DNA of 64,000 bases from Yuukianura sp. NJ FZ-2021. Its lineage: Eukaryota. The stretch is from assembly GCA_046563655.1 (NCBI GenBank), contig CM102286.1:10106001-10170000 (forward strand), in the 5' to 3' direction. Below the pieces are notes generated by a model that had not been told where the DNA came from, did not search any database, and saw nothing but the letters and a program-made list of their open reading frames with translations. This document shows, piece after piece, positions 1 to 64,000 of the stretch; position 1 is the first letter of the stretch; each line of letters begins with the position of its first letter. A program made the position numbers and the translations under genes.

Positions 1-398
1 TATAGAATTAACTGCTAACTAAATAGTAAAGGGTTAACCCTTAAGGATTGACTCCTTAATTATGTCTACTGATCAAATCAGACTGACTAATTATGACTGT
101 CTCAGCTAACTGGCTGACCGATTAATACTGACTTAACTAAAGTGAATACAAGCTACTTTAAAGATAAGATGACGCACAAGCTCACAAGAGCGTGCGTCAT
201 TGACTTAGATATGTCTACGTGTATTCACGTGTTAGAACTATGTTACTGCCACGTAAGCTAGAATTATGAATCATGCACACCTGCTAAGTTTAGGTTACTG
301 CGACTTACTTATATTACGACTTAACTTACGTCTTACGGTTACGAGTCATCATGTGCGCAGAACATTGTGAGTGAGATGACCCTGTCACAACGCTCACA
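1..398 (-). mobile_element. Probable 3' LTR (runs off window edge) of the multi-envelope retroelement
   Basis: On the minus strand, purine tract GGTGAGGGGAGTA (411-399) directly precedes TGTGAGCG, the same junction style as the confirmed LTR at 11986. It lies downstream of the glycoprotein ORFs and an AT-rich 3' UTR. No partner LTR seen. Confidence 0.65.
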
Positions 399-901
399 TA
401 CTCCCCTCACCACGGTGAAATTCCTGTCAAGGAATTTGAATAGTTTTCGCAAAACTAGATAGTTACTCATTTTCGACATTTTGTATTTTTCTTTTTGATT
501 TTTTCTTAAATGATAAGAACATAATTTCTATCTTTCAAATAATTTTTTATATAGACTTAAATATTTATAAGCATCTATTTTCATATTCAAGATATTAATT
601 AAATGTTAGTTTACAACTATATAAATTGTATGCATACAAATAAGTAATATGTTTCTTCTATTTTTTTTTCATTTTATATTGTATTATTTATTATTTTTTT
701 CTTTGTATTTTTACTGAATGAAATGTAAATTAAAATATATACTTTTTTGTTTTGATTTTTTGAGTTTTTTTATATATTTTTTCTGTTTTCGTTAATTTTT
801 GTAAAATTTTTTAGTTTGGCTTTTAGTTATGAGGAAAAAATTATGCAATATTTTTCGCTAACTTATGCTATATCATTCATACTTGTATGGTTCTAGTATT
901 T

Positions 902-2002
902 TTACTCGGTAGGGTTGCACATATCAACCATCACTCCCAACAAGTTAACGTTTTTGTTTTTTGTTAGCAGTTCTAAGTTTGCCAATTCTTCAAATTCGGT
1001 ATTCAAAGGTGTATACTCAGAATGAGCATACAACTCTGGATCAGTTTTGTTTGTCGTTAGAATCATTTTCAAAAAGCCAATCTTTTTTCCACATGGAAAT
1101 GGTTGATAAGTTGTAACAATTGTTACTTCCAAATTTGGGCATCTTATCATATCTCTTGCGATCAAACATGATTGGTTATGGTAGTGATGTCTATTGCATG
1201 GAGGATCTGCTTCGTAGGATTTAAATCTGTCTCCCCAAACAATCACTGAATTCGTTAATTCGCAAAATTCCGTTTTTAAATCGCAAGGAGCAATAGTTGA
1301 TCTGTCTTTTACCTCAATGAGCTTGTTCTCATTGACCGTCAAATTGTGAATCTTAATATAATAGTTTGTAACATTATCGTAAATAGTTTTGGGCCAAGCA
1401 AACCAAGTATATGGGTATTTGGTGGTCCCAAAAAATGTATCACTAAGCCTAGCAAGTGGAATATTGGTGGGATCTTTGTAAGATGTTACTAGGTTTTGGC
1501 ATTCTTTTACTGTCATTGTCTGCCAAATTGACTGGTAATGATGATTTTTTGGTCCAAAGAAATAAAAAGTTCGATATTCGTAGATCTCAAGCTTAAGGCA
1601 TTCGAAAGCAATGTAGTTTTTGTGTAAGGGTATTGACGTTATGATGTCAGTCCCAATTACTGCTTGAAGACCCCTAACGTTATTACATTGGGGGTTGTCG
1701 TAGGTGTTTTTGTACAATGTACCAAGAGTCCAATGTGTTAATTGGTTCGAATTATTTAATGGATATTTATTTACGGATAGTCTTTCCATCTCGGCATCGA
1801 GAAGATCTTCGAGTAGTTCTCGGAATTTGTCTTTGGTTTCGGTTTTGTTGATAATTGAGACCAGTTGTTGATCGTTGATCGAAATGATCTCTGGTTTGGC
1901 ATACTGAAGAATGTAGATAGTAGTTAGAAGTAGGATGAGTTCCACGTAGTAAGTCATCGCTAATGATTTAGAGTATATTAGATTAATTATAATTTCTTTC
2001 AT
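902..2002 (-). CDS. Truncated envelope glycoprotein paralog 4 (fusion-domain portion, no C-terminal TM)
   Basis: 366-aa ORF with N-terminal hydrophobic segment. FECLKLEIYEYRTFYFFG, ECQNLV, FAWPKTIYDNVTNYY and CDLKTEFC..VIVW align by eye to the full-length env (WLCKATTTTETRSYFF, ECEKMV, YIWPTTQTKTVTNYF, CSYEEEFC..ILIW). Confidence 0.8.
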   Translation of the reverse strand: MKEIIINLIYSKSLAMTYYVELILLLTTIYILQYAKPEIISINDQQLVSIINKTETKDKFRELLEDLLDAEMERLSVNKYPLNNSNQLTHWTLGTLYKNTYDNPQCNNVRGLQAVIGTDIITSIPLHKNYIAFECLKLEIYEYRTFYFFGPKNHHYQSIWQTMTVKECQNLVTSYKDPTNIPLARLSDTFFGTTKYPYTWFAWPKTIYDNVTNYYIKIHNLTVNENKLIEVKDRSTIAPCDLKTEFCELTNSVIVWGDRFKSYEADPPCNRHHYHNQSCLIARDMIRCPNLEVTIVTTYQPFPCGKKIGFLKMILTTNKTDPELYAHSEYTPLNTEFEELANLELLTKNKNVNLLGVMVDMCNPTE

Positions 2003-2045
2003 ACAATGTTAACGTAATGATTAGATTAAAATATAGTAAGTTAAA

Positions 2046-3722
2046 TTATGGGTAGAGATTTTGAGTAAGTATTTTTACTCCGTAGAGTGTGTTGATGGTG
2101 TCTGCTGATAGTGTTGTTGAAGAAATAAGAGTTGATTCTTGAGTAGTTGAGACTGGAACTGATGATGATGTTGTTGAAGAGATAAGAGCTAACTCTTCTG
2201 GAACTGATGATGGTGTTGCAACTGTTGGAGTTATTTCAGTTGGCTCAGTTGTTTCAAATGTTATTGTTTCAACTGTTATTGTTTCAACTGTTGTTGTAAT
2301 GTTCTTAGTAGTCCAAGTATTGTTAGGGGTTGTTGCTATTGTAACTTCAGCTTGATCAAGAATTTCTGTTGAAGAAGAAGCTAACTCTTTGATGTCAGAA
2401 ATAGAAGGACGCTGAAATTCAAATCTGTGATGGCTTATATCCAAAGTTTGGAAGCCTTGGATTGGGTGGTAGTGAGTTGTGTAAATTTCTTGATGTGTGG
2501 GTGGTTCATAGATTGGCGTAGGTAATCTACTTCCGCGTCTGTGGGGGATTAGACCTTGGACATTCTGGTTTTTTCCAGACTTGTTGTTCTGGTACGGGAA
2601 TAGATTCCAAGGGTTAAGGGTCAGTTTTTCTGGTTTCCTTTTCTGACCTTGTAGAGGTGTGGACTTTCGATCTGTTGACGTCTTTACGTATTCCCAATCT
2701 TGTTCTATTTCTGGATCATCTTGGCTTCCTGATGTACTTTGTGCTACTTCGCATGACGAAATATGTAAAATTTTCAGGAAGGCTTGCTGTCCTATTTTCA
2801 CGGTGTCGTAAAGGTGACGAAATCTCATTTCAATTTGAAATTTTGTTTTTGTGTCAATAATATTGTCCTCTGTCGTTTCAATTTTTTCTGTTGTTTCTGC
2901 AATACATCTCACCGTGCCAAGTCTGGCTCCACATTTGTCTTTTTCCATCTCATAGTAGTCTGAAATGCTAAGGCCTAATTCTGGACAAATTAAGCTAGTT
3001 GGACTGATAAAACATTCAGAAGCTACTCTGCGTTTTAGAGTACAATTGGAAGTATGATCTCCGTAGATTCTCCAAAGTAAGATTCCCTTGTTTGTGTAAC
3101 ACACATTGGAATCGAATGGGCAGTCAGAATATAATTCTGGCAATTCGTGAGATCGAATAAATCCAGTATATTGGTCATAGAAAATTTCGACGTCAATTAC
3201 GTAGTAATTTACAATTCTGTATCCCCAAGCTTTTACAGATCTGAATTGCGTGTCATTTGTAATGAGTAAATTTTTCGTACGTTTGGTGGTTTCATTGATT
3301 TGAAACATTTGCCAGCCCTGTGGATCATGGGCAGTGTTAATCATATGAGAACATTGATGAATTTCAATGTCATCTGGGTTTGAAATGGTTTTTAATTGAA
3401 AAGGTTCCAAATAGTCTGCCGTGTGTTTGACTTCAGTAGTTTCTTTGATACAATAGAAGCCTTTGATCTTTCTTGTCGGATGTTGGGTACTCCACCAGGC
3501 GGCAGAAACTAATATCGAGTTTGAAACTTGGTAAGGACATGAATCTGGTATGGATTTCAGAACACCGAGAGTCCAGATTTTGGTGGGTTCTTCGATTCCT
3601 GTTTCTGAACTATCTGTAATTCGGGTCAATTTCTCTTTCTGGTGTTGTCTTGTGTCCATTGGCTTTGTTGTGCTGAAGTAGAAGCACAATAGGCATAGGA
3701 TAAAAGTTTTTCTTAGATTCAT
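2046..3722 (-). CDS. Truncated envelope glycoprotein paralog 3 with Thr/Ser-rich mucin-like tail
   Basis: 558-aa ORF with signal peptide. KIKGFYC, CPFDSNVC..ILLW and CPELGLSI match full env (SVKGWLC, CPEVTLSI). Partial central helix (MRFRHLYD..C), T/S-rich C-terminus, no TM. Confidence 0.8.
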   Translation of the reverse strand: MNLRKTFILCLLCFYFSTTKPMDTRQHQKEKLTRITDSSETGIEEPTKIWTLGVLKSIPDSCPYQVSNSILVSAAWWSTQHPTRKIKGFYCIKETTEVKHTADYLEPFQLKTISNPDDIEIHQCSHMINTAHDPQGWQMFQINETTKRTKNLLITNDTQFRSVKAWGYRIVNYYVIDVEIFYDQYTGFIRSHELPELYSDCPFDSNVCYTNKGILLWRIYGDHTSNCTLKRRVASECFISPTSLICPELGLSISDYYEMEKDKCGARLGTVRCIAETTEKIETTEDNIIDTKTKFQIEMRFRHLYDTVKIGQQAFLKILHISSCEVAQSTSGSQDDPEIEQDWEYVKTSTDRKSTPLQGQKRKPEKLTLNPWNLFPYQNNKSGKNQNVQGLIPHRRGSRLPTPIYEPPTHQEIYTTHYHPIQGFQTLDISHHRFEFQRPSISDIKELASSSTEILDQAEVTIATTPNNTWTTKNITTTVETITVETITFETTEPTEITPTVATPSSVPEELALISSTTSSSVPVSTTQESTLISSTTLSADTINTLYGVKILTQNLYP

Positions 3723-3734
3723 TTTTAGGCAGAT

Positions 3735-4700
3735 TTAGTTGGCACACGGTCCAATCTGGACAATTTTGACTGTTGTTCTTGGTTGAATGTACAATTGATG
3801 GTAAATTTTGGGAAATTCCAGATCGATTCGAAATTGTTGGTTTTCTTCCGCTGGTGTCAAGTTCGGTTGTGTTGTAATTTTCGCATAAGTATTGATGTGA
3901 TCAGTATTTGAGGTTAATGTTGGACCAGCGAAAATTCTTGAATTTGGACAGTAAATTAGTCTCGATTGGACATAACAATGATAATCGATACTTCTATTCT
4001 TCTGACACAAATTCTCTTGAAGGTAGGAATGATTTTCTGTCTTTAATTGAAGAAGTTGGTGTGTTGTAAGACTACAAGTGTGTTTACCAAAAGTTGTGTT
4101 TGGGAAGTTTCCGTTTCCAATACTTGTTGTTAGTTCTATTTCTTGAAAGTGAAAATCTAAAAACGTCTCTCTAATGGAATCCTTATTTGGTGATGTTGTC
4201 CCATATAATAGGCCTGAGTCTTTGAAATTTGATTCTCGGAGTTCTGGGTCTGTGAATGTTGTGAAGACTGGAAATTTTGAGTTGAACGTAGGAATAAACT
4301 TGGAATATTTTTCGCTCACTGAAGTTATTTTTAGTGTTCTGTTGAAGATGTCTTTGAAGGAGAGGGAGATCTTCTGACATTGTTCGAATGAACAGATCTC
4401 ATTTGGTTTTGCAGTTGAAACTACAATAGGTGTTCTACTATTGTTTGATCTTTCAATTGTTGTTATAGATGAAACACAGCTGAAATACTTCTCGAGGATT
4501 TTTAACTTCCCCAATGTTGTTAACTCTACTGTTGCTATTCTTGTATTTTCTAGTGAGATCGAAAGTGGTACTTGTAATTTTGTAAATTTACCAAGAATCC
4601 AAATAGGTTTCTTCTGTTGAGTTGTAGTAGCACGAATTGGTATTGAATTGAAAATTATTGTTATTGTAATTAAAGTATGTAACTTGAATTTTGTCTCCAT
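3735..4700 (-). CDS. Truncated, most divergent envelope glycoprotein paralog 2
   Basis: 321-aa ORF with signal peptide. IWILG (cf. IWTLG and HWTLG in the other short paralogs), FSC..EQCQKI and CYVQSRLIYCP share the cysteine spacing. No TM. Confidence 0.7.
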   Translation of the reverse strand: METKFKLHTLITITIIFNSIPIRATTTQQKKPIWILGKFTKLQVPLSISLENTRIATVELTTLGKLKILEKYFSCVSSITTIERSNNSRTPIVVSTAKPNEICSFEQCQKISLSFKDIFNRTLKITSVSEKYSKFIPTFNSKFPVFTTFTDPELRESNFKDSGLLYGTTSPNKDSIRETFLDFHFQEIELTTSIGNGNFPNTTFGKHTCSLTTHQLLQLKTENHSYLQENLCQKNRSIDYHCYVQSRLIYCPNSRIFAGPTLTSNTDHINTYAKITTQPNLTPAEENQQFRIDLEFPKIYHQLYIQPRTTVKIVQIGPCAN

Positions 4701-4799
4701 TCATACAATTTTTTGCTGTAGTATTGTTGTTTTGAAAGTTTTGATGCGCGAGTTGTAAGGAAGAAGTCGATTTGCGGAACTGGTTGGAGATTGTTATTG

Positions 4800-7675
4800 T
4801 TATGCTCTAGGATGTCCGACCCACAAGTAACCACCTACTGGGTCTGGATTTGGTTGGGTGACTGGATAATAAGCCTGTGGGCTGAAAATTTCTGATCTGG
4901 TGGGGTAAGTTAGTTGTACTTCCCCCAATGGTCTTGCTGAAGTTGGATATGTAGTTTGATAAGAAGTCATCAAATTTTCGGAATATTCTGGAGGCATTAG
5001 AGGAACTGGATTCTGTTCTGGGATTGGCTGAATTTCTAGCGTACCAACTTCTCTGATTCGTCTACGTGGAATTCTTCTAATTCGAGATGCTGTGTTGGAC
5101 ATTGCTCTTCCAATTGGATTTCTGTATTGTACCAAGATGACCAAAGATACCAATAGTTCCTCCAAAAACTGCTATGGTCACTATTAGACCCAAAATTTTG
5201 GCGACTGTTTGTTTGATTGGTTCTAAAGTCCAACTTTTTACCGTTTCTGCGATCTGATATTGAGGTTCTGACCATTTCTGGCCGTTCATTTTAGCTTTGA
5301 TGATGTTGTCAAAACTGAATGGCTGTCGTATTTGACGTAACATAGCTATTAATGAATCTGATGCTTCGCTGTTTCTTACTGAGATGGTTCCTGGACTGTT
5401 GAAGCTGATTTCAGAAATTGGTTGTAACGGTATTTTATTTGCGAAAGGTAACGGAAGTACAGGCATGTAGACTGCCGTAGTTGTTGCGTTACTGAGCAGC
5501 AGCATTTTTGTACCAATGTTAAAAAAGAAAGGAAGTTGGTCTTCACATTGAATGTAGTCTGGTTCCAATGAAATATGTTTCGACAGTGGCTGAAGATAAC
5601 CTTGCATTTTTTGATGTTGGTACATAAATGTGATTGGCATGTTCCGTGTACAATTGACTTCTTTTGCTTGTGGTGTAAAATGGTAAGAGTCGATCGTTTG
5701 ACATTTCGTTAGAGCAATAGCGTCTCCATTCAAAATTGACAAATATCTTTGGTCTCTTAGTAACAGTCTGGCTATTACATTTGGGTCTCGTTGTTCTGTG
5801 AGATACGTAGCAATACTCAAGATCGAGTTCATGTTTATGCAATTCTGATGAATCAGATTTTGAATTGCGTATGAAACATTTTCTTTGATCATTTGGTGAA
5901 GATATTGTAATTTTCCATTGATGTGTGATGCAATCATCAGCGTATCTTGAATTGGTCTTTGTTTTGTTCGCGGGATTTGCGCTGTAATTGTTCTTAAAAT
6001 ATCATCTTCGGTACCTTCTAACACAGCACGGCTGAGTACTTCAGCATCTGGGTTTTTGGATTCACGAATTTTCTCTTTTTGAATTCTTGGTGAAACTCGA
6101 TTTTTGTTCCAAACTCTTGAATTTCTTTGGAAAATTCGATCATGAAAAAACTCTTCTCTTTCTGTAATGGTTTTTGGCTGAATTGGTACAAATTTTCGCA
6201 TAGTTGGAGTTGTGGTTGGCTTTCGAGTTGTTGTAGTAGTAGTACTAGTCGTTGAAGTAATGTAAGGTTGAGTTGATGGACTCGAGGTTACAATTGGTTG
6301 TAAAGTTGTGACTTCTTCATGTTTTGTTAACCATTCTGATTCCAGTTCTTCATGATTTTCTTTGAATGTTTCATCAGATGATTCCATTGGTCCCGATTCG
6401 GAAAATTTTGGAATTTCCGGAATTTTTGGTTGCATTCTTAGAGGTAGATGCGTTTCGAATTTGTGATTCTCCATTGGAATCGCAATTTCAGATGGAATTC
6501 TTGTACTTGTAACAACAGGAATTGATTTTGTTGTAGTTTCAACATTGAGAATTGGTAGAGGCTTGGTTTTTATTTGAATGCTTGGTGATTTTGGTCCGGG
6601 TCCTATTCTTTCGGCGAAATCAATGAAGATTTCTGGTTCTAGTTTTTGTGGTGGTTTATTCGAATTTTTCAATGACGGAGCTCTTTTCCCTAGTCCTAAA
6701 CGTGTTTCCGAAATTATTGTGAAGTCATCTGATTGAATTAACTGCCGTTTTTGTCTTTCATATTTACTTGTAGTCCTAACTCTGGTGGCTCGTTCGAAAT
6801 CTGAAGTGCTTGAAATCGGAATTGGTAGTTGGTCAGAATCTGTTGGAGTGAACATGATTCCGCCAGTTCCTGTTCCCATGTATAAATCGCAATACATTAC
6901 TGAGTGGATGTTTGGGATACTTAGTGTGACTTCCGGACATGAGAGGTAATTTTCGTTTGAGAGTAGACATTCGGTAGTGTGTGCTTTCATTAGGCGGCAC
7001 GTTTTGAAAAGATGTCTCGACCAAATCAAGATCGACCCATCTACTCCTGGGCAAAATTCTTCTTCGTAGGAGCAAGTTGACATCAGTGGAACTGGGGCAA
7101 TTATGCTCGAGTCGATGTTACTAGCACTGATTGTAACAGCTGAATAGAAGTAGTTTGTTACCGTTTTTGTTTGAGTAGTTGGCCAAATGTATTCAATGTC
7201 AATTTGTTTCTTGGTACCCCAAATTCCTTCTGCCAAAGTAATCATGGGTGAGTCATCCAACGCTTTTCCTGTGTCTACCATTTTTTCACATTCGTGCTGT
7301 GAGACTGGTTCAGCAATTTCTGATGTATCTCTAGAATGGCTTCCCCAAAAAAAAATAGCTTCTTGTTTCTGTCGTTGTAGTTGCTTTACACAGCCAACCT
7401 TTTACTGAGTCAATGTTTGGTGCGTCCATCCAAATTGTGATTGGTACCATTCGGGTTGGAGTGAGTAGTTCTATGAGCTCACATCTTGGCGCTTCTGGTA
7501 TTTGAAAACGTAGTGAACCAACATTTGGATCGCAAAAATATAAAGTTGGTTCTTTTGGTGCCAATGATGAAAAGTAAACACGATGAAGTGCTTCATCTTG
7601 TGGAGCCGGAAGTGCGATAAATGTCTTCACATTGTTTAAGATTATCCACACCAGTGTTAAGTGAAGAAGCGACAT
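4800..7675 (-). CDS. env: Full-length class III fusogen-like envelope glycoprotein (gB/chuvirus G-like), about 957 aa after correcting two 1-nt frameshifts
   Basis: ATG at 7675 starts signal peptide MSLLHLTLVWIIL. Removing one base from the 9-nt run at 7347-7355 joins it to ORF 7281-5077. Contains furin-like RQKR, a Thr-rich insert, KLQY helix, DPNVIARLL..GDAIALTKC..CTRNMPITF (recalls gB NP.AIA..GDVMAVSTC..CYSRPLVSF) and a TM. A second shift near 5157 joins ORF 5165-4800 as the cytoplasmic tail. Confidence 0.8.
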
Positions 7676-8630
7676 CTTGGTCACTTGTGTCCGATTTATG
7701 GATCCGAATTTTCTCAAAAATAAGAGAAAAAAAAATATTTTTTCACAAATATCTGCAGTTTTGCCACTTAACAATAACACTGTTCTGTACAGTAAGTGAG
7801 TGTCCATAAGGTACTTTTCACTAATGACTTTTTTTTTCAGTTGTTTTGTGTTCAAATATTTAACTTGAAGTGATTTTCCGTTTTTAGTGAAGTGGTCTTC
7901 CATAAGCTTTCTAACTAAAGTTAACTAAGGGGTCCTGTTTCCTCCCCGGCCAGCTTTGGCTTGGGTAGGCGGGGTAACACCGTGCGCGAATGAAACGGGG
8001 TGATTCTTCACATCTTTAAAATACTTGGAAAAGTACCTTTGTTTAATGAAAACTGTTGGTAGTTCTCTCAAAACTACCAATAGCCGAGGCCCCCAAGCCT
8101 CTGCGGGTCTAACACCCGCTCACCCCTCGTGACCTCAAGCCTTTGACCCTCCCGGGCCCTTAAAGCATCTGAACTGATTATGAGATTTAAGAATAGGGGG
8201 GAGCCAAGCCTACCTGATCTACCAGTTTCTCCCTGACTAATCACCTTGACACCAGGTGGGGCCTGGTTCCACCAGCCCCACCATCGGTCCTAACTGCCCG
8301 AGTTATTATTTAAATGAAACAAGTCTAAACCTAGCTCCGTTAAACAATGGAAAGAGTAATTGTTTTATTTACCTCTTCAGCAACAGTTGGATTCTCGGCA
8401 GTTAGCGGACTCCAGCAAGAGCGAAGTTTAGACGCAACAACGGCGGAGAGTTGGATTTTCAGAGTTTATTTCCCAAAAGAGAGTATAGCGCAACCTAACC
8501 TTTTGAAAGTAGATCCCAGAGAGATTTAGGAGAAAAGCTAATTTGAAAATTACTTAATTTTAACAGAGTTCTCACTACTATTTATAACCTAGTCAGTAAC
8601 CTACTCTGTCCTCTAATTCTAATTACCCTT

Positions 8631-8908
8631 GCAACTTGTGTCCGCAATCGGACGTTAATGACCAGGATTTATAATCCTGTTTAGTCATTAATGTCCGATA
8701 TCAGACAAAGTTGCGAGTGTATGCAAATTGACATCTCGTCAATTTGAATTAAAATCACTCGCTTATGGCATGACTTTACATGTCCAACAAGTGTAAAACT
8801 TGTTAAACAAGTAGAATTGTCGCGTCGGCTTTCTCTGGCCTGTCAGATCAAAGATCATAACTCTTTGCAACTTTGTTGCAAAAGCGAGTTTTATCAATTT
8901 GCATACAC
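8631..8908. other. Cluster of long inverted repeats (structured non-coding region)
   Basis: gcaactt..atcggacgttaatgac..caggat pairs with atcctg..gtcattaatgtccgat..aagttgc (8631-8714). gtgtatgcaaattga (8717) pairs perfectly with tcaatttgcatacac (ends 8908). Confidence 0.75.
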
Positions 8909-11900
8909 GTTCATTTTACCCTTATCACTAATTACTCCTAATTAGAAATTCGTTCAGATTTTTAACTTGTCCCGAAATACGAATTCCGGGAGAAGTCGAA
9001 ATCCGACGTTACACGAACCAATCACAATTGAGCAGCAGTGCTGAGGCCATGTGTTGGCCTGATGGTTTCTTTAACTTTGAGGTCTGGTCAACATCTTTCC
9101 CCATGTCAAAAGTTCAAAAAGTGGTCGTAAATCTTTTAACCTTCTGGCCTCAGAAAAATGCTTTTTCCTTATGGAACCCATAAGGAATCCTAACAGTCAC
9201 TTTTTGACAGATGTGACCTCTTCTGATCCCGGATTTTAATTTCGCGCAAACAAGAGAACAACAATTTTAATCGTAACTGGGTTGAACCAGTTTTGGCTTT
9301 ATGAAGTTTTTGAAAAAAAAATTTATTTGGAAAATTCACCATATTCATTAATTACTCATTCTACCTGAGCAATTGTATTCTACATGACTTGTTGTCGGTC
9401 TGTCCGTCTGCCCGTCATTTTTGAAGTTAAAAATTTTGATTTTTTAAAATTGTGGGAAATATTGATAAAACTGCTTTATTATTATGTATGTCCGTGTGTC
9501 GGTTTGTCTGCTTGTCACTCACCCATTTGCGAATTTCAATTTTAATTTTCTCAAAAAAAATTTTTAATAAAAACTACTTTGTTGTTATATGTGTCTGTCT
9601 ATTCCTCCGTATGTCCTAATCAGTATGCCGTATCTTGGGCATAATAAACTAAGTAATTACATCTAAATTTGTCACTGTCTAATGTTGCTGACAATTACAT
9701 TAATTTAACTTAAACATGTCATTTAACTGTCGGTCTGTCCATCTGTCTGGCTCTGCTTTTCATATTGAATATGCTCAAATTCAAAAATAGTTTTAACTTA
9801 GTGGTTTTCAGGTTGCTAAGTTATTTTCCGGGATTCTGTGTAGGAGCCACCAGTGGGATGGCCCATAAGAACTACTGAAACAGCTGAAAGTGAGCGTTCA
9901 ATTGTAACAAGAGGTCATTCTACAATTGCTATCATAGTCTTCCAATCGTTATTACAACCTGCACATTTTACATCTTGTTTACGTTTGTCATCGAAGGTTG
10001 CACATTTATAAATCTGTAACTTGTTTTTAATTCTAGCAAGGTTGACGGTAGCTAATGCACAAGGCAATAACAACTTGAACTTTTCTCGCACCGATAACCG
10101 TGCAAGATAACCTTAAATCTAGAAGAGTTTTTAAAAAGTTAAAGTTTGACATCGATTCACTATAGGATTCCCGACACTTCGTAGGAGCACAAACTTACCA
10201 CCGGTCTAATGCCCCTTTTTTTAGGACTGTGAAACTACATCAAAATAAGATGACTTTTCTCCCTGACTTGTAGAATTAATGAAAACTGATTGTTTATTTT
10301 ACAAAGTGAACTAATTGATCATTTAAAGGTGATCTTACACTGATTTTCCTTAATTAATTGGAAAACCCTATCTCCTACCTATCTGCATGTATGAAACGAG
10401 AAAAGATTATAAAAGCCGCTTTGCCTCGTTTTCATTAAGAAGTGGAACACAAATGCGTGAATCATAGAATAACAAAAAGCAGCATAATACAGTATGTTTT
10501 AGGCAGGGTGAAATTTGTCTCGAATTGTCACCATGTCTTTTTTGGCATCCTGCCGAAAAACATCGTGCCAATTCGAAGCAAAGAACATTCTGACTTGGAT
10601 AGCAAAAGTACATTCTGCACTGTTTGCCATCATGTCATAAATACCTGGGGCAACGTGAGATTTGCAGGGGCAGAGGGTGGCTTACCTCCCTCATCATTTG
10701 TAATTGTAAGTTATTTTTAGCATCGCAGGAAGTTTGTAATTTTCTATTATTTTCCATAACCTTTTCGAATTTAACCACAATTTTGCTTCCGCGCCATTGA
10801 GTTAATAGCTTTTCCACAATCAGAATATCATTAAGCTTATTTAGTGTTTCTGTAAATACCATCCTAACTACTGATATAAGAATCACAAAAGAAATACTGC
10901 TAAGTTTCTGTTTTTATTGTTAATTCGTTAATCCCAGTTACCTCAAACTCGTTTGCTTCATTCTGATATTTATATACCTTAAATTATGATTTTATTATGT
11001 GTTTACTTTTTTGTTTTTATTTTAAATAAATAATTAAATTTTTTTAAATGCTAAGAAATGTGGAAATATTTCATGTTCGTTTTTTTTATCTGGCATTTCT
11101 GACGGGAGCATGCACTTCACTATAAATGTCCGTCTTTATACGGATTCTGCACTTTGAAATCAAACCGCCTTAAGACAACGTATTCAGCATAGCTCTAGTA
11201 AACCGTCGTTATCCACATCGTCCTCTTCCAATCCTTTATCAATTCCATTACTTTTAGTACTTGGACTTCAACGAAAAAGTGGTTGAAGTAAACTTTGCCT
11301 CCTCGTTGAATTGTATTGTACCCCTACAAAATTGATAAGTACAAATTTTAGTTGTCTTAGTTTAGTTAACTAATTGCACTCAGTAATTAACTTCAGTCAG
11401 TACAATTAGCATACCAGACTCATACATTGAGGGTAATTTTGGGTCGCCGAGCACTAAAATGCCCTAAAGGTTGAAAAATGTAAACTTAATTAACTAATCA
11501 CAATGAATAATTCACTTTAATTAGTACAATTAGGATATACGTGTAAAGTAATTTTTGGTTCCTGAACCTCAAAATCACATCAAAAACGTTGAAAAACGTA
11601 CACCTGAGAGGACCCCTGACGTAGGTGCGTCGTCTCACGTCGATGTCCAGTGGAGAAGCATCGTCTTCCTATATACCGGACGGTCTGGTTTCCCCAAATA
11701 GCCAAAAGCTCGCTCTAACTCTGAATAAACCCAATGATGCAACTCCGTGTGCTAACCCAACCCAATAACTAATCTTTATTCCCAAAACCAAGCCCTAACT
11801 ACGGTGAAACAACTCTGTCCGGACTTCCCCTACTAGAGATCCTACTCGGAGGACCTCCAGAAGAGTACTACCGTTCCGCAATACACGCACTTCCAACCAG

Positions 11901-12299
11901 TGCGTCTTTGGCCCACGGCCATAACCTCTTCTTCGTTTCCCATCTATCTCCTGTGAGGGATTTTCGCCCCGGGAAAATACCTCACATACACCCCCCATCC
12001 AGACAGAATTTTTTCAGCCATAGTCTGTTTACAAATCTAATTTTTGTTAGTAGTTAGTAAGTGATGTTTGAATGATTTAAAACTATTTTAGGAAACAATC
12101 GAGGAACACAGTAAATTAAAATATTGAGTCGAGATTCCGGATACAGAATAGAAATAGCTTATGACAATAATTTTAAATTTGAATCATAAGAAGACAATGC
12201 AGATATAATGGTTTTTCAATAGCACACTAAGATTAGGGCCACATTGAGGAATAAAAGATATCTGTGGAAATCAGTTTTGCATATTTTTATAATTACTAC

Positions 12300-13170
12300 A
12301 TCGGCAAGTGTTGAACAGCATATTCTTGGTAGAAGTAGATTGCGTGTACCAATAGCGGGAATGATATTCTGAGGCGATGGTTATGGTGAGATTTTCCTAG
12401 CGCCTTTGTAGAATGAGTTTCAGCCAGGTCGAGTTATGACAGTTATTTGTAATACACAAATGGTTGTAAGAGGAATCGCCATGCATCACTGAGTTGTGGC
12501 ATGTTGATATCATGCGAAGAAGAGAAATCCACGGTTGTTATTAAATCATTGAAGACTGGCAAGAAACTGCTGCCGGTTTCGTTGACGTGGGTTTTAAGTA
12601 TTTCCGAGTTGAATTTGGTAGAACATCCAGGAGAGCGGTAGGCATACATTAACATCTTGCAGTAGATGAACTGTAATCTGCAGTCAGTAATTTTCAAATT
12701 ATGAGTGGTCGTTAGTATTGTTCTTGCAGCATTTTATGTTAAAAGCAGTAATTATGTTACTATTAGTGAAAGCTCACAATTCAAATGTTAATTAGTCAAC
12801 TGATAAACTAGTTTGCATTGTTAGTGAAGGTTAGCATTGCTTTCGTTAACCATTTGTCAAAGTAGAGAACGGGGCCGATTAGAAATGAAAATCACTTCTT
12901 CTGTTTCAACGCTCAATCCTTTTACGGAATTAATCCTAGTTGGAAAAATGGTTAACTGAATATGTTTGGTAATAGTAAGTTGAATAGTGCAAACAGGTAG
13001 AGCAGGGCCGAGTGATACTTGTTGTAGTACCACTGTTTCAACACTCATTCCCAATTAAGGACCTGTTTCAATTTTTAGAAATGTGCATTCCATACTTATT
13101 TTAATCGCAACGTGTAGTAATGTTGAACTGTGCACAAGTTCAGCATAACTGCGTTCGTCGATAAGTTACT
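12300..13170 (-). pseudogene. Degenerate env-like remnant inside the small LTR element
   Basis: Fragment TRINSVKGLSV resembles env PNIDSVKGWLC, and TDCRLQFIYC..C resembles SDCPFDSNVC..C. Position before the PPT is the env slot. Broken by stops and shifts; boundaries approximate. Confidence 0.4.
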
Positions 13171-13634
13171 TATTAGGTATGGTAGGAGTAATGCTTGTGT
13201 GTGACAAGGCTTCATCGCCTTGCAGGTATAGGGCTTCCAACACTCTTGTCTTCGAGACAAGACACTATCGCCTTGCCTATGTCAACAACTTGTCGCACCT
13301 GCTCATCGGACAATCGCTCTGTATGACGAAGTACTTCTTAAAATCGGAGAAGGTGTGCCCACCCTATCCGTGTCATTGAACCTGTCATATTGTGTACCCT
13401 TTAAAAAGGGTATCTTCGGTTCATACTTGTTAGAAAAGTCACACTCAACATCAACAATTTGTCGCACCTTCTCTTCGAACAATCTCTCTGTATGAGGAAG
13501 TGCTACTTCTTTCTTATCTATTAACAATGGAAGAAGTGGCGGATTCGCAAGAAGAGAACCAGCCACTTCTTCGTAATCCCCGGCCGAGGAATGGATTGGT
13601 TTTGTAACATCTATTATGTAACATCGAGCCTGTG

Positions 13635-14162
13635 TTAAACCAGTCTTAGCAGGTCACTTTCCAAATCGGACATCAGAATAGGAAAGGTTGTCTTTCCAAT
13701 TGTAATTGCTTGTTTTTCAAGATCAATCTTCACTTGATGTTTTCGTAAAAAATCCATGCCTAATAATACTTTAATGGGACAATTTTCTACAACCAGCACC
13801 TCCTGAAAAGCCTGAAAATTTGGTAGAACAACGCTAATGGTGGCACGTCCTGCCGGTTGAATTTTAGTTGCACCTACGCCCGTCAGTGTGAAACTAGGAT
13901 TTAGTGTTTGAATCTGTGTTTTATCTATTAATGCCAAATCGATCAGCGAAGCTTGAGCTCCGGTGTCAAGAAGAATAAGGGTTTGTTTTTGATTCACTAA
14001 TCCGTGAACCCGGAGTAAATCAGCATTACCAACAGAAAGCGTGAATATGTCTACTGTGGAGCCTGGTATTGAGTGTTGAGAGAATTGATCAAGGGGTCCG
14101 TCTTTAGAACAGGTCGGTCCCCTTGAGTCGACCCGTTCCTTAGGTTTTTTAACACTTTGCAA
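13635..14162 (-). CDS. pro: Retroviral-like aspartic protease in the -1 frame relative to gag
   Basis: LLDTGAQASLI active site and VLLGMDFL motif. Overlaps the end of gag with an in-frame A AAA AAC slippery heptamer at 14150-14144. Confidence 0.9.
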   Translation of the reverse strand: MQSVKKPKERVDSRGPTCSKDGPLDQFSQHSIPGSTVDIFTLSVGNADLLRVHGLVNQKQTLILLDTGAQASLIDLALIDKTQIQTLNPSFTLTGVGATKIQPAGRATISVVLPNFQAFQEVLVVENCPIKVLLGMDFLRKHQVKIDLEKQAITIGKTTFPILMSDLESDLLRLV

Positions 14163-15287
14163 TCTTCAGTGTTATGTGTAGAACTTTTGTGGTGAGTGCA
14201 ATACTTCCCTGAACGAGCAGGGGTATCTTTTTGCCTCGTCATCCAACACGCCTCCGTAGAGTGTGTGGCGACATTATGATTGCGACAAAAAGTCTGGACT
14301 GTACAGGCGTTCGCCACATGACCTGGCCCCGCACATCTGTAACAAGTAAGTTGGGAACAGTTGGCCGCAATATGGCCCGGCTGTCCATATCGGTGGCACG
14401 TGATCTCTACTCGGCTGCGACCGGCGGGTTTCGCGACTGCCTGAGGTTGTGCGAACATATTCGCGTTTCTATACAAGTTGGGATCCTTTGTTAGAGTCGA
14501 ATCCAGGTTGAAGTGTTGGAGCGAGGTATTCAGCGATGGATGATTCACGGTCACCACCTGAACCATTGATGACCGTCGCTGATCAGCGTCCATTGCGGCT
14601 CTGTCCATGGCCTGTTCCAACGCAAACACATCTCTTTGATGTGTCAGCATTGAATTGGCCTCTTGGATTGTTTTTACCTATTTTAATAAATTCCGCCACC
14701 GTCTTCGGATTCAACAATGCCATCTGTTGTAGATATGATGGGCGCAAATTGCGAATCAAGTATTTAAGTTTTCTGGTTTCGGGTAGTTGTGGATCTAATT
14801 GTTGCAGAATGTTTAAAAGATCGTAGGTGTACGCTTCAATGGATTCGTCAACCTTTTGTTTCCGGCTTTGAGCCTTATCTTCTGCCGCAATGGAGTCGAC
14901 TATTCCGAATACCCGCAATAATTCATCCCTAAGTGGCTCATATACCACAATGACCTGAGCCTGGTTTGAAGTACGTCGCAATTGTTCTAAATAATTAACG
15001 AACCAATCTTCCGCTACCTTCTCCAGGTAAGCGGGGAAGAAAAGGCCCCATGTTGATTGAGGCAGCCTATTGGCCATGGCTGCCAATTCCCATTTTACAA
15101 GGAAGCGATGTACACATTCGGAATGCGTACCTCCAAACTTTGGAAACGGGACCGAAACCCGTTGTGGAAGGTTTGGTACAACTGCCGTGGTTGTGCCTTG
15201 CCCTGCAGACGAAGCAGCCGGATCGTTTTTAGCAGCCGAAGGAGCGGGTGTCAATGATGGTAAGGTAGGAGGAGGAGGGTTACTCAT
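14051..15287 (-). CDS. gag: Gypsy-type Gag (capsid plus four zinc-knuckle-like motifs), split by a 1-nt frameshift
   Basis: FPKFGG..YLEKVAEDWF and RKQKVDESIEAY capsid motifs, CYRCAGPGHVANAC knuckle. Deleting one base from the 5-nt run at 14671-14675 fuses the two ORFs. Confidence 0.88.
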
Positions 15288-15929
15288 GATGCTTATTGTT
15301 CTTAGATTCTAAGCGAAAGAAATGATCGTCTTATGCACATTAACATACAACAGTAAAATAAGCAAAAGAGATGCAAAACTAAAAATATCAATAAAAATGT
15401 AAGTAATTGGCTTTCTCACCCTCAAAAAGATCCCTGCTCAATAAATGTGTTATTGTCCTGTTGTTAAAGCGTGATGATTTTTAGCACTCTATTGGTTGAA
15501 ACTAGTAAAGAATAGACCCGATCCCGTTAATGGTACAAGAAATTGAAGTTGATGCCTCAGATTCCCCAACACGACTCCACTACTTCGCATCAAGCGTGTG
15601 GTATTTGAACGCCTCTCGTCTCTATCACTGTGGCTGGGCTCCGGTCATTAACCCCAATAGAGTGTGCAAAAGAAAATGATAGGATGCTGCACCACCCCAC
15701 CAGTGAACTTGCTACCTTAACACGTGTCGATGAAAATCCTTGAGGTTATTGCACTTTGTGCATTTACTCCCAGGATGATATTCCAAGGAAGGCCTACCGC
15801 GCGTGGCAATGCCCGCCATTTTGGAATGTACTATTATGCGTGCGAGATGAATCACCCCCCATCCCTCTACCACAGAAAAAAACTGCTGCCAAGCCACCCC
15901 CTTCCTTTCTACTATTGGGTCCCCTTTGA

Positions 15930-16046
15930 GGCCCGCCTCCGCGCATGCATTTAGTCTCCCTCGAAAATCTATGCCCCGCCTCTCCGTATGCATTTAGTCT
16001 CCCTTTACAGTCGATGCTCCGCCTCTCCCGATGTATTTAGTCTCTC
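15930..16046. repeat. Three imperfect ~43-bp tandem repeats in the element's 5' leader
   Basis: ccgcctc....atg(c/t)atttagtctc occurs three times. Confidence 0.8.
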
Positions 16047-19000
16047 CTGCTGAAAATACTAGTAGCAGTGCAACAGTAAACTAGTACCATCCGTCCTAAT
16101 TATTACTTTCTAACGTTTGTTTTAATTGGAAAACCAATGCAGGCCCGTTTTAAATTTAGTTTTGATACGTAAATCCATTCTCTCGTGTAGAATCATATCA
16201 ACAATTATGAAACCTGAGTTTGATATTGCGCAAAAGATGAGAGGTCTGAATGTCAGTAAAAATTTTAAATTGGAACACGGAAGAAAGTACGCCAATTAGA
16301 ATTTTAAGCTTAAGTTCAATTCGGAACATTAACATTACAATCGTTGTAGCATGGGCATAAGGCTTGATGTCCCAATCTACGTGTGATAATGTTTGTTCCT
16401 CGTCTGGAATTTTTAAATCTGAAAACAAAAGTGTATATTTTCTTCTTTCCTCCTTGAGAAGGAAGGAGAAAAAAAATTAAAATTACATTAATGAATTCGT
16501 TTTAGTTGTTAGTTTCCATACCAATTCCATAGAGTTGCCACAATCATTTAACTTATCCGACCAATAGACCAGTATAACGTGGGCCGGTATGACCGCCACA
16601 TTTGACCTCCCCTCCTCTCTTTTGTCCTCGAAAAAGATCCGGTTCGAATAGGACCAATATGAGAGGACCCTTGACGTAGGTGCGTCGTCTCACGTCGATG
16701 CCCAGTGGAGAAGCATCGTCTTCCTATATACCGGACGGTCTGGTTTCCCCAAATAGCCAAAAGCTCGCTCTAACTCTGAATAAACCCAATGATGCAACTC
16801 CGTGTGCTAACCCAACCCAATAACTAATCTTTATTCCCAAAACCAAGCCCTAACTACGGTGAAACAACTCTGTCCGGACTTCCCCTACTAGAGATCCTAC
16901 TCGGAGGACCTCCAGAAGAGTACTACCGTTCCGCAATACACGCACTTCCAACCAGTGCGTCTTTGGCCCACGGCCATAACCTCTTCTTGGTTTCCCATCT
17001 ATCTCCTGTGAGGGATTTTCGCCCCGGGAAAATACCTCACAACACCTACCGAAACTGTAATTGTAATTATTTGTAGTTAACTAATTACCATTAACAATTA
17101 ACATTAATTAATACAATATGAATTTTTAAGGTAATTTTGGGTCGCTCAACACAAAAATAACTTCACAAATAGAGTGTAATTAATCAATTAAAGTTATGTA
17201 TTAATCGCAATTAGTTAATTATGTTACGTTTCTCTACATTTTTGACGTCATTTTCGTGGTCAGCCACCCGAAAGCACCCTAACGTTTCTGATATGTTAAT
17301 CGTACTAATGAAAGTTAATTATTAATTGCAATTAGTTAATTAGGATTACGTTTTTAAAAGTTTTTTAAGGCTAAATTTGTATTCAGGGACAATTGAAACA
17401 CGTAATTATGAATTTTTAGCAATATGACCCCAGATGAGTTTTTGCAATCTTGAAGAATTTTAATTTTAATTACAATTTAATTAAGTTTTCTGCATCTCGG
17501 AAATTAAAAATGAGCTTCGAAAGTTTCCGACGATGATTGGGGATGTAAAAGTACAATGTATTTTGTGGGTAATACATCAGTGGATTCAACGTTTACTTCA
17601 ACCGTAGGAAACCACACACAAAGTGTTAAGTTCCCAAGTTTGAGTGAAAAACTCAATTCTCAGTCAAACTTCCACTCGAACTTATACTTTGACTTACCAC
17701 CACTTTGATTTTACAAAAATGAGGATATCCTCATTTTCCTAAGTCAAAGTAACAAGTAAAAGTTACTTTGATTGAAATACCAACTTATCCAATTAGTTCT
17801 GGAGGAGCAGACAATTAATTTAAAACGTGGCTCAAGAGAAGCTTTAACTTTTTTTCATTTCTTAGAAAGTAATTTAGGAGAACAGGTACTTGAATAAGGT
17901 AAGGGAGGAAGTGAAAGTCGAAGGAAATAACTAAAAGTGGAGAAAGTGGAAGGAGGAAGTCACTAGACTTTTCTTGATTAGCTTTTCCTAATTCTCAAAA
18001 AATGAAAAAGTGAGCGTGTAAAAATAACTTACAGACATTACTAATTAAAGTCCTCTTCCCTGTTTGCTTTCCTCCGTTTAGCTGTGGAGTGTTTTCCGTC
18101 TTTTCCAGTAGCGTCGCTTGCATCCGGATTCCGGAAGGTCCTCAGCAGAATTTCCAGACCATCCAGTGTACTCCTGTTATCAAAGCCATGGCCTTTACGT
18201 TGCAACAACAAAAGTCATGCCGGAAAATTGGGTTTACGGTAGTGCTAAAGTTTTGTAATTTATGTATTTTTTTATATTTATTTATTTAAAGTCACTGGAA
18301 AATGAAATATTGTAACTCTATTTCTTCTGGGCTTGGATCTTGACCATCTTCAAACAACCAGAGTCTCTATAATGTCTTCTTTGAAATGCCTAAAGCAATT
18401 AATGGCGCAAAACAAATTAGCGCATTACTCGATGCTGATTGGAGAAATTGTGTACTAACTTGAATCTTACTGTTGGTTATGAACTAATTCTTTGTCGTGC
18501 GTGCGTTAAAACTCGCGGCACTTGATGCCCTTCTGAATATGCTCTTTGGAGTACATAGTGACTGTGAGGTTGTTGGTGCTTGAGCGCAGGCCCCCTCGGA
18601 TGATGTGACCCTCTTAAGTGGCCACCAACGGATAAGCAACATAGCAACGCCATCAGTTCCGCGTCTTCCATAAACAGGTTGACTCGAACTTATCATTTTT
18701 CGGCATCCGCACATGAAAAGCATAAGCATACACTTGTTTAAAAAAAAAAGTTCTAGTCAACTACTCAATTAAACTTAAGATAAAATTCGTTGTTGATGCG
18801 AATATTTCGTTTTTACTGCAAGATCTTACAAAAGCACGTGGGATAGACTTCATTTGGTTTGAAACTGAAAAGTATTAGCTATAATCTGGTAGTTGAGTCA
18901 ATAATAGCTTTCACTCAAAAGCATTGAGATCAAAGATTGAATTGTGATTGTGATCTGCATCCAAACAATATGAAACAAGCATTGATAGACATCGAACCAC

Positions 19001-19689
19001 AGAAGGCTCTCAATGCCCTCGATTATAATCTTGTGCATACACTTGTTTTTTTTGTCTGCGTTTACACACAATATGGCTCTTAAAAGATCAACGGTACGCT
19101 CCCTTAAGTCGCTTTCCAAACCGGCACCCTTAGCTTTTTCACTTTAACTCTTGATTCCTCAATTCGACTTTAAAGTGGAATCAAAATTTCGAAAGAGGTA
19201 TGTAGGTTGTGAGGAATTTTGTGAAAATACATTAAGGTATTAATTCGAAATATTCGTAAGTTAACATACAGAGAAAGCTCAGAAGTGAAGCTTTATTGAA
19301 AAGTGCCATATGGTTTCGGCAGTGCACTTACTACGAATTTTTAGTCCAAAGCGACAAGCATGGGGTGCCATATGTCGCAGGAAGAAGATGGACACAGTTT
19401 CTGAATTCATTTGTGAAGTTCGATCCTCTCCTTTGCTCTGTTTCCTTTGATCTCTCGTCATTTGACGCCGACATCCGCATCCCTTTGACGACACTTTTAG
19501 GGCTGCAGAAATAGCACATGCGGAGGCTTATTTTCACTTGACAACAATGATCACTACAAAAACATGACTTGAACTAAACCTTTACATTTTAAGCCAAAAT
19601 TTTGAATGTAGAGAGACAACGACGAGCGTGATAATCTTGTGGCTATTCCACACGGTTATAGTTACAAAAGTTTATTGTTGAAGCGACTG

Positions 19690-20084
19690 AACTGACGAGG
19701 GAAACCCATTTACCTCTTGCCGAGCTTTTTTATTTCAATACTTTAGTCGTGTCCATACTGCAAAAAAATCGGTCGTAGTTTTAACTGCGAACGCCAGAGA
19801 AAAAGTATGTTTCGATTCGATCTCGAGTCCGACGCCGTATCAATAAAAAAAACGAATTTTTCTCCGAAATCCCATACGTAGAACGTAATTTAGGGCACCT
19901 AAAATTCGTCTTTTTCACTGATATACGGTGTGGGACGCGGGATCAAACCTCAAACCGGTATTCTATTTTTTGGAGTTGGCAGTTGAAAATACCACCAAAA
20001 ATTTTTTTTGCAATATCGAACAAGGCTGCATAATACTTAAATTAAAAAACTCGACGAGAGGTCAATGGGTTTCCCTCGTGAGTT
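19690..20084. mobile_element. Old palindromic MITE-like element
   Basis: acgagggaaacccatt at the left end pairs with aatgggtttccctcgt at the right. Imperfect complementarity continues inward to acgaatttt/aaaattcgt. Confidence 0.75.
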
Positions 20085-22847
20085 AAGGGTTTACCTAAGT
20101 CAGCGTTTTGTTTCAGACACTCCGCTTATTAGCGTGTAAATTAATTAAGCCATTCTAAACGACTGACAAAAATTGTACTACGGAGGAGTTTTTCCCTGGC
20201 TTGTCCAAATCTGTTCCCGCATCTCTGAGGACAAAGGAAAAGTGAAAGCGAGATGGAGGTTACAGGAGGTTTCTAGGAATTACGGATGTGATCACCTTCG
20301 TAGGTTTGGTTTTAGAAAACATATTTTTTTTTGCTGTTGTAGTACATTAATTTTTTTGCCAAATGCTATGAATTTATCTTTTTAATAAAAAGTTCATAAA
20401 TCCTGAATTAGGCCACTTTGTGTTTTTCCAAAAATCTGTGTAGGTAAGCTGAAAATGCAGTGCATTATTTTCGTGGCACGTGGCCATAAATTTGTACGAC
20501 AACAAAAACCTTTGATTTTCTATAATGAAGAGGCCTGTTGAACAGCTTCATTGTTCTTTTCTTTTCATTGTGCCACCGTTTCCAGTAGTTTCAAGTAGGC
20601 GTAGTACATGAATTACAGCTTTCAGCAAGCCCCTTGCTGGAGGCTAACACTGGATTTTCCACATGTAGTTATTACAAGGGACGTACAAAGGGACAGAGGG
20701 CCCTTTACAAAGTGCTAATCCCATTGTTCGACAAGTGTCAAAGTGTCTTCAACAATGCTCTCACTCTTCCTTTCTTCCAAACAAAACCCACCCATTTATC
20801 TCACTTCAAAACGCCTAGGAACCGTCGCTTTTCATTGTTTCTGGAAAGTATTAGATCCAAATTTGTCTAAAAAATGTTGTTTCAGCATCAAATAAAATTA
20901 GCTTGAGTAAACTTGATGCTAGTGACAAATTAACGGAGAAAACCAAGGTAAATAGAATACTTATAGGTACGGTCCCTAAAAATTGTTTTTTCAAAACTGA
21001 GTTGCTATGGGATTTTTTTCACTCCGAGTTAACTCATTTACAGTGCTGTTCAACATTTTCACCATTTTAGTCTCAATACTTTCGCCGCAAACATAAAAAT
21101 AGCTGAAAAACTCGGATGAACCTGTATTTTCACTCGGAGTGACGTCATTGTGAGTGAAATTGTAAACAACTCAAGAATCGGTTTTGGTCGCTAAGGCATT
21201 TTTGCCACCCCCTGGGAGAAAACTTGAAATTCTATTCTGAAAATAAATTCCGGTAGATACATCTTTACGCAGTAAATACGACAAAAAAATTTTCTGAAAA
21301 TTTTTTCTCTGTTCTTGTACTTTTGGATATTTTCTGCTCGTTAACTTAGACATGAATTCAGGAAAGATTTGACACTCCCCAAGGACTTTCACGACTTTTC
21401 CAGCAAACTACACGCTTGGCGTTATCACAGTCACCTCGAGAGCTTTCCAGAAGATTTTCAATTTTCGAAGATCATCTTTTTGGAAGTTGTAGATTTTGAA
21501 TATCCAAGTCCCAAGTGATTGGAGTGTAAGTGGTTGACACTTAAGGTGTCTCAATGGGGGTCTTTCCTCTCAGGTTCATTAGAGCGCTTCCTATTTCAAT
21601 CCCGCAGGAAATGAAATCCTGATTTGAGCGATTTAAATCCATTTACATTCTCCAGCTTATTTCCAATCCCAACGACTACAACCAGATCCATCATCCGGAC
21701 TCAAATTCTAGTTTATATTTGGATAGATTATGTTGCATCTTCATGCAAAGTTATAAAACCTTGACTTATGTTAGGATTAGGATATCCTCAATCCGGAACA
21801 AGCTCGCGAGTTAAAAATCTGCACAAAATAATTGAATTTTTGGTTTATACAATAAGCATTCCGGCTTGTCAGGCCTACATTGCAGTGAAAGAATCACAGA
21901 CACGGGTATGATAAAAAATTTGGGCGAATGAAGTGCTTAACTTTTTAACTGACCTTAGCCTAAACTGAAGTGAGCTAGTGTTCTAATAAGGAATGCAGGA
22001 ATACGATTCAAGTGATTATTAGGTTAGTCCTTTCACCTCCAAATTGTTGCAGTGTGGCGCAGACTGTTTTGCTCATGACGACGCCAAAGTCTCAAGAATT
22101 CGGACATCAAGAATCATAAAACCAGACAAAACAAAAGGTTGGGCACTAGCATTGTTTCTGAGCTTTTTTTTTTTGTTTTGGCGTTAAAGAATAGTACATG
22201 TCATGAAGGGCTTATTAGACCACTTTGTTGTAGATCCAATGACAAGGATTTACTAATAGGTGTCTGGTAGTGTATAAAATGAGAAGTGGATTTGAAATGC
22301 AAGAGTGACAGGTGTGAGGTAGCAAGTGGCGTATTCTGTTCTTGGGGGAAGAGACAATGAGATCCCTGCAGGGGCCCTCAATGAAAGGGAAATCATGGAC
22401 AAGGGCCCTCCTCCCTTGGCAGATATTTATTCACATTTGAGCTTCACAAGAATGGATTCTGCAGACTCCGGAATCCAGAATATGCTCCAGGACTCAATCC
22501 AATTGTGTAAGCTTCTCTGGTTATTCTAAACCTAGTGGGCCAAAGACCTTGTTCAAAAAAGATCCACAATCCCCTTTAAGTTCAAATGACCAAACGGCCG
22601 CAATTCAACAAAACTTTCACTCCAAAGTCCAACTTCATCTTTTTCCAAAACTTTTCATTCACGCCTTTACTCGAAACTGAAAATGAAATTGAACTGACAG
22701 GATATCGCAGTACAAAGTCTACACAAAACAATTCAACTTTACTCATCTTTTTTATTTTGTAACTATTTAACATGTTTAGTTAATTTCACTTCTGAGCAAC
22801 ATAAGAATTGAAGCAGTAAGTGCGACAATTACTTTGTAATTAAAAAA

Positions 22848-23396
22848 TTATGGCACTAGGTCCAATTGCATCAGCGTAACATCCAACTCGCGTCCAAACT
22901 TGATTCCAACTTTTTTCAAAACTCCAACATGCACAAATCCAGCCTTTTTGTGAAATTGAATGCTTCCCACATTTTCAGAAGAGATTTGCGCAATTAATAC
23001 TCGTTTTCCAGTTTGTTTTGAATGTTCAATTAATTTCCCTAGAAGAACTTTACCAATACCTTGGCCCTTGTAATCGTTGTCAACGTAAACGGAAATGTCG
23101 GCAGTCGTTTCGTAACATTTTTTCGTCGACCAAGGAGACGATCTTGCCCAACCAACAATTTTTCCATTTGGTGTGTTGTGCTCTTCTGACTTGTGCTCGG
23201 CAACAAAAATTGGATATGTTTGTAGGCAATATTGATTGAAAAATTTTTGCTCCTCTTGAGCCGTTTTGGGGATTTGGTCGAAATTCGCTGTTGAGTTTAA
23301 AATTTCAAAATTTAGGATTCTGAATATCCCAGCTACGTCATCCGCCGTAGCGACCCGTATTTGTATATTGTCGTTTTTCAACAAAGATGTGTCCAT
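22848..23396 (-). CDS. GNAT N-acetyltransferase, phosphinothricin/methionine-sulfoximine acetyltransferase (Pat/YncA)-like
   Basis: Intronless 182-aa ORF with IRVATADDV..I.N..I.NSTANF, SVYV...KGQGIGK acetyl-CoA motif, N.GSI.FH.K.GF and VG.KFGR.LDV.LMQL. Confidence 0.9.
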   Translation of the reverse strand: MDTSLLKNDNIQIRVATADDVAGIFRILNFEILNSTANFDQIPKTAQEEQKFFNQYCLQTYPIFVAEHKSEEHNTPNGKIVGWARSSPWSTKKCYETTADISVYVDNDYKGQGIGKVLLGKLIEHSKQTGKRVLIAQISSENVGSIQFHKKAGFVHVGVLKKVGIKFGRELDVTLMQLDLVP

Positions 23397-23721
23397 CTTA
23401 AAACTTAAAAAGGTTTGACTTCGTGATGAAATTGTTTCACTTTGACTTGTGTCTCGTAATGACAGTGAAATATTACTGAACTAAATTTTAAACCATATTT
23501 TGCAACCCACACAAGTGGCCGAATTTAACAGGCCTTAAGAGTAGAGTGGTATTATATGATATTTGACCTTGGGTGAACTTAAATCTATGAGCTAAGATTC
23601 TTGATGTGGAACTATGGTTGAACATTAAAGTAGAACGATGTCATTTCTAAAAAAAAAAAAGTCATAAATACTTTCCATTTATTGCAGACCTTTAGTGTTA
23701 AATTAGTAAAATAATGCGCGA

Positions 23722-24442
23722 TTGTGCGTTAATAAAGAAATTCATCAGAAATAGCCACGCCCAGTAATTTACTTTCTTTATTTGAGACTAATTTTGTGTT
23801 GGTAAAAAATTAGGAACATAGAGAACTAGCACGTGACATGACAAAACAAACACTTTGAATGCGGGCGGTTCGGTTTGAATTTGAGTTTATTTTGGCACCA
23901 GTCCGCCTCGATCTTAACCGAACTTTCACTTTATCTATTTTTTCAAAACTCCGATTTTCCAAATTCACCCCAAGTGTAATACAAATTTGAAATTTTAAAT
24001 CATTTCAAGTAGTGGAGTAGTTCCTAAAACTTGAGACAGTTAACGCAATGTTTGACTTTTTCAACTCGCAGCGGCAACCCAATTTCCCGAGTCTAAATGG
24101 AAACATACTAGTATTCCGTTATTTCTCAGTGTTTATGTTATTAGAAAATATAAGTATAAGATAAACATCTTCTGCATCTTAGACACGAGTTTCCAAAAAA
24201 TTTCGTAAATAGTTCTTAATTCAGTGTAGACGCGTTTCACTGATAAAATGATCAAGCATTGGTCCTTGTGCGTTAATGAAGTAAATTTGATAAAAAATAT
24301 TAACCACGCCTAGTAATTTACTGTTGTCATTTCAGAGATGAAAGAAATGTGAGAGATGTTAAAAAAAATCATGAACATAGTGGTACAGACACACGACTTG
24401 ACAAAACAAACACTTTGAATGCGGGCGGCTAGGTTTGAATTG
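23722..24442. repeat. Diverged ~165-bp direct duplication with an identical 30-bp core
   Basis: tgacaaaacaaacactttgaatgcgggcgg at 23839-23868 and 24399-24428, with shared upstream ttgtgcgttaat and ccacgcc.agtaatttact. Confidence 0.8.
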
Positions 24443-26266
24443 ATACGTTTGAGTATATTGGTGCCAAACGTCGTTCACGCGTGTCCGACTAATTTCTGAC
24501 ACACGGCTTGGCCTCATACCACTTTTAAGTATACAATCCAATACAAATGCACTTTACACTGACTGAGTTTCAGAAAACTGAAATTGAAATAAAAACGAAT
24601 TGTAGCTTTCTTAACCTAAATAGTTGCTATCTGGTTGTTTCAAGACTCAAATTCAAATGGGGTAAATTTTCCTACGGTACAACTATCTTCTTTCAAATTG
24701 TCGCAATTAGTAGTTTTGTATCCTTATTTTTGTGTAACTTTGTGAGAGGAGAAAAGTAAGAAAATGTGGAGAAGATGAGGATGAGGAATCAAGTGAAAGA
24801 ATCTGAGAATCTTGTTCGTGGAAAATCTTCATCATTTTGCTTAGCAGAGGAAAACCTAACCTTAAGAAGAAAGTGCGAACATGGAAACGGCGAAGCGTGC
24901 AAGTTAGCTAACCTAACCTCAAGTATGGAAGACCCAAAAAAAGCCTTGGGACTTGGACTTGTGTTAGTACTCAGAGGATCCTCCAAAAACTTCGAGGATG
25001 ACGGCTTAACTGGATGTGATGAGAATTTCTGGAGGGAGAAAGTCAAGTCGCGGGGAGAAATGCCACGGAAGAAAATTTCGGACTGAAAAAAACGGGTAAG
25101 AGAAAGAGAAAATCCGGTCGAGAGGGGAGGGCTGCTTGGTCCTGATTGGTCCACAGCCGCTTCAAAAGTGATAGTGAAAGGCGGTTCGGGCATTTTCGGA
25201 TTTTCAATTTCCCCAAGTCCTTATTTACACAACAGGAACTCCAAAGCACTGGAAGAAGTCTATAGGCTAACGCAATTCACCAGTGTGTCCAAAATATAAC
25301 TTGAGGGATCTGGATCCTAGCCTTGCTTGAGCTCCAGGGCTCCACCACCATCATCTAAAATTCGGCTTCCCCAAAAGCCTCTGTTTCTCTGTAAGTTCCG
25401 AACGCTTTTCCCCGCTACACTCTTGATCTAAAATCCGAATTTTTTTCTGGAAACGAGAATCCCTGAGCATTGGTTGCTAGTGCTTTCTCTCGTTCTCTTT
25501 TATATAAAACCTTCTTGTATGTCGAGACCTAACTTCATTAGTCACCTTTCGTTTCGGTATCACTTGTCACGCCGAGTTTCAGAAGCCAGCCCAAAAGAGA
25601 TTTGGAGAAAGTGTTTGGCCCAGGGAGTCGGTTGCGAGGACTTTGATTGAATAGGTGTTACAAATTGGTTAACATAAATCACACCTCATGAATACCTAAG
25701 GAGGAAAAAGAAAACCAGGGGACTTAAACCAGGCAGAAAGCAAAGGAAGAGACAAATCTAATTTTTAACTAGTTATCCCATCTGCTCCCAGGAACTCCAG
25801 TGCTCCACTGCTAACTCCATTTGCTCCTTTAATTCTATTCATTAGTGACAGTGTACATGTGGACAGTTGGAACTTAACAAGTGAGATCCTAACCTAACCA
25901 AAATCAACTTGCTACAACCAACCACTTTCCCATTTTCTCACTTTCACTTGAACACTTTAATTCACTTTTCATTCCTAATTTATTTACAAAACTATTTATC
26001 CACGCACCATCGTCCTCAAATTGACACTTGTGCTAACTGCACTATTAACTTTTTTGCAACGGCTCAAACGCATGGCCGTCTTGACAGACTTCTCAACATG
26101 ATTAAATTACTTAACTTCTAAGGAGTCCCTAATCAATTCAATTAACAAACACAAAGAAATTTCTTTCTACACCGGAGAAAGCCATACTTCTGAACTTGAA
26201 TATAGCCTAATATCTTGAACTTGAAATTGGACCACGAATACTTTGGAACTTAAAATAAGTTCTGAA

Positions 26267-29200
26267 ATGAGTCAACTGGCTTTTGCGTATAAAATGATGG
26301 AGGAGAATCGGTCCAACTTCAATGACGATCGACTCGAAATTAAAAGAAGTGGAGTCAAATGTGAAGACTTTGCTTCACTGTACATCCATTCCTCAGATGC
26401 ATTGTCTTCTTCTGTCGGAACACCTTCACTGTCAAGATCACTCTCCGATCATTCAGGTAATGCTTCCAAAATTTTTATCTAATTCAAGTCTCATTGAAAC
26501 TGATTTAATTTAAGTTTAGGCTTTAAGTGAAGTTACGGTTTAGTTCAAGTACGGCTGTAATTTCCATGAAATTAGAATTGTGGAATGATTTTTCCGAACT
26601 GGGATTTTCAATTTGCTTCGTCAAATTGAAATTTTGAAAGTCAAAACAAGGCTCTTAAGGGTGTGAAAAATCACTTCAATACTCACTAGCATCACTTTAA
26701 ATCTTTTTTTTCATTCCAAAATGGAAGTTAAGTATTTTGCAGAAGTTTAAGCCCTTGAAAATCGAGGACCTTGACACTTTTTAATTACTCAAGGGCCCCT
26801 CTCTGGCTCTCTCCTGATAGGTTTAGGTTAGGGTAAGCTTGGTGAGCTATACTGATCTGTATCAGTATAGCTTTGGCGTACTTAGGTCATCTCTTGAATA
26901 ATTCTGAATTTCAACAGGGAACAAGGACAGTGACATTTGTCACTTGCTTTTGTGAAGGGCATTGATTTCAATTGACGCTTTAGCACGTGTCACAGTTTTT
27001 AAACTTTAGAGAAGCACCTCCGAGGGTTTTAGAATTACAGGGTCCGCAGGGCCCTTTGTCCTCCGCTGTTGACTCCCTAACCTTCGGATGAGCCCTTCGT
27101 TTTACAGAATAGTCGTAGGATGAAGACACAACTTGTTTCACACTGTGCAACCACTTTCAATTGGATTTCCACTTGAACTCAAAAGATCGGGAAACCTTGA
27201 TTTCATGAATAACTGCTTGACTGCGGTAACTTTTCTTCCAGTCCATGGACTTTTCAATTGCCCACTTCCACTCATCTGAAAAATTACAAGGCTCATCCTG
27301 GTCAACAGATGCCAATCTGATCATCTCATCTACAAATCTGGAAAATCTCAATTGTTCCATTTTACACAGAATTTTTTTTATCCTGTTCTTATACTCTATT
27401 CTCTTAACAAATTAAACAGTCACAGAGAAGCTCAGAATTACAGTGCATAGTGCCTGAGTTCAAAGTACAAAATAATAAATAATATCTAAAATAATTACAA
27501 ATAAACATGTTACACAAATTATATATTTATTTATATATAGTACTTGTGTTGAATTTCAATTAGGTCAAGAAGGTGCTTTCAAAAAACTGAAACCGGAAAT
27601 CGCTACAAGCGGCGGCGGAGGTGGCGGAGGAGGACATACGCCAACCTCGTCTACGTGTCCCACGCCTGCTCGCAGGCGACACAGAACCACATTTACGCAG
27701 GCAAGAAAAATCAACTCAAATATTTCTGAAATGTCATATTTATAAAAAATTATTTCGCCTAATTGAGATTAATAGTTTTGCGGAATGCGAATTTAATTGT
27801 AGTGGAGGGCCGTTAGTGTTTGACGCTTAACCGCTAGAACCAAGGCTACAAATAATAGAGTTAAAAGCAAATGAGTTAATTGAAATAAACGCATTACTCC
27901 AAAGTACGGCATTTTGTGCTGCAACAGTTGGAACGATGTGCTTTGCTAATTTAAGTTGATTTCCTTGTCTTTGAATTGTACAGGAACAACTGGCTGAATT
28001 GGAAACTGCTTTTTCTAAATCACATTATCCGGATATATATTGTAGAGAGGAGTTAGCAAGGACAACCAAATTGAATGAGGCGAGGATTCAGGTAAGTTAA
28101 TATTACTCATTATTCCAATTCCAACTCGAGCGCTCCTTGCTTTCTCCACAGGGAATACACTTTCTACGCCTACTAAAATGATTTACGACATTTTCAAAAA
28201 AGTTTAAACCCGGGACTGGGTTAAGTTCTTTTTGAAAATGTGTTCCAATTAATAAATCACCACGTTTATGAGAGGAAGGAGATCTTTTGAATTTCTTTGA
28301 ATCTGAAGAAAGTTAAAGAGAAAGATTTTTTGTGAAGGAAAAGCTAATTCAATAAAAGTCAAAAAGAAAACGAATCCAAGCCTCAAAGGAACCGAGTAAA
28401 TGGAAAAGAAGCAACGAAATGATGTAAAAACGACCAAATCAAAAAGTCCCTCAACACGTCATGAAAAAAATCGGTCTAAATTTTTCCTAAATTCACTCAA
28501 ATCTTCATATGACAGAATGTTTTACTTTGTTTTTTTACTATATTTATCTCTTCTACATTTTTATTTGTCTGAAAAATTCCTACCAACACTTTCTATTTGA
28601 CTTTTGCAAAAAAAAAAAAAATCCGACCAAAATCGGTCGGACGCACATGAACGAACCCAAGTTTCATTTAAAAAAATTTCACTTGCGCATATCGAAAAAT
28701 ACTTTCATTTAAAAAAAGTTTCACTTTTTTACATAGTAGATTAGCGTATTAAGGGAAAGTCCGTTTTGAATGACCAATTCCTGGTGCAGTGTTTGTGATT
28801 TGCGAGTGGTGGGGGAGTGGAGGCGTAGCCGTGTGTCTGTGATAGGGTGAAAGTGGGTTTAGTAGAGAAAGTAAGTTGTGGAGTGGCCTTCCCTTTGGAC
28901 TTGAGAGGGAGTGTTCGTGTAGTTATGGATGTTGATCAGAATAATGTTTGGAGTGAAAGTGGAGGACAATGGCGGAAGAAGGAAGATGAAGGGGGAGGCT
29001 GTCTTGGAAGGGCTAATAGGGAATTAAGCACAACAAGGAATCCCAATGAATACAAATGGGAAGTCATGCTGAGATGCCTTGTCCAAATATTCTCAATTCA
29101 GCCGACAGACTTTCTCTCAAGTGAGGCATAGTGATGACAAAGGGAGTGGCGCAGGATCACCCAATGACTTTTCTATTCCCCTCATCAATATCATTTTCAT

Positions 29201-32200
29201 TCTATTGTCATCTTTAAATTCAAACGCTTCTTCAGCTTGTAAAAGTCGATTCAAACAAAATACAGTTAAAAAAAATGTCGCGTATAAAAAAGCCCTCGTT
29301 ATGTAGAAAAGAAAATATCCCTCTCATTTATAGGATTCTTAGTTCGCGTTATGATTGAGTCGGAGTTATTGGTCAACTAAAAAAATCGAAAACAAAAATT
29401 GCAGTGCTTTTGAATTTATTTTAGCTAACTTTTCCGAAGGTTACATTTCCGCCTGTTATTTTCTGTTATGTTGTCCACTTTTGAGTTAAGATTGAAAAAC
29501 ATTTATGCAAAAGGAGTTACTTGCTAGTAGATTATAAACAACTTTGATACTTTCTTTGAACTTGATTACATGAAGTCATACTCAATAAGTGAATTTAGTT
29601 GCAGCTAGATAATGATTCATCGATGGAAAAGATCAATGATTCTGGTCTAAATTGAAAACAAAATAGGACATTAGGAAGGGTAACGACAGAACGTAGATGA
29701 AAAAGTAGGACCGTAATCAACAGATAATCAAATCAGAAGAGGGGAACTTTTTGGACTGATTCGTGTAGCCCCAGGAAGTACAATTCTAGAAAAAATCGCA
29801 TACAAAGAACATAGCTCTTCCTACCAGTAACTTTTTTTTTACTTTCACTACTTTTATTTCAGAAAAATAGGAGAAAAAAGAAAAAACGAAAGAGGGAGGA
29901 AGAAAGGAAAAAGGAAAGTGTTCAGGAAGCTTTTCCATTACCTCATCCTTTAGGTATTATAAATTAATGCTCTTCCGTCAGAAGAAGCCTCCTTTTGGCC
30001 CAGTCGTAGTCAGGAGAAAGCGAAGAGCTCTTTACCTATTTAATTTTAAAGTAACTCTGCAGAAAGTTTAAGGCAGAGTATTTTTACCGCTCTTTCTCCA
30101 AGAAGGAAATTAGACTATTCTTTTGGTAGGAGGAAAAATTTAAATGGGAACTTGACTTTTTTTAGTCGAGTAGACAAGGTTTTTGTTGGGAAGAGGAAGG
30201 AACAGACATTCGATAACGAGGTTAGATGCTTCTAAGGGCAGGCAGAGAGCGACTACTTAGAGAACAGGATGCTTTTCAGTTTCACATGTGGAAAAAGCAC
30301 TTTCTTCACTATAGAGAGAGGGAAGATTTAAAGGAAATTGAAAAATATTGAAAAAAAGTGAAGTAGGGAAAAGTGAATGCATGTTCATGTTGAGAGGAGG
30401 AAGAATGTAATCTAAAGTGTATTCGGGGCTGAGGCTGGGAGGGAGAGGCTCATCATTTGACGACTTTCTCCTGAGCAAAAGCAGCCAAAAAGCTTTCATG
30501 CAAGCCTCCATTATTTCTAAGCTTGCCTCTCCAAATCTAATTTCCCTATGTTAAAAGCTCTGTTCTATTTTTTCGAAAAAGGCCCTATCCACTTCTCCAC
30601 TTACGACAGCACAAGTTCTAGTAAAACCCTACATTTTGAAATAGTATATTTTCTAAAATCAACGTGAAAGGTTACTTCAGTAACTCCTCTGCAACTGCAC
30701 ATGGATACTACAGTACACCAGCCTTCAGCCCAATTTCACTTTACATGAGCACAATGTTTCATAAAATGCTTGCCAAAGTGCTTACCAACAGTGATCCAAA
30801 TTTCCCTAAAATTGACCAAGATTTAATGCTGAAATTTTGAAACCATTTCTGTCAAACATTTCTTTGGTCATGTTCAACCTCATTTTTATGTCAAGATTAT
30901 AAAAGTGTAATAACCACGGAGTAAAATATTTAGTCTCCATGCCCGTAATGTTAATAAAAAATATTTCGGGCTTTTTTGTAGGTAAATATTTATTTATTTG
31001 CTCATGCCCTTAATGTTAAGTAAGTAAATATTTAGGTCATTTTTGAAAACATATTTCTTTGTTAATATTTCGGGCGTTTTTAGCATATATTTTTGACAAC
31101 CCTGGTAATAACTAATTTACAGTTCTGCTAACCCTGAAGATTTCTCCTTTATTCACAAAAGAATTGCTTTTAAAAATACTTTCATTCTTTTCACATTTCT
31201 TACGATGATTCAAAACATTATAGAACGTTCTCACTGAAAAGATTTAAATTTCTCAATTTAACAATACCTTTAATTTTGGAAAACTTTTGCCATTCTTTCT
31301 TTGCACTTTATTACCTACAAACCACTTTCCATCAGTGACATTGCATTGATAAATTTCATCTCCGCCATTTCCGTTTGTTATATACATATTGAGTCTAATA
31401 TATTTTTACAATGGCCTCTGAGGCAAAACTAACTTTCATAAAAATTGCCATCACACAGTACACCTTTTCCCCTTGTCTTCGTCATGCATTACGAACTGCC
31501 CAATTTATATTGGGTGCTTACTTACGGACCTTAGTACTAGCGTAACGTATTTGTTTCTGAAAATGGTAACTGGAGCCCTGTCACTTCATCTCTATTTTGT
31601 CTCCGTAAATGCTGGAGAAGATGACAGAGACAGAGTTTCCGAAGGATACATTTTACGGAATGTTGGTAGTTGGAAAACAAAGTGCGAGGGAGAGGCAGAA
31701 TGGAGCTGGAAGCTGGTTGGCACAGTGATAGGACACGTAATTCAATTACGCCTTCCATTTGACGGTGTGCTTCCCAAGGGAGAGAGCCCGACATCCGCGA
31801 CGAGCAGAAAGTTCCCGGATTCCGCTGAAAGGATCCCCAAGACTTCCTTCATCTTTCCACAGTCTCCCTACCAAACCTTCAAACACCATCGAAATGAAAC
31901 TCTCTTTCCAACTACAACTTGGTCCACAAGTATGGAACCTCCGGAAAATGATACTCGGAAGATGAACACAACTTCACCACTTGAAGCACGCTTCCAGTTA
32001 TCCAGTCTTCCGAATCACAGATCCAGCCTTCCCTTCCTCCTCTACGTCGACACGTCCGTTGCCAACGCTACGGACTCCGAGATTTAGATGTAGGGGAGCA
32101 AGTTTCGGAGTAGTTTCACAAAATTTTGATCAAAATTTGATGCCAGGAAACAATAGAGGAGTCCCCTCAACTCTCGTATATCTGCAACATAACTTCCAAC

Positions 32201-34521
32201 TCAGAAGAGAAATTTTTATTTCGCTATTTTCGCTGTTTTTGAACTGTTTTTAATCTACTTTTGGGCGTTTTTTCAGCCTGCACTTGTTGACAATTTAAAG
32301 CATCAATTGAATCATTCGCTTTGAAAAGTAACAAAATTAAAGTTAAAAAAGAAGCTTATCTGGTGAATTGGGCGCTGCAGCACAGTAATTTAGTTTAAAC
32401 TGAGCGTTGAAAATTCTTTCAACGTAGTCTTTCTAGCTGGGAATTTTGAACTCTCCGATTGGATTAGTTTATGAATTTAGAAAGAAAAAGAAGGGAATTG
32501 CGGAAATACTAGAGAACAGAAAGTGATATTATTACATTAGCCTCAGAAACACAATTTAAAAAAGAAAACTGAGAAGCCGTATTTCTTTAGATCAGAGACG
32601 AGAAAAGTAGTCTGAAAAGGGATAATCAAGAAAATGAATCAAATCATCGTTAGAGTCATCAAATTATACGGGAGAGATGAAAAGGAAAAGGCTTTTCACC
32701 TTTCCTTCCAAAATATCCAGCCAAAGAACATTTCGCTTCAAATCAAAATAGACACGACTCAATTCAATATAAATCCGCATCTTTTCACAATTAATACCGC
32801 GTTTCGAACACGCCAATTACCTGCTCTGTTCGTAATTTAAAAGAAAACAGAAATAACGTGAAAATAAAAATTTGAACAGCTCTTGAGGTTAATGGCATTG
32901 ACACAAGTACTACGACACATTAAAGAAGTTTTGCAAGAAGTTCACTTATAAATGAATTTCATGTGCAAATACAAATGCCACCACAATTAATGCTCGAATA
33001 TAAATACACATGATATAATAGTAGGAAAGTTGGAAGGAAAAGTATAGAGCGTTCGTTTACCGCCTTTCATGTTGGCATTTGGATCTCTCTGGAGATGCAT
33101 TTGAAGTTGACTTTCACAATCTGTGAATGAGGAAGAGAAAGTTTTGTTGCGTGAACATTTTGGATGCTGGAAGAAGCCTCTAGACAATTCCCCCTTCCCG
33201 CATCTTCTGGATCCCTTAGATTCCCTTCTAAAGGATCTCACTAGATTCCTCAATCCTAAAAGTAACTTTTCCTCCTAAAACTACTTTCTCTTTGAAGACG
33301 CTACATCACAACCATTTTCCTGTTTCATTGATTTTAACTAGAGGGAAAAAATCCAGACTCCGCCAGTTTACTTTACTCATCTCCACTTTTATCCGCCACC
33401 CAATCTCATCTTCAGACATTCTTGCTCAACTTTTCCCAATTTCCACAAAATATCATCTCGTACCAACACTTTTTCATACTTTCAGCTATTATTGTCACCA
33501 TCTTCTTGAAATTTTACTTTCAATACACACTTAACAGCTTTTGACACAAGTGCAACAACATTGGAAGTTGAACTTAAAAATCACTTTGCAGTATGTCGCC
33601 TCATTCACAATAAATGTAGCGAAATTTTCCTTTTGCGAGCAGTAGTAGTCCCAGAACGTCTTCAGAATCTTCAGTTAAAATGGAAATGCTTATTTCCATT
33701 GCCTCAAATAATCAGTGAAATTTAAACTCACATTGCAATATCGTCAATGTTAACATTCATCCGTTACTTTATGTTATAAATACTTTAGGTATGGTTTCAA
33801 AATCGGAGGGCCAAGTACAGGAAGCAGGAGAAGCAGCTCCAGAAAGCCCTGGCACCCTCCGTTCTGCCGCCCTGCAATGGAGCCATGATGCGGAATATTT
33901 ATCCCTCGGCAAGTCGCGGTTACCAGCACTATCCACATGCAGGATCCATCAATTCCATTAACACGATGAACAGATATCCTCAGGTGACGAAAACTATCTC
34001 ATTGCATCTTAATTGCTTTCAACCTTAGAGTATTTCCTGAAACTTCTGCTAGAATCTAAAACGCTAATTTGAAATTATCTTGCCTGAATTTGAAAACAGA
34101 ATTGTAGTTCGGTGTAACAATTCTAATTTTGTGTAGATGTCGACTGGTTCCTACTCTTCGATGGCGCAGCCTTTCTCAATGCCGCACTCCGCTTCAAACA
34201 TGTCCGCCGTTTCTGCTGGAATCCGTCAGGATGCAATGGGTAAGGGCCTTTAGACGTCCTTTCACAATGAGTACTTCCGGCGGATATGCAGCAGAGAACA
34301 TTCAAAAACGCACTAGAAGTTCGCTGCTGCATATCCTCCGCTTTGAACCAAATTTGCAACTAGAAGTCAGTTGTAATAAAATTGTGAAGCTTGGTTTGCA
34401 TGCAGGGATGAATCCGGAGGAAGAATGGTACAACAAGAGTCTCTCTGCTCTCCGTATGAATACTTCACATCATCACCATCATCCAAACTTAGCAACCCCG
34501 ATGTTACAATACCAGACATGA
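26267..34521 (+). CDS. Prop: PRD-class (Q50) homeobox transcription factor, Prop/unc-42/CG32532-like; exons 26267-26456, 27564-27700, 27984-28091, 33789-33983, 34137-34239, 34406-34521
   Basis: Spliced homeodomain [61 protein letters not shown]. Exon phases are consistent. C-terminus [19 protein letters not shown]. First exon less certain. Confidence 0.88.
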
Positions 34522-36983
34522 ACTCTTACTCGGCTGCAGCACTCGCACTCGCCGTCGCAGCGTCAAATTCCTCCGCCAATTCTTTTAACGCCGGAGGCAC
34601 ACTCTCCGCAGGCTCTTCATCTACCAACTCCGACATTCTGCCGGGTCAAGTGACCAATGGAAATGGCAACAGTGTTGCCACCACGCCACATTCCCACCAT
34701 CATGCCACCTCCAGTGGCTACTACTACCCCGACTACTGTCTCCACAAGGAGGATACCAACAGTTCCAACACCAGACCCAACAGTGGCAGCAGTGCCAACT
34801 AATCAGTTTCAACCAAAATTCGAGTTTAGCAATTCTAACAATTAAATTCTCAGAAAAACTCAATAGAAATAGGTTTTATTTCCTAAAACTAGCACTAAAA
34901 CTATACTTGCTGCGACGGAAGAGAGCTCAAGATAAAATTCATAGCGTTACAACTTACACAATTACTAAAACTATTGGTACTTAAGGATCGAGCTTAAGGA
35001 TTAAAATTGTCTAGTAGTCCAAGTATCATAAAACAACTAAAGCATTGGAAATTGGTAAAATAATGTTGAAATTAAGAATTAAGCATAGTTAAATGATTTG
35101 TCAAAATAAGATCAACTACGTTTGTCAAAAGTAGGTTTCATTAGTTAGTTTTGAATGAAAATGTGCTTGTTGTAATTTGTAATTCTGAGTAACATGTGAA
35201 AGTAATTTTTGAAAATATTTAAATAAGGTCAAACTAGTCAGGCGTAGAGGAAAGTAAGAAATCCAGCAACAGTTGAATAACCCTGCGTGTGATTAATTTT
35301 AATTTGTGATTAACACTTTCTCTGTATTAACTTATTATTACTTTTGTTTAGTTTTGAACAATGGAAAATAGAAAATTCAGCTCTCACTTTCTAAGTTCAA
35401 CTGCCGTTGACAATTAAATTCCGAAACGCAGTGGTAACAATAAGTAGAAAAACAGAAGTGAACTTTTATGTCATCTAATTTCACAGTCTAGTTAGCATTT
35501 CGTGAATTCTTTTATAACTTGAGCTTAAGCATGCGATATTCGCTTTCACTAAGGAAGTATGGTCCAGTTTTTGTTTCGTTAAAATTAAAAACCAATTTTG
35601 AAATATGTAAACGTTGTGACTGTCTGGCAGACAGTGTTTGATGGAGTGACTTCTATTTTCATTTAACTTGTATTAATAATAAAATGTCCTAAAGTTATTG
35701 AAAATAGTTCTTTGATTAGGTATGGCCAACTAAGCTAAATGTAAATAAAAAAAAATTCTCGTAGGCCACTGTAGGCTGATGTTCGCATTAGTAAAACTGG
35801 GTGAATAATTTGGTTTGGAAATCACCAACGTTATTTGAACTAAAGCGACTGTCATCCAAACGGGGTTACAGCGAAATTTGGTGTGATTTTCTGATTTTCA
35901 TGTAGCTCTTGAATTCCTGGATCTCTTTTTACAAAAATTACTCAAAGACGAAGTTTGTGTTTATGTTTGGGCGAAAAACTCTTAAGTGATACCTAGTTTG
36001 GACGAATTGAACATACAGTTTAAGGTTGTTTGAAAGCCACTTTGCGAAATTAAATTTGATTCAATTTTGCAAGTTTTCATGTATGGTTTGATTGGAAGGT
36101 CCAGCGGCCACTATGAATTTTGATGTCTAGTCACGTTATTACAGATGAGGTGTAGACTAGACTCATTGAATTTGTAATTTAGAAAAAAAAATGTGGGTCA
36201 GAAGGGTGAAGTTCCATTGAGAACAGGTTATTGTCTTTCAGGAAGCCGAAGAGGATGAGCTCCTTAACCGGCACGAAGACCACGTCAAAATGTAGGCAAT
36301 GAGTAAATGTCGAATAAATTTGAAAAAAATTATGGTTTGGACGTTTAGTCATAATTTACAATTCATAATACTTGGTTTATTCAAACAAGAATGAACAGAA
36401 ACTGCTTAAATTCCACACAACATCTAAAGGCGTGGCACCTTTTCCATTCAAAAATTGAATGAAAAATCGTAACCTTTTAACATTATCTGGAACAAAAGTT
36501 ATTAAAAGTCAATTTAGTAAAAATAACGCAGGTCGATTATTACAAAAACATAAGTTTTTACTGTAGTTGACACGGTATATTTACTGCATTATTTTTGTAT
36601 AGTCTAATAAACTACTGTTGTCCTGTACTTAAGTCTAACATAAGTGAAATCTTACAATTTAAACAAACTTACTAAGGAATACAAAAATAGAAAACCCAAA
36701 TGACGCTTAAGGTTAAGCTTTCACTTTTTACATTACAAAAGTAAAAGGAGTGAAAGATGTTAAGTTTCCCTGAAATAGCACTTAACAAATCATATAACTT
36801 AAATTAAGAATCTCCTTTTTCCACCACATGTTCAACTTAATTAAATGTCAGGCTGACCACGTAAATTTCTATTTGCTTCTGTGGCTGCTCAATGGAACGG
36901 AAGTTTCCTTGTGCATACGTTTTAAACTTAGGAAGTTAAGCCAATTGTACAAAAAAATTAAACGGATTTCGGTGCTACACACT

Positions 36984-39003
36984 TTACAGATGTGGAATTT
37001 CTGAGCAGGGAAATTTAGCAATGCAGTCTCCGTTGTGTTGACCATGGGAAATTGCACCTTCCAGTCCACGAAGGATATTGTCATACTTCGGGTTGTAAGT
37101 TACATAGCTAAAAAAGAAAACAGGTACAGCAATTAGCATTATTTATGATTTTGTAAAAACGATTTGGTTTGAATTTGGACCAAAAATGATTTGAATTTAA
37201 GCAAGCCAATTTAAAATTTTAATGCGGTCCGTTCAAATGGAGCGGTGCTCATCTTAGTTCGAATTCTAATTGCGTTACCCTAAATCGGACATGAAGCAAA
37301 AAATTAAGAAACATATTGGAAAACACTTTCTCTCCCAGACGCGTCAATTTGAATTTTGTGTCAACGTATAAATCTCACCATGTTTACATTTTAGCACCAA
37401 TTTGAAAGACCACAATATAAGCTGCAAGTATAATTTTACAATTCCAAAAGTGAAATTGCAGGAAGTTATTAAAGTTTAATTTGGCCACCGGAAAAGAGTT
37501 TTAAATGTAAAACGTTGGTAATATTTTTCTACGTTTTAGGGTTAACTTATTTCTTATACGACGTAATATTAATTTTTTGCCTTAAACTTTTGACAAAATT
37601 ATTTTCAAATGAAACGGCCTTATAAATTGGTACAAAATATGTTTAAGGCTCATCTTCACAAAGGGGAAAATTTTTGGTGAAAAGTTGATTAACCCGAGCA
37701 CATACTGACTCACTAGCGTTCCATTTTACATTCTTGATCATTTTTTGTAAAGTGGAAAAGCCGGCTTTTTCAGGCACTTGTATGAACGAAATGGGTCAAA
37801 AGAGTCAATGCAGGGGAATGGTCTGTATGACCTCAGTTCTGGGCATAACGGGTCATCCGAGCCCACATCAACGATCCTGACTCAATTGCCAAAATACAAA
37901 ATACTGGTACATACTGACCAGTTTTTGCCCAATTCCTACCAATTTCCCTGACAGAATGTGGTATCAATAAGAGTGTCATAAGGCTAAGACCTACTTTAAC
38001 TTGCGAACTCACAACACCTTCTCTTACCTCATTTATTAAATAAAAGGAAAATTCATAATACCCTGTTGTGGGAATCGCAAGTACTACAAGGAGCGGAAGC
38101 TGTTTTCAAGGCAAAGGGCATTGGCGTTTGCTACGTACTTAAAAGCTTGAAACCACTCTTTTTACCAAGAAAAGCTACAAAACTAGTCCGGACATCAAAA
38201 ATTAATGCCTGTCACTGCTTATGAGAACTAGGGAACCCGATTACTCTGGTTCAAACAAAGCTAAAAAGTAAAGTAAGACAAAAGGAATGAAATTGACAAC
38301 AAATAATTTGTAGTAAATACAACTTTTGTTTTGTACTTTCAAAATTATTGTATCAATTCAGTGTGATTTTAGGATACTAAAGTGAATGCATTAAAATTCA
38401 TTAAAAAAGTGACAACCAAAATATAAAAAAGACTTACTTTTGTGCGAATTTTGCTCCTTTAATCATAAGTTTGGAGACTTTGAGGTAGCTTTTGGCCGAT
38501 GCTGGATTTTCACAAGCTACGCGGTGAAAGCATGTGTAGTCATCTGTACTTGAGCCAAGGAGATAGGTCAGCATGAGCAGTATTTCACCCTCGGTCATAA
38601 GTGGATTTGAACTTTTTTGACCATCCACTGACCTGCCCCATCCATGGTCATGACCTTTGTAGCCTCCCTTGAAGCTTACTCCGCCAAAGTAGAAGAGCCC
38701 AATTCCAAAAATAACTGCTTTGAGCACTATGAGAATCAGGAGGTTCGTAAGATTCAGTGTTAGCACTTCAGAGGCGGAGTGAGACCGAGCTAGGGCTTTT
38801 GTAATTTCCACAATTGCAGTTGTTGTTGACTTTTCGGGTTTATTAGGCTGGAGTTGACGGGATTTGGCTGCCAGGAGGAGGGCTTTTTGGTCAGAAGTCA
38901 ACGAAGGACTCCGCCTCCGTGTCACTTTCCCTGTAGCTCCCAAAGCACTTCCAAGAAGGGCCACTGTGATGACAAAGTACAATACGAAGCTTAGTTTACC
39001 CAT
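36984..39003 (-). CDS. Signal-peptide protein with internal hydrophobic segment and DM4/DM12-like cysteine domain; exons 39003-38438 and 37107-36984 (229 aa)
   Basis: Signal peptide and CFHRVACE in exon 1. After a phase-2 GT-AG intron, exon 2 reads YDNILRGLEGAISHGQHNGDCIAKFPC then stop. Confidence 0.75.
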
Positions 39004-41576
39004 TTTCAAAAAAAAATTACTCTATAGATAGGCTAGTCAAATTTGATAAAGTGGCGTCCTCTAAAGACTGAAATTTGTTGGGAGATGTGGACCTTCGTAG
39101 ACAGAATAACAGAATGAGACAACTTCACTCAGTTTTTTCGGAATTGGCAATAATTGCCAGTGCAGAAAACTGGTTGGTCTACTCTCTTGACCAAAGTTAC
39201 CTTGACAGTGGACTTGGAAAAGGAAGTGACTACCACATTAAATACGTTGAAATGAACACTGGGGAAGAACCTAACTTAAGGGGTACTCCCGGTTTCAATG
39301 GTTCACACTATCCCTTGGGAATTTATCATTCAACAACAACCAAAGAATCTTGCAAAATACGACCACAGTGAAGCTAAAAGGGCAAGAGTCAATGAATGCC
39401 GGGTGGGATGCGTTTTCAAAGTAAGTTATTGGCCTAATACGAAACAACCGTCCTCTCAAAGCTAACTTTCAGTATTTTCCTCGATGGCAACGAAACTATG
39501 TCATTTCTACAACGCAGTTGACAGTTTAAGTTCGTTTTTGGCATAACAAGGCAAAAAGAACAAAAAGGAATGTAATTGCGTTGTCGCTTCAAATCACAAA
39601 TGTTGAGTAATTTATGGGCGAGTAAAAATGTTTGTTGGGCGGAATTGTTCTGAAGAGTCAAAGCGGAACCAAATTAAACTAATTGGAAACAAAATGAGAA
39701 ATGCAATAAGGATTATCTAATTGCTGACATTTAGCATTGTCATCCACAAAGTTCAGAGTGTCAACGTGACACACTTCGGTGCATTTTCACTTTTACTTTT
39801 TCGACAATGTACACCGCGGTTATCAAATATTAGACGCAGATGACACATGAGCGCGATAACTTCGGTGAATAGTTTTTTTTTTTTTTTGAAAAATTTTTGC
39901 TTCTAAACCAATTTAATTTACATTCACAAAATCTAATTTCATGATGTCGTTAAACAGGAAGAAATTTTAAATCAACAAAATGGAAACTTTTTGAACAAAA
40001 AACAATATTCATTCGATTTCGATAGTGATTCGAAAGCTAGAGAGAAATTTTTTGGAATAATGCGCGGGAGTCGGAAAGTAACAATGCCTGAGATTTTTCT
40101 TTTAGAAAGCTCTGTAATTATTTGCAAGGGAAACGTATAATCCAAACGAAGATTCCGGAAATCAGTTTTTATCGTTTTAAAAAGAACATTATTTCACCTG
40201 TTCAACAATTGTTAGCACCAAATCAAGCGTGGTTTTATTTAAATATAAAACGAGAAAAGCATTCTAAGGTGTCAAATGGAACAAATGTCATTTTTCATTG
40301 ACTGTCATAAAAATGAAGGCGTTCGCATTCTGACGCCTGATTCTATTGTTGTCACATGAGAACTATCGTATGACCGGAGAGACTTCAAAGTATTTGTTCG
40401 ACCTCATACACATTCATTTCCACCGCCAAAAGAACTTTTTCTTATTGAGCGGAACCCATTTTCACTTTCAACAATTTCCAATTCCAATTTTAAAAATTTG
40501 GCACGGACATAACACCTCAACTCAAAATAGGCAATTGTAATTATTTTCTCATCCGGAAATTCTTAATCCTCGTTTTCGCTTTTTTTTAATTTTAATGTTC
40601 TTTTAAAATTTTTGTACCGCTTTCACTGATTTCATTTGAGATTTTCCTTTAACATTGAAATGGAAATCGTATTTTTATGACGTTTCAATGACGGCTATTC
40701 AAAACTTGACAATTTAATTTAATCCTTGATTATTCCAAATGGTTAAGTATTCATGAACATCATAAGCCGAATATGAAGTACTAAAAATACGGTACAGTGA
40801 TTTAAGTTACTTTCATTCCACTTACTATTATAATTGTAAAAGTACATTAAAAACGTTTCTTAGCTGATTCGTCGGTTAAATTGTTGTTACATACAGCTTA
40901 TTCAGTGACTTAACGTAAATTGTTGAATGCAGCAGTCGGAAGTCGTATGATCATAAGTTGACAATTAGTTTCCTGGCATATAGCTTTACTGTCAAGCCAC
41001 GATGCGTACTTCCCTAATAATTAAATGCTGACTCTTCTTTTGCTTGAGAAACCGATTCCTGAAAATACGTTTAACTTCAAACTTTCTATTTCGTTTGGTC
41101 TATTTTATTTCTATTCCTAAGTGCAAAAGTTCCTATTAATTGTATAAACTCTCAGTCATTGTATGTCGCTGTCATTTTGGGGAAGTGTAATTACTTCCGT
41201 TCAAGTTCCTTGTTGATAAAATTATGTCCGCTGTTACACTAATTGTTACAATTCAAAATGTGAAATGATTAGCACCAACATGCACATGACGCAACTTCAA
41301 TTGTTATGTCAATCTCTCTTTACTATTACTGGGTTGGCTACGAAACTCGGTATACTTATGATACTTTTGATACCATAAAATTAAAAATATGAATAATAAA
41401 TAATAAAATGACGACTTAAAACAATCGATGGATCTGTGATTCTTGAATTTCTTAGTAATGAAGAAGTGTGATTACAAATATAAAAGTGTTGTACTGAAAA
41501 TCAGTCCTAAAATTATTTATCTCCAGTAGAAAAAAATTGGCAAAATTCATTGGACATGTCCGTTAGGTGCAATGTC

Positions 41577-44500
41577 TGTTTGGGAGATTTGAGTCGACTC
41601 ACAGGATTAAGGTTTTATTTTAGGATTTTTTAAGCTTTCAACAAAATGTCTTTAGTTTCTTACAATTCAATTTTACATTTCCTATCTTGTTAGCATACAC
41701 GCGTCGCAATTCTTATTTTTAGACTACCTCTTTTAGTGTCGTGCGCAAAACCGGACTGTGTCCAGCACACTTTTTCAATTTCATCAGTCAGTCTTGTACT
41801 AGAGTCCTTTGGTAGTAGTCTCTCTGCTAACGTCTTCTTTTCTTTGGTCCGTCGACCTCTGCATAGAGTCGACTCTTTCGAACAGTAAATAAAGTTAATT
41901 AAGTAGAAGAATTGGAGGTCAACTTGGAATCGTTGGTCATTGTCAGTTCGGGATAGCACACAGGGTCGTCCCTTCGTTTCTGCAGTGTCAACCGGGTTCT
42001 TTCAATCCACTTTTTACTTAGATTAGACTTTAATTGCTCATTTTCATTCAAAATTAGATACAGTCGGAAATTAACCATCATTTTTTGGTCCTAATCGAAC
42101 CAGATTTCGTTAACTAAGTTCCAATCATGGGCGATTTACTAAAATTGATTTATTCCAGAGCTGCAATTAAAACGAAGTTGAAGAGGATTGAGGGCGACCT
42201 CACCTCCAGACAACAAGCTCCTGACAGTGTCACAATCGCTCAAGTCAAGGTCACGTCGGAAGAGATCACGCGCATTGAAACCAAATATGAAAACATTCAA
42301 GAACAGATTGTCAACGCAATTACAACGGAGGAGGATTTGGTCGTCCAAGTTGAGGCTGGGGAACAAATCGACAGTCTTCTACTGTCATGTAAGATCATTC
42401 TGGCCGATTTTACTGCCATGCTCAATCCACCCAGCTCAAATGCAAGTACATTGTCTTCGTCATCTGTACAAGGCGCTGTGACGACACAAGTCAATGACCA
42501 GTCACAAGGTACTGTGTCGACACAATCCAGAGTCCGTCTTCCAAAATTAGATCTGCCTAGTTTCGAAGGAAACTATGATGACTGGATTACCTTCCGTGAC
42601 CGCTTCTCTTCATGCATCGTCAACAACAACACACTGTCAGGCAGCGAAAAGCTCCAGTACCTCGTCTCGTGTGTCAAGGGAGAAGCAGCCATAGGGATTT
42701 CCAATTTCCCTATCACCAACGACAGCTTCGATGCTGCCTGGAAGACACTACAGGACAGATACGAGAACACACGAGAGATTGTCTTCGCTCTAATCAGGAA
42801 ACTCATGCAGCAGAGCAAAGTAACTTCAGAAAATGCATCTCATTTACGCAAATTAGTGGATACAACGATGCAATGCTTGAGATCATTGGAGAACTTGGGT
42901 CGACCCACTGACCAGTGGGATGATCTCATCGTCTACACATTAGTCGAGAAAATGGACAATGACTCACGCCGTGAATGGGCAAGGCAGCTTCATGGAACTG
43001 AAATGCCTACTACAAAAGATGTCATTGACTTTCTGGAAGACCAGATACGGGGACTCTTGGCCAGTTCCTTATCTACTGCAAAGGTTAAGTCGGATAAGAC
43101 CACACACAACAAGAAAGGCTCTCATGCAGCAAATGAAATGAAGTCGACTTCATGTCGAAAGTGTGATGGGTCACATCCCATATTCAAATGTCAACAATTC
43201 ATTGACCTGGTCGTCCAGGATAGGCTCAATTTTGCCAAAGGAAATAATCTTTGTTTCAATTGTCTATTTCGAGGTCATGGCTCAAACAAATGCCTATCCA
43301 AGGGTACTTGCCGTCACTGTGGACGCAAGCACCACACCTTGCTCCACTTGGACAAGGTCAGCGGAGGACAACAACCTCCCACCCAACAACCACCTGCCAC
43401 CACGCAGCAGCCTACGGTCTCCAGCAACCATGCTAGAGGAAAGGGAGTCATCTTGGCAACAGCTCTCATTCAGATGGAAGACAGCACGGGTTCTCTCCAG
43501 TCTGTTCGAGCCTTCCTTGACCCGGGGTCAGAATCCTCATTTGTAACTGACAAATGTGCGAGTCGACTCGGCCTTCAACGAAGGAAGTGTGACGTCACCA
43601 TCAGTGGAGTTGGTTCCACTACCGTATGTAAATCAAAGAGTCAGGTTTTTTGCAAAATGATTTCAATGCACAATGAGTTTACCCTAACTGTCGATGCTTT
43701 AGTCTTGCCTAAAGTTACAGGGTATCTACCCTCGTTCTCATGCGGAGACGAGTGGAAACAGTGGAAGCACATCAGGAACATTGCACTGGCAGATCCGAAG
43801 TTTTATCAACCTGGAGAAGTGGACATCCTCATTGGCGCTGATGCCACTGAACGGATCTTCACTAATAACAAACTTTTGGGTCGTCCCAATGAACCTATTG
43901 CCAGATCGTCTGAATTTGGATGGGTGATTTTGGGGCCAGTGAATATTCAAACAAACGCCAACCATGTCCAATCATCGGTTTCGTCAATCTGTGTTCATTC
44001 AGCTCACGTGGGACTGGATGAAACTCTTCAAAGACTCTGGGAGCTGGAAGCTGTGTCGACACACCCAGTCCTAACTGAAGAAGAGGCTCAAGCGGAAGAA
44101 CACTTCCGGAAGAATCACTCTCGTCTTGAAGATGGAAGGTATGTCATTCCCTTGCCATTCAACAATCGCATTTCAGAACTGGGTCACTCTCGACACGCTG
44201 CTGAGAGTCGACTCTACCAAGTGGAAAGAAGGCTGAACAAGGATGCCTTAAGGAGGAAACAGTACAATGAGTTCATGCATGAGTACGTAGCATTGGGACA
44301 CATGGAAGAGGCTCCAATTCATACTGAAACTGAGTCGTCGCCAGTCACCACTTACTACTTGCCTCATCACTTTGTGCTGAAGGATGATAGCGCGACGACC
44401 AAACTCCGTGTAGTCTTTGATGGGTCGTCCCAGTCTACTTCAGGCGTAAGTCTAAACAAGTGTCTGCTGGTTGGACCCACTGTTCAACCAGACCTTTTCA

Positions 44501-47500
44501 CTCATCTTTTGAGGTTTCGCCAATTTTCGGTTGCCATTAAGGCCGACATCGCCAAGATGTATCGGCAGTTTTTAGTCTCTCCACAGGACATGGACTTCCA
44601 GCGGATCCTGTGGCGACACAGCCCTGACACTCCAATCAAAGAGTACAGGCTGAGAACGGTGACCTATGGCACTTCTTCTGCTCCTTTCTCTGCCACCAGG
44701 GCCCTGAGTCAACTCAGCGAAGATGGGAAGGAGTCATTTCCAGTTGGTTCCGAAATTCTGAGGAACAATTTCTATGTGGACGATCTCATGAACAGTGTGG
44801 ACTCAGCCGAGTCAGCCATCACAATTTACAAAGAGTTGGATGAGCTGCTTGGGTCGTCCCAATTAGAGCTCCGTCAGTGGGATTCTAATTGCAAAGAGCT
44901 TCTAAACGTCATTGGTGAGTCTAAGGTCAAAGGTAAAAGGACTCATGATCTAACTAAATGTGAAGTGTCCAAGGCCTTGGGAATCCAGTGGGACTCTGAC
45001 CTTGACATTCTTTCTTTTCCAAGTCACAAGTTTCAGGTACCCTACGTCACGAGGAAGTCAGTCTTGAGTGAAGCGGCACGAATCTTTGACCCGCTCGGGC
45101 TACTGGCTCCTTTCACGGTTCGGCTTAAGATATTCTTCCAACAACTCTGGTCTCCATGCGAAGGAACCGGAAGGAGGTTATCTTGGGACGACCCAATTCC
45201 AGAGACTCTGTTCCACCATTGGGAGGAGTATCGTAAGGGCATTGCTAAATTGCATTCAGTTTCACTTCCTAGGTGCCTGTCTCCAGCAGGATTTACACAT
45301 CAAGAACTTCATACGTTCTCAGACGCTTCAGAGAAAGCATACGCTGCAGTAGTCTACCTACGAAGCTTTCTTCCCTCTGGAGTCGTCTCCATTAGACTGG
45401 TCGCAGCCAAAACCAAAGTAGCTCCGTTGAAGGCAACGAGTCTTCCACGCCTTGAGCTTTGTGGAGCGTACCTCGCCTCCAAACTCTTCACTTCAGTCGT
45501 TGAGGCCTTGAACCTCAAGTGTCCAGTCCATTTCTGGACTGATAGCGAGATCACGCTGACGTGGATCTCCTCGACCTCACGACGCTGGACAACATTTGTG
45601 GCCAACAGAGTGGCTCAAATTCAGGAACTGACGCCCGTTGGCTCATGGCATTTCATTCCAGGGCATCTCAACCCAGCCGACTGTGCCTCCAGAGGCATCC
45701 AAATCGAGGATTTGGTCGACCAAGAGCTGTGGTGGGACGTCCCAATTCTACAGAGTTCTGAATTTCCTAAGTTTGAAGGATCTAAGCCAATTTTCGATTC
45801 AGAACAATTGGAGGAGAGAAAAGTCAAAGTTACAATGTCTAATTTTCTTTTTGATTCTGTGTTTCAGAAATTTTCAACTTTGGATCCTCTGCTGAGACGA
45901 GTTGGATACCTCATGCGGTTTATCCAATCGTGCAGGACCAAAGTAAGGCCAACGACACCATTACTCACAGCAGAGGAGCTCAAATTGGCACTTTGGAAAT
46001 GCTGCTGCATAGCACAAGAGGTCGACCTCTCAGAAGACTTAGAGCGACTGTCACAAGGAAAGTCACTTCTCAAGTCGAGTCGACTCATTCAGTTCAACCC
46101 ATTTGCGGATTCCTTCGGTCTCATTCGCGTCGGAGGAAGAATCATGCGTGCAGAAGTTCCACACGAACAAAAGCACCAAATCATTTTGACTGCCTCATCT
46201 CACTTAACGCTGCTGATTGTGAGACACTTCCACCGAAAGCATCATCATGCTGGGAGTCGACTCCTTCAGGCACTCATCAATCGCGAGTTTTGGATTCTAC
46301 GAGGAAAGAATCTCATCAAATCGGTCGTCCGATCCTGCCTCGTCTGTCGTCGATGGAGAGGCAAAGTAGCGGAGCAGATGATGGGCAACTTGCCCGCTCC
46401 GAGGGTAAATCCTTCCCCTCCGTTCACAAACACGGGGGTGGACTACGCAGGGCCATTCAGCCTAAAAACAATTAAAGGGCGAGGAGGTAAAATATTTAAA
46501 GGATACTTATGTGTTTTTGTCTGTTTCGCAGTTAAAGCTGTCCACTTGGAAGTTGTGTCGTCACAAGACACCGACTCATTCATCGCCACATTTAAGAGAT
46601 TCATATCTCGACGTGGAGTACCATTGAACATGTACTCAGATTGCGGAAGCAATTTTGTGGGAGCATCTAAAGAGCTCAAAGAGTATGTGGCTGGGTCGAC
46701 CCAAAGCCCTTCGTTTTTGTCTTTTATTTCAGGAGAAGGGATAACTTGGCACTTTAACTCGCCAGCAGCACCTCACCATGGAGGACTCTGGGAATCTGCA
46801 GTAAGACAGGCAAAATTCCATTTGCATCGGGTCGTGGGAAGTACAACCCTGACCATAGAAGAGTTCTACACTATCTCCAGTCAAGTCGAAGCAGCCCTAA
46901 ATTCGAGACCGTTGACCCCAATGAGCGACAATCCAGAGGACTTTGACATTCTCACTCCTGGTCACTTCCTACTGGGTCGTCCCATTCTGGCTTTACCTCA
47001 ACCGGACTACACACCAATTCAAGAGAACCGTTTGTCACGCTGGCAACGCACAGAGAAGATGTTCCAGGAGTTCTGGAATCGGTGGAGCACAGAGTACCTC
47101 ACCACATTACAAGGACGCGGAAAGTGGAGATCTCTACATAAGGACATTGCCGTTGGAGATCTTGTGGCCATCAAGGACCCCAATTTGCCGCCAATGAAGT
47201 GGAAACTTGGACGTGTTTCATCAGTCTCCCCAGGAGCAGACGGCAAAGTCAGAGTCGTCTCTGTGAAGACGGCCACAGGGGAATTTACTCGACCAATCGT
47301 CAAGTTAGTCCCGCTACTGGAAAATGATCAACTGGATCCCCCATTACAACGTCTACTTTTTCGTCCAAGTCGTAACTTACAACAATTTTAACTTTACAAT
47401 TAGGATTACAATTAGTTTTACAACTAGTTTTTGCAGATAAGTTTTATTCATTTACCATTCTCTTCTAGGTATTCAAGTACAAGCCCTATGCTTAGTACTT

Positions 47501-48282
47501 GAGTCGACTCAGTTTGCCTAACGCCTCACTCATTTTCTTTTATTTCAGATTCTTACACTACATGAAGCGATTGTTTTGAGCACTCAGTAGCACCAACAGG
47601 AGGTCTAGCAAATTGGATGACCCTTAGTTTTGACGGGGAGTAGGTCACGGTTCGCCCTGCCTCACAGTCCATCCGACCTGTTGACTGCTGCTTGTGTGTA
47701 AAACACGATCATTTCATTTAGTCTTTTCATTTAAAATTTCAATTTGATGGCAAATAAGATTTGCCATGGGTGGCGGTATGTTTGGGAGATTTGAGTCGAC
47801 TCACAGGATTAAGGTTTTATTTTAGGATTTTTTAAGCTTTCAACAAAATGTCTTTAGTTTCTTACAATTCAATTTTACATTTCCTATCTTGTTAGCATAC
47901 ACGCGTCGCAATTCTTATTTTTAGACTACCTCTTTTAGTGTCGTGTGCAAAACCGGACTGTGTCCAGCACACTTTTTCAATTTCTTCATGCAGTCCTGTA
48001 CTAGAGTCCTTTGGTAGTAGTCTCTCTGCTAACGTCTTCTTTTCTTTGGTCCGTCGACCTCTGCATAGAGTCGACTCTTTCGAACAGTAAATAAAGTTAA
48101 TTAAGTAGAAGAATTGGAGGTCAACTTGGAATCGTTGGTCATTGTCAGTTCGGGATAGCACACAGGGTCGTCCCTTCGTTTCTGCAGTGTCAACCGGGTT
48201 CTTTCAATCCACTTTTTACTTAGATTAGACTTTAATTGCTCATTTTCATTCAAAATTAGATACAGTCGGAAATTAACCATCA
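41577..48282 (+). mobile_element. Intact BEL/Pao LTR retrotransposon
   Basis: 504-bp TG..CA LTRs at 41577-42080 and 47779-48282, 5-bp TSD ATGTC, PBS TGGTCCTAATCGAACC at 42086, purine-rich GGGTGGCGGTA before the 3' LTR. Confidence 0.97.
42127..47391 (+). CDS. BEL/Pao Gag-Pol polyprotein (Gag, protease, RT, RNase H, integrase)
   Basis: 1754 aa uninterrupted: RLPKLDLPSFEG, three Cys/His knuckles, FLDPGSESSF, KLRVVFDGS, YVDD, FSDAS, NPAD, GVDYAGP..SDCG..GGLWE integrase. Confidence 0.97.
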   Translation: MGDLLKLIYSRAAIKTKLKRIEGDLTSRQQAPDSVTIAQVKVTSEEITRIETKYENIQEQIVNAITTEEDLVVQVEAGEQIDSLLLSCKIILADFTAMLNPPSSNASTLSSSSVQGAVTTQVNDQSQGTVSTQSRVRLPKLDLPSFEGNYDDWITFRDRFSSCIVNNNTLSGSEKLQYLVSCVKGEAAIGISNFPITNDSFDAAWKTLQDRYENTREIVFALIRKLMQQSKVTSENASHLRKLVDTTMQCLRSLENLGRPTDQWDDLIVYTLVEKMDNDSRREWARQLHGTEMPTTKDVIDFLEDQIRGLLASSLSTAKVKSDKTTHNKKGSHAANEMKSTSCRKCDGSHPIFKCQQFIDLVVQDRLNFAKGNNLCFNCLFRGHGSNKCLSKGTCRHCGRKHHTLLHLDKVSGGQQPPTQQPPATTQQPTVSSNHARGKGVILATALIQMEDSTGSLQSVRAFLDPGSESSFVTDKCASRLGLQRRKCDVTISGVGSTTVCKSKSQVFCKMISMHNEFTLTVDALVLPKVTGYLPSFSCGDEWKQWKHIRNIALADPKFYQPGEVDILIGADATERIFTNNKLLGRPNEPIARSSEFGWVILGPVNIQTNANHVQSSVSSICVHSAHVGLDETLQRLWELEAVSTHPVLTEEEAQAEEHFRKNHSRLEDGRYVIPLPFNNRISELGHSRHAAESRLYQVERRLNKDALRRKQYNEFMHEYVALGHMEEAPIHTETESSPVTTYYLPHHFVLKDDSATTKLRVVFDGSSQSTSGVSLNKCLLVGPTVQPDLFTHLLRFRQFSVAIKADIAKMYRQFLVSPQDMDFQRILWRHSPDTPIKEYRLRTVTYGTSSAPFSATRALSQLSEDGKESFPVGSEILRNNFYVDDLMNSVDSAESAITIYKELDELLGSSQLELRQWDSNCKELLNVIGESKVKGKRTHDLTKCEVSKALGIQWDSDLDILSFPSHKFQVPYVTRKSVLSEAARIFDPLGLLAPFTVRLKIFFQQLWSPCEGTGRRLSWDDPIPETLFHHWEEYRKGIAKLHSVSLPRCLSPAGFTHQELHTFSDASEKAYAAVVYLRSFLPSGVVSIRLVAAKTKVAPLKATSLPRLELCGAYLASKLFTSVVEALNLKCPVHFWTDSEITLTWISSTSRRWTTFVANRVAQIQELTPVGSWHFIPGHLNPADCASRGIQIEDLVDQELWWDVPILQSSEFPKFEGSKPIFDSEQLEERKVKVTMSNFLFDSVFQKFSTLDPLLRRVGYLMRFIQSCRTKVRPTTPLLTAEELKLALWKCCCIAQEVDLSEDLERLSQGKSLLKSSRLIQFNPFADSFGLIRVGGRIMRAEVPHEQKHQIILTASSHLTLLIVRHFHRKHHHAGSRLLQALINREFWILRGKNLIKSVVRSCLVCRRWRGKVAEQMMGNLPAPRVNPSPPFTNTGVDYAGPFSLKTIKGRGGKIFKGYLCVFVCFAVKAVHLEVVSSQDTDSFIATFKRFISRRGVPLNMYSDCGSNFVGASKELKEYVAGSTQSPSFLSFISGEGITWHFNSPAAPHHGGLWESAVRQAKFHLHRVVGSTTLTIEEFYTISSQVEAALNSRPLTPMSDNPEDFDILTPGHFLLGRPILALPQPDYTPIQENRLSRWQRTEKMFQEFWNRWSTEYLTTLQGRGKWRSLHKDIAVGDLVAIKDPNLPPMKWKLGRVSSVSPGADGKVRVVSVKTATGEFTRPIVKLVPLLENDQLDPPLQRLLFRPSRNLQQF

Positions 48283-48617
48283 ATGTCACCTAATGAATGT
48301 ATGAGCTTCCGCAATTTTTTTCTTTGAAAATTGTCCATTTTTTGCGCAAATTTGATAATAGCCAACCACCAAACGTGTTGCCTTAGCAACCTAACCTTCA
48401 CTTGTTTGGAGTGCACCGCACTGCTGTAAACATTCAAAACTTTCAATCCTAAAATTTGTTCGTGTCGTATCGCTGCAGCACGTTGCTGCGCTCGTATAGT
48501 ATAGCAGCAAAAGTTAATTGTTAAAAGTTGTTGTAATTTGTAACTTGCGAATCTTGTCGGGACGTAAGCGTTTAGGGGCAATATTTCTTAGGCTAGTGGC
48601 GTTAATTCTGACCAACA

Positions 48618-51600
48618 ATGCCAGAAGATCCTGGTAAGAAATAATCTTTGCAAAACAAAATCACTTGGCTTCAGCATCTCTCAATTTTTTTTACAGTTCG
48701 TGGACAAGATGAAAAGTCCAAATCCAAATGGTGGAAGCGAGTCAAGGATGACTTTACTTTACGTAATATATCTTCTAATTCAATTTATTTAAAAAAAAGA
48801 TTTATCAGTTTAAGTGTTCATGGAGAACGCTGAGCTACTTTTGTCACATTTCAGCAACGGAATCCATCGCCAACATTTCTCAATATGGACCTGGAAGCGA
48901 TCATCGCTCACTCCAAGTGCCTCAACAACCGCAACTACCAATCCAGACGTATGTCACCAACAAGGTAAAAATCCAATCATCAAAACTGTCATTTCAGTCC
49001 GGATTGAAGTGAGTTGACCATCGTGAAACAATAATTTACTTTGTGCAGATGGAACTAGCCAAACGAACTCAAGCGACAATTTTGATGGCGAGTCAACTAG
49101 CTTCTTTCGTCCCTGACTACGTCCTGAACAACGACTTTCCTAGAATTACTTACGACACTACGCTGGATGCAGTAGTGTTTGTTTGTGACGTCTCTGGATT
49201 CACTGCTCTCACTGAAGCTTACAGTCTTCGCGGTAAGAGCAGATTTCATGCTGAGGCGAAATTAATTTGAACTGGCATTTCAAATTCACAAGAGTTTAGC
49301 AACAATAAGTTTAAACAATTTAAACGTTATTATGCAGGGAAGGGCGGTACAGAACAATTGACGAAGACGTTGAGTGGCTACATGAATCCTCTAGTAGAAT
49401 GCATTCTGCGTGCTGGTGGTGACATTATCAAGTACGCTGGAGACGCCTTCTTGGCAATTTGGCGCGTGTACAACGGGCAGTTCCGGAAAGAGCTCATGCG
49501 CGTAGCGGATTGTGCTTTGTATATTCAGGAAGCATATGGATCCGTCTTCTGTGCTGATGTTGATATTACCATTCGAGGTAAAAGAACGCGAATGCACGAT
49601 TGTTCTAACCATGAATAAGGATTTGTCAAACATTGATTCTTGAAAAATTTGCAGTGAAAATGGGCATTGCGGCGGGGATAGCACATGAATGTGTCATTGG
49701 AAATGCAGACTACCATCACTATGTGACCTTTGGGCGTGGCGTTGAAGATGCTTCTGAAGCGGAGCATCATTGTGACAAGGGTGATGTCATCCTGGCACCT
49801 TCTGCATGGGAACACCTCAATCCAACGGATTTCAATTTTGTTACTCGCGAGCACCATTTTGTTAAAATCACCGACATTTTGAATTACCCCGAAGGAGAAC
49901 CACGCGGAAGGCCAGTTGAGGAGAAGGGAAAGCCGATGCGGGTCAAAGGTCAAGACAGCAATTTACATTTTGTTTTAAATAGTTAACCAAGCATATACAT
50001 CATTTACAAACTTCTCATAGTCTTATTTTTAAGCACTTAAGTTTGATTTTTGTGTCGCCTTCGTTTCTGGTAGACCTTCGCCCGACAATTGTGGGAACGA
50101 TTGAGCACAAAGGCGTCGAACAATTGCGTCCTTACGTTATTCCACCGGTGCACAAAATTGTATGTTTTCGAAAGTCATTCCTCATTTTTTTGTAAATTAA
50201 TCTACGCTTCATATGTTTTTTGGTTTAAACGTTTTCTCCAAATCTGTTTTAGCTTGATGCCAACATGCCCTTGGATTATTTGAACGAAAGTAGACAGACG
50301 TCCATTTGCTTCATCAAGTTGGAATTGAGACCATTTGATTCGAATGCATCGTACGTGCCATATATGTACAAAATAACATATATAATAATGTAAAAAATTC
50401 ATCTACCTGTGTTTTATTTGCACAGATTTGTTGACACCATGTTGGGCTTTGTTCAACGAGCATTTCGAATCATATATGATTCAGCTAAGCTCACCGGCGG
50501 CTCACTTACCAAAATTAGTAAGCAACAAACAATGTTTTTCGTGGATGCTTTTGTAACTAGTGCTCTTTGGTTTCAGTTATGTTTGACAAAGGACTGACTT
50601 ATCTCGTAGCGTTTGGACTTCCTGGATACTTGCACAGCAACCAGAGCGCAAACGCTCTGGAGTTCTCGCACAGAGTCAAAGGACTTGTTTTGCAGCTCAA
50701 AGGAGTAAGCGAAATCAGTCTCGGTGTGACAACAGGAACTACGTACTGTGGACTCCTGGGACACCCCAAACGTCAAGAGTACACCGTTATTGGTATAATG
50801 GTCAACAAAGCTGCTCGACTCATGTGCAATTACCCGGGACTTGTTTCATGCGACCAAGACACACTCTTCCACTCTAAAAGACCAATTCATCACTTCTCCA
50901 TTCTACCCAAGAAAGTACTGAAAGGGATTTCAGCTGCTGGAAATATCTACGAATATCTTGGCGCAGAATTGTAAACTGACCTCACCGACCTCTAGAGTTC
51001 GTTTCTTTCAAATTGAATCTAAACTTTTTTTGTGTGATTGACAGAGGAGAGGATCAGAGTGTGAAGTCCTTCGAATATCCAATGATTAACAGAGACTCGG
51101 AACTGAAGTTCTTTCGAGCAGTGTTAGAATCCTGTGATGCTGAATTTACCAGGGTTAGTTAATACCTCAGCATCATTTTCTGCAACCTTCTCCAATTTAT
51201 TTTCAATTTTGACGCGAAACACTTTTTAAAATCCATTTTATTTTAGTGTAATTTGCGTTCGTTCTTTCACATAGTTCATTCAAGCGCATCGACTTCAAGG
51301 CGACTATGATTTACGGATGACGAAGGATGTGTACGCAACGGGACTGTGGATGTTGTGGTAAACACTAACCCGCAACGCTTAATTTTCCTTTCGAATTCAA
51401 AATTTTCAAAATGTATTTCTAAACCCCTGTTTGAATTTTAGTGTCGAAGGGGACGTAGGAATGGGTAAGAATTAAGAATTTGTTTTCTGTTTTTTATGGA
51501 GTAATTTACATATTAATTTCACGCTGTTTTCTTCATTCTTTCTTTAGGAAAAAGTCGTCTTCTTAGTGCATTTGTTCAAGAAGCAAACGAAGTGGAGAAC

Positions 51601-54600
51601 ATGGTCATTTTTTCACTGACGGTGACAATGTTGCTCAAAGAGTCGCTCGTCGCCATTCGCTCGTTGCTTTACCAAGCATTTGAGCTTGAAGGAATCACTT
51701 CCGTACAGGAAAAGGAAGAGCATCTTCGAAAAGTTTCTCGAGACGATCCTGACCTAGTCGCAGGGCTCTGCCTTTTGAATGAAGCCCTCAATGTCAAGTT
51801 CCCGTTCCATCCGAAATACCAAATGGCGGATTTACATTCCAGACATTTGTATGCTCAGCATGTCGCTGCTCAACTCCTACGCAGAATTTGGCCAGAAAAG
51901 TAAGATGAAACACTTTTAAGTGCTAATACTGTTATTTATAGTCGTTTCTAACAACTGATGATAAATTCAATTTAACTACACAGACTGCTGCTGTTTGTGA
52001 TTGACGATGCACACTTGATGGATCCGCAGAGTTGGGACTATCTGTTCTACTTGTCCCACTCTCCGCATGTCGTCGTAATTCTGTCCATACTACGTACGCC
52101 TTCTGGAGCTCCCAAGCTTGACTCTTCTGTGATGCACATTCTCTACGGACAGAAGAACGTGAAGATCCTCAAACTGACAAAGATGGATGTTGCCCATTCC
52201 GTTTCACTGGCATGTCAAATGATGGAGGTGTTTGCCATTCCGCAGGAACTGGAGAAGATTCTGGTTCAGAAATCCAATGGAAATCCGGCATGGATAGAGC
52301 AAGTTCTGTCTGAGATGCTGCGAACCGGTCTGCTCAAGATAGTTCGTTACGAGCTCTCGGACGTCGCTAGACGCAAACTGAAATTGAGCATAGTCAACGC
52401 TAAGTACATCCGGCGGCTTGAGTAAGGACGTGAATTTTCACGTGCGAAATTGTGGGTTCTAGAAGTTAATTGATTCATTTTCAGGTTGGGCAATAAACCA
52501 GCACGAGCTTCCCGATCTCAGGAGGCGTCAGTGAGTTCGTCCAAGGACTCATTATACAGCGTGGTGTCAGCCAGTAGAGTCCAAGCACAGGTGAGGTCAA
52601 ATTTAACTTTGTTAAATATTTTTAGAAAAGTAATTACTAGTTAACTTACTTTTTAGAAGAATCGCCGAGAGCAGAAGGTGGTTGAGGCTGCGGAGCAGCG
52701 CATGTGCGTTGTGAAGAGTGACACAAACTTAAGCTCCACCCCAATTCCGGGAACTTTGAAGGAGATTTTGCTGGATATGTTTGACGAATTGAATTCCAAT
52801 GAGCAGATGCTGCTCAAATGTGCTTCTGTACTTGGATCTCGTTTTGCACGGCAGATGCTCATATGCCTCATTCCACTTTACGAAGTCAATGCTCAGAAGT
52901 ATCAGAATGGCTTTAAGCGACTCATGGAGGCCAAGGTCAGCGTCCACTTATTAATTAATGCTTTAAAATATTTTAGAATATGCAAAATTTCAAAAAATAA
53001 TCATTTTTTGAAGGTGATTCGATGCGCATCTACTCCTCATGCCCAACCACGACAAAACGACGACGACGTGGGGAAGGATATGATCGACTGTTTCTGTCGA
53101 TTTACTAAGCAAGAACTCAAAGAAATTGAAAAACTCGCGCACACAGACAAAGACAAGAGGACTTCGGGAGTCAAGTCTCCTCAGTATCCCAACTGCAAGT
53201 TCATGCAATTCACAAAAGTAATCTCACAGCATGCGAACTATCCTTAAATGCCATACTTTGTCTTGTTTACAAGTTTGCAACAATTTTATTTGTAGGAAAG
53301 TATGTTAGAAGTCGTATACGAACTTATGACTGAAGATCAGCGGAAGGAACTTCACCTACGAGCTGCCCAATTCCTTGACACTTCTATAATTCGTTGTGGA
53401 ATTCACGGTGGAGACGATACGGCTTACCAATTTGGATTTACCATCAAAGGCAGTGGAGACGTTGGAGCAGATCACGTGAGTTTCAAAACGATATTACAAA
53501 ATGATGATGAAATTTATTTCCATTCAAATTACATGAACATTTTGAACAGGAAGAGGCTTTGCGACAAGCAGCAGGCCAAGGCAAACGACGCCGTAGTTTC
53601 TACGGGGCAGCACAAGCTGTTGCTTTAAAGAAGATAAATCAAGCTGACGAGGCCTTGGAAGAAAATTTTGCCATGTAAAAAATTTAAACGTTTTTTTAGG
53701 TTAGTACAAAGTACAACCGCTTGAATTTCTAAATATTTTTTTTGTTTAGAAATAATGCTGGGGATAAGAAGCAAAAGAAGCATGAGATTCACAAAGCAGA
53801 TACAAACAGAAAAATTTATGGAGCGACACCTTCCAACACGGCTAAACTGGATTTTAGTGTGCTTGAAGAAATTGACAAGTTGGATGCCAAGCAAAAGTTG
53901 AAGAAAAAACAAAATTCGTGTTGGCGAACGCGAACTTTAGAGGTAAACTTTAGTCAAAAATAAAACAGAAGTAAAAGGTATTTTTTTTTTATAAATGCAA
54001 GCGTTTTGTCAAATTTTTTGCAAAAAAAAAAGTACAATTTTTTTTAGATAGAGGAGCCGACAGAGTACCAGTTGGAAATTAAGAAATTGTCAGTAGCTGA
54101 AGATGGCGGTGGTGGCGATATTAGTGAAGTTCCATCAGCGCTCGAAGTGGCGGCGTATAGTGGTGGCAACCGACGAGGTGGCGATGGTTCCGAAGTAGTT
54201 GACATTCGTGGTTGTGCTTGCACAAACATCCAAGCTAAAGTGTGTCTTGAAATGGTGAAGCATTACCGACAAGCCGGTAATCAAAAATATTTTTAACATA
54301 AAAGACTATCATGCTGCTGTTCCATAGTTTGGAAAACTTTTGCCTGTTGAAAACCTGTGACATCTCACTTTTTTTTAGAAAAGTACGGGAAATGTTTGGT
54401 GAACTTGTTGGATGCTGGAGAATGTGCCGTTACAATTGGAAACAGTGGCCAAGCCCTGATTCATCTAGAAGACGCAGAAGCCCTTGTTGCTGCCATCAAA
54501 AGTGGTCAACTGCCTGCTCCGCTTTCTGGCGGTAACCATTTTTGGCGCAATTTTTACAATGCTTGCTTCTGGCAGTGTGGATTAGAATTTGTAAAGCTTT

Positions 54601-56875
54601 TGCATGTTGCATAGACCCTGATGATCTAACAATCGACGAAGAGGAAGTAGCAATTCAAGTTGAATTCCTCAATGGTCTCACCTACTTTGAACTTGGAATT
54701 CATCTCAAAGCTCGCGAATTCTTTCTCAAGTCCATAACTTAACCTTCTAAAAACATTACCGCTTACTGCTATTGCTTACTGAAATTTGATTTTGGTTGTC
54801 AAAATTAACTGTTTCTGGCAGATCACTCAAGCGCTTTGGAATGGAGATTCCGAATGTGGAAGACAAAGTGAAGATTAGCACGGACACTCTATTTCTCAAT
54901 TCCAGATTGTGGCGCCGACATTCCCTCGGTACATGCAACTGCTTTCGGCCGCACGTCGACGAAGAACTTGAAGTCGAACCGTATGTGTATCAGAATAAAC
55001 AATGTTGTTTCGTGGTGGTGATTGACGTCGACATTTTTTGTTTTCCTTAGGTCGGTTTCCTTGAAGCTGCGTATTTTGACTTATCTCCAAGTTCTGTTCA
55101 AGGTGGATCGAAAGTACGACATGGCTTTACTTGTCGCACTGTATCAAGTACTTACTGCCGAGAAAGGAAGTGGATCGTACCAGGTTGAAAACTTTTGTTT
55201 AATGTTGACATTATAACATTTTCATTTTTGAAAAATAGAATCGTCATAATTTGAATGTTGACGGATATTTTTTCCAGGACATTCTTCCCGCCTACTGCAC
55301 CATGATGGAAACCTATTGTTCAATGAATGACCACAAGAAAGCACATGTGTATGAAAAGTTGGCAGTGAAACTTGTGCGTCAGACGTTTGCCAAGTTGGGT
55401 GACGAGTCAATGTCTCCACTAGGCCTCTACACCGTAGCGGCAGTATTTTCGACAGTGTCGCTCATTCGTTGCGTCCGTGGTGAGCTTAGCTCGGCCATTG
55501 AGGCTGGCTACCTTAGCCTCAGAATTGCAAAAACAATGCACGATAATGCGATTGCTATGCAAGTTTACCCGAGAATCATCATTTCACTCTTGATGGGACT
55601 TCGAATTTCGGAAGTCGTGGAAGTACTTCAAAAACTTTGGTAAACGTTTCATCAAAAGCATTTTTGAAGTGATTTCTTCAAAACGTCTATTTCAAGCTCT
55701 ACTTTTAGCACGCAAAAGTAGTGGAAAGCAATATAATTTGAATTTTGTAGGTACACTTCGGAAGAAGAAGAAGATTGGAATGGAACTTCGATGTATTGGA
55801 CACTTTGCCTCAACTTGTTACTCTACACAGCTTACCCTATGGAACCTTACGCAGCGTTAGAAGCCTAATTTCACATATTTGAATAAATTATGTAACTTTA
55901 TGTTATTTAGTGATGTATTTGTTCGCACAAACTTGTAAGTTTTACCGACCTTTTGTAATAAGCGAAGAGTAAGTGTCGTTCTTTTGTTTAGGTGTGAGCA
56001 CTTTGTGACGCATTGCGACTGGGGATCTGACGTTCAGTTGTTCCGAATGTACGAAGTTCAGTTTAACATTGAAAGTTCTGTTGCCTTGTGGAATGCACGA
56101 TTCGGGCGTTGGGACATGGCTCAGAAGTGGATCGACCGGGTATTTTAGTTGTATTTAAATTAAAGGTCAAGGGTCATCACCCAACAACTTCTTTATCCTT
56201 AGGCTGTCAAGTCGAAACCTAAGTTGGTCAACTACTTCACTGTGGAAGCCCAATTGAAACTTTTGGAATGCGAACTGATGTTTGTGAACCATTACTTGGA
56301 GGCAAAGCGATACCAGCACTTTGCAAAGTCACGGAATACTGCTAAGCAGCTCATGAGCAGCCTCGAAGTTAACACGCAACGCGTTCCAGTTCTTCAACCG
56401 AGGTAGGTTTGATCAAATCTTTAGAACCAAATTTACTTCCTTGAATTTTCACGTTACAAAGACAAAGTGACCAAATTTTGTTAAGGTTCTTCCATCTGAT
56501 GGCTTACTACTGTCGAATCAGTAGTAGAACAGGAGAATCTGAAAAACATTTGCGACGAGCCGAGAAGCTGGCGACTGCCCAAGGAAATATGTTGGAGTTG
56601 GAATGGATTGCTCACAATCGAACAGTAAGTTAAACAATTTTTAAGTTATTAGTTTGTCAAAAACATTATCCAATTTTCGTTTTCATTCAAAACATCTGAA
56701 AAACATAAAGATTTTTGCATTACTTTATTGTTAGGTTTGGAACGACACTGCAATTCCTACTATCAAGTACTTCTGGCTGGAGCATGTCGAAACTAATTCC
56801 CTGAACTGGCATCAGTCCTCCAGTGTCCCGTGGTCAAACATTATGTTTTCACTTCCACTTCCTACTTGGAAGTGA
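48618..56875 (+). CDS. ADCY10: Soluble adenylyl cyclase type 10-like, many short introns (two cyclase domains, P-loop, helical C-terminus)
   Basis: Exons encode VCDVSGFTALTE, GGDIIKYAGDAFLAIW, FDKG..FGLPG, GHPKRQEYTVIG..VNKAARLM, EGDVGMG|KS and IDDAH.MD..SW. Last exon ends FSLPLPTWK*. Start exon tentative. Confidence 0.92.
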
Positions 56876-58036
56876 ACTTCTTTCCCTAACAGATTCTCAT
56901 TTCTGATCACATGTTTACATTTTTTCAAAATTGATTTTTAAACAGTTCGCATTTAAAAAAACGTCTTGAAATAAACGTAAAGAGGCAGCGAACGAAACTT
57001 GAAAGCAACCAGTTTATATTTATGGATTGGTAAATTGCCTTCCTAAGAAATGAAAATCTAATTCTCTTTAAGAGTGTGATGAAAAGAAGTCAGCGACCTC
57101 AAAGGATCACATAATTTAAATATTCAATTAGCAAAAGAAACTTCTTCTGTCTTTAAATCTAAAATTAGATTTACAATTTACTTACTTTAAAACATTATAA
57201 CTTCTTAAATTCTCAACCTGCCATTATTGGCAGGTGTTTGTCTTTTATAATTAATAAAAGTTTAAAAAATTTACAAATATTCTAATTTGGAGTAACTTGT
57301 AACTCCAGACTTTCCTCGTAGTTTCCGGCTGGGGCCCTATGAAAGGACCCTGCCCTGACTGTACGTATTCATTCTACATTGTGACTCTGCTCCGCTTGAA
57401 ACAGACTTCACCTTTACTACTCGCGGTTTGACCTCTGCGAGGTCAAACAGCACTTTCATTTTTCCTTTAAGTTTTTAATAAAAAGTTAAATTTTTACATT
57501 GAAACAAGCAAGGTCAACAAAGGTTGTAGTGTGTTGTCGTCTTTTCTTTAGGCCTAAAAGGCCTATTGACTACAAGAGGAAAAAATGGAACACGATTATG
57601 ACATAATGCAGTCTACAGCTAGAAAATACCAACACATTCTCGATGCCGCCACGTTCTTGGTTTTATAATGGAACTACTTAACAAATTGTTATGTATAACA
57701 CCGAATGCAACAAAAATAAATTGTATGGTTGGATATCAGTATTTTAATCGTAGCAGGTGAAATGGCCAAAAACTTTTGGGCAAAAGTGAAATAACCAAAG
57801 GCGAAAAGGGCAGAATTTGAAAGACATTATAGGTGACCTGAGTTTTTTTCTTTTTTGGCCTTTCTTTCTGGCCTTTTCCTTTTTGATCATTTCACTTTTC
57901 GCCCAAATCACATGGAACCATTTTAATGCAGAACAGCACACACACTTAGGGTGTGTGTGCATGTGTGCTAACCATGTAAAACAGAAAATTTTGGAAAGTG
58001 TAGATTAGAATTTCACAAATCCAGATCCTATACAAG

Positions 58037-59916
58037 TATGGAGGGATATTAGTAGCAAAACTATTTTACTTTCCCCCGCCAATTAAAGTTTCCCGAATTA
58101 AAAAAGTTAACTTTCCCCCATTTATTTAATTGGCGAAAAGTTAATTTAATTGGGGAAACTTTAATCGGCGAAAAGTTAATCGGGAAACTTTAATTGGCGA
58201 AAAGTTTATTGGGGAAACTTTAATCGGCGAAAAAGTCTAAGCGTACGGTAAAAAGCGTACGCTTAGAAAACGTACGCTTAGAACAATTGGGGAGAAAAGT
58301 CTAAGCGTACGGTAAAAAACGTACGCTTAGAACCAATTGGGGAGGAAAGTCTAAGCGTACAGTAAAAAGCGTACGCTTAGAAAACGTACGCTTAGAACAA
58401 TTGGGGAGAAAAGTCTAAGCGTACGGTAAAAAACGTACGCTTAGAGAACGTACGCTTAGAACCAATTGGGGAGAAAAGTCTAAGCGTACAGTAAAAAGCG
58501 TACGCTTAGAAAAGCGTACGCTTAGACAAATACTGATATAACTAAATATAACCTTACTCGAAACGATTAAAATTTGCATTCTATAAATTACAGAATATAT
58601 TGATTATGTTGATTACAGAATATTATTTATTTTTATTATAAAATATGAATCTTACAAATACTTTATTTCTCATATGCTTTCCTACGGTTTTGAAAAATGT
58701 ATGGCGCCATAATTTAAATGATGTCTTCACTAATGTAAATAAACCGTTGTAAACGCCGTACGTAAGTAGCGTAAGGACGCTAGAGTGCACAACCCAGAAA
58801 GTGTGTACTTCCGGTAAAACCGGAGCCTTATTAATCACTCCCCAGGCTATGCCAAACTGGATGACGAAAACAGATTGCAAATAGGTCCAGGGGTTTTGGA
58901 GGTATAGTTATAGTGCAGACAGGCAGACGGACAGACAGACATACTCCGGGAAAAACATAAAGTAGGTCATGATTCGCCGAGTAGGACGAGGGTCGCAATT
59001 TTGCAACTTTTATCGTCTGTATCTCTGTAACCGTAGATCAATTGTCAAGGTCACCTTTATAAAAGCTGTTATGCCCAATGAGATAAACAACTTTTGTAGA
59101 GGTCATTTGTGCGATTTCCGTCATTAAAGTATTTGACCTTTGACCTAGACAACTTCCGGTCAAGCTGGACACTGATTAAGCACCCCTAGAACATGTGAAA
59201 CGCAAATGTGAAAACAGATTGAAGATCGGTCCAGCGGTTCCAGAGCTAGCTTGACCAGCAGACAGATGGACAGACGCACAGACGGACAGACAGACCCGGG
59301 GAAAAACATAAAGTAGCTCATACTTTCGCTACTTAATAATGGCATCACGAAGACATCATTTAAATTATGGCGCCATACATTTTTCAAAACCGTAGGAAAG
59401 CATATGAGAAATAAAGTATTTGTAAGATTCATATTTTATAATAAAAATAAATAATATTCTGTAATCAACATAATCAATATATTCTGTAATTTATAGAATG
59501 CAAATTTTAATCGTTTCGAGTAAGGTTATATTTAGTTATATCAGTATTTGTCTAAGCGTACGCTTTTCTAAGCGTACGCTTTTTACTGTACGCTTAGACT
59601 TTTCTCCCCAATTGGTTCTAAGCGTACGTTCTCTAAGCGTACGTTTTTTACTGTACGCTTAGACTTTTGTTCTAAGCGTACGTTTTCTAAGCGTACGCTT
59701 TTTACCGTACGCTTAGACTTTTTCGCCGATTAAAGTTTCCCCAATAAACTTTTCGCCAATTAAAGTTTCCCCGATTAACTTTTCGCCGATTAAAGTTTCC
59801 CCAATTAAATTAACTTTTCGCCAATTAAATAAATGGGGGAAAGTTAACTTTTTTAATTCGGGAAACTTTAATTGGCGGGGACAGTAAAATAGTTTTGCTA
59901 CTAATATCCCTCCATA
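58037..59916. mobile_element. Foldback-like non-autonomous DNA element with long modular TIRs
   Basis: Near-perfect inverted arms 58037-58728 and 59349-59916, differing mainly in copy number of ctaagcgtacg modules. Flanked by direct repeat TACAAG (58031-58036, 59917-59922). No transposase. Confidence 0.9.
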
Positions 59917-60498
59917 TACAAGAGGATATAACCCACGATGTAACTACCTGCCTGCATGCAGGGTATCAGTGGCAAATAAGTAAATGACAAGAACGGATGG
60001 TTCCCAGAACCGGTTCTCGTTAAATACAACAACACTAAAGCTAAGTTACTAAACTAATATAAAAAGAGTCTAACTACAAAATTAGTTGTCGATACGCAAG
60101 CGAATTAAACAAAACGTTTTGTTCTAGCGACAAAACTAGTCGCAAAAGTTCGAAGAAAAACACTTTACAGGCGATAATTTGATACTCCTTTGGGGGTTTA
60201 TGTAGTAAAAATAAGATAAAACCCTCAATTGAGAAAGAAAAAGTTCGAATTTCCCGCACAAACGGTTCCCGGTTCTTTCAACCTGAAGGATCCGGATCCG
60301 CAGTAATGGCGGTTCCCGGTTCCCAGATGAGCTAGGAGCAGATCGGGATCCGAAGTAGCGGTTCCTTCTTTTAGGAAGAACGGAACCGGATCGGGATTTG
60401 GAACCGCGGTTCAGGGAACCGTTAGGATCCGAGATCCGTGAAACTCTATTTAAGATGCTCAAATTATTTTTTGTGTTATAGTTTGTAAACGAAGTTAA

Positions 60499-62384
60499 TT
60501 AAATACTCTCCAGCGTCCAATGGCAGTTGAAGTCATTCTGTGGGCCAAGACGCAACGATGTCTCCAAAACGGTTGTTTCACTGGCATATGAATTTACGCC
60601 GTACTTTTTAGGCTTTTGACAAAGTGATTTAGTAACTCCGGTAGAAGCGGTTTCAATTTTGAAAGCCATGTCATTTGCGCGTTTTCTAACCGGAACGAGT
60701 CTCCAATTGAAATTTTCACTTTGAGGTTCAGAACTAATGAAGACGCTGTTCCTGCCGCTTCTGCTCAAGCTCCATGTGTGTTCGGGGTCATCTATCTTAC
60801 GCACAATCTTAAAAAGCGTGGAATTGAAGCTTCCGCCAATGGGTTTGATATCCCACCTAAAATTGAAACGTTTGAATTTTTTGCTTTTGGATTGGATTTT
60901 TACGAAATTTGCAAAGAAACTTAATGGATTGTCAAAAAGTTTACATTTGACGTACCCACAGTGGTCAGCTATAATCAAACCTTCTTCTTTCACGGTTGCG
61001 ACTTCTTGGTCTGCGTCACTGTCCACCGGCCATAGGAACTCCCTTTCTCGAAGGTAAAACCCGCTTTCTTGGTTGCGGATGCAGATACCCGTAGTTCCCC
61101 AGAACAAATTTTGGATTTGCTTTGGGAAAGCGTTTCGCGTTGCCTGAGACGCTTGGCTGACACGAGAGGCGTAGGCGAGCTGAATCGTACGCGCAGACGC
61201 CATTCCACCAAAGCTGGTGGGAATGAGATCCTGGGTGACTTAAGATCCAGTAGATATGACCAAAATTGGAGTCCATAGCTGCTGCATTTGGAAACAGTTT
61301 TTCAGTGACGTCGGCCAGAAGAAGGTGAAGGTCACTGAGATCTCTTCCAGTGAGGTCAATGATTGGATCCACGTTGTGATACTGTATGCTTCGTGCCAAA
61401 AAGTCTATTTCTTTGGGTCTGATATTTGCCTGACGAAAACGAAGTCCATGACAAGTTTTCAAAATTGTTAGAAAAGAATCGTGGCATACATTTTTCAGCA
61501 GATATTATCCACAGAATTCTAATTTACTGCGAGTATTAAAATCTTACCTTAAGTTGTTCGTCGACATGATAAATTCTCTGCACTACCTGGCCATGGTTAG
61601 TACGAAATTCTCGAATGCAGTTGCTGAGCTCTTCATTTCCTCCTTCTTCTCCCAAAAACTTTGACCTTGCTTTCAATTTTTCAATTGACCTTAAAAGGTC
61701 GCCCAGTTGAACATTACCGCTACCTCCGTTCAAATTTTGTCTTTCGAAATCAGCGACGTCCTTGTCTAATTTGCTCAGAACTTCCCTCAATCCTACCGTA
61801 GTTTCCGCGCACTTTATTGCATCTTGAATGCAATGTGTCTCAAGGCCTAATGTCGACTCAGAACAGTCGGAATTTGTAGCGTCATGCTCAAACTTTGAAA
61901 TTTCTTCTAACAACTGCTGCGTGATTCCTGTCGTCCAAACTTTGAACTTTGATTTCAATAAGTCCTGTTGTTCCTGCTGCCAAATTGTTAACTGCTGTAC
62001 AGTAATGTTAGCCTGTTCGTGGTATCCTAAACGCAGACAAAAAATATTTTTGTAATTTAAAATTATTTGAGAGTAACTTACTCAAACTTCCAATATTGAG
62101 TTAAGTCAACTAAAGTTCTGCGCATTTTATACCATCTTGAATGTTCAAAATGGAGGAACTCCAGGTTTCGAAAATTTCCTCTTGCCATTGTTTTAGTAGA
62201 GTTTCAAACCGACCATGTTGATATATTTGCCATTCAGTTGGTTCTACTGAAAACACTTCAATTTAAAAACAAAAGTGTTAGGAGAAGAGGTGTTGAAGTA
62301 ACTTGTAAAATTTTAAAAAGACAAATATGTTATACCTGCTTGATGAGTTAATGCAAACAAGAAAATTCCAAATACAACGATCAT
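60499..62384 (-). pseudogene. Multi-exon putative secreted-protein gene with apparent frameshifts; function unknown
   Basis: Signal-peptide exon MIVVFGIFLFALTHQA followed by gt donor. Internal repeat IQDGIKCAE/IQDAIKCAE. Frame breaks near 62120 and between ORFs 61462-61016 and 61203-60499. Confidence 0.55.
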
Positions 62385-62902
62385 TGTTAATATCTAATGT
62401 GATAAAATATCTGATGTGAAAAACGAGTAAACCACGAACTAGTACGTTGCAACTTCTACTAGAGACTGCCTGTTAAGGTTGTGCAAAATAAAAAAAAAAC
62501 AGGTTACCAAAGGTCAGGTCACTTTCTGATATTATGTCCTCATCCCCATCCGTCGCGAGTTCTGTGATACAAATAAAAACTTTTTCTTGGAAACAAATCA
62601 GCGCTCCCTTCCTGACCGACGCTTGAAAAAAGCATAAGTAAAGCATAGGTGATTCGATAAACATTATCATACTCTAATTGACGAGTGTTGGTCCTTCCCA
62701 ATGTTAACAGCATGACCATGCAAACTATATGTGCAAAAAACTCTCTATGTGTGGAAGAGTGGAAAGATTCAGGGGTGTCCCTTTTCCATTACTCCTCCAA
62801 GCACAGACTTCCAAAAATTCCATCTCAACTCAATCAGAGCACAAAAAAGGGGGGGTCTGTGGGGGCTTGCCCCCCCAGCCTCATCAATACATTTTCGATT
62901 CA

Positions 62903-63054
62903 ACTAGACAGAACCCGTGATGTGTACACATCACGAAATTACCTAGGTCATACCTCGGGTCAAACGAAAAAGCTAGCGGATTTTTGACAAAATGTTCAAA
63001 TTCATCCTTCCTTCATGTCATCGTGATGTGTAAACATCACGGGTTCCGTCTAGT
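62903..63054. mobile_element. Short element with inverted hairpin+CTAG ends (Helitron 3'-end-like)
   Basis: actagac.gaacccgtgatgt.tacacatcacga at left is the inverse of tcgtgatgtgtaaacatcacgggttccgtctagt at right. Each end is a hairpin about 10 nt from CTAG. Confidence 0.6.
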
Positions 63055-63109
63055 ATACAATAAACCGGTTGTAAACCGCGCATAACGAAATAGCTCAAGC
63101 CAATAGATG

Positions 63110-63490
63110 GTTTTCCCCCAGGTGGGGAATGTGGGGGTGGGTACTCACTCTTTTTCCCTATTCTTCCCCGTTTCCCCTACATTCCCCACCATTTCCCACA
63201 TTCACACGCCCCTCCCCCCTCGGAAGAGTGGGGGGTGGGTTCCCCCCACCCCCGGGGGAGTGGGAGTGGGTTTCCCCACTTTCCCGCATCTCCGTGGGGG
63301 AATGGGAGTGTTCCCCCACTTTTTCGCTCCGCACCCCAGGGAGCGCGGCGGTGTGTTCCCCCACTTTTCCGCCCTTCCGCCCCCCCGGGTAGTGGGGGTG
63401 GGTTCCCCCCACTATTCGGCCTCTTCCCCCGGGGGAGTGGGGGAGGGTTCCCCCACTTTTCCGCCCCCCCCCCGGGGGAGTGGAGGGTGT
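63110..63490. repeat. GC-rich low-complexity repeat of G-runs and C-runs
   Basis: Repeated ccccgggggagtggg and ttccccactttt units. Confidence 0.75.
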
Positions 63491-63593
63491 GGCGTTTTGG
63501 GAACAGTCCCACTCCCAACCGCCAAGGATAGAGGTGTATGGAATGGACAGTGCCTGTTATGGTAGCCTTCCGATTCTATCCTGTGCAGATTGT

Positions 63594-63665
63594 GACTCGA
63601 TAGCTTAAGGGTTAGAGCTGTCTCCCCGGATTGGAGAAGGCGTGGGTTCGAATCCCACTCGGTCA
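63594..63665 (+). ncRNA. tRNA-like/SINE-head sequence, copy 1
   Basis: A-box-like TAGCTTAAGGG, B box GGTTCGAATCC, stems TCTCC/GGAGA and GTGGG/CCCAC, followed by a T run. Anticodon loop CCGGATT is non-canonical. Confidence 0.7.
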
Positions 63666-63881
63666 CTTATTTTTTCTGCACTGTCATCGTGTGTCTCTCA
63701 AGCTATGTGAGCCCTGATCCCTCACATATGGTGCCGAAAGCCGGGAAGGCAGTGAGGGGGCTTGAGGGGCGGGTGATGTGGCGTTTGGGAACAGTCCCAC
63801 TCCCAACCGCCAAGGATAGAGGTGTATGGAATGGACAGTGCCTGTTATGGTAGCCTTCCGATTCTATCCTGTGCAGATTGT

Positions 63882-63953
63882 GACTCGATAGCTTAAGGGT
63901 TAGAGCTGTCTCCCCGGATTGGAGAAGGCGTGGGTTCGAATCCCACTCGGTCA
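63882..63953 (+). ncRNA. tRNA-like/SINE-head sequence, copy 2
   Basis: Identical to copy 1, 288 bp downstream. Confidence 0.7.
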
Positions 63954-64000
63954 CTTATTTTTTCTGCACTGTCATCGTGTGTCTCTCAAGCTATGTGAGC

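What the first reader, a model, noticed from the sequence alone, without database searches (positions are those of the whole stretch)
398..7675. LTR retroelement with a tandem array of four paralogous class III fusogen-like envelope genes
Seen: four co-oriented intronless ORFs separated by only 99, 12 and 43 nt, ending at a PPT/LTR junction and sharing one cysteine framework. Only the first has the full helix/GD..C/TM architecture. The other three have an N-terminal hydrophobic leader and the fusion-domain region but no anchor, and remain open despite strong divergence. Known: some invertebrate LTR elements captured a single gB-like or chuvirus G-like env (nematode Tas, mosquito Anakin). Inference: an expanded env cassette with soluble paralogs may be an undescribed multi-component entry system (receptor-binding partners, decoys or superinfection exclusion).
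Basis: partly seen in the sequence, partly recalled or inferred. Interest (0 to 1): 0.92.

Follow-up and report, generated by a model that had tools for sequence, protein, structure and literature searches.

The report
Retroelement with four related envelope genes
A remnant of a retrovirus-like mobile element in an animal genome carries one membrane-fusion envelope gene followed by three shortened, anchorless copies of it. The same four genes in the same order sit behind the polymerase gene of a distant relative, which points to an undescribed multi-part envelope module.

Summary
The array is real and lies on the minus strand: E1 7675->4800, E2 4700->3735, E3 3722->2046, E4 2002->902, then a purine tract and a TG-start repeat at 398. 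E1 is a class III fusion glycoprotein by Pfam PF24664 (1e-13), and its AlphaFold model matches gB and rhabdovirus G (Z about 9). It has a furin-like site, a mucin-like linker, a central helix and a TM anchor. E2-E4 have hydrophobic leaders and no anchor. They are homologous to E1's N-terminal half (hhalign 4e-29 and 2.5e-15), and the E4 model holds the fusion domain.

The key new evidence is two metagenome contigs of one distant relative (25-38% identity). They show gypsy-type RT-RNaseH-integrase followed by E1-, E2-, E3- and E4-like genes in the same order, with position-wise orthology. So the cassette is old and conserved.

There are three corrections. E1 in this window is broken by two frame shifts. 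No gag, pol or second LTR lies in the window. Depth looks single-copy, so this locus is a 5'-truncated remnant.

Function is inferred only: E1 as fusogen, E2-E4 as secreted accessory or interference proteins. My literature searches found no description of such a cassette. I rate it a new variant of env-carrying LTR retroelements.

The parts
1..398 (-). Putative 3' LTR. It starts with TGTGAGCG at 398 and runs off the window start.
   Evidence: Sequence read. Depth is higher in 1-400 than in 401-800 in 4 of 4 runs, and contig joints fall at 398. No second copy in the window, so this is not proven.
401..411 (-). Polypurine-tract-like GGTGAGGGGAG, 2 nt before the TG of the repeat.
   Evidence: L001 has a comparable GAGGTGG followed by TGTGTG about 545 nt after its E4-like stop.
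399..901 (-). A/T-rich untranslated spacer (GC 20.5%) between E4 and the repeat.
902..2002 (-). E4: 366 aa, anchorless, hydrophobic leader (a second Met at residue 16 would give a typical signal peptide). It keeps the FYFFG and W-P hydrophobic motifs.
   Evidence: BLASTP to E1 2e-12 and to the L001 E4-like protein 2e-46. hhalign to the E1 family 4.2e-29.
1220..1615 (-). Class III fusion domain of E4 (residues 130-261).
   Evidence: The AF2 model (pLDDT 82) aligns to Chandipura virus G residues 54-174 with Z 9.5, rmsd 3.4 A over 118 residues, and to gB domain I with Z 9.4.
2046..3722 (-). E3: 558 aa with a leader and an N-terminal G-like half (about 1-330), followed by a Ser/Thr/Pro-rich tail (36% S+T+P). 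No anchor.
   Evidence: BLASTP to the L001 E3-like protein 9e-44. Residues 296-325 match the start of the E1-family central helix.
3735..4700 (-). E2: 321 aa, the most diverged paralog. It has a leader and no anchor.
   Evidence: No Pfam hit. hhalign of the E2 pair against the E3 pair gives prob 92.6, E 4.5e-7, and against the E4 type prob 87.8, E 3.3e-6. It shares a roughly 25-aa insertion with the L001 E2-like protein.
7334..7675 (-). E1, first frame segment: signal peptide and N-terminal region.
   Evidence: It matches L001 E1-like residues 36-121 at 38% identity, 2e-20.
7347..7355 (-). First frame break of E1, in a T9 homopolymer.
   Evidence: Contigs of 4 of 4 runs differ in length here (table 4).
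5077..7401 (-). E1, main frame (774 aa stop to stop). It holds the fusion and PH region, RQKR, the linker, the central helix, the crown-like region and the TM anchor.
   Evidence: Pfam PF24664 1.1e-13. 130 homologs. AF2 model. Foldseek and VIA matches to gB and rhabdovirus G. BFVD matches.
6745..6756 (-). Furin-like RQKR (E1 main-frame residues 216-219).
   Evidence: An R..R column is conserved in the family alignment.
6016..6735 (-). Disordered Ser/Thr/Pro-rich linker (residues 223-462).
   Evidence: pLDDT below 50. 33% S+T+P. It is variable or absent in relatives.
5791..5931 (-). Long central helix (residues 491-537).
   Evidence: It aligns with gB domain III.
5131..5208 (-). Transmembrane anchor of E1.
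   Evidence: Hydrophobic 19-mers score up to 2.24. It lies within helix 712-755 of the model.
4800..5165 (-). Tail frame of E1 after the second break (near 5141). It encodes a long cytoplasmic tail with PPEY, like the PPxY tails of relatives.
   Evidence: A 10-base length difference at 5141 is seen in contigs of 2 of 4 runs (table 4). The tails of relatives are shown.
7987..9013 (.). 1,027-bp high-copy repeat inserted upstream of E1. It is absent from other contigs and is not part of the cassette.
   Evidence: Joint 7986->9014 in 4 of 4 runs, and depth 4-6 times the neighbouring bins.
9830..9831 (.). Upstream limit of the cassette-bearing segment. Contigs of 4 of 4 runs join 9831 to the first 30 nt of the repeat at 398.
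   Evidence: table 5 (side 30 nt only). Unexplained.

Best explanation
What it is (shown). This is the 3' part of a Ty3/gypsy-type, env-carrying LTR retroelement on the minus strand. Its envelope module is a four-gene cassette.

E1 is a complete class III fusion glycoprotein. It has a signal peptide, fusion and PH domains, a furin-like RQKR, a mucin-like linker, a central helix, a crown-like region, a TM anchor and a PPxY tail. E2, E3 and E4 are old paralogs of E1's N-terminal half. Each has its own hydrophobic leader, ends soon after a conserved cysteine, and has no anchor. The cassette and its order predate the split from the lineage of L001/L002, where it sits directly behind RT-RNaseH-integrase. 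The window's copy is a remnant: no gag or pol, no 5' LTR, E1 frame-broken twice, and apparently single-copy.

How it works (inferred). E1 is cleaved at RQKR and, as a trimer, drives membrane fusion for cell-to-cell spread of the element's particles. The PPxY tail recruits budding machinery. E2-E4 are secreted glycoproteins made from separate, probably spliced, messages. They act in trans on entry as accessory envelope components. E2 and E3 have lost the hydrophobic loop residues and would serve as binding modules. E4 keeps those residues and would be a membrane-binding module. They attach either to E1 or to the target cell surface.
For: Class III identity of E1. Pfam PF24664 scores 50.6 bits against a cut-off of 27. 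Foldseek finds 67 PDB chains at E<=1e-3, and all rows shown are gB or VSV G. VIA gives Z 9.2 to HSV-1 gB (model 1-649 against gB 161-667) and Z 8.9 to Chandipura G. BFVD gives 118 hits at E<=1e-3, led by glycoproteins of invertebrate negative-strand RNA viruses.

Paralogy. BLASTP gives E1-E4 2e-12 and E1-E3 2e-5. hhalign gives E4-type against the E1 family 4.2e-29, and E2/E3-type against the E1 family 2.5e-15. The E4 model contains the fusion domain. Five cysteine columns are filled in 8 of 8 proteins.

Conserved cassette. L002 and L001 read RT, RNaseH, IN, then ORFs of 938, 344, 367 and 339 aa. The best hits are by position: E1 7e-53, E3 9e-44 and E4 2e-46, against 1e-8 to 2e-10 for cross-type pairs. 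In the tree, the E1 clade has support 100/100, the soluble clade 100/100, the E3 pair 96/90, the E2 pair 83/73, and E4 forms one group at 78/44. Each E2, when placed alone, falls next to E3.

Constraint. The E1-like genes of L001 and L002 differ at 23 synonymous and 6 non-synonymous codons out of 939. Of the 32 window-locus variants that were displayed and fall in the ORFs, 15 are synonymous, against about 22% expected.

E4-type spread. 7 of 130 library hits are E4-type.

Loop motifs. F148, F149, G150 and W203 are invariant in 4 of 4 E4-type proteins and are absent in E2 and E3.

Helix start. E3 residues 296-325 match the helix start of the E1-family protein P0050 at 40% identity over 30 aa.

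Possible splice acceptors. In L001 a pyrimidine-rich ...AG lies 0-1 nt before the ATG of E2-, E3- and E4-like genes.
Against: The window has no pol or gag next to the cassette and no second LTR. E1 here is broken twice.

Only one independent relative shows the whole order, because L001 and L002 are 98.4% identical copies of one element.

E2 orthology rests on profile comparison, a shared insertion and long tree branches. BLASTP between the two E2 proteins finds nothing.

The displayed E4 variants are near neutral, at roughly 9 non-synonymous to 4 synonymous. Only 32 variants that fall in the ORFs could be classified; 291 further differences were not shown.

The E4 model used an alignment dominated by E1-family rows, so it leans towards that fold.

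In the window only 1 of 4 ATGs is directly preceded by AG.

Nothing here tests secretion, cleavage, binding or fusion.
Confidence: 0.6

Rival explanations
1. The anatomy is the same, but E2-E4 work against entry. They would be secreted decoys or receptor blockers that give the element superinfection exclusion or blunt host recognition. This is like truncated soluble Env proteins of vertebrates, or the soluble glycoprotein of filoviruses (both recalled, not from a call).
For: E2-E4 have no anchor but do have leaders. E2 and E3 have lost the hydrophobic loop residues. E3 carries a variable mucin-like tail. Dezordi et al. proposed receptor blocking for solo chuvirus-like glycoproteins (PMC7642597, passages read).
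Against: Three distinct, position-conserved paralogs are more than a simple decoy needs. E4 keeps the hydrophobic loop motifs. No functional data exist either way.
Confidence: 0.3
2. In this genome the cassette is no longer part of a mobile element. It is a host-retained (domesticated) cluster of E2-E4, with E1 decaying.
For: There is no pol or gag. Depth over 902-7675 is like the flanks, so it is single-copy-like (table 2). E2-E4 are open while E1 is broken. E2 variants are 2 non-synonymous to 7 synonymous.
Against: The public contigs differ in length at both E1 break points, so the breaks may be allele- or assembly-specific. The cassette still abuts the purine tract and the repeat. The displayed E4 variants look near neutral. 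A joint at 398->9831 hints that the segment is polymorphic. No expression data exist.
Confidence: 0.2
3. The ORFs are an endogenised fragment of an exogenous negative-strand RNA virus (chuvirus- or rhabdo-like), not a retroelement env.
For: The nearest named structures are glycoproteins of invertebrate negative-strand RNA viruses. The Pfam family is Monjiviricetes_fusion.
Against: The relative has the cassette directly after RT-RNaseH-IN in one orientation. A purine tract plus a TG repeat follows it here. No N or L gene remnants turned up among the ORFs. Four tandem G paralogs are not a known layout for such viruses (recalled).
Confidence: 0.05
4. E2-E4 are decaying duplicates of env without a function of their own.
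For: They are highly diverged (17-28% identity). E2 has very long branches.
Against: All three are open in two lineages that share only 22-28% identity. The cysteine framework is kept in 8 of 8 proteins. Orthology is by position. 0 of 500 shuffles give frames of 300 aa or more.
Confidence: 0.05

Closest known systems
Env-carrying Ty3/gypsy elements with HSV/gB-type ENV ('ancient errantiviruses'; Chary & Hayashi, eLife 2026, PMC13524379. I read the outline, section 5 part 1, and passages found by term.)
   Same: Gypsy-type pol followed by a class III (gB-like) envelope gene with conserved cysteine bridges. Found in invertebrates.
   Different: That work describes three ORFs (GAG, POL, ENV). In the text I read or searched there is no mention of extra anchorless env paralogs. 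Here one fusogen is followed by three conserved truncated paralogs. I did not see the supplements.
Anakin: BEL/Pao elements with a chuvirus-like glycoprotein in mosquitoes (Dezordi et al. 2020, PMC7642597; passages read)
   Same: A retroelement that carries a Monjiviricetes-type class III glycoprotein. Solo glycoproteins were proposed as receptor blockers.
   Different: The backbone there is BEL/Pao; here the relative's pol is gypsy-type RT-RNaseH-IN. Anakin has a single glycoprotein gene. Its solo copies are scattered in the host genome rather than forming an ordered cassette inside the element.
Nematode, bryozoan and flatworm GAG-ENV-POL elements (Sacco et al. 2022, as cited in PMC13524379; the paper itself was not seen)
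   Same: Same glycoprotein superfamily. Distant library hits such as P0077 show gag, then G, then PR, RT, RNaseH and IN in one ORF.
   Different: The order there is GAG-ENV-POL with one env. Here the order is POL, then E1-E4.
Herpesvirus entry machinery: gB with gH/gL and receptor-binding proteins (recalled)
   Same: A class III fusogen that works with additional glycoproteins. gB has a furin site in the linker before its central helix, as E1 does.
   Different: The herpesvirus partners are unrelated in fold to gB. Here the putative partners are paralogs of the fusogen's own fusion and PH half.
Soluble truncated Env proteins of vertebrates: FeLIX as an entry cofactor, Refrex-1 and suppressyn as inhibitors; filovirus sGP (recalled)
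   Same: Anchorless N-terminal env fragments, secreted and acting in trans on entry.
   Different: Those are class I Env fragments. They are single genes, mostly host-captured or made by transcript editing. They do not form a conserved three-gene set carried by the element itself.

Membership tests
Class III viral fusion glycoproteins (rhabdovirus G / herpesvirus gB / Pfam PF24664 Monjiviricetes_fusion) | Sequence match to a curated family model above its cut-off | tested here: met
   E1 scores 50.6 bits against a cut-off of 27, E 1.1e-13. E2, E3 and E4 have no Pfam hit above cut-off. They join the family only through E1-family profiles.
Class III viral fusion glycoproteins (rhabdovirus G / herpesvirus gB / Pfam PF24664 Monjiviricetes_fusion) | Fold: an elongated fusion domain nested in a PH-like domain, then a long central helix and a crown or C-terminal domain | tested here: met
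   The E1 model gives Z 9.2 to HSV-1 gB over 339 residues and Z 8.9 to Chandipura G. Foldseek finds 67 chains at E<=1e-3. In the E4 model the fusion domain alone gives Z 9.5, rmsd 3.4 A over 118 residues. These are predicted models, not solved structures.
Class III viral fusion glycoproteins (rhabdovirus G / herpesvirus gB / Pfam PF24664 Monjiviricetes_fusion) | Two hydrophobic fusion loops at the tip of the fusion domain | tested here: inconclusive
   The FF.G and W-P motifs are conserved in the E1 family and the E4 type and lost in E2 and E3. Mapping them onto the known loops rests on approximate residue numbers recalled for VSV G.
Class III viral fusion glycoproteins (rhabdovirus G / herpesvirus gB / Pfam PF24664 Monjiviricetes_fusion) | C-terminal transmembrane anchor | tested here: met
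   Met for E1 (hydrophobic segment scoring 2.24) and for the L001 E1-like protein (2.92). Not met for E2, E3, E4 or their L001 counterparts.
Class III viral fusion glycoproteins (rhabdovirus G / herpesvirus gB / Pfam PF24664 Monjiviricetes_fusion) | Homotrimer; membrane fusion activity | not testable with these tools
No assay was possible.
Env-carrying Ty3/gypsy LTR retroelement | gag and pol (PR-RT-RNaseH-IN) upstream of env | tested here: not met
   Not met in the window: tblastn with the L002 pol and seven other pol-bearing queries finds nothing in 7600-13600. In the relative L002, RT, RNaseH and IN lie directly upstream of the E1-like gene, but gag, PR and the LTRs are not on that contig.
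Env-carrying Ty3/gypsy LTR retroelement | Paired LTRs with PBS, PPT and a target-site duplication | tested here: inconclusive
   One putative LTR with a PPT-like tract is present, with support from a depth step and joints at 398. There is no second copy in the window, and no whole genome is held.
Anakin (BEL/Pao + chuvirus glycoprotein) | BEL/Pao-type pol (Peptidase_A17, DUF1759, DUF5641) | tested here: not met
   The L002 pol has RVT_1, RT_RNaseH, Integrase_H2C2 and rve only. The BEL/Pao element at 41574-48282 in the window is separate and carries no glycoprotein.
GAG-ENV-POL nematode-type elements | env placed between gag and pol | tested here: not met
   In L002 and L001 env follows IN. Distant hits such as P0077 do have the GAG-ENV-POL order.

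The most novel reading that the evidence does not exclude
A retroelement lineage has built a multi-subunit class III fusion apparatus by duplicating its own fusogen. E1 is the anchored fusogen. E2, E3 and E4 are three anchorless modules, each with fusion and PH domains and the start of the central helix. They assemble with E1 or with each other (for example as a heterotrimer) to supply receptor binding and triggering. This would be the first class III fusogen found with paralogous accessory subunits.
Probability: 0.3. Interest if true: 0.9.

Novelty: new variant of a known kind. Interest (0 to 1): 0.78.

Why it matters
Class III fusogens are understood either as self-sufficient homotrimers (rhabdovirus G, GP64) or as needing unrelated partners (gB with gH/gL); this is recalled textbook knowledge. 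A conserved set of three anchorless paralogs encoded next to the fusogen, and kept in the same order across lineages that share only about a quarter of their residues, would be a new layout for an entry or exclusion system. It is directly testable with four small genes.

It also bears on how invertebrate LTR elements spread between cells and how they might exclude competitors.

It matters for annotation as well. The E2, E3 and E4 types have no Pfam model, and surveys that look only for GAG, POL and ENV would pass over them.

Tried and rejected
Searches that gave nothing or little:
- Word-index protein search with E1: none of 7,999 candidates scored.
- The same search with the E2/E3 alignment: none of 3,887.
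- The same search with the E4 alignment: only 2 proteins, both of the L001 lineage.
- tblastn against phage records: no match.
- IMG/VR scan: 66 pattern matches, none confirmed.
I repeated it with a closer 5-row alignment.
- Whole genome: none held. So copy census, TSD, 5' LTR and per-copy dN/dS could not be done.
- Earlier findings of the scan: nothing.
- Protein atlas for E2: no usable hit. For E1 the scores were 0.86, which is a lead only.
- Rfam: only two tRNAs, near 63.6 kb. ARAGORN on 1-20000: none.
- The bacterial promoter/terminator scan is irrelevant here.

Expression: no RNA holder was listed among the 5 runs.

The queue was full each time, and then the tool was declared unavailable. 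Nothing was folded.

Ideas considered and rejected:
- That the gag-PR element at 11605-17046 is the 5' part of the same element. It has its own 388-bp LTR pair at 99% identity, unrelated to 1-398.
- That a variant puts a stop codon in E4 at codon 160. The two adjacent changes (1523, 1524) sit in the same contigs and together give Tyr.
- That the short library hits of 350-430 aa are E2-E4-like. Most are E1-type proteins cut by contig ends.

Literature: six searches and term searches inside PMC13524379 found no description of a multi-paralog env cassette. Subscription papers (for example Sacco et al. 2022) and supplements were not seen.

Full report
**1. Observation**

On the minus strand the window holds four long frames in a row:
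- E1: ATG at 7675, ending at 4800 if read through its breaks.
- E2: 4700->3735, 321 aa.
- E3: 3722->2046, 558 aa.
- E4: 2002->902, 366 aa.

Stop-to-stop lengths are 774, 562, 368 and 321 aa. In 500 shuffles of 902-7675 the longest frame averaged 109 aa (max 198), and none reached 300 aa. The 12-nt and 43-nt spacers are exact.

The 99-nt spacer and the single 'ORF1' are not exact. E1 is split in a T9 run (7347-7355) and again near 5141. After the second break the tail continues in the frame 5165->4800, which encodes PPEY. Public contigs of 4 of 4 runs differ in length from the window at the first place, and contigs of 2 of 4 runs at the second (table 4). So the breaks may belong to this copy or to this assembly. 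I did not write out an unbroken reading.

Downstream of E4 come 503 nt of 20% GC spacer, then a purine tract (401-411), then TGTGAGCG at 398.

**2. What E1 is**

The main frame matches Pfam PF24664 (Monjiviricetes_fusion) at 1.1e-13, 50.6 bits against a cut-off of 27. It also matches Glycoprotein_B weakly, below cut-off.

A full HMMER scan of 1.84 billion representatives gave 130 relatives: 52 at E<=1e-10 and 25 at E<=1e-30. All 10 clusters I looked up are unnamed or called 'hypothetical protein', and they come from metagenome or assembly sources.

In an alignment with 13 of these relatives, the upstream frame of the window lines up with the family's conserved N-terminus, which confirms one gene split by a frame shift. 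The alignment also shows:
- an R..R site and a variable Ser/Thr/Pro-rich insert;
- an invariant GD...C;
- a TM segment;
- PPxY-bearing tails in relatives.

An AlphaFold2 model from 57 sequences has pLDDT above 85 over residues 30-210 and 490-650, and a disordered stretch at 223-462. The fold comparisons agree:
- Foldseek against the PDB gives 67 chains at E<=1e-3. Every row shown is herpesvirus gB or VSV G.
- VIA-align gives Z 9.2 to HSV-1 gB (model 1-649 against gB 161-667) and Z 8.9 to Chandipura virus G (model 1-196 against G 56-252).

E1 is therefore a class III fusion glycoprotein. Its layout is gB-like, with a furin-like RQKR in the linker before the central helix.

**3. What E2-E4 are**

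Within the window, BLASTP gives E1-E4 2e-12, E1-E3 2e-5 and E3-E4 5e-3. E2 gives only weak hits. Profile comparisons settle the question:
- E4-type (4 sequences) against the E1 family: prob 99.8, E 4.2e-29, 267 columns.
- E2/E3-type against the E1 family: prob 98.5, E 2.5e-15.
- E2 pair against E3 pair: prob 92.6, E 4.5e-7.
- E2 pair against E4 type: prob 87.8, E 3.3e-6.

All of these alignments fall in the N-terminal third of the E1 family.

An alignment of the eight proteins (four from the window, four from L001) has five cysteine columns filled in 8 of 8. It shows a TM segment only in the two E1 proteins. The FF.G and W-P hydrophobic motifs are kept in E1 and E4 but lost in E2 and E3. In the E4 alignment F148, F149, G150 and W203 are invariant in 4 of 4 sequences.

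The E4 model (pLDDT 82; its alignment is dominated by E1-family rows, so it leans towards that fold) places residues 130-261 on the fusion domain of Chandipura G (54-174; Z 9.5, rmsd 3.4 A, 118 residues) and on gB domain I. Foldseek gives 72 chains at E<=1e-3.

E3 residues 296-325 match the start of the central helix of E1-family fragments: 40% identity over 30 aa to P0050 and 33% over 36 aa to P0023. So the soluble paralogs appear to stop just after the conserved cysteine of that helix. This rests on 2 of 130 hits in a tiny database and is a modest point.

**4. The relative that decides the matter**

A metagenome scan returned two contigs, L001 and L002. They overlap at 98.4% identity and represent one element. 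Together they read:
- an open pol frame with RVT_1, RT_RNaseH, Integrase_H2C2 and rve, which is the gypsy order;
- an E1-like gene of 938 aa, 196 nt later;
- then ORFs of 344, 367 and 339 aa.

Orthology follows position. E1 matches at 7e-53, 3e-39 and 2e-20. E3 matches the third ORF at 9e-44, and E4 matches the fourth at 2e-46. Cross-type hits are only 1e-8 to 2e-10. The two E2-position proteins find each other only through a shared insertion of about 25 aa, a common C-terminal motif and the profile results.

A maximum-likelihood tree of 26 N-terminal halves gives these supports:

| Group | Support |
|---|---|
| E1 clade | 100/100 |
| Soluble clade | 100/100 |
| E3 pair | 96/90 |
| E2 pair (long branches) | 83/73 |
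| E2+E3 | 92/91 |
| E4 (7 rows, one group) | 78/44 |

With either E2 left out, the other still falls beside E3 (SH-aLRT 96 and 60). So the duplications predate the split of the two lineages.

Among the 130 library hits, 7 are E4-type (P0056, P0067, P0091, P0093, P0105, P0123, P0127). The E4 family therefore exists in further lineages.

**5. Constraint**

Between L001 and L002 the E1-like gene differs at 29 codons: 23 synonymous and 6 non-synonymous. All 6 non-synonymous changes lie in the linker or the tail.

At the window locus, 32 of the displayed variants fall in the ORFs (291 more were not shown). They split into 15 synonymous, 16 non-synonymous and one apparent stop. That stop, together with its neighbour in the same contigs, reads as Tyr. 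About 78% non-synonymous would be expected by chance. By gene the non-synonymous to synonymous counts are E2 2:7, E3 1:2, E1 4:2 and E4 about 9:4. This is a weak, partial sample.

**6. The state of this locus**

There is no pol or gag next to the cassette. tblastn with eight pol-bearing queries finds only the protease and zinc knuckle of a separate element at 13.6-14.5 kb. That element (11605-17046) has its own 388-bp LTRs and is unrelated to 1-398. No other copy of 1-398 is in the window.

Laying contigs of four DNA runs from two studies shows:
- depth over the cassette similar to the flanks;
- higher depth over 1-400;
- a 1,027-bp high-copy insertion (7987-9013) that other contigs lack;
- a joint, in all four runs, between 9831 and the first 30 nt of the repeat at 398.

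The last point marks 398 and 9830/9831 as real boundaries. I cannot tell whether it reflects a presence/absence polymorphism, a solo repeat on the other haplotype, or another copy.

L001 shows a similar GAGGTGG followed by TGTGTG about 545 nt after its last gene. This fits a PPT/LTR junction in both lineages.

**7. Mechanism (inferred)**

E1 has everything expected of an autonomous class III fusogen, plus a furin-like site and a PPxY tail. E2-E4 each have a leader and N-glycosylation sequons (6 each) and no anchor, so they should be secreted.

In L001 a pyrimidine-rich AG lies 0-1 nt before the ATG of the E2-, E3- and E4-like genes, and 1 nt before the ATG of the E1-like gene. This would fit separate spliced messages. 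In the window only the E1 ATG has this feature.

Three conserved, non-interchangeable paralogs argue for distinct roles. My best guess is accessory envelope components acting with E1. The main rival is secreted interference or decoy factors.

**8. Comparison with what is known**

Gypsy-type elements with gB-type ENV are known across invertebrates (PMC13524379). Chuvirus-like G in BEL/Pao elements (Anakin) is known (PMC7642597). GAG-ENV-POL elements are known too, and distant hits here show that order. None of the text I read or searched mentions several env paralogs in one element. Six literature searches found nothing of the kind.

I file this as a new variant of env-carrying LTR retroelements. 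The window's own copy fails the gag-pol and paired-LTR tests and is best called a remnant.

**9. Verdict**

The function remains open. Interest 0.78.

Noticed in passing
window 11605-17046 (minus strand): A separate LTR element with 388-bp LTRs at 99% identity. It encodes only a gag-like protein, zinc knuckles and an aspartic protease; no RT or IN was found. It sits between inverted repeats (11363-11586 against 17123-17342), as if inserted into a foldback element.
   Followed up: partly
window 41574-48282 (plus strand): A full-length BEL/Pao element. Its 507-bp LTRs are 98.8% identical, and it has one open 1,757-aa gag-pol frame with DUF1759, Peptidase_A17, integrase and DUF5641 domains. It carries no glycoprotein gene.
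   Followed up: partly
window 7987-9013: A 1,027-bp high-copy repeat (depth 4-6 times the neighbouring bins) is present in the window but skipped by contigs of all four public runs. This looks like an insertion polymorphism just upstream of E1.
   Followed up: partly
window 398 and 9831: Contigs of all four runs join 9831 directly to the first 30 nt of the repeat at 398. In one run a contig also joins 542 to 157 with 21 other letters between. The structural variants around the repeat remain unexplained.
   Followed up: partly
L001 3945, 5066, 6500 (and 928): Each ATG of the cassette genes in the relative is preceded within 0-1 nt by a pyrimidine-rich ...AG, like a 3' splice acceptor. In the window only the E1 ATG has this.
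   Followed up: no
proteins P0077, P0071, P0098, P0101, P0072 (library hits): These are single long ORFs with gag and a zinc knuckle, then the G-like domain, then protease, RT, RNaseH and IN. So the same glycoprotein family also sits between gag and pol in distant elements. P0110 instead has BEL/Pao-type IN and DUF5641 followed by the G-like domain.
   Followed up: partly
window 63488-64000: A 288-bp tandem repeat, each unit holding a tRNA gene (63594-63665 and 63882-63953), next to G/C-rich short repeats at 63244-63490.
   Followed up: no
window 58037-59916: Large inverted repeats (92-97% identity) built of short units that contain the palindrome-like AAGCGTACG motif.
   Followed up: no
window 22848-23480 (minus strand): An intronless 210-aa GNAT-family acetyltransferase ORF (Pfam 3e-15), surrounded by spliced-looking genes.
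   Followed up: no
window 49600-55650 (plus strand): A multi-exon gene with a weak adenylate/guanylate cyclase catalytic-domain match and short introns.
   Followed up: no
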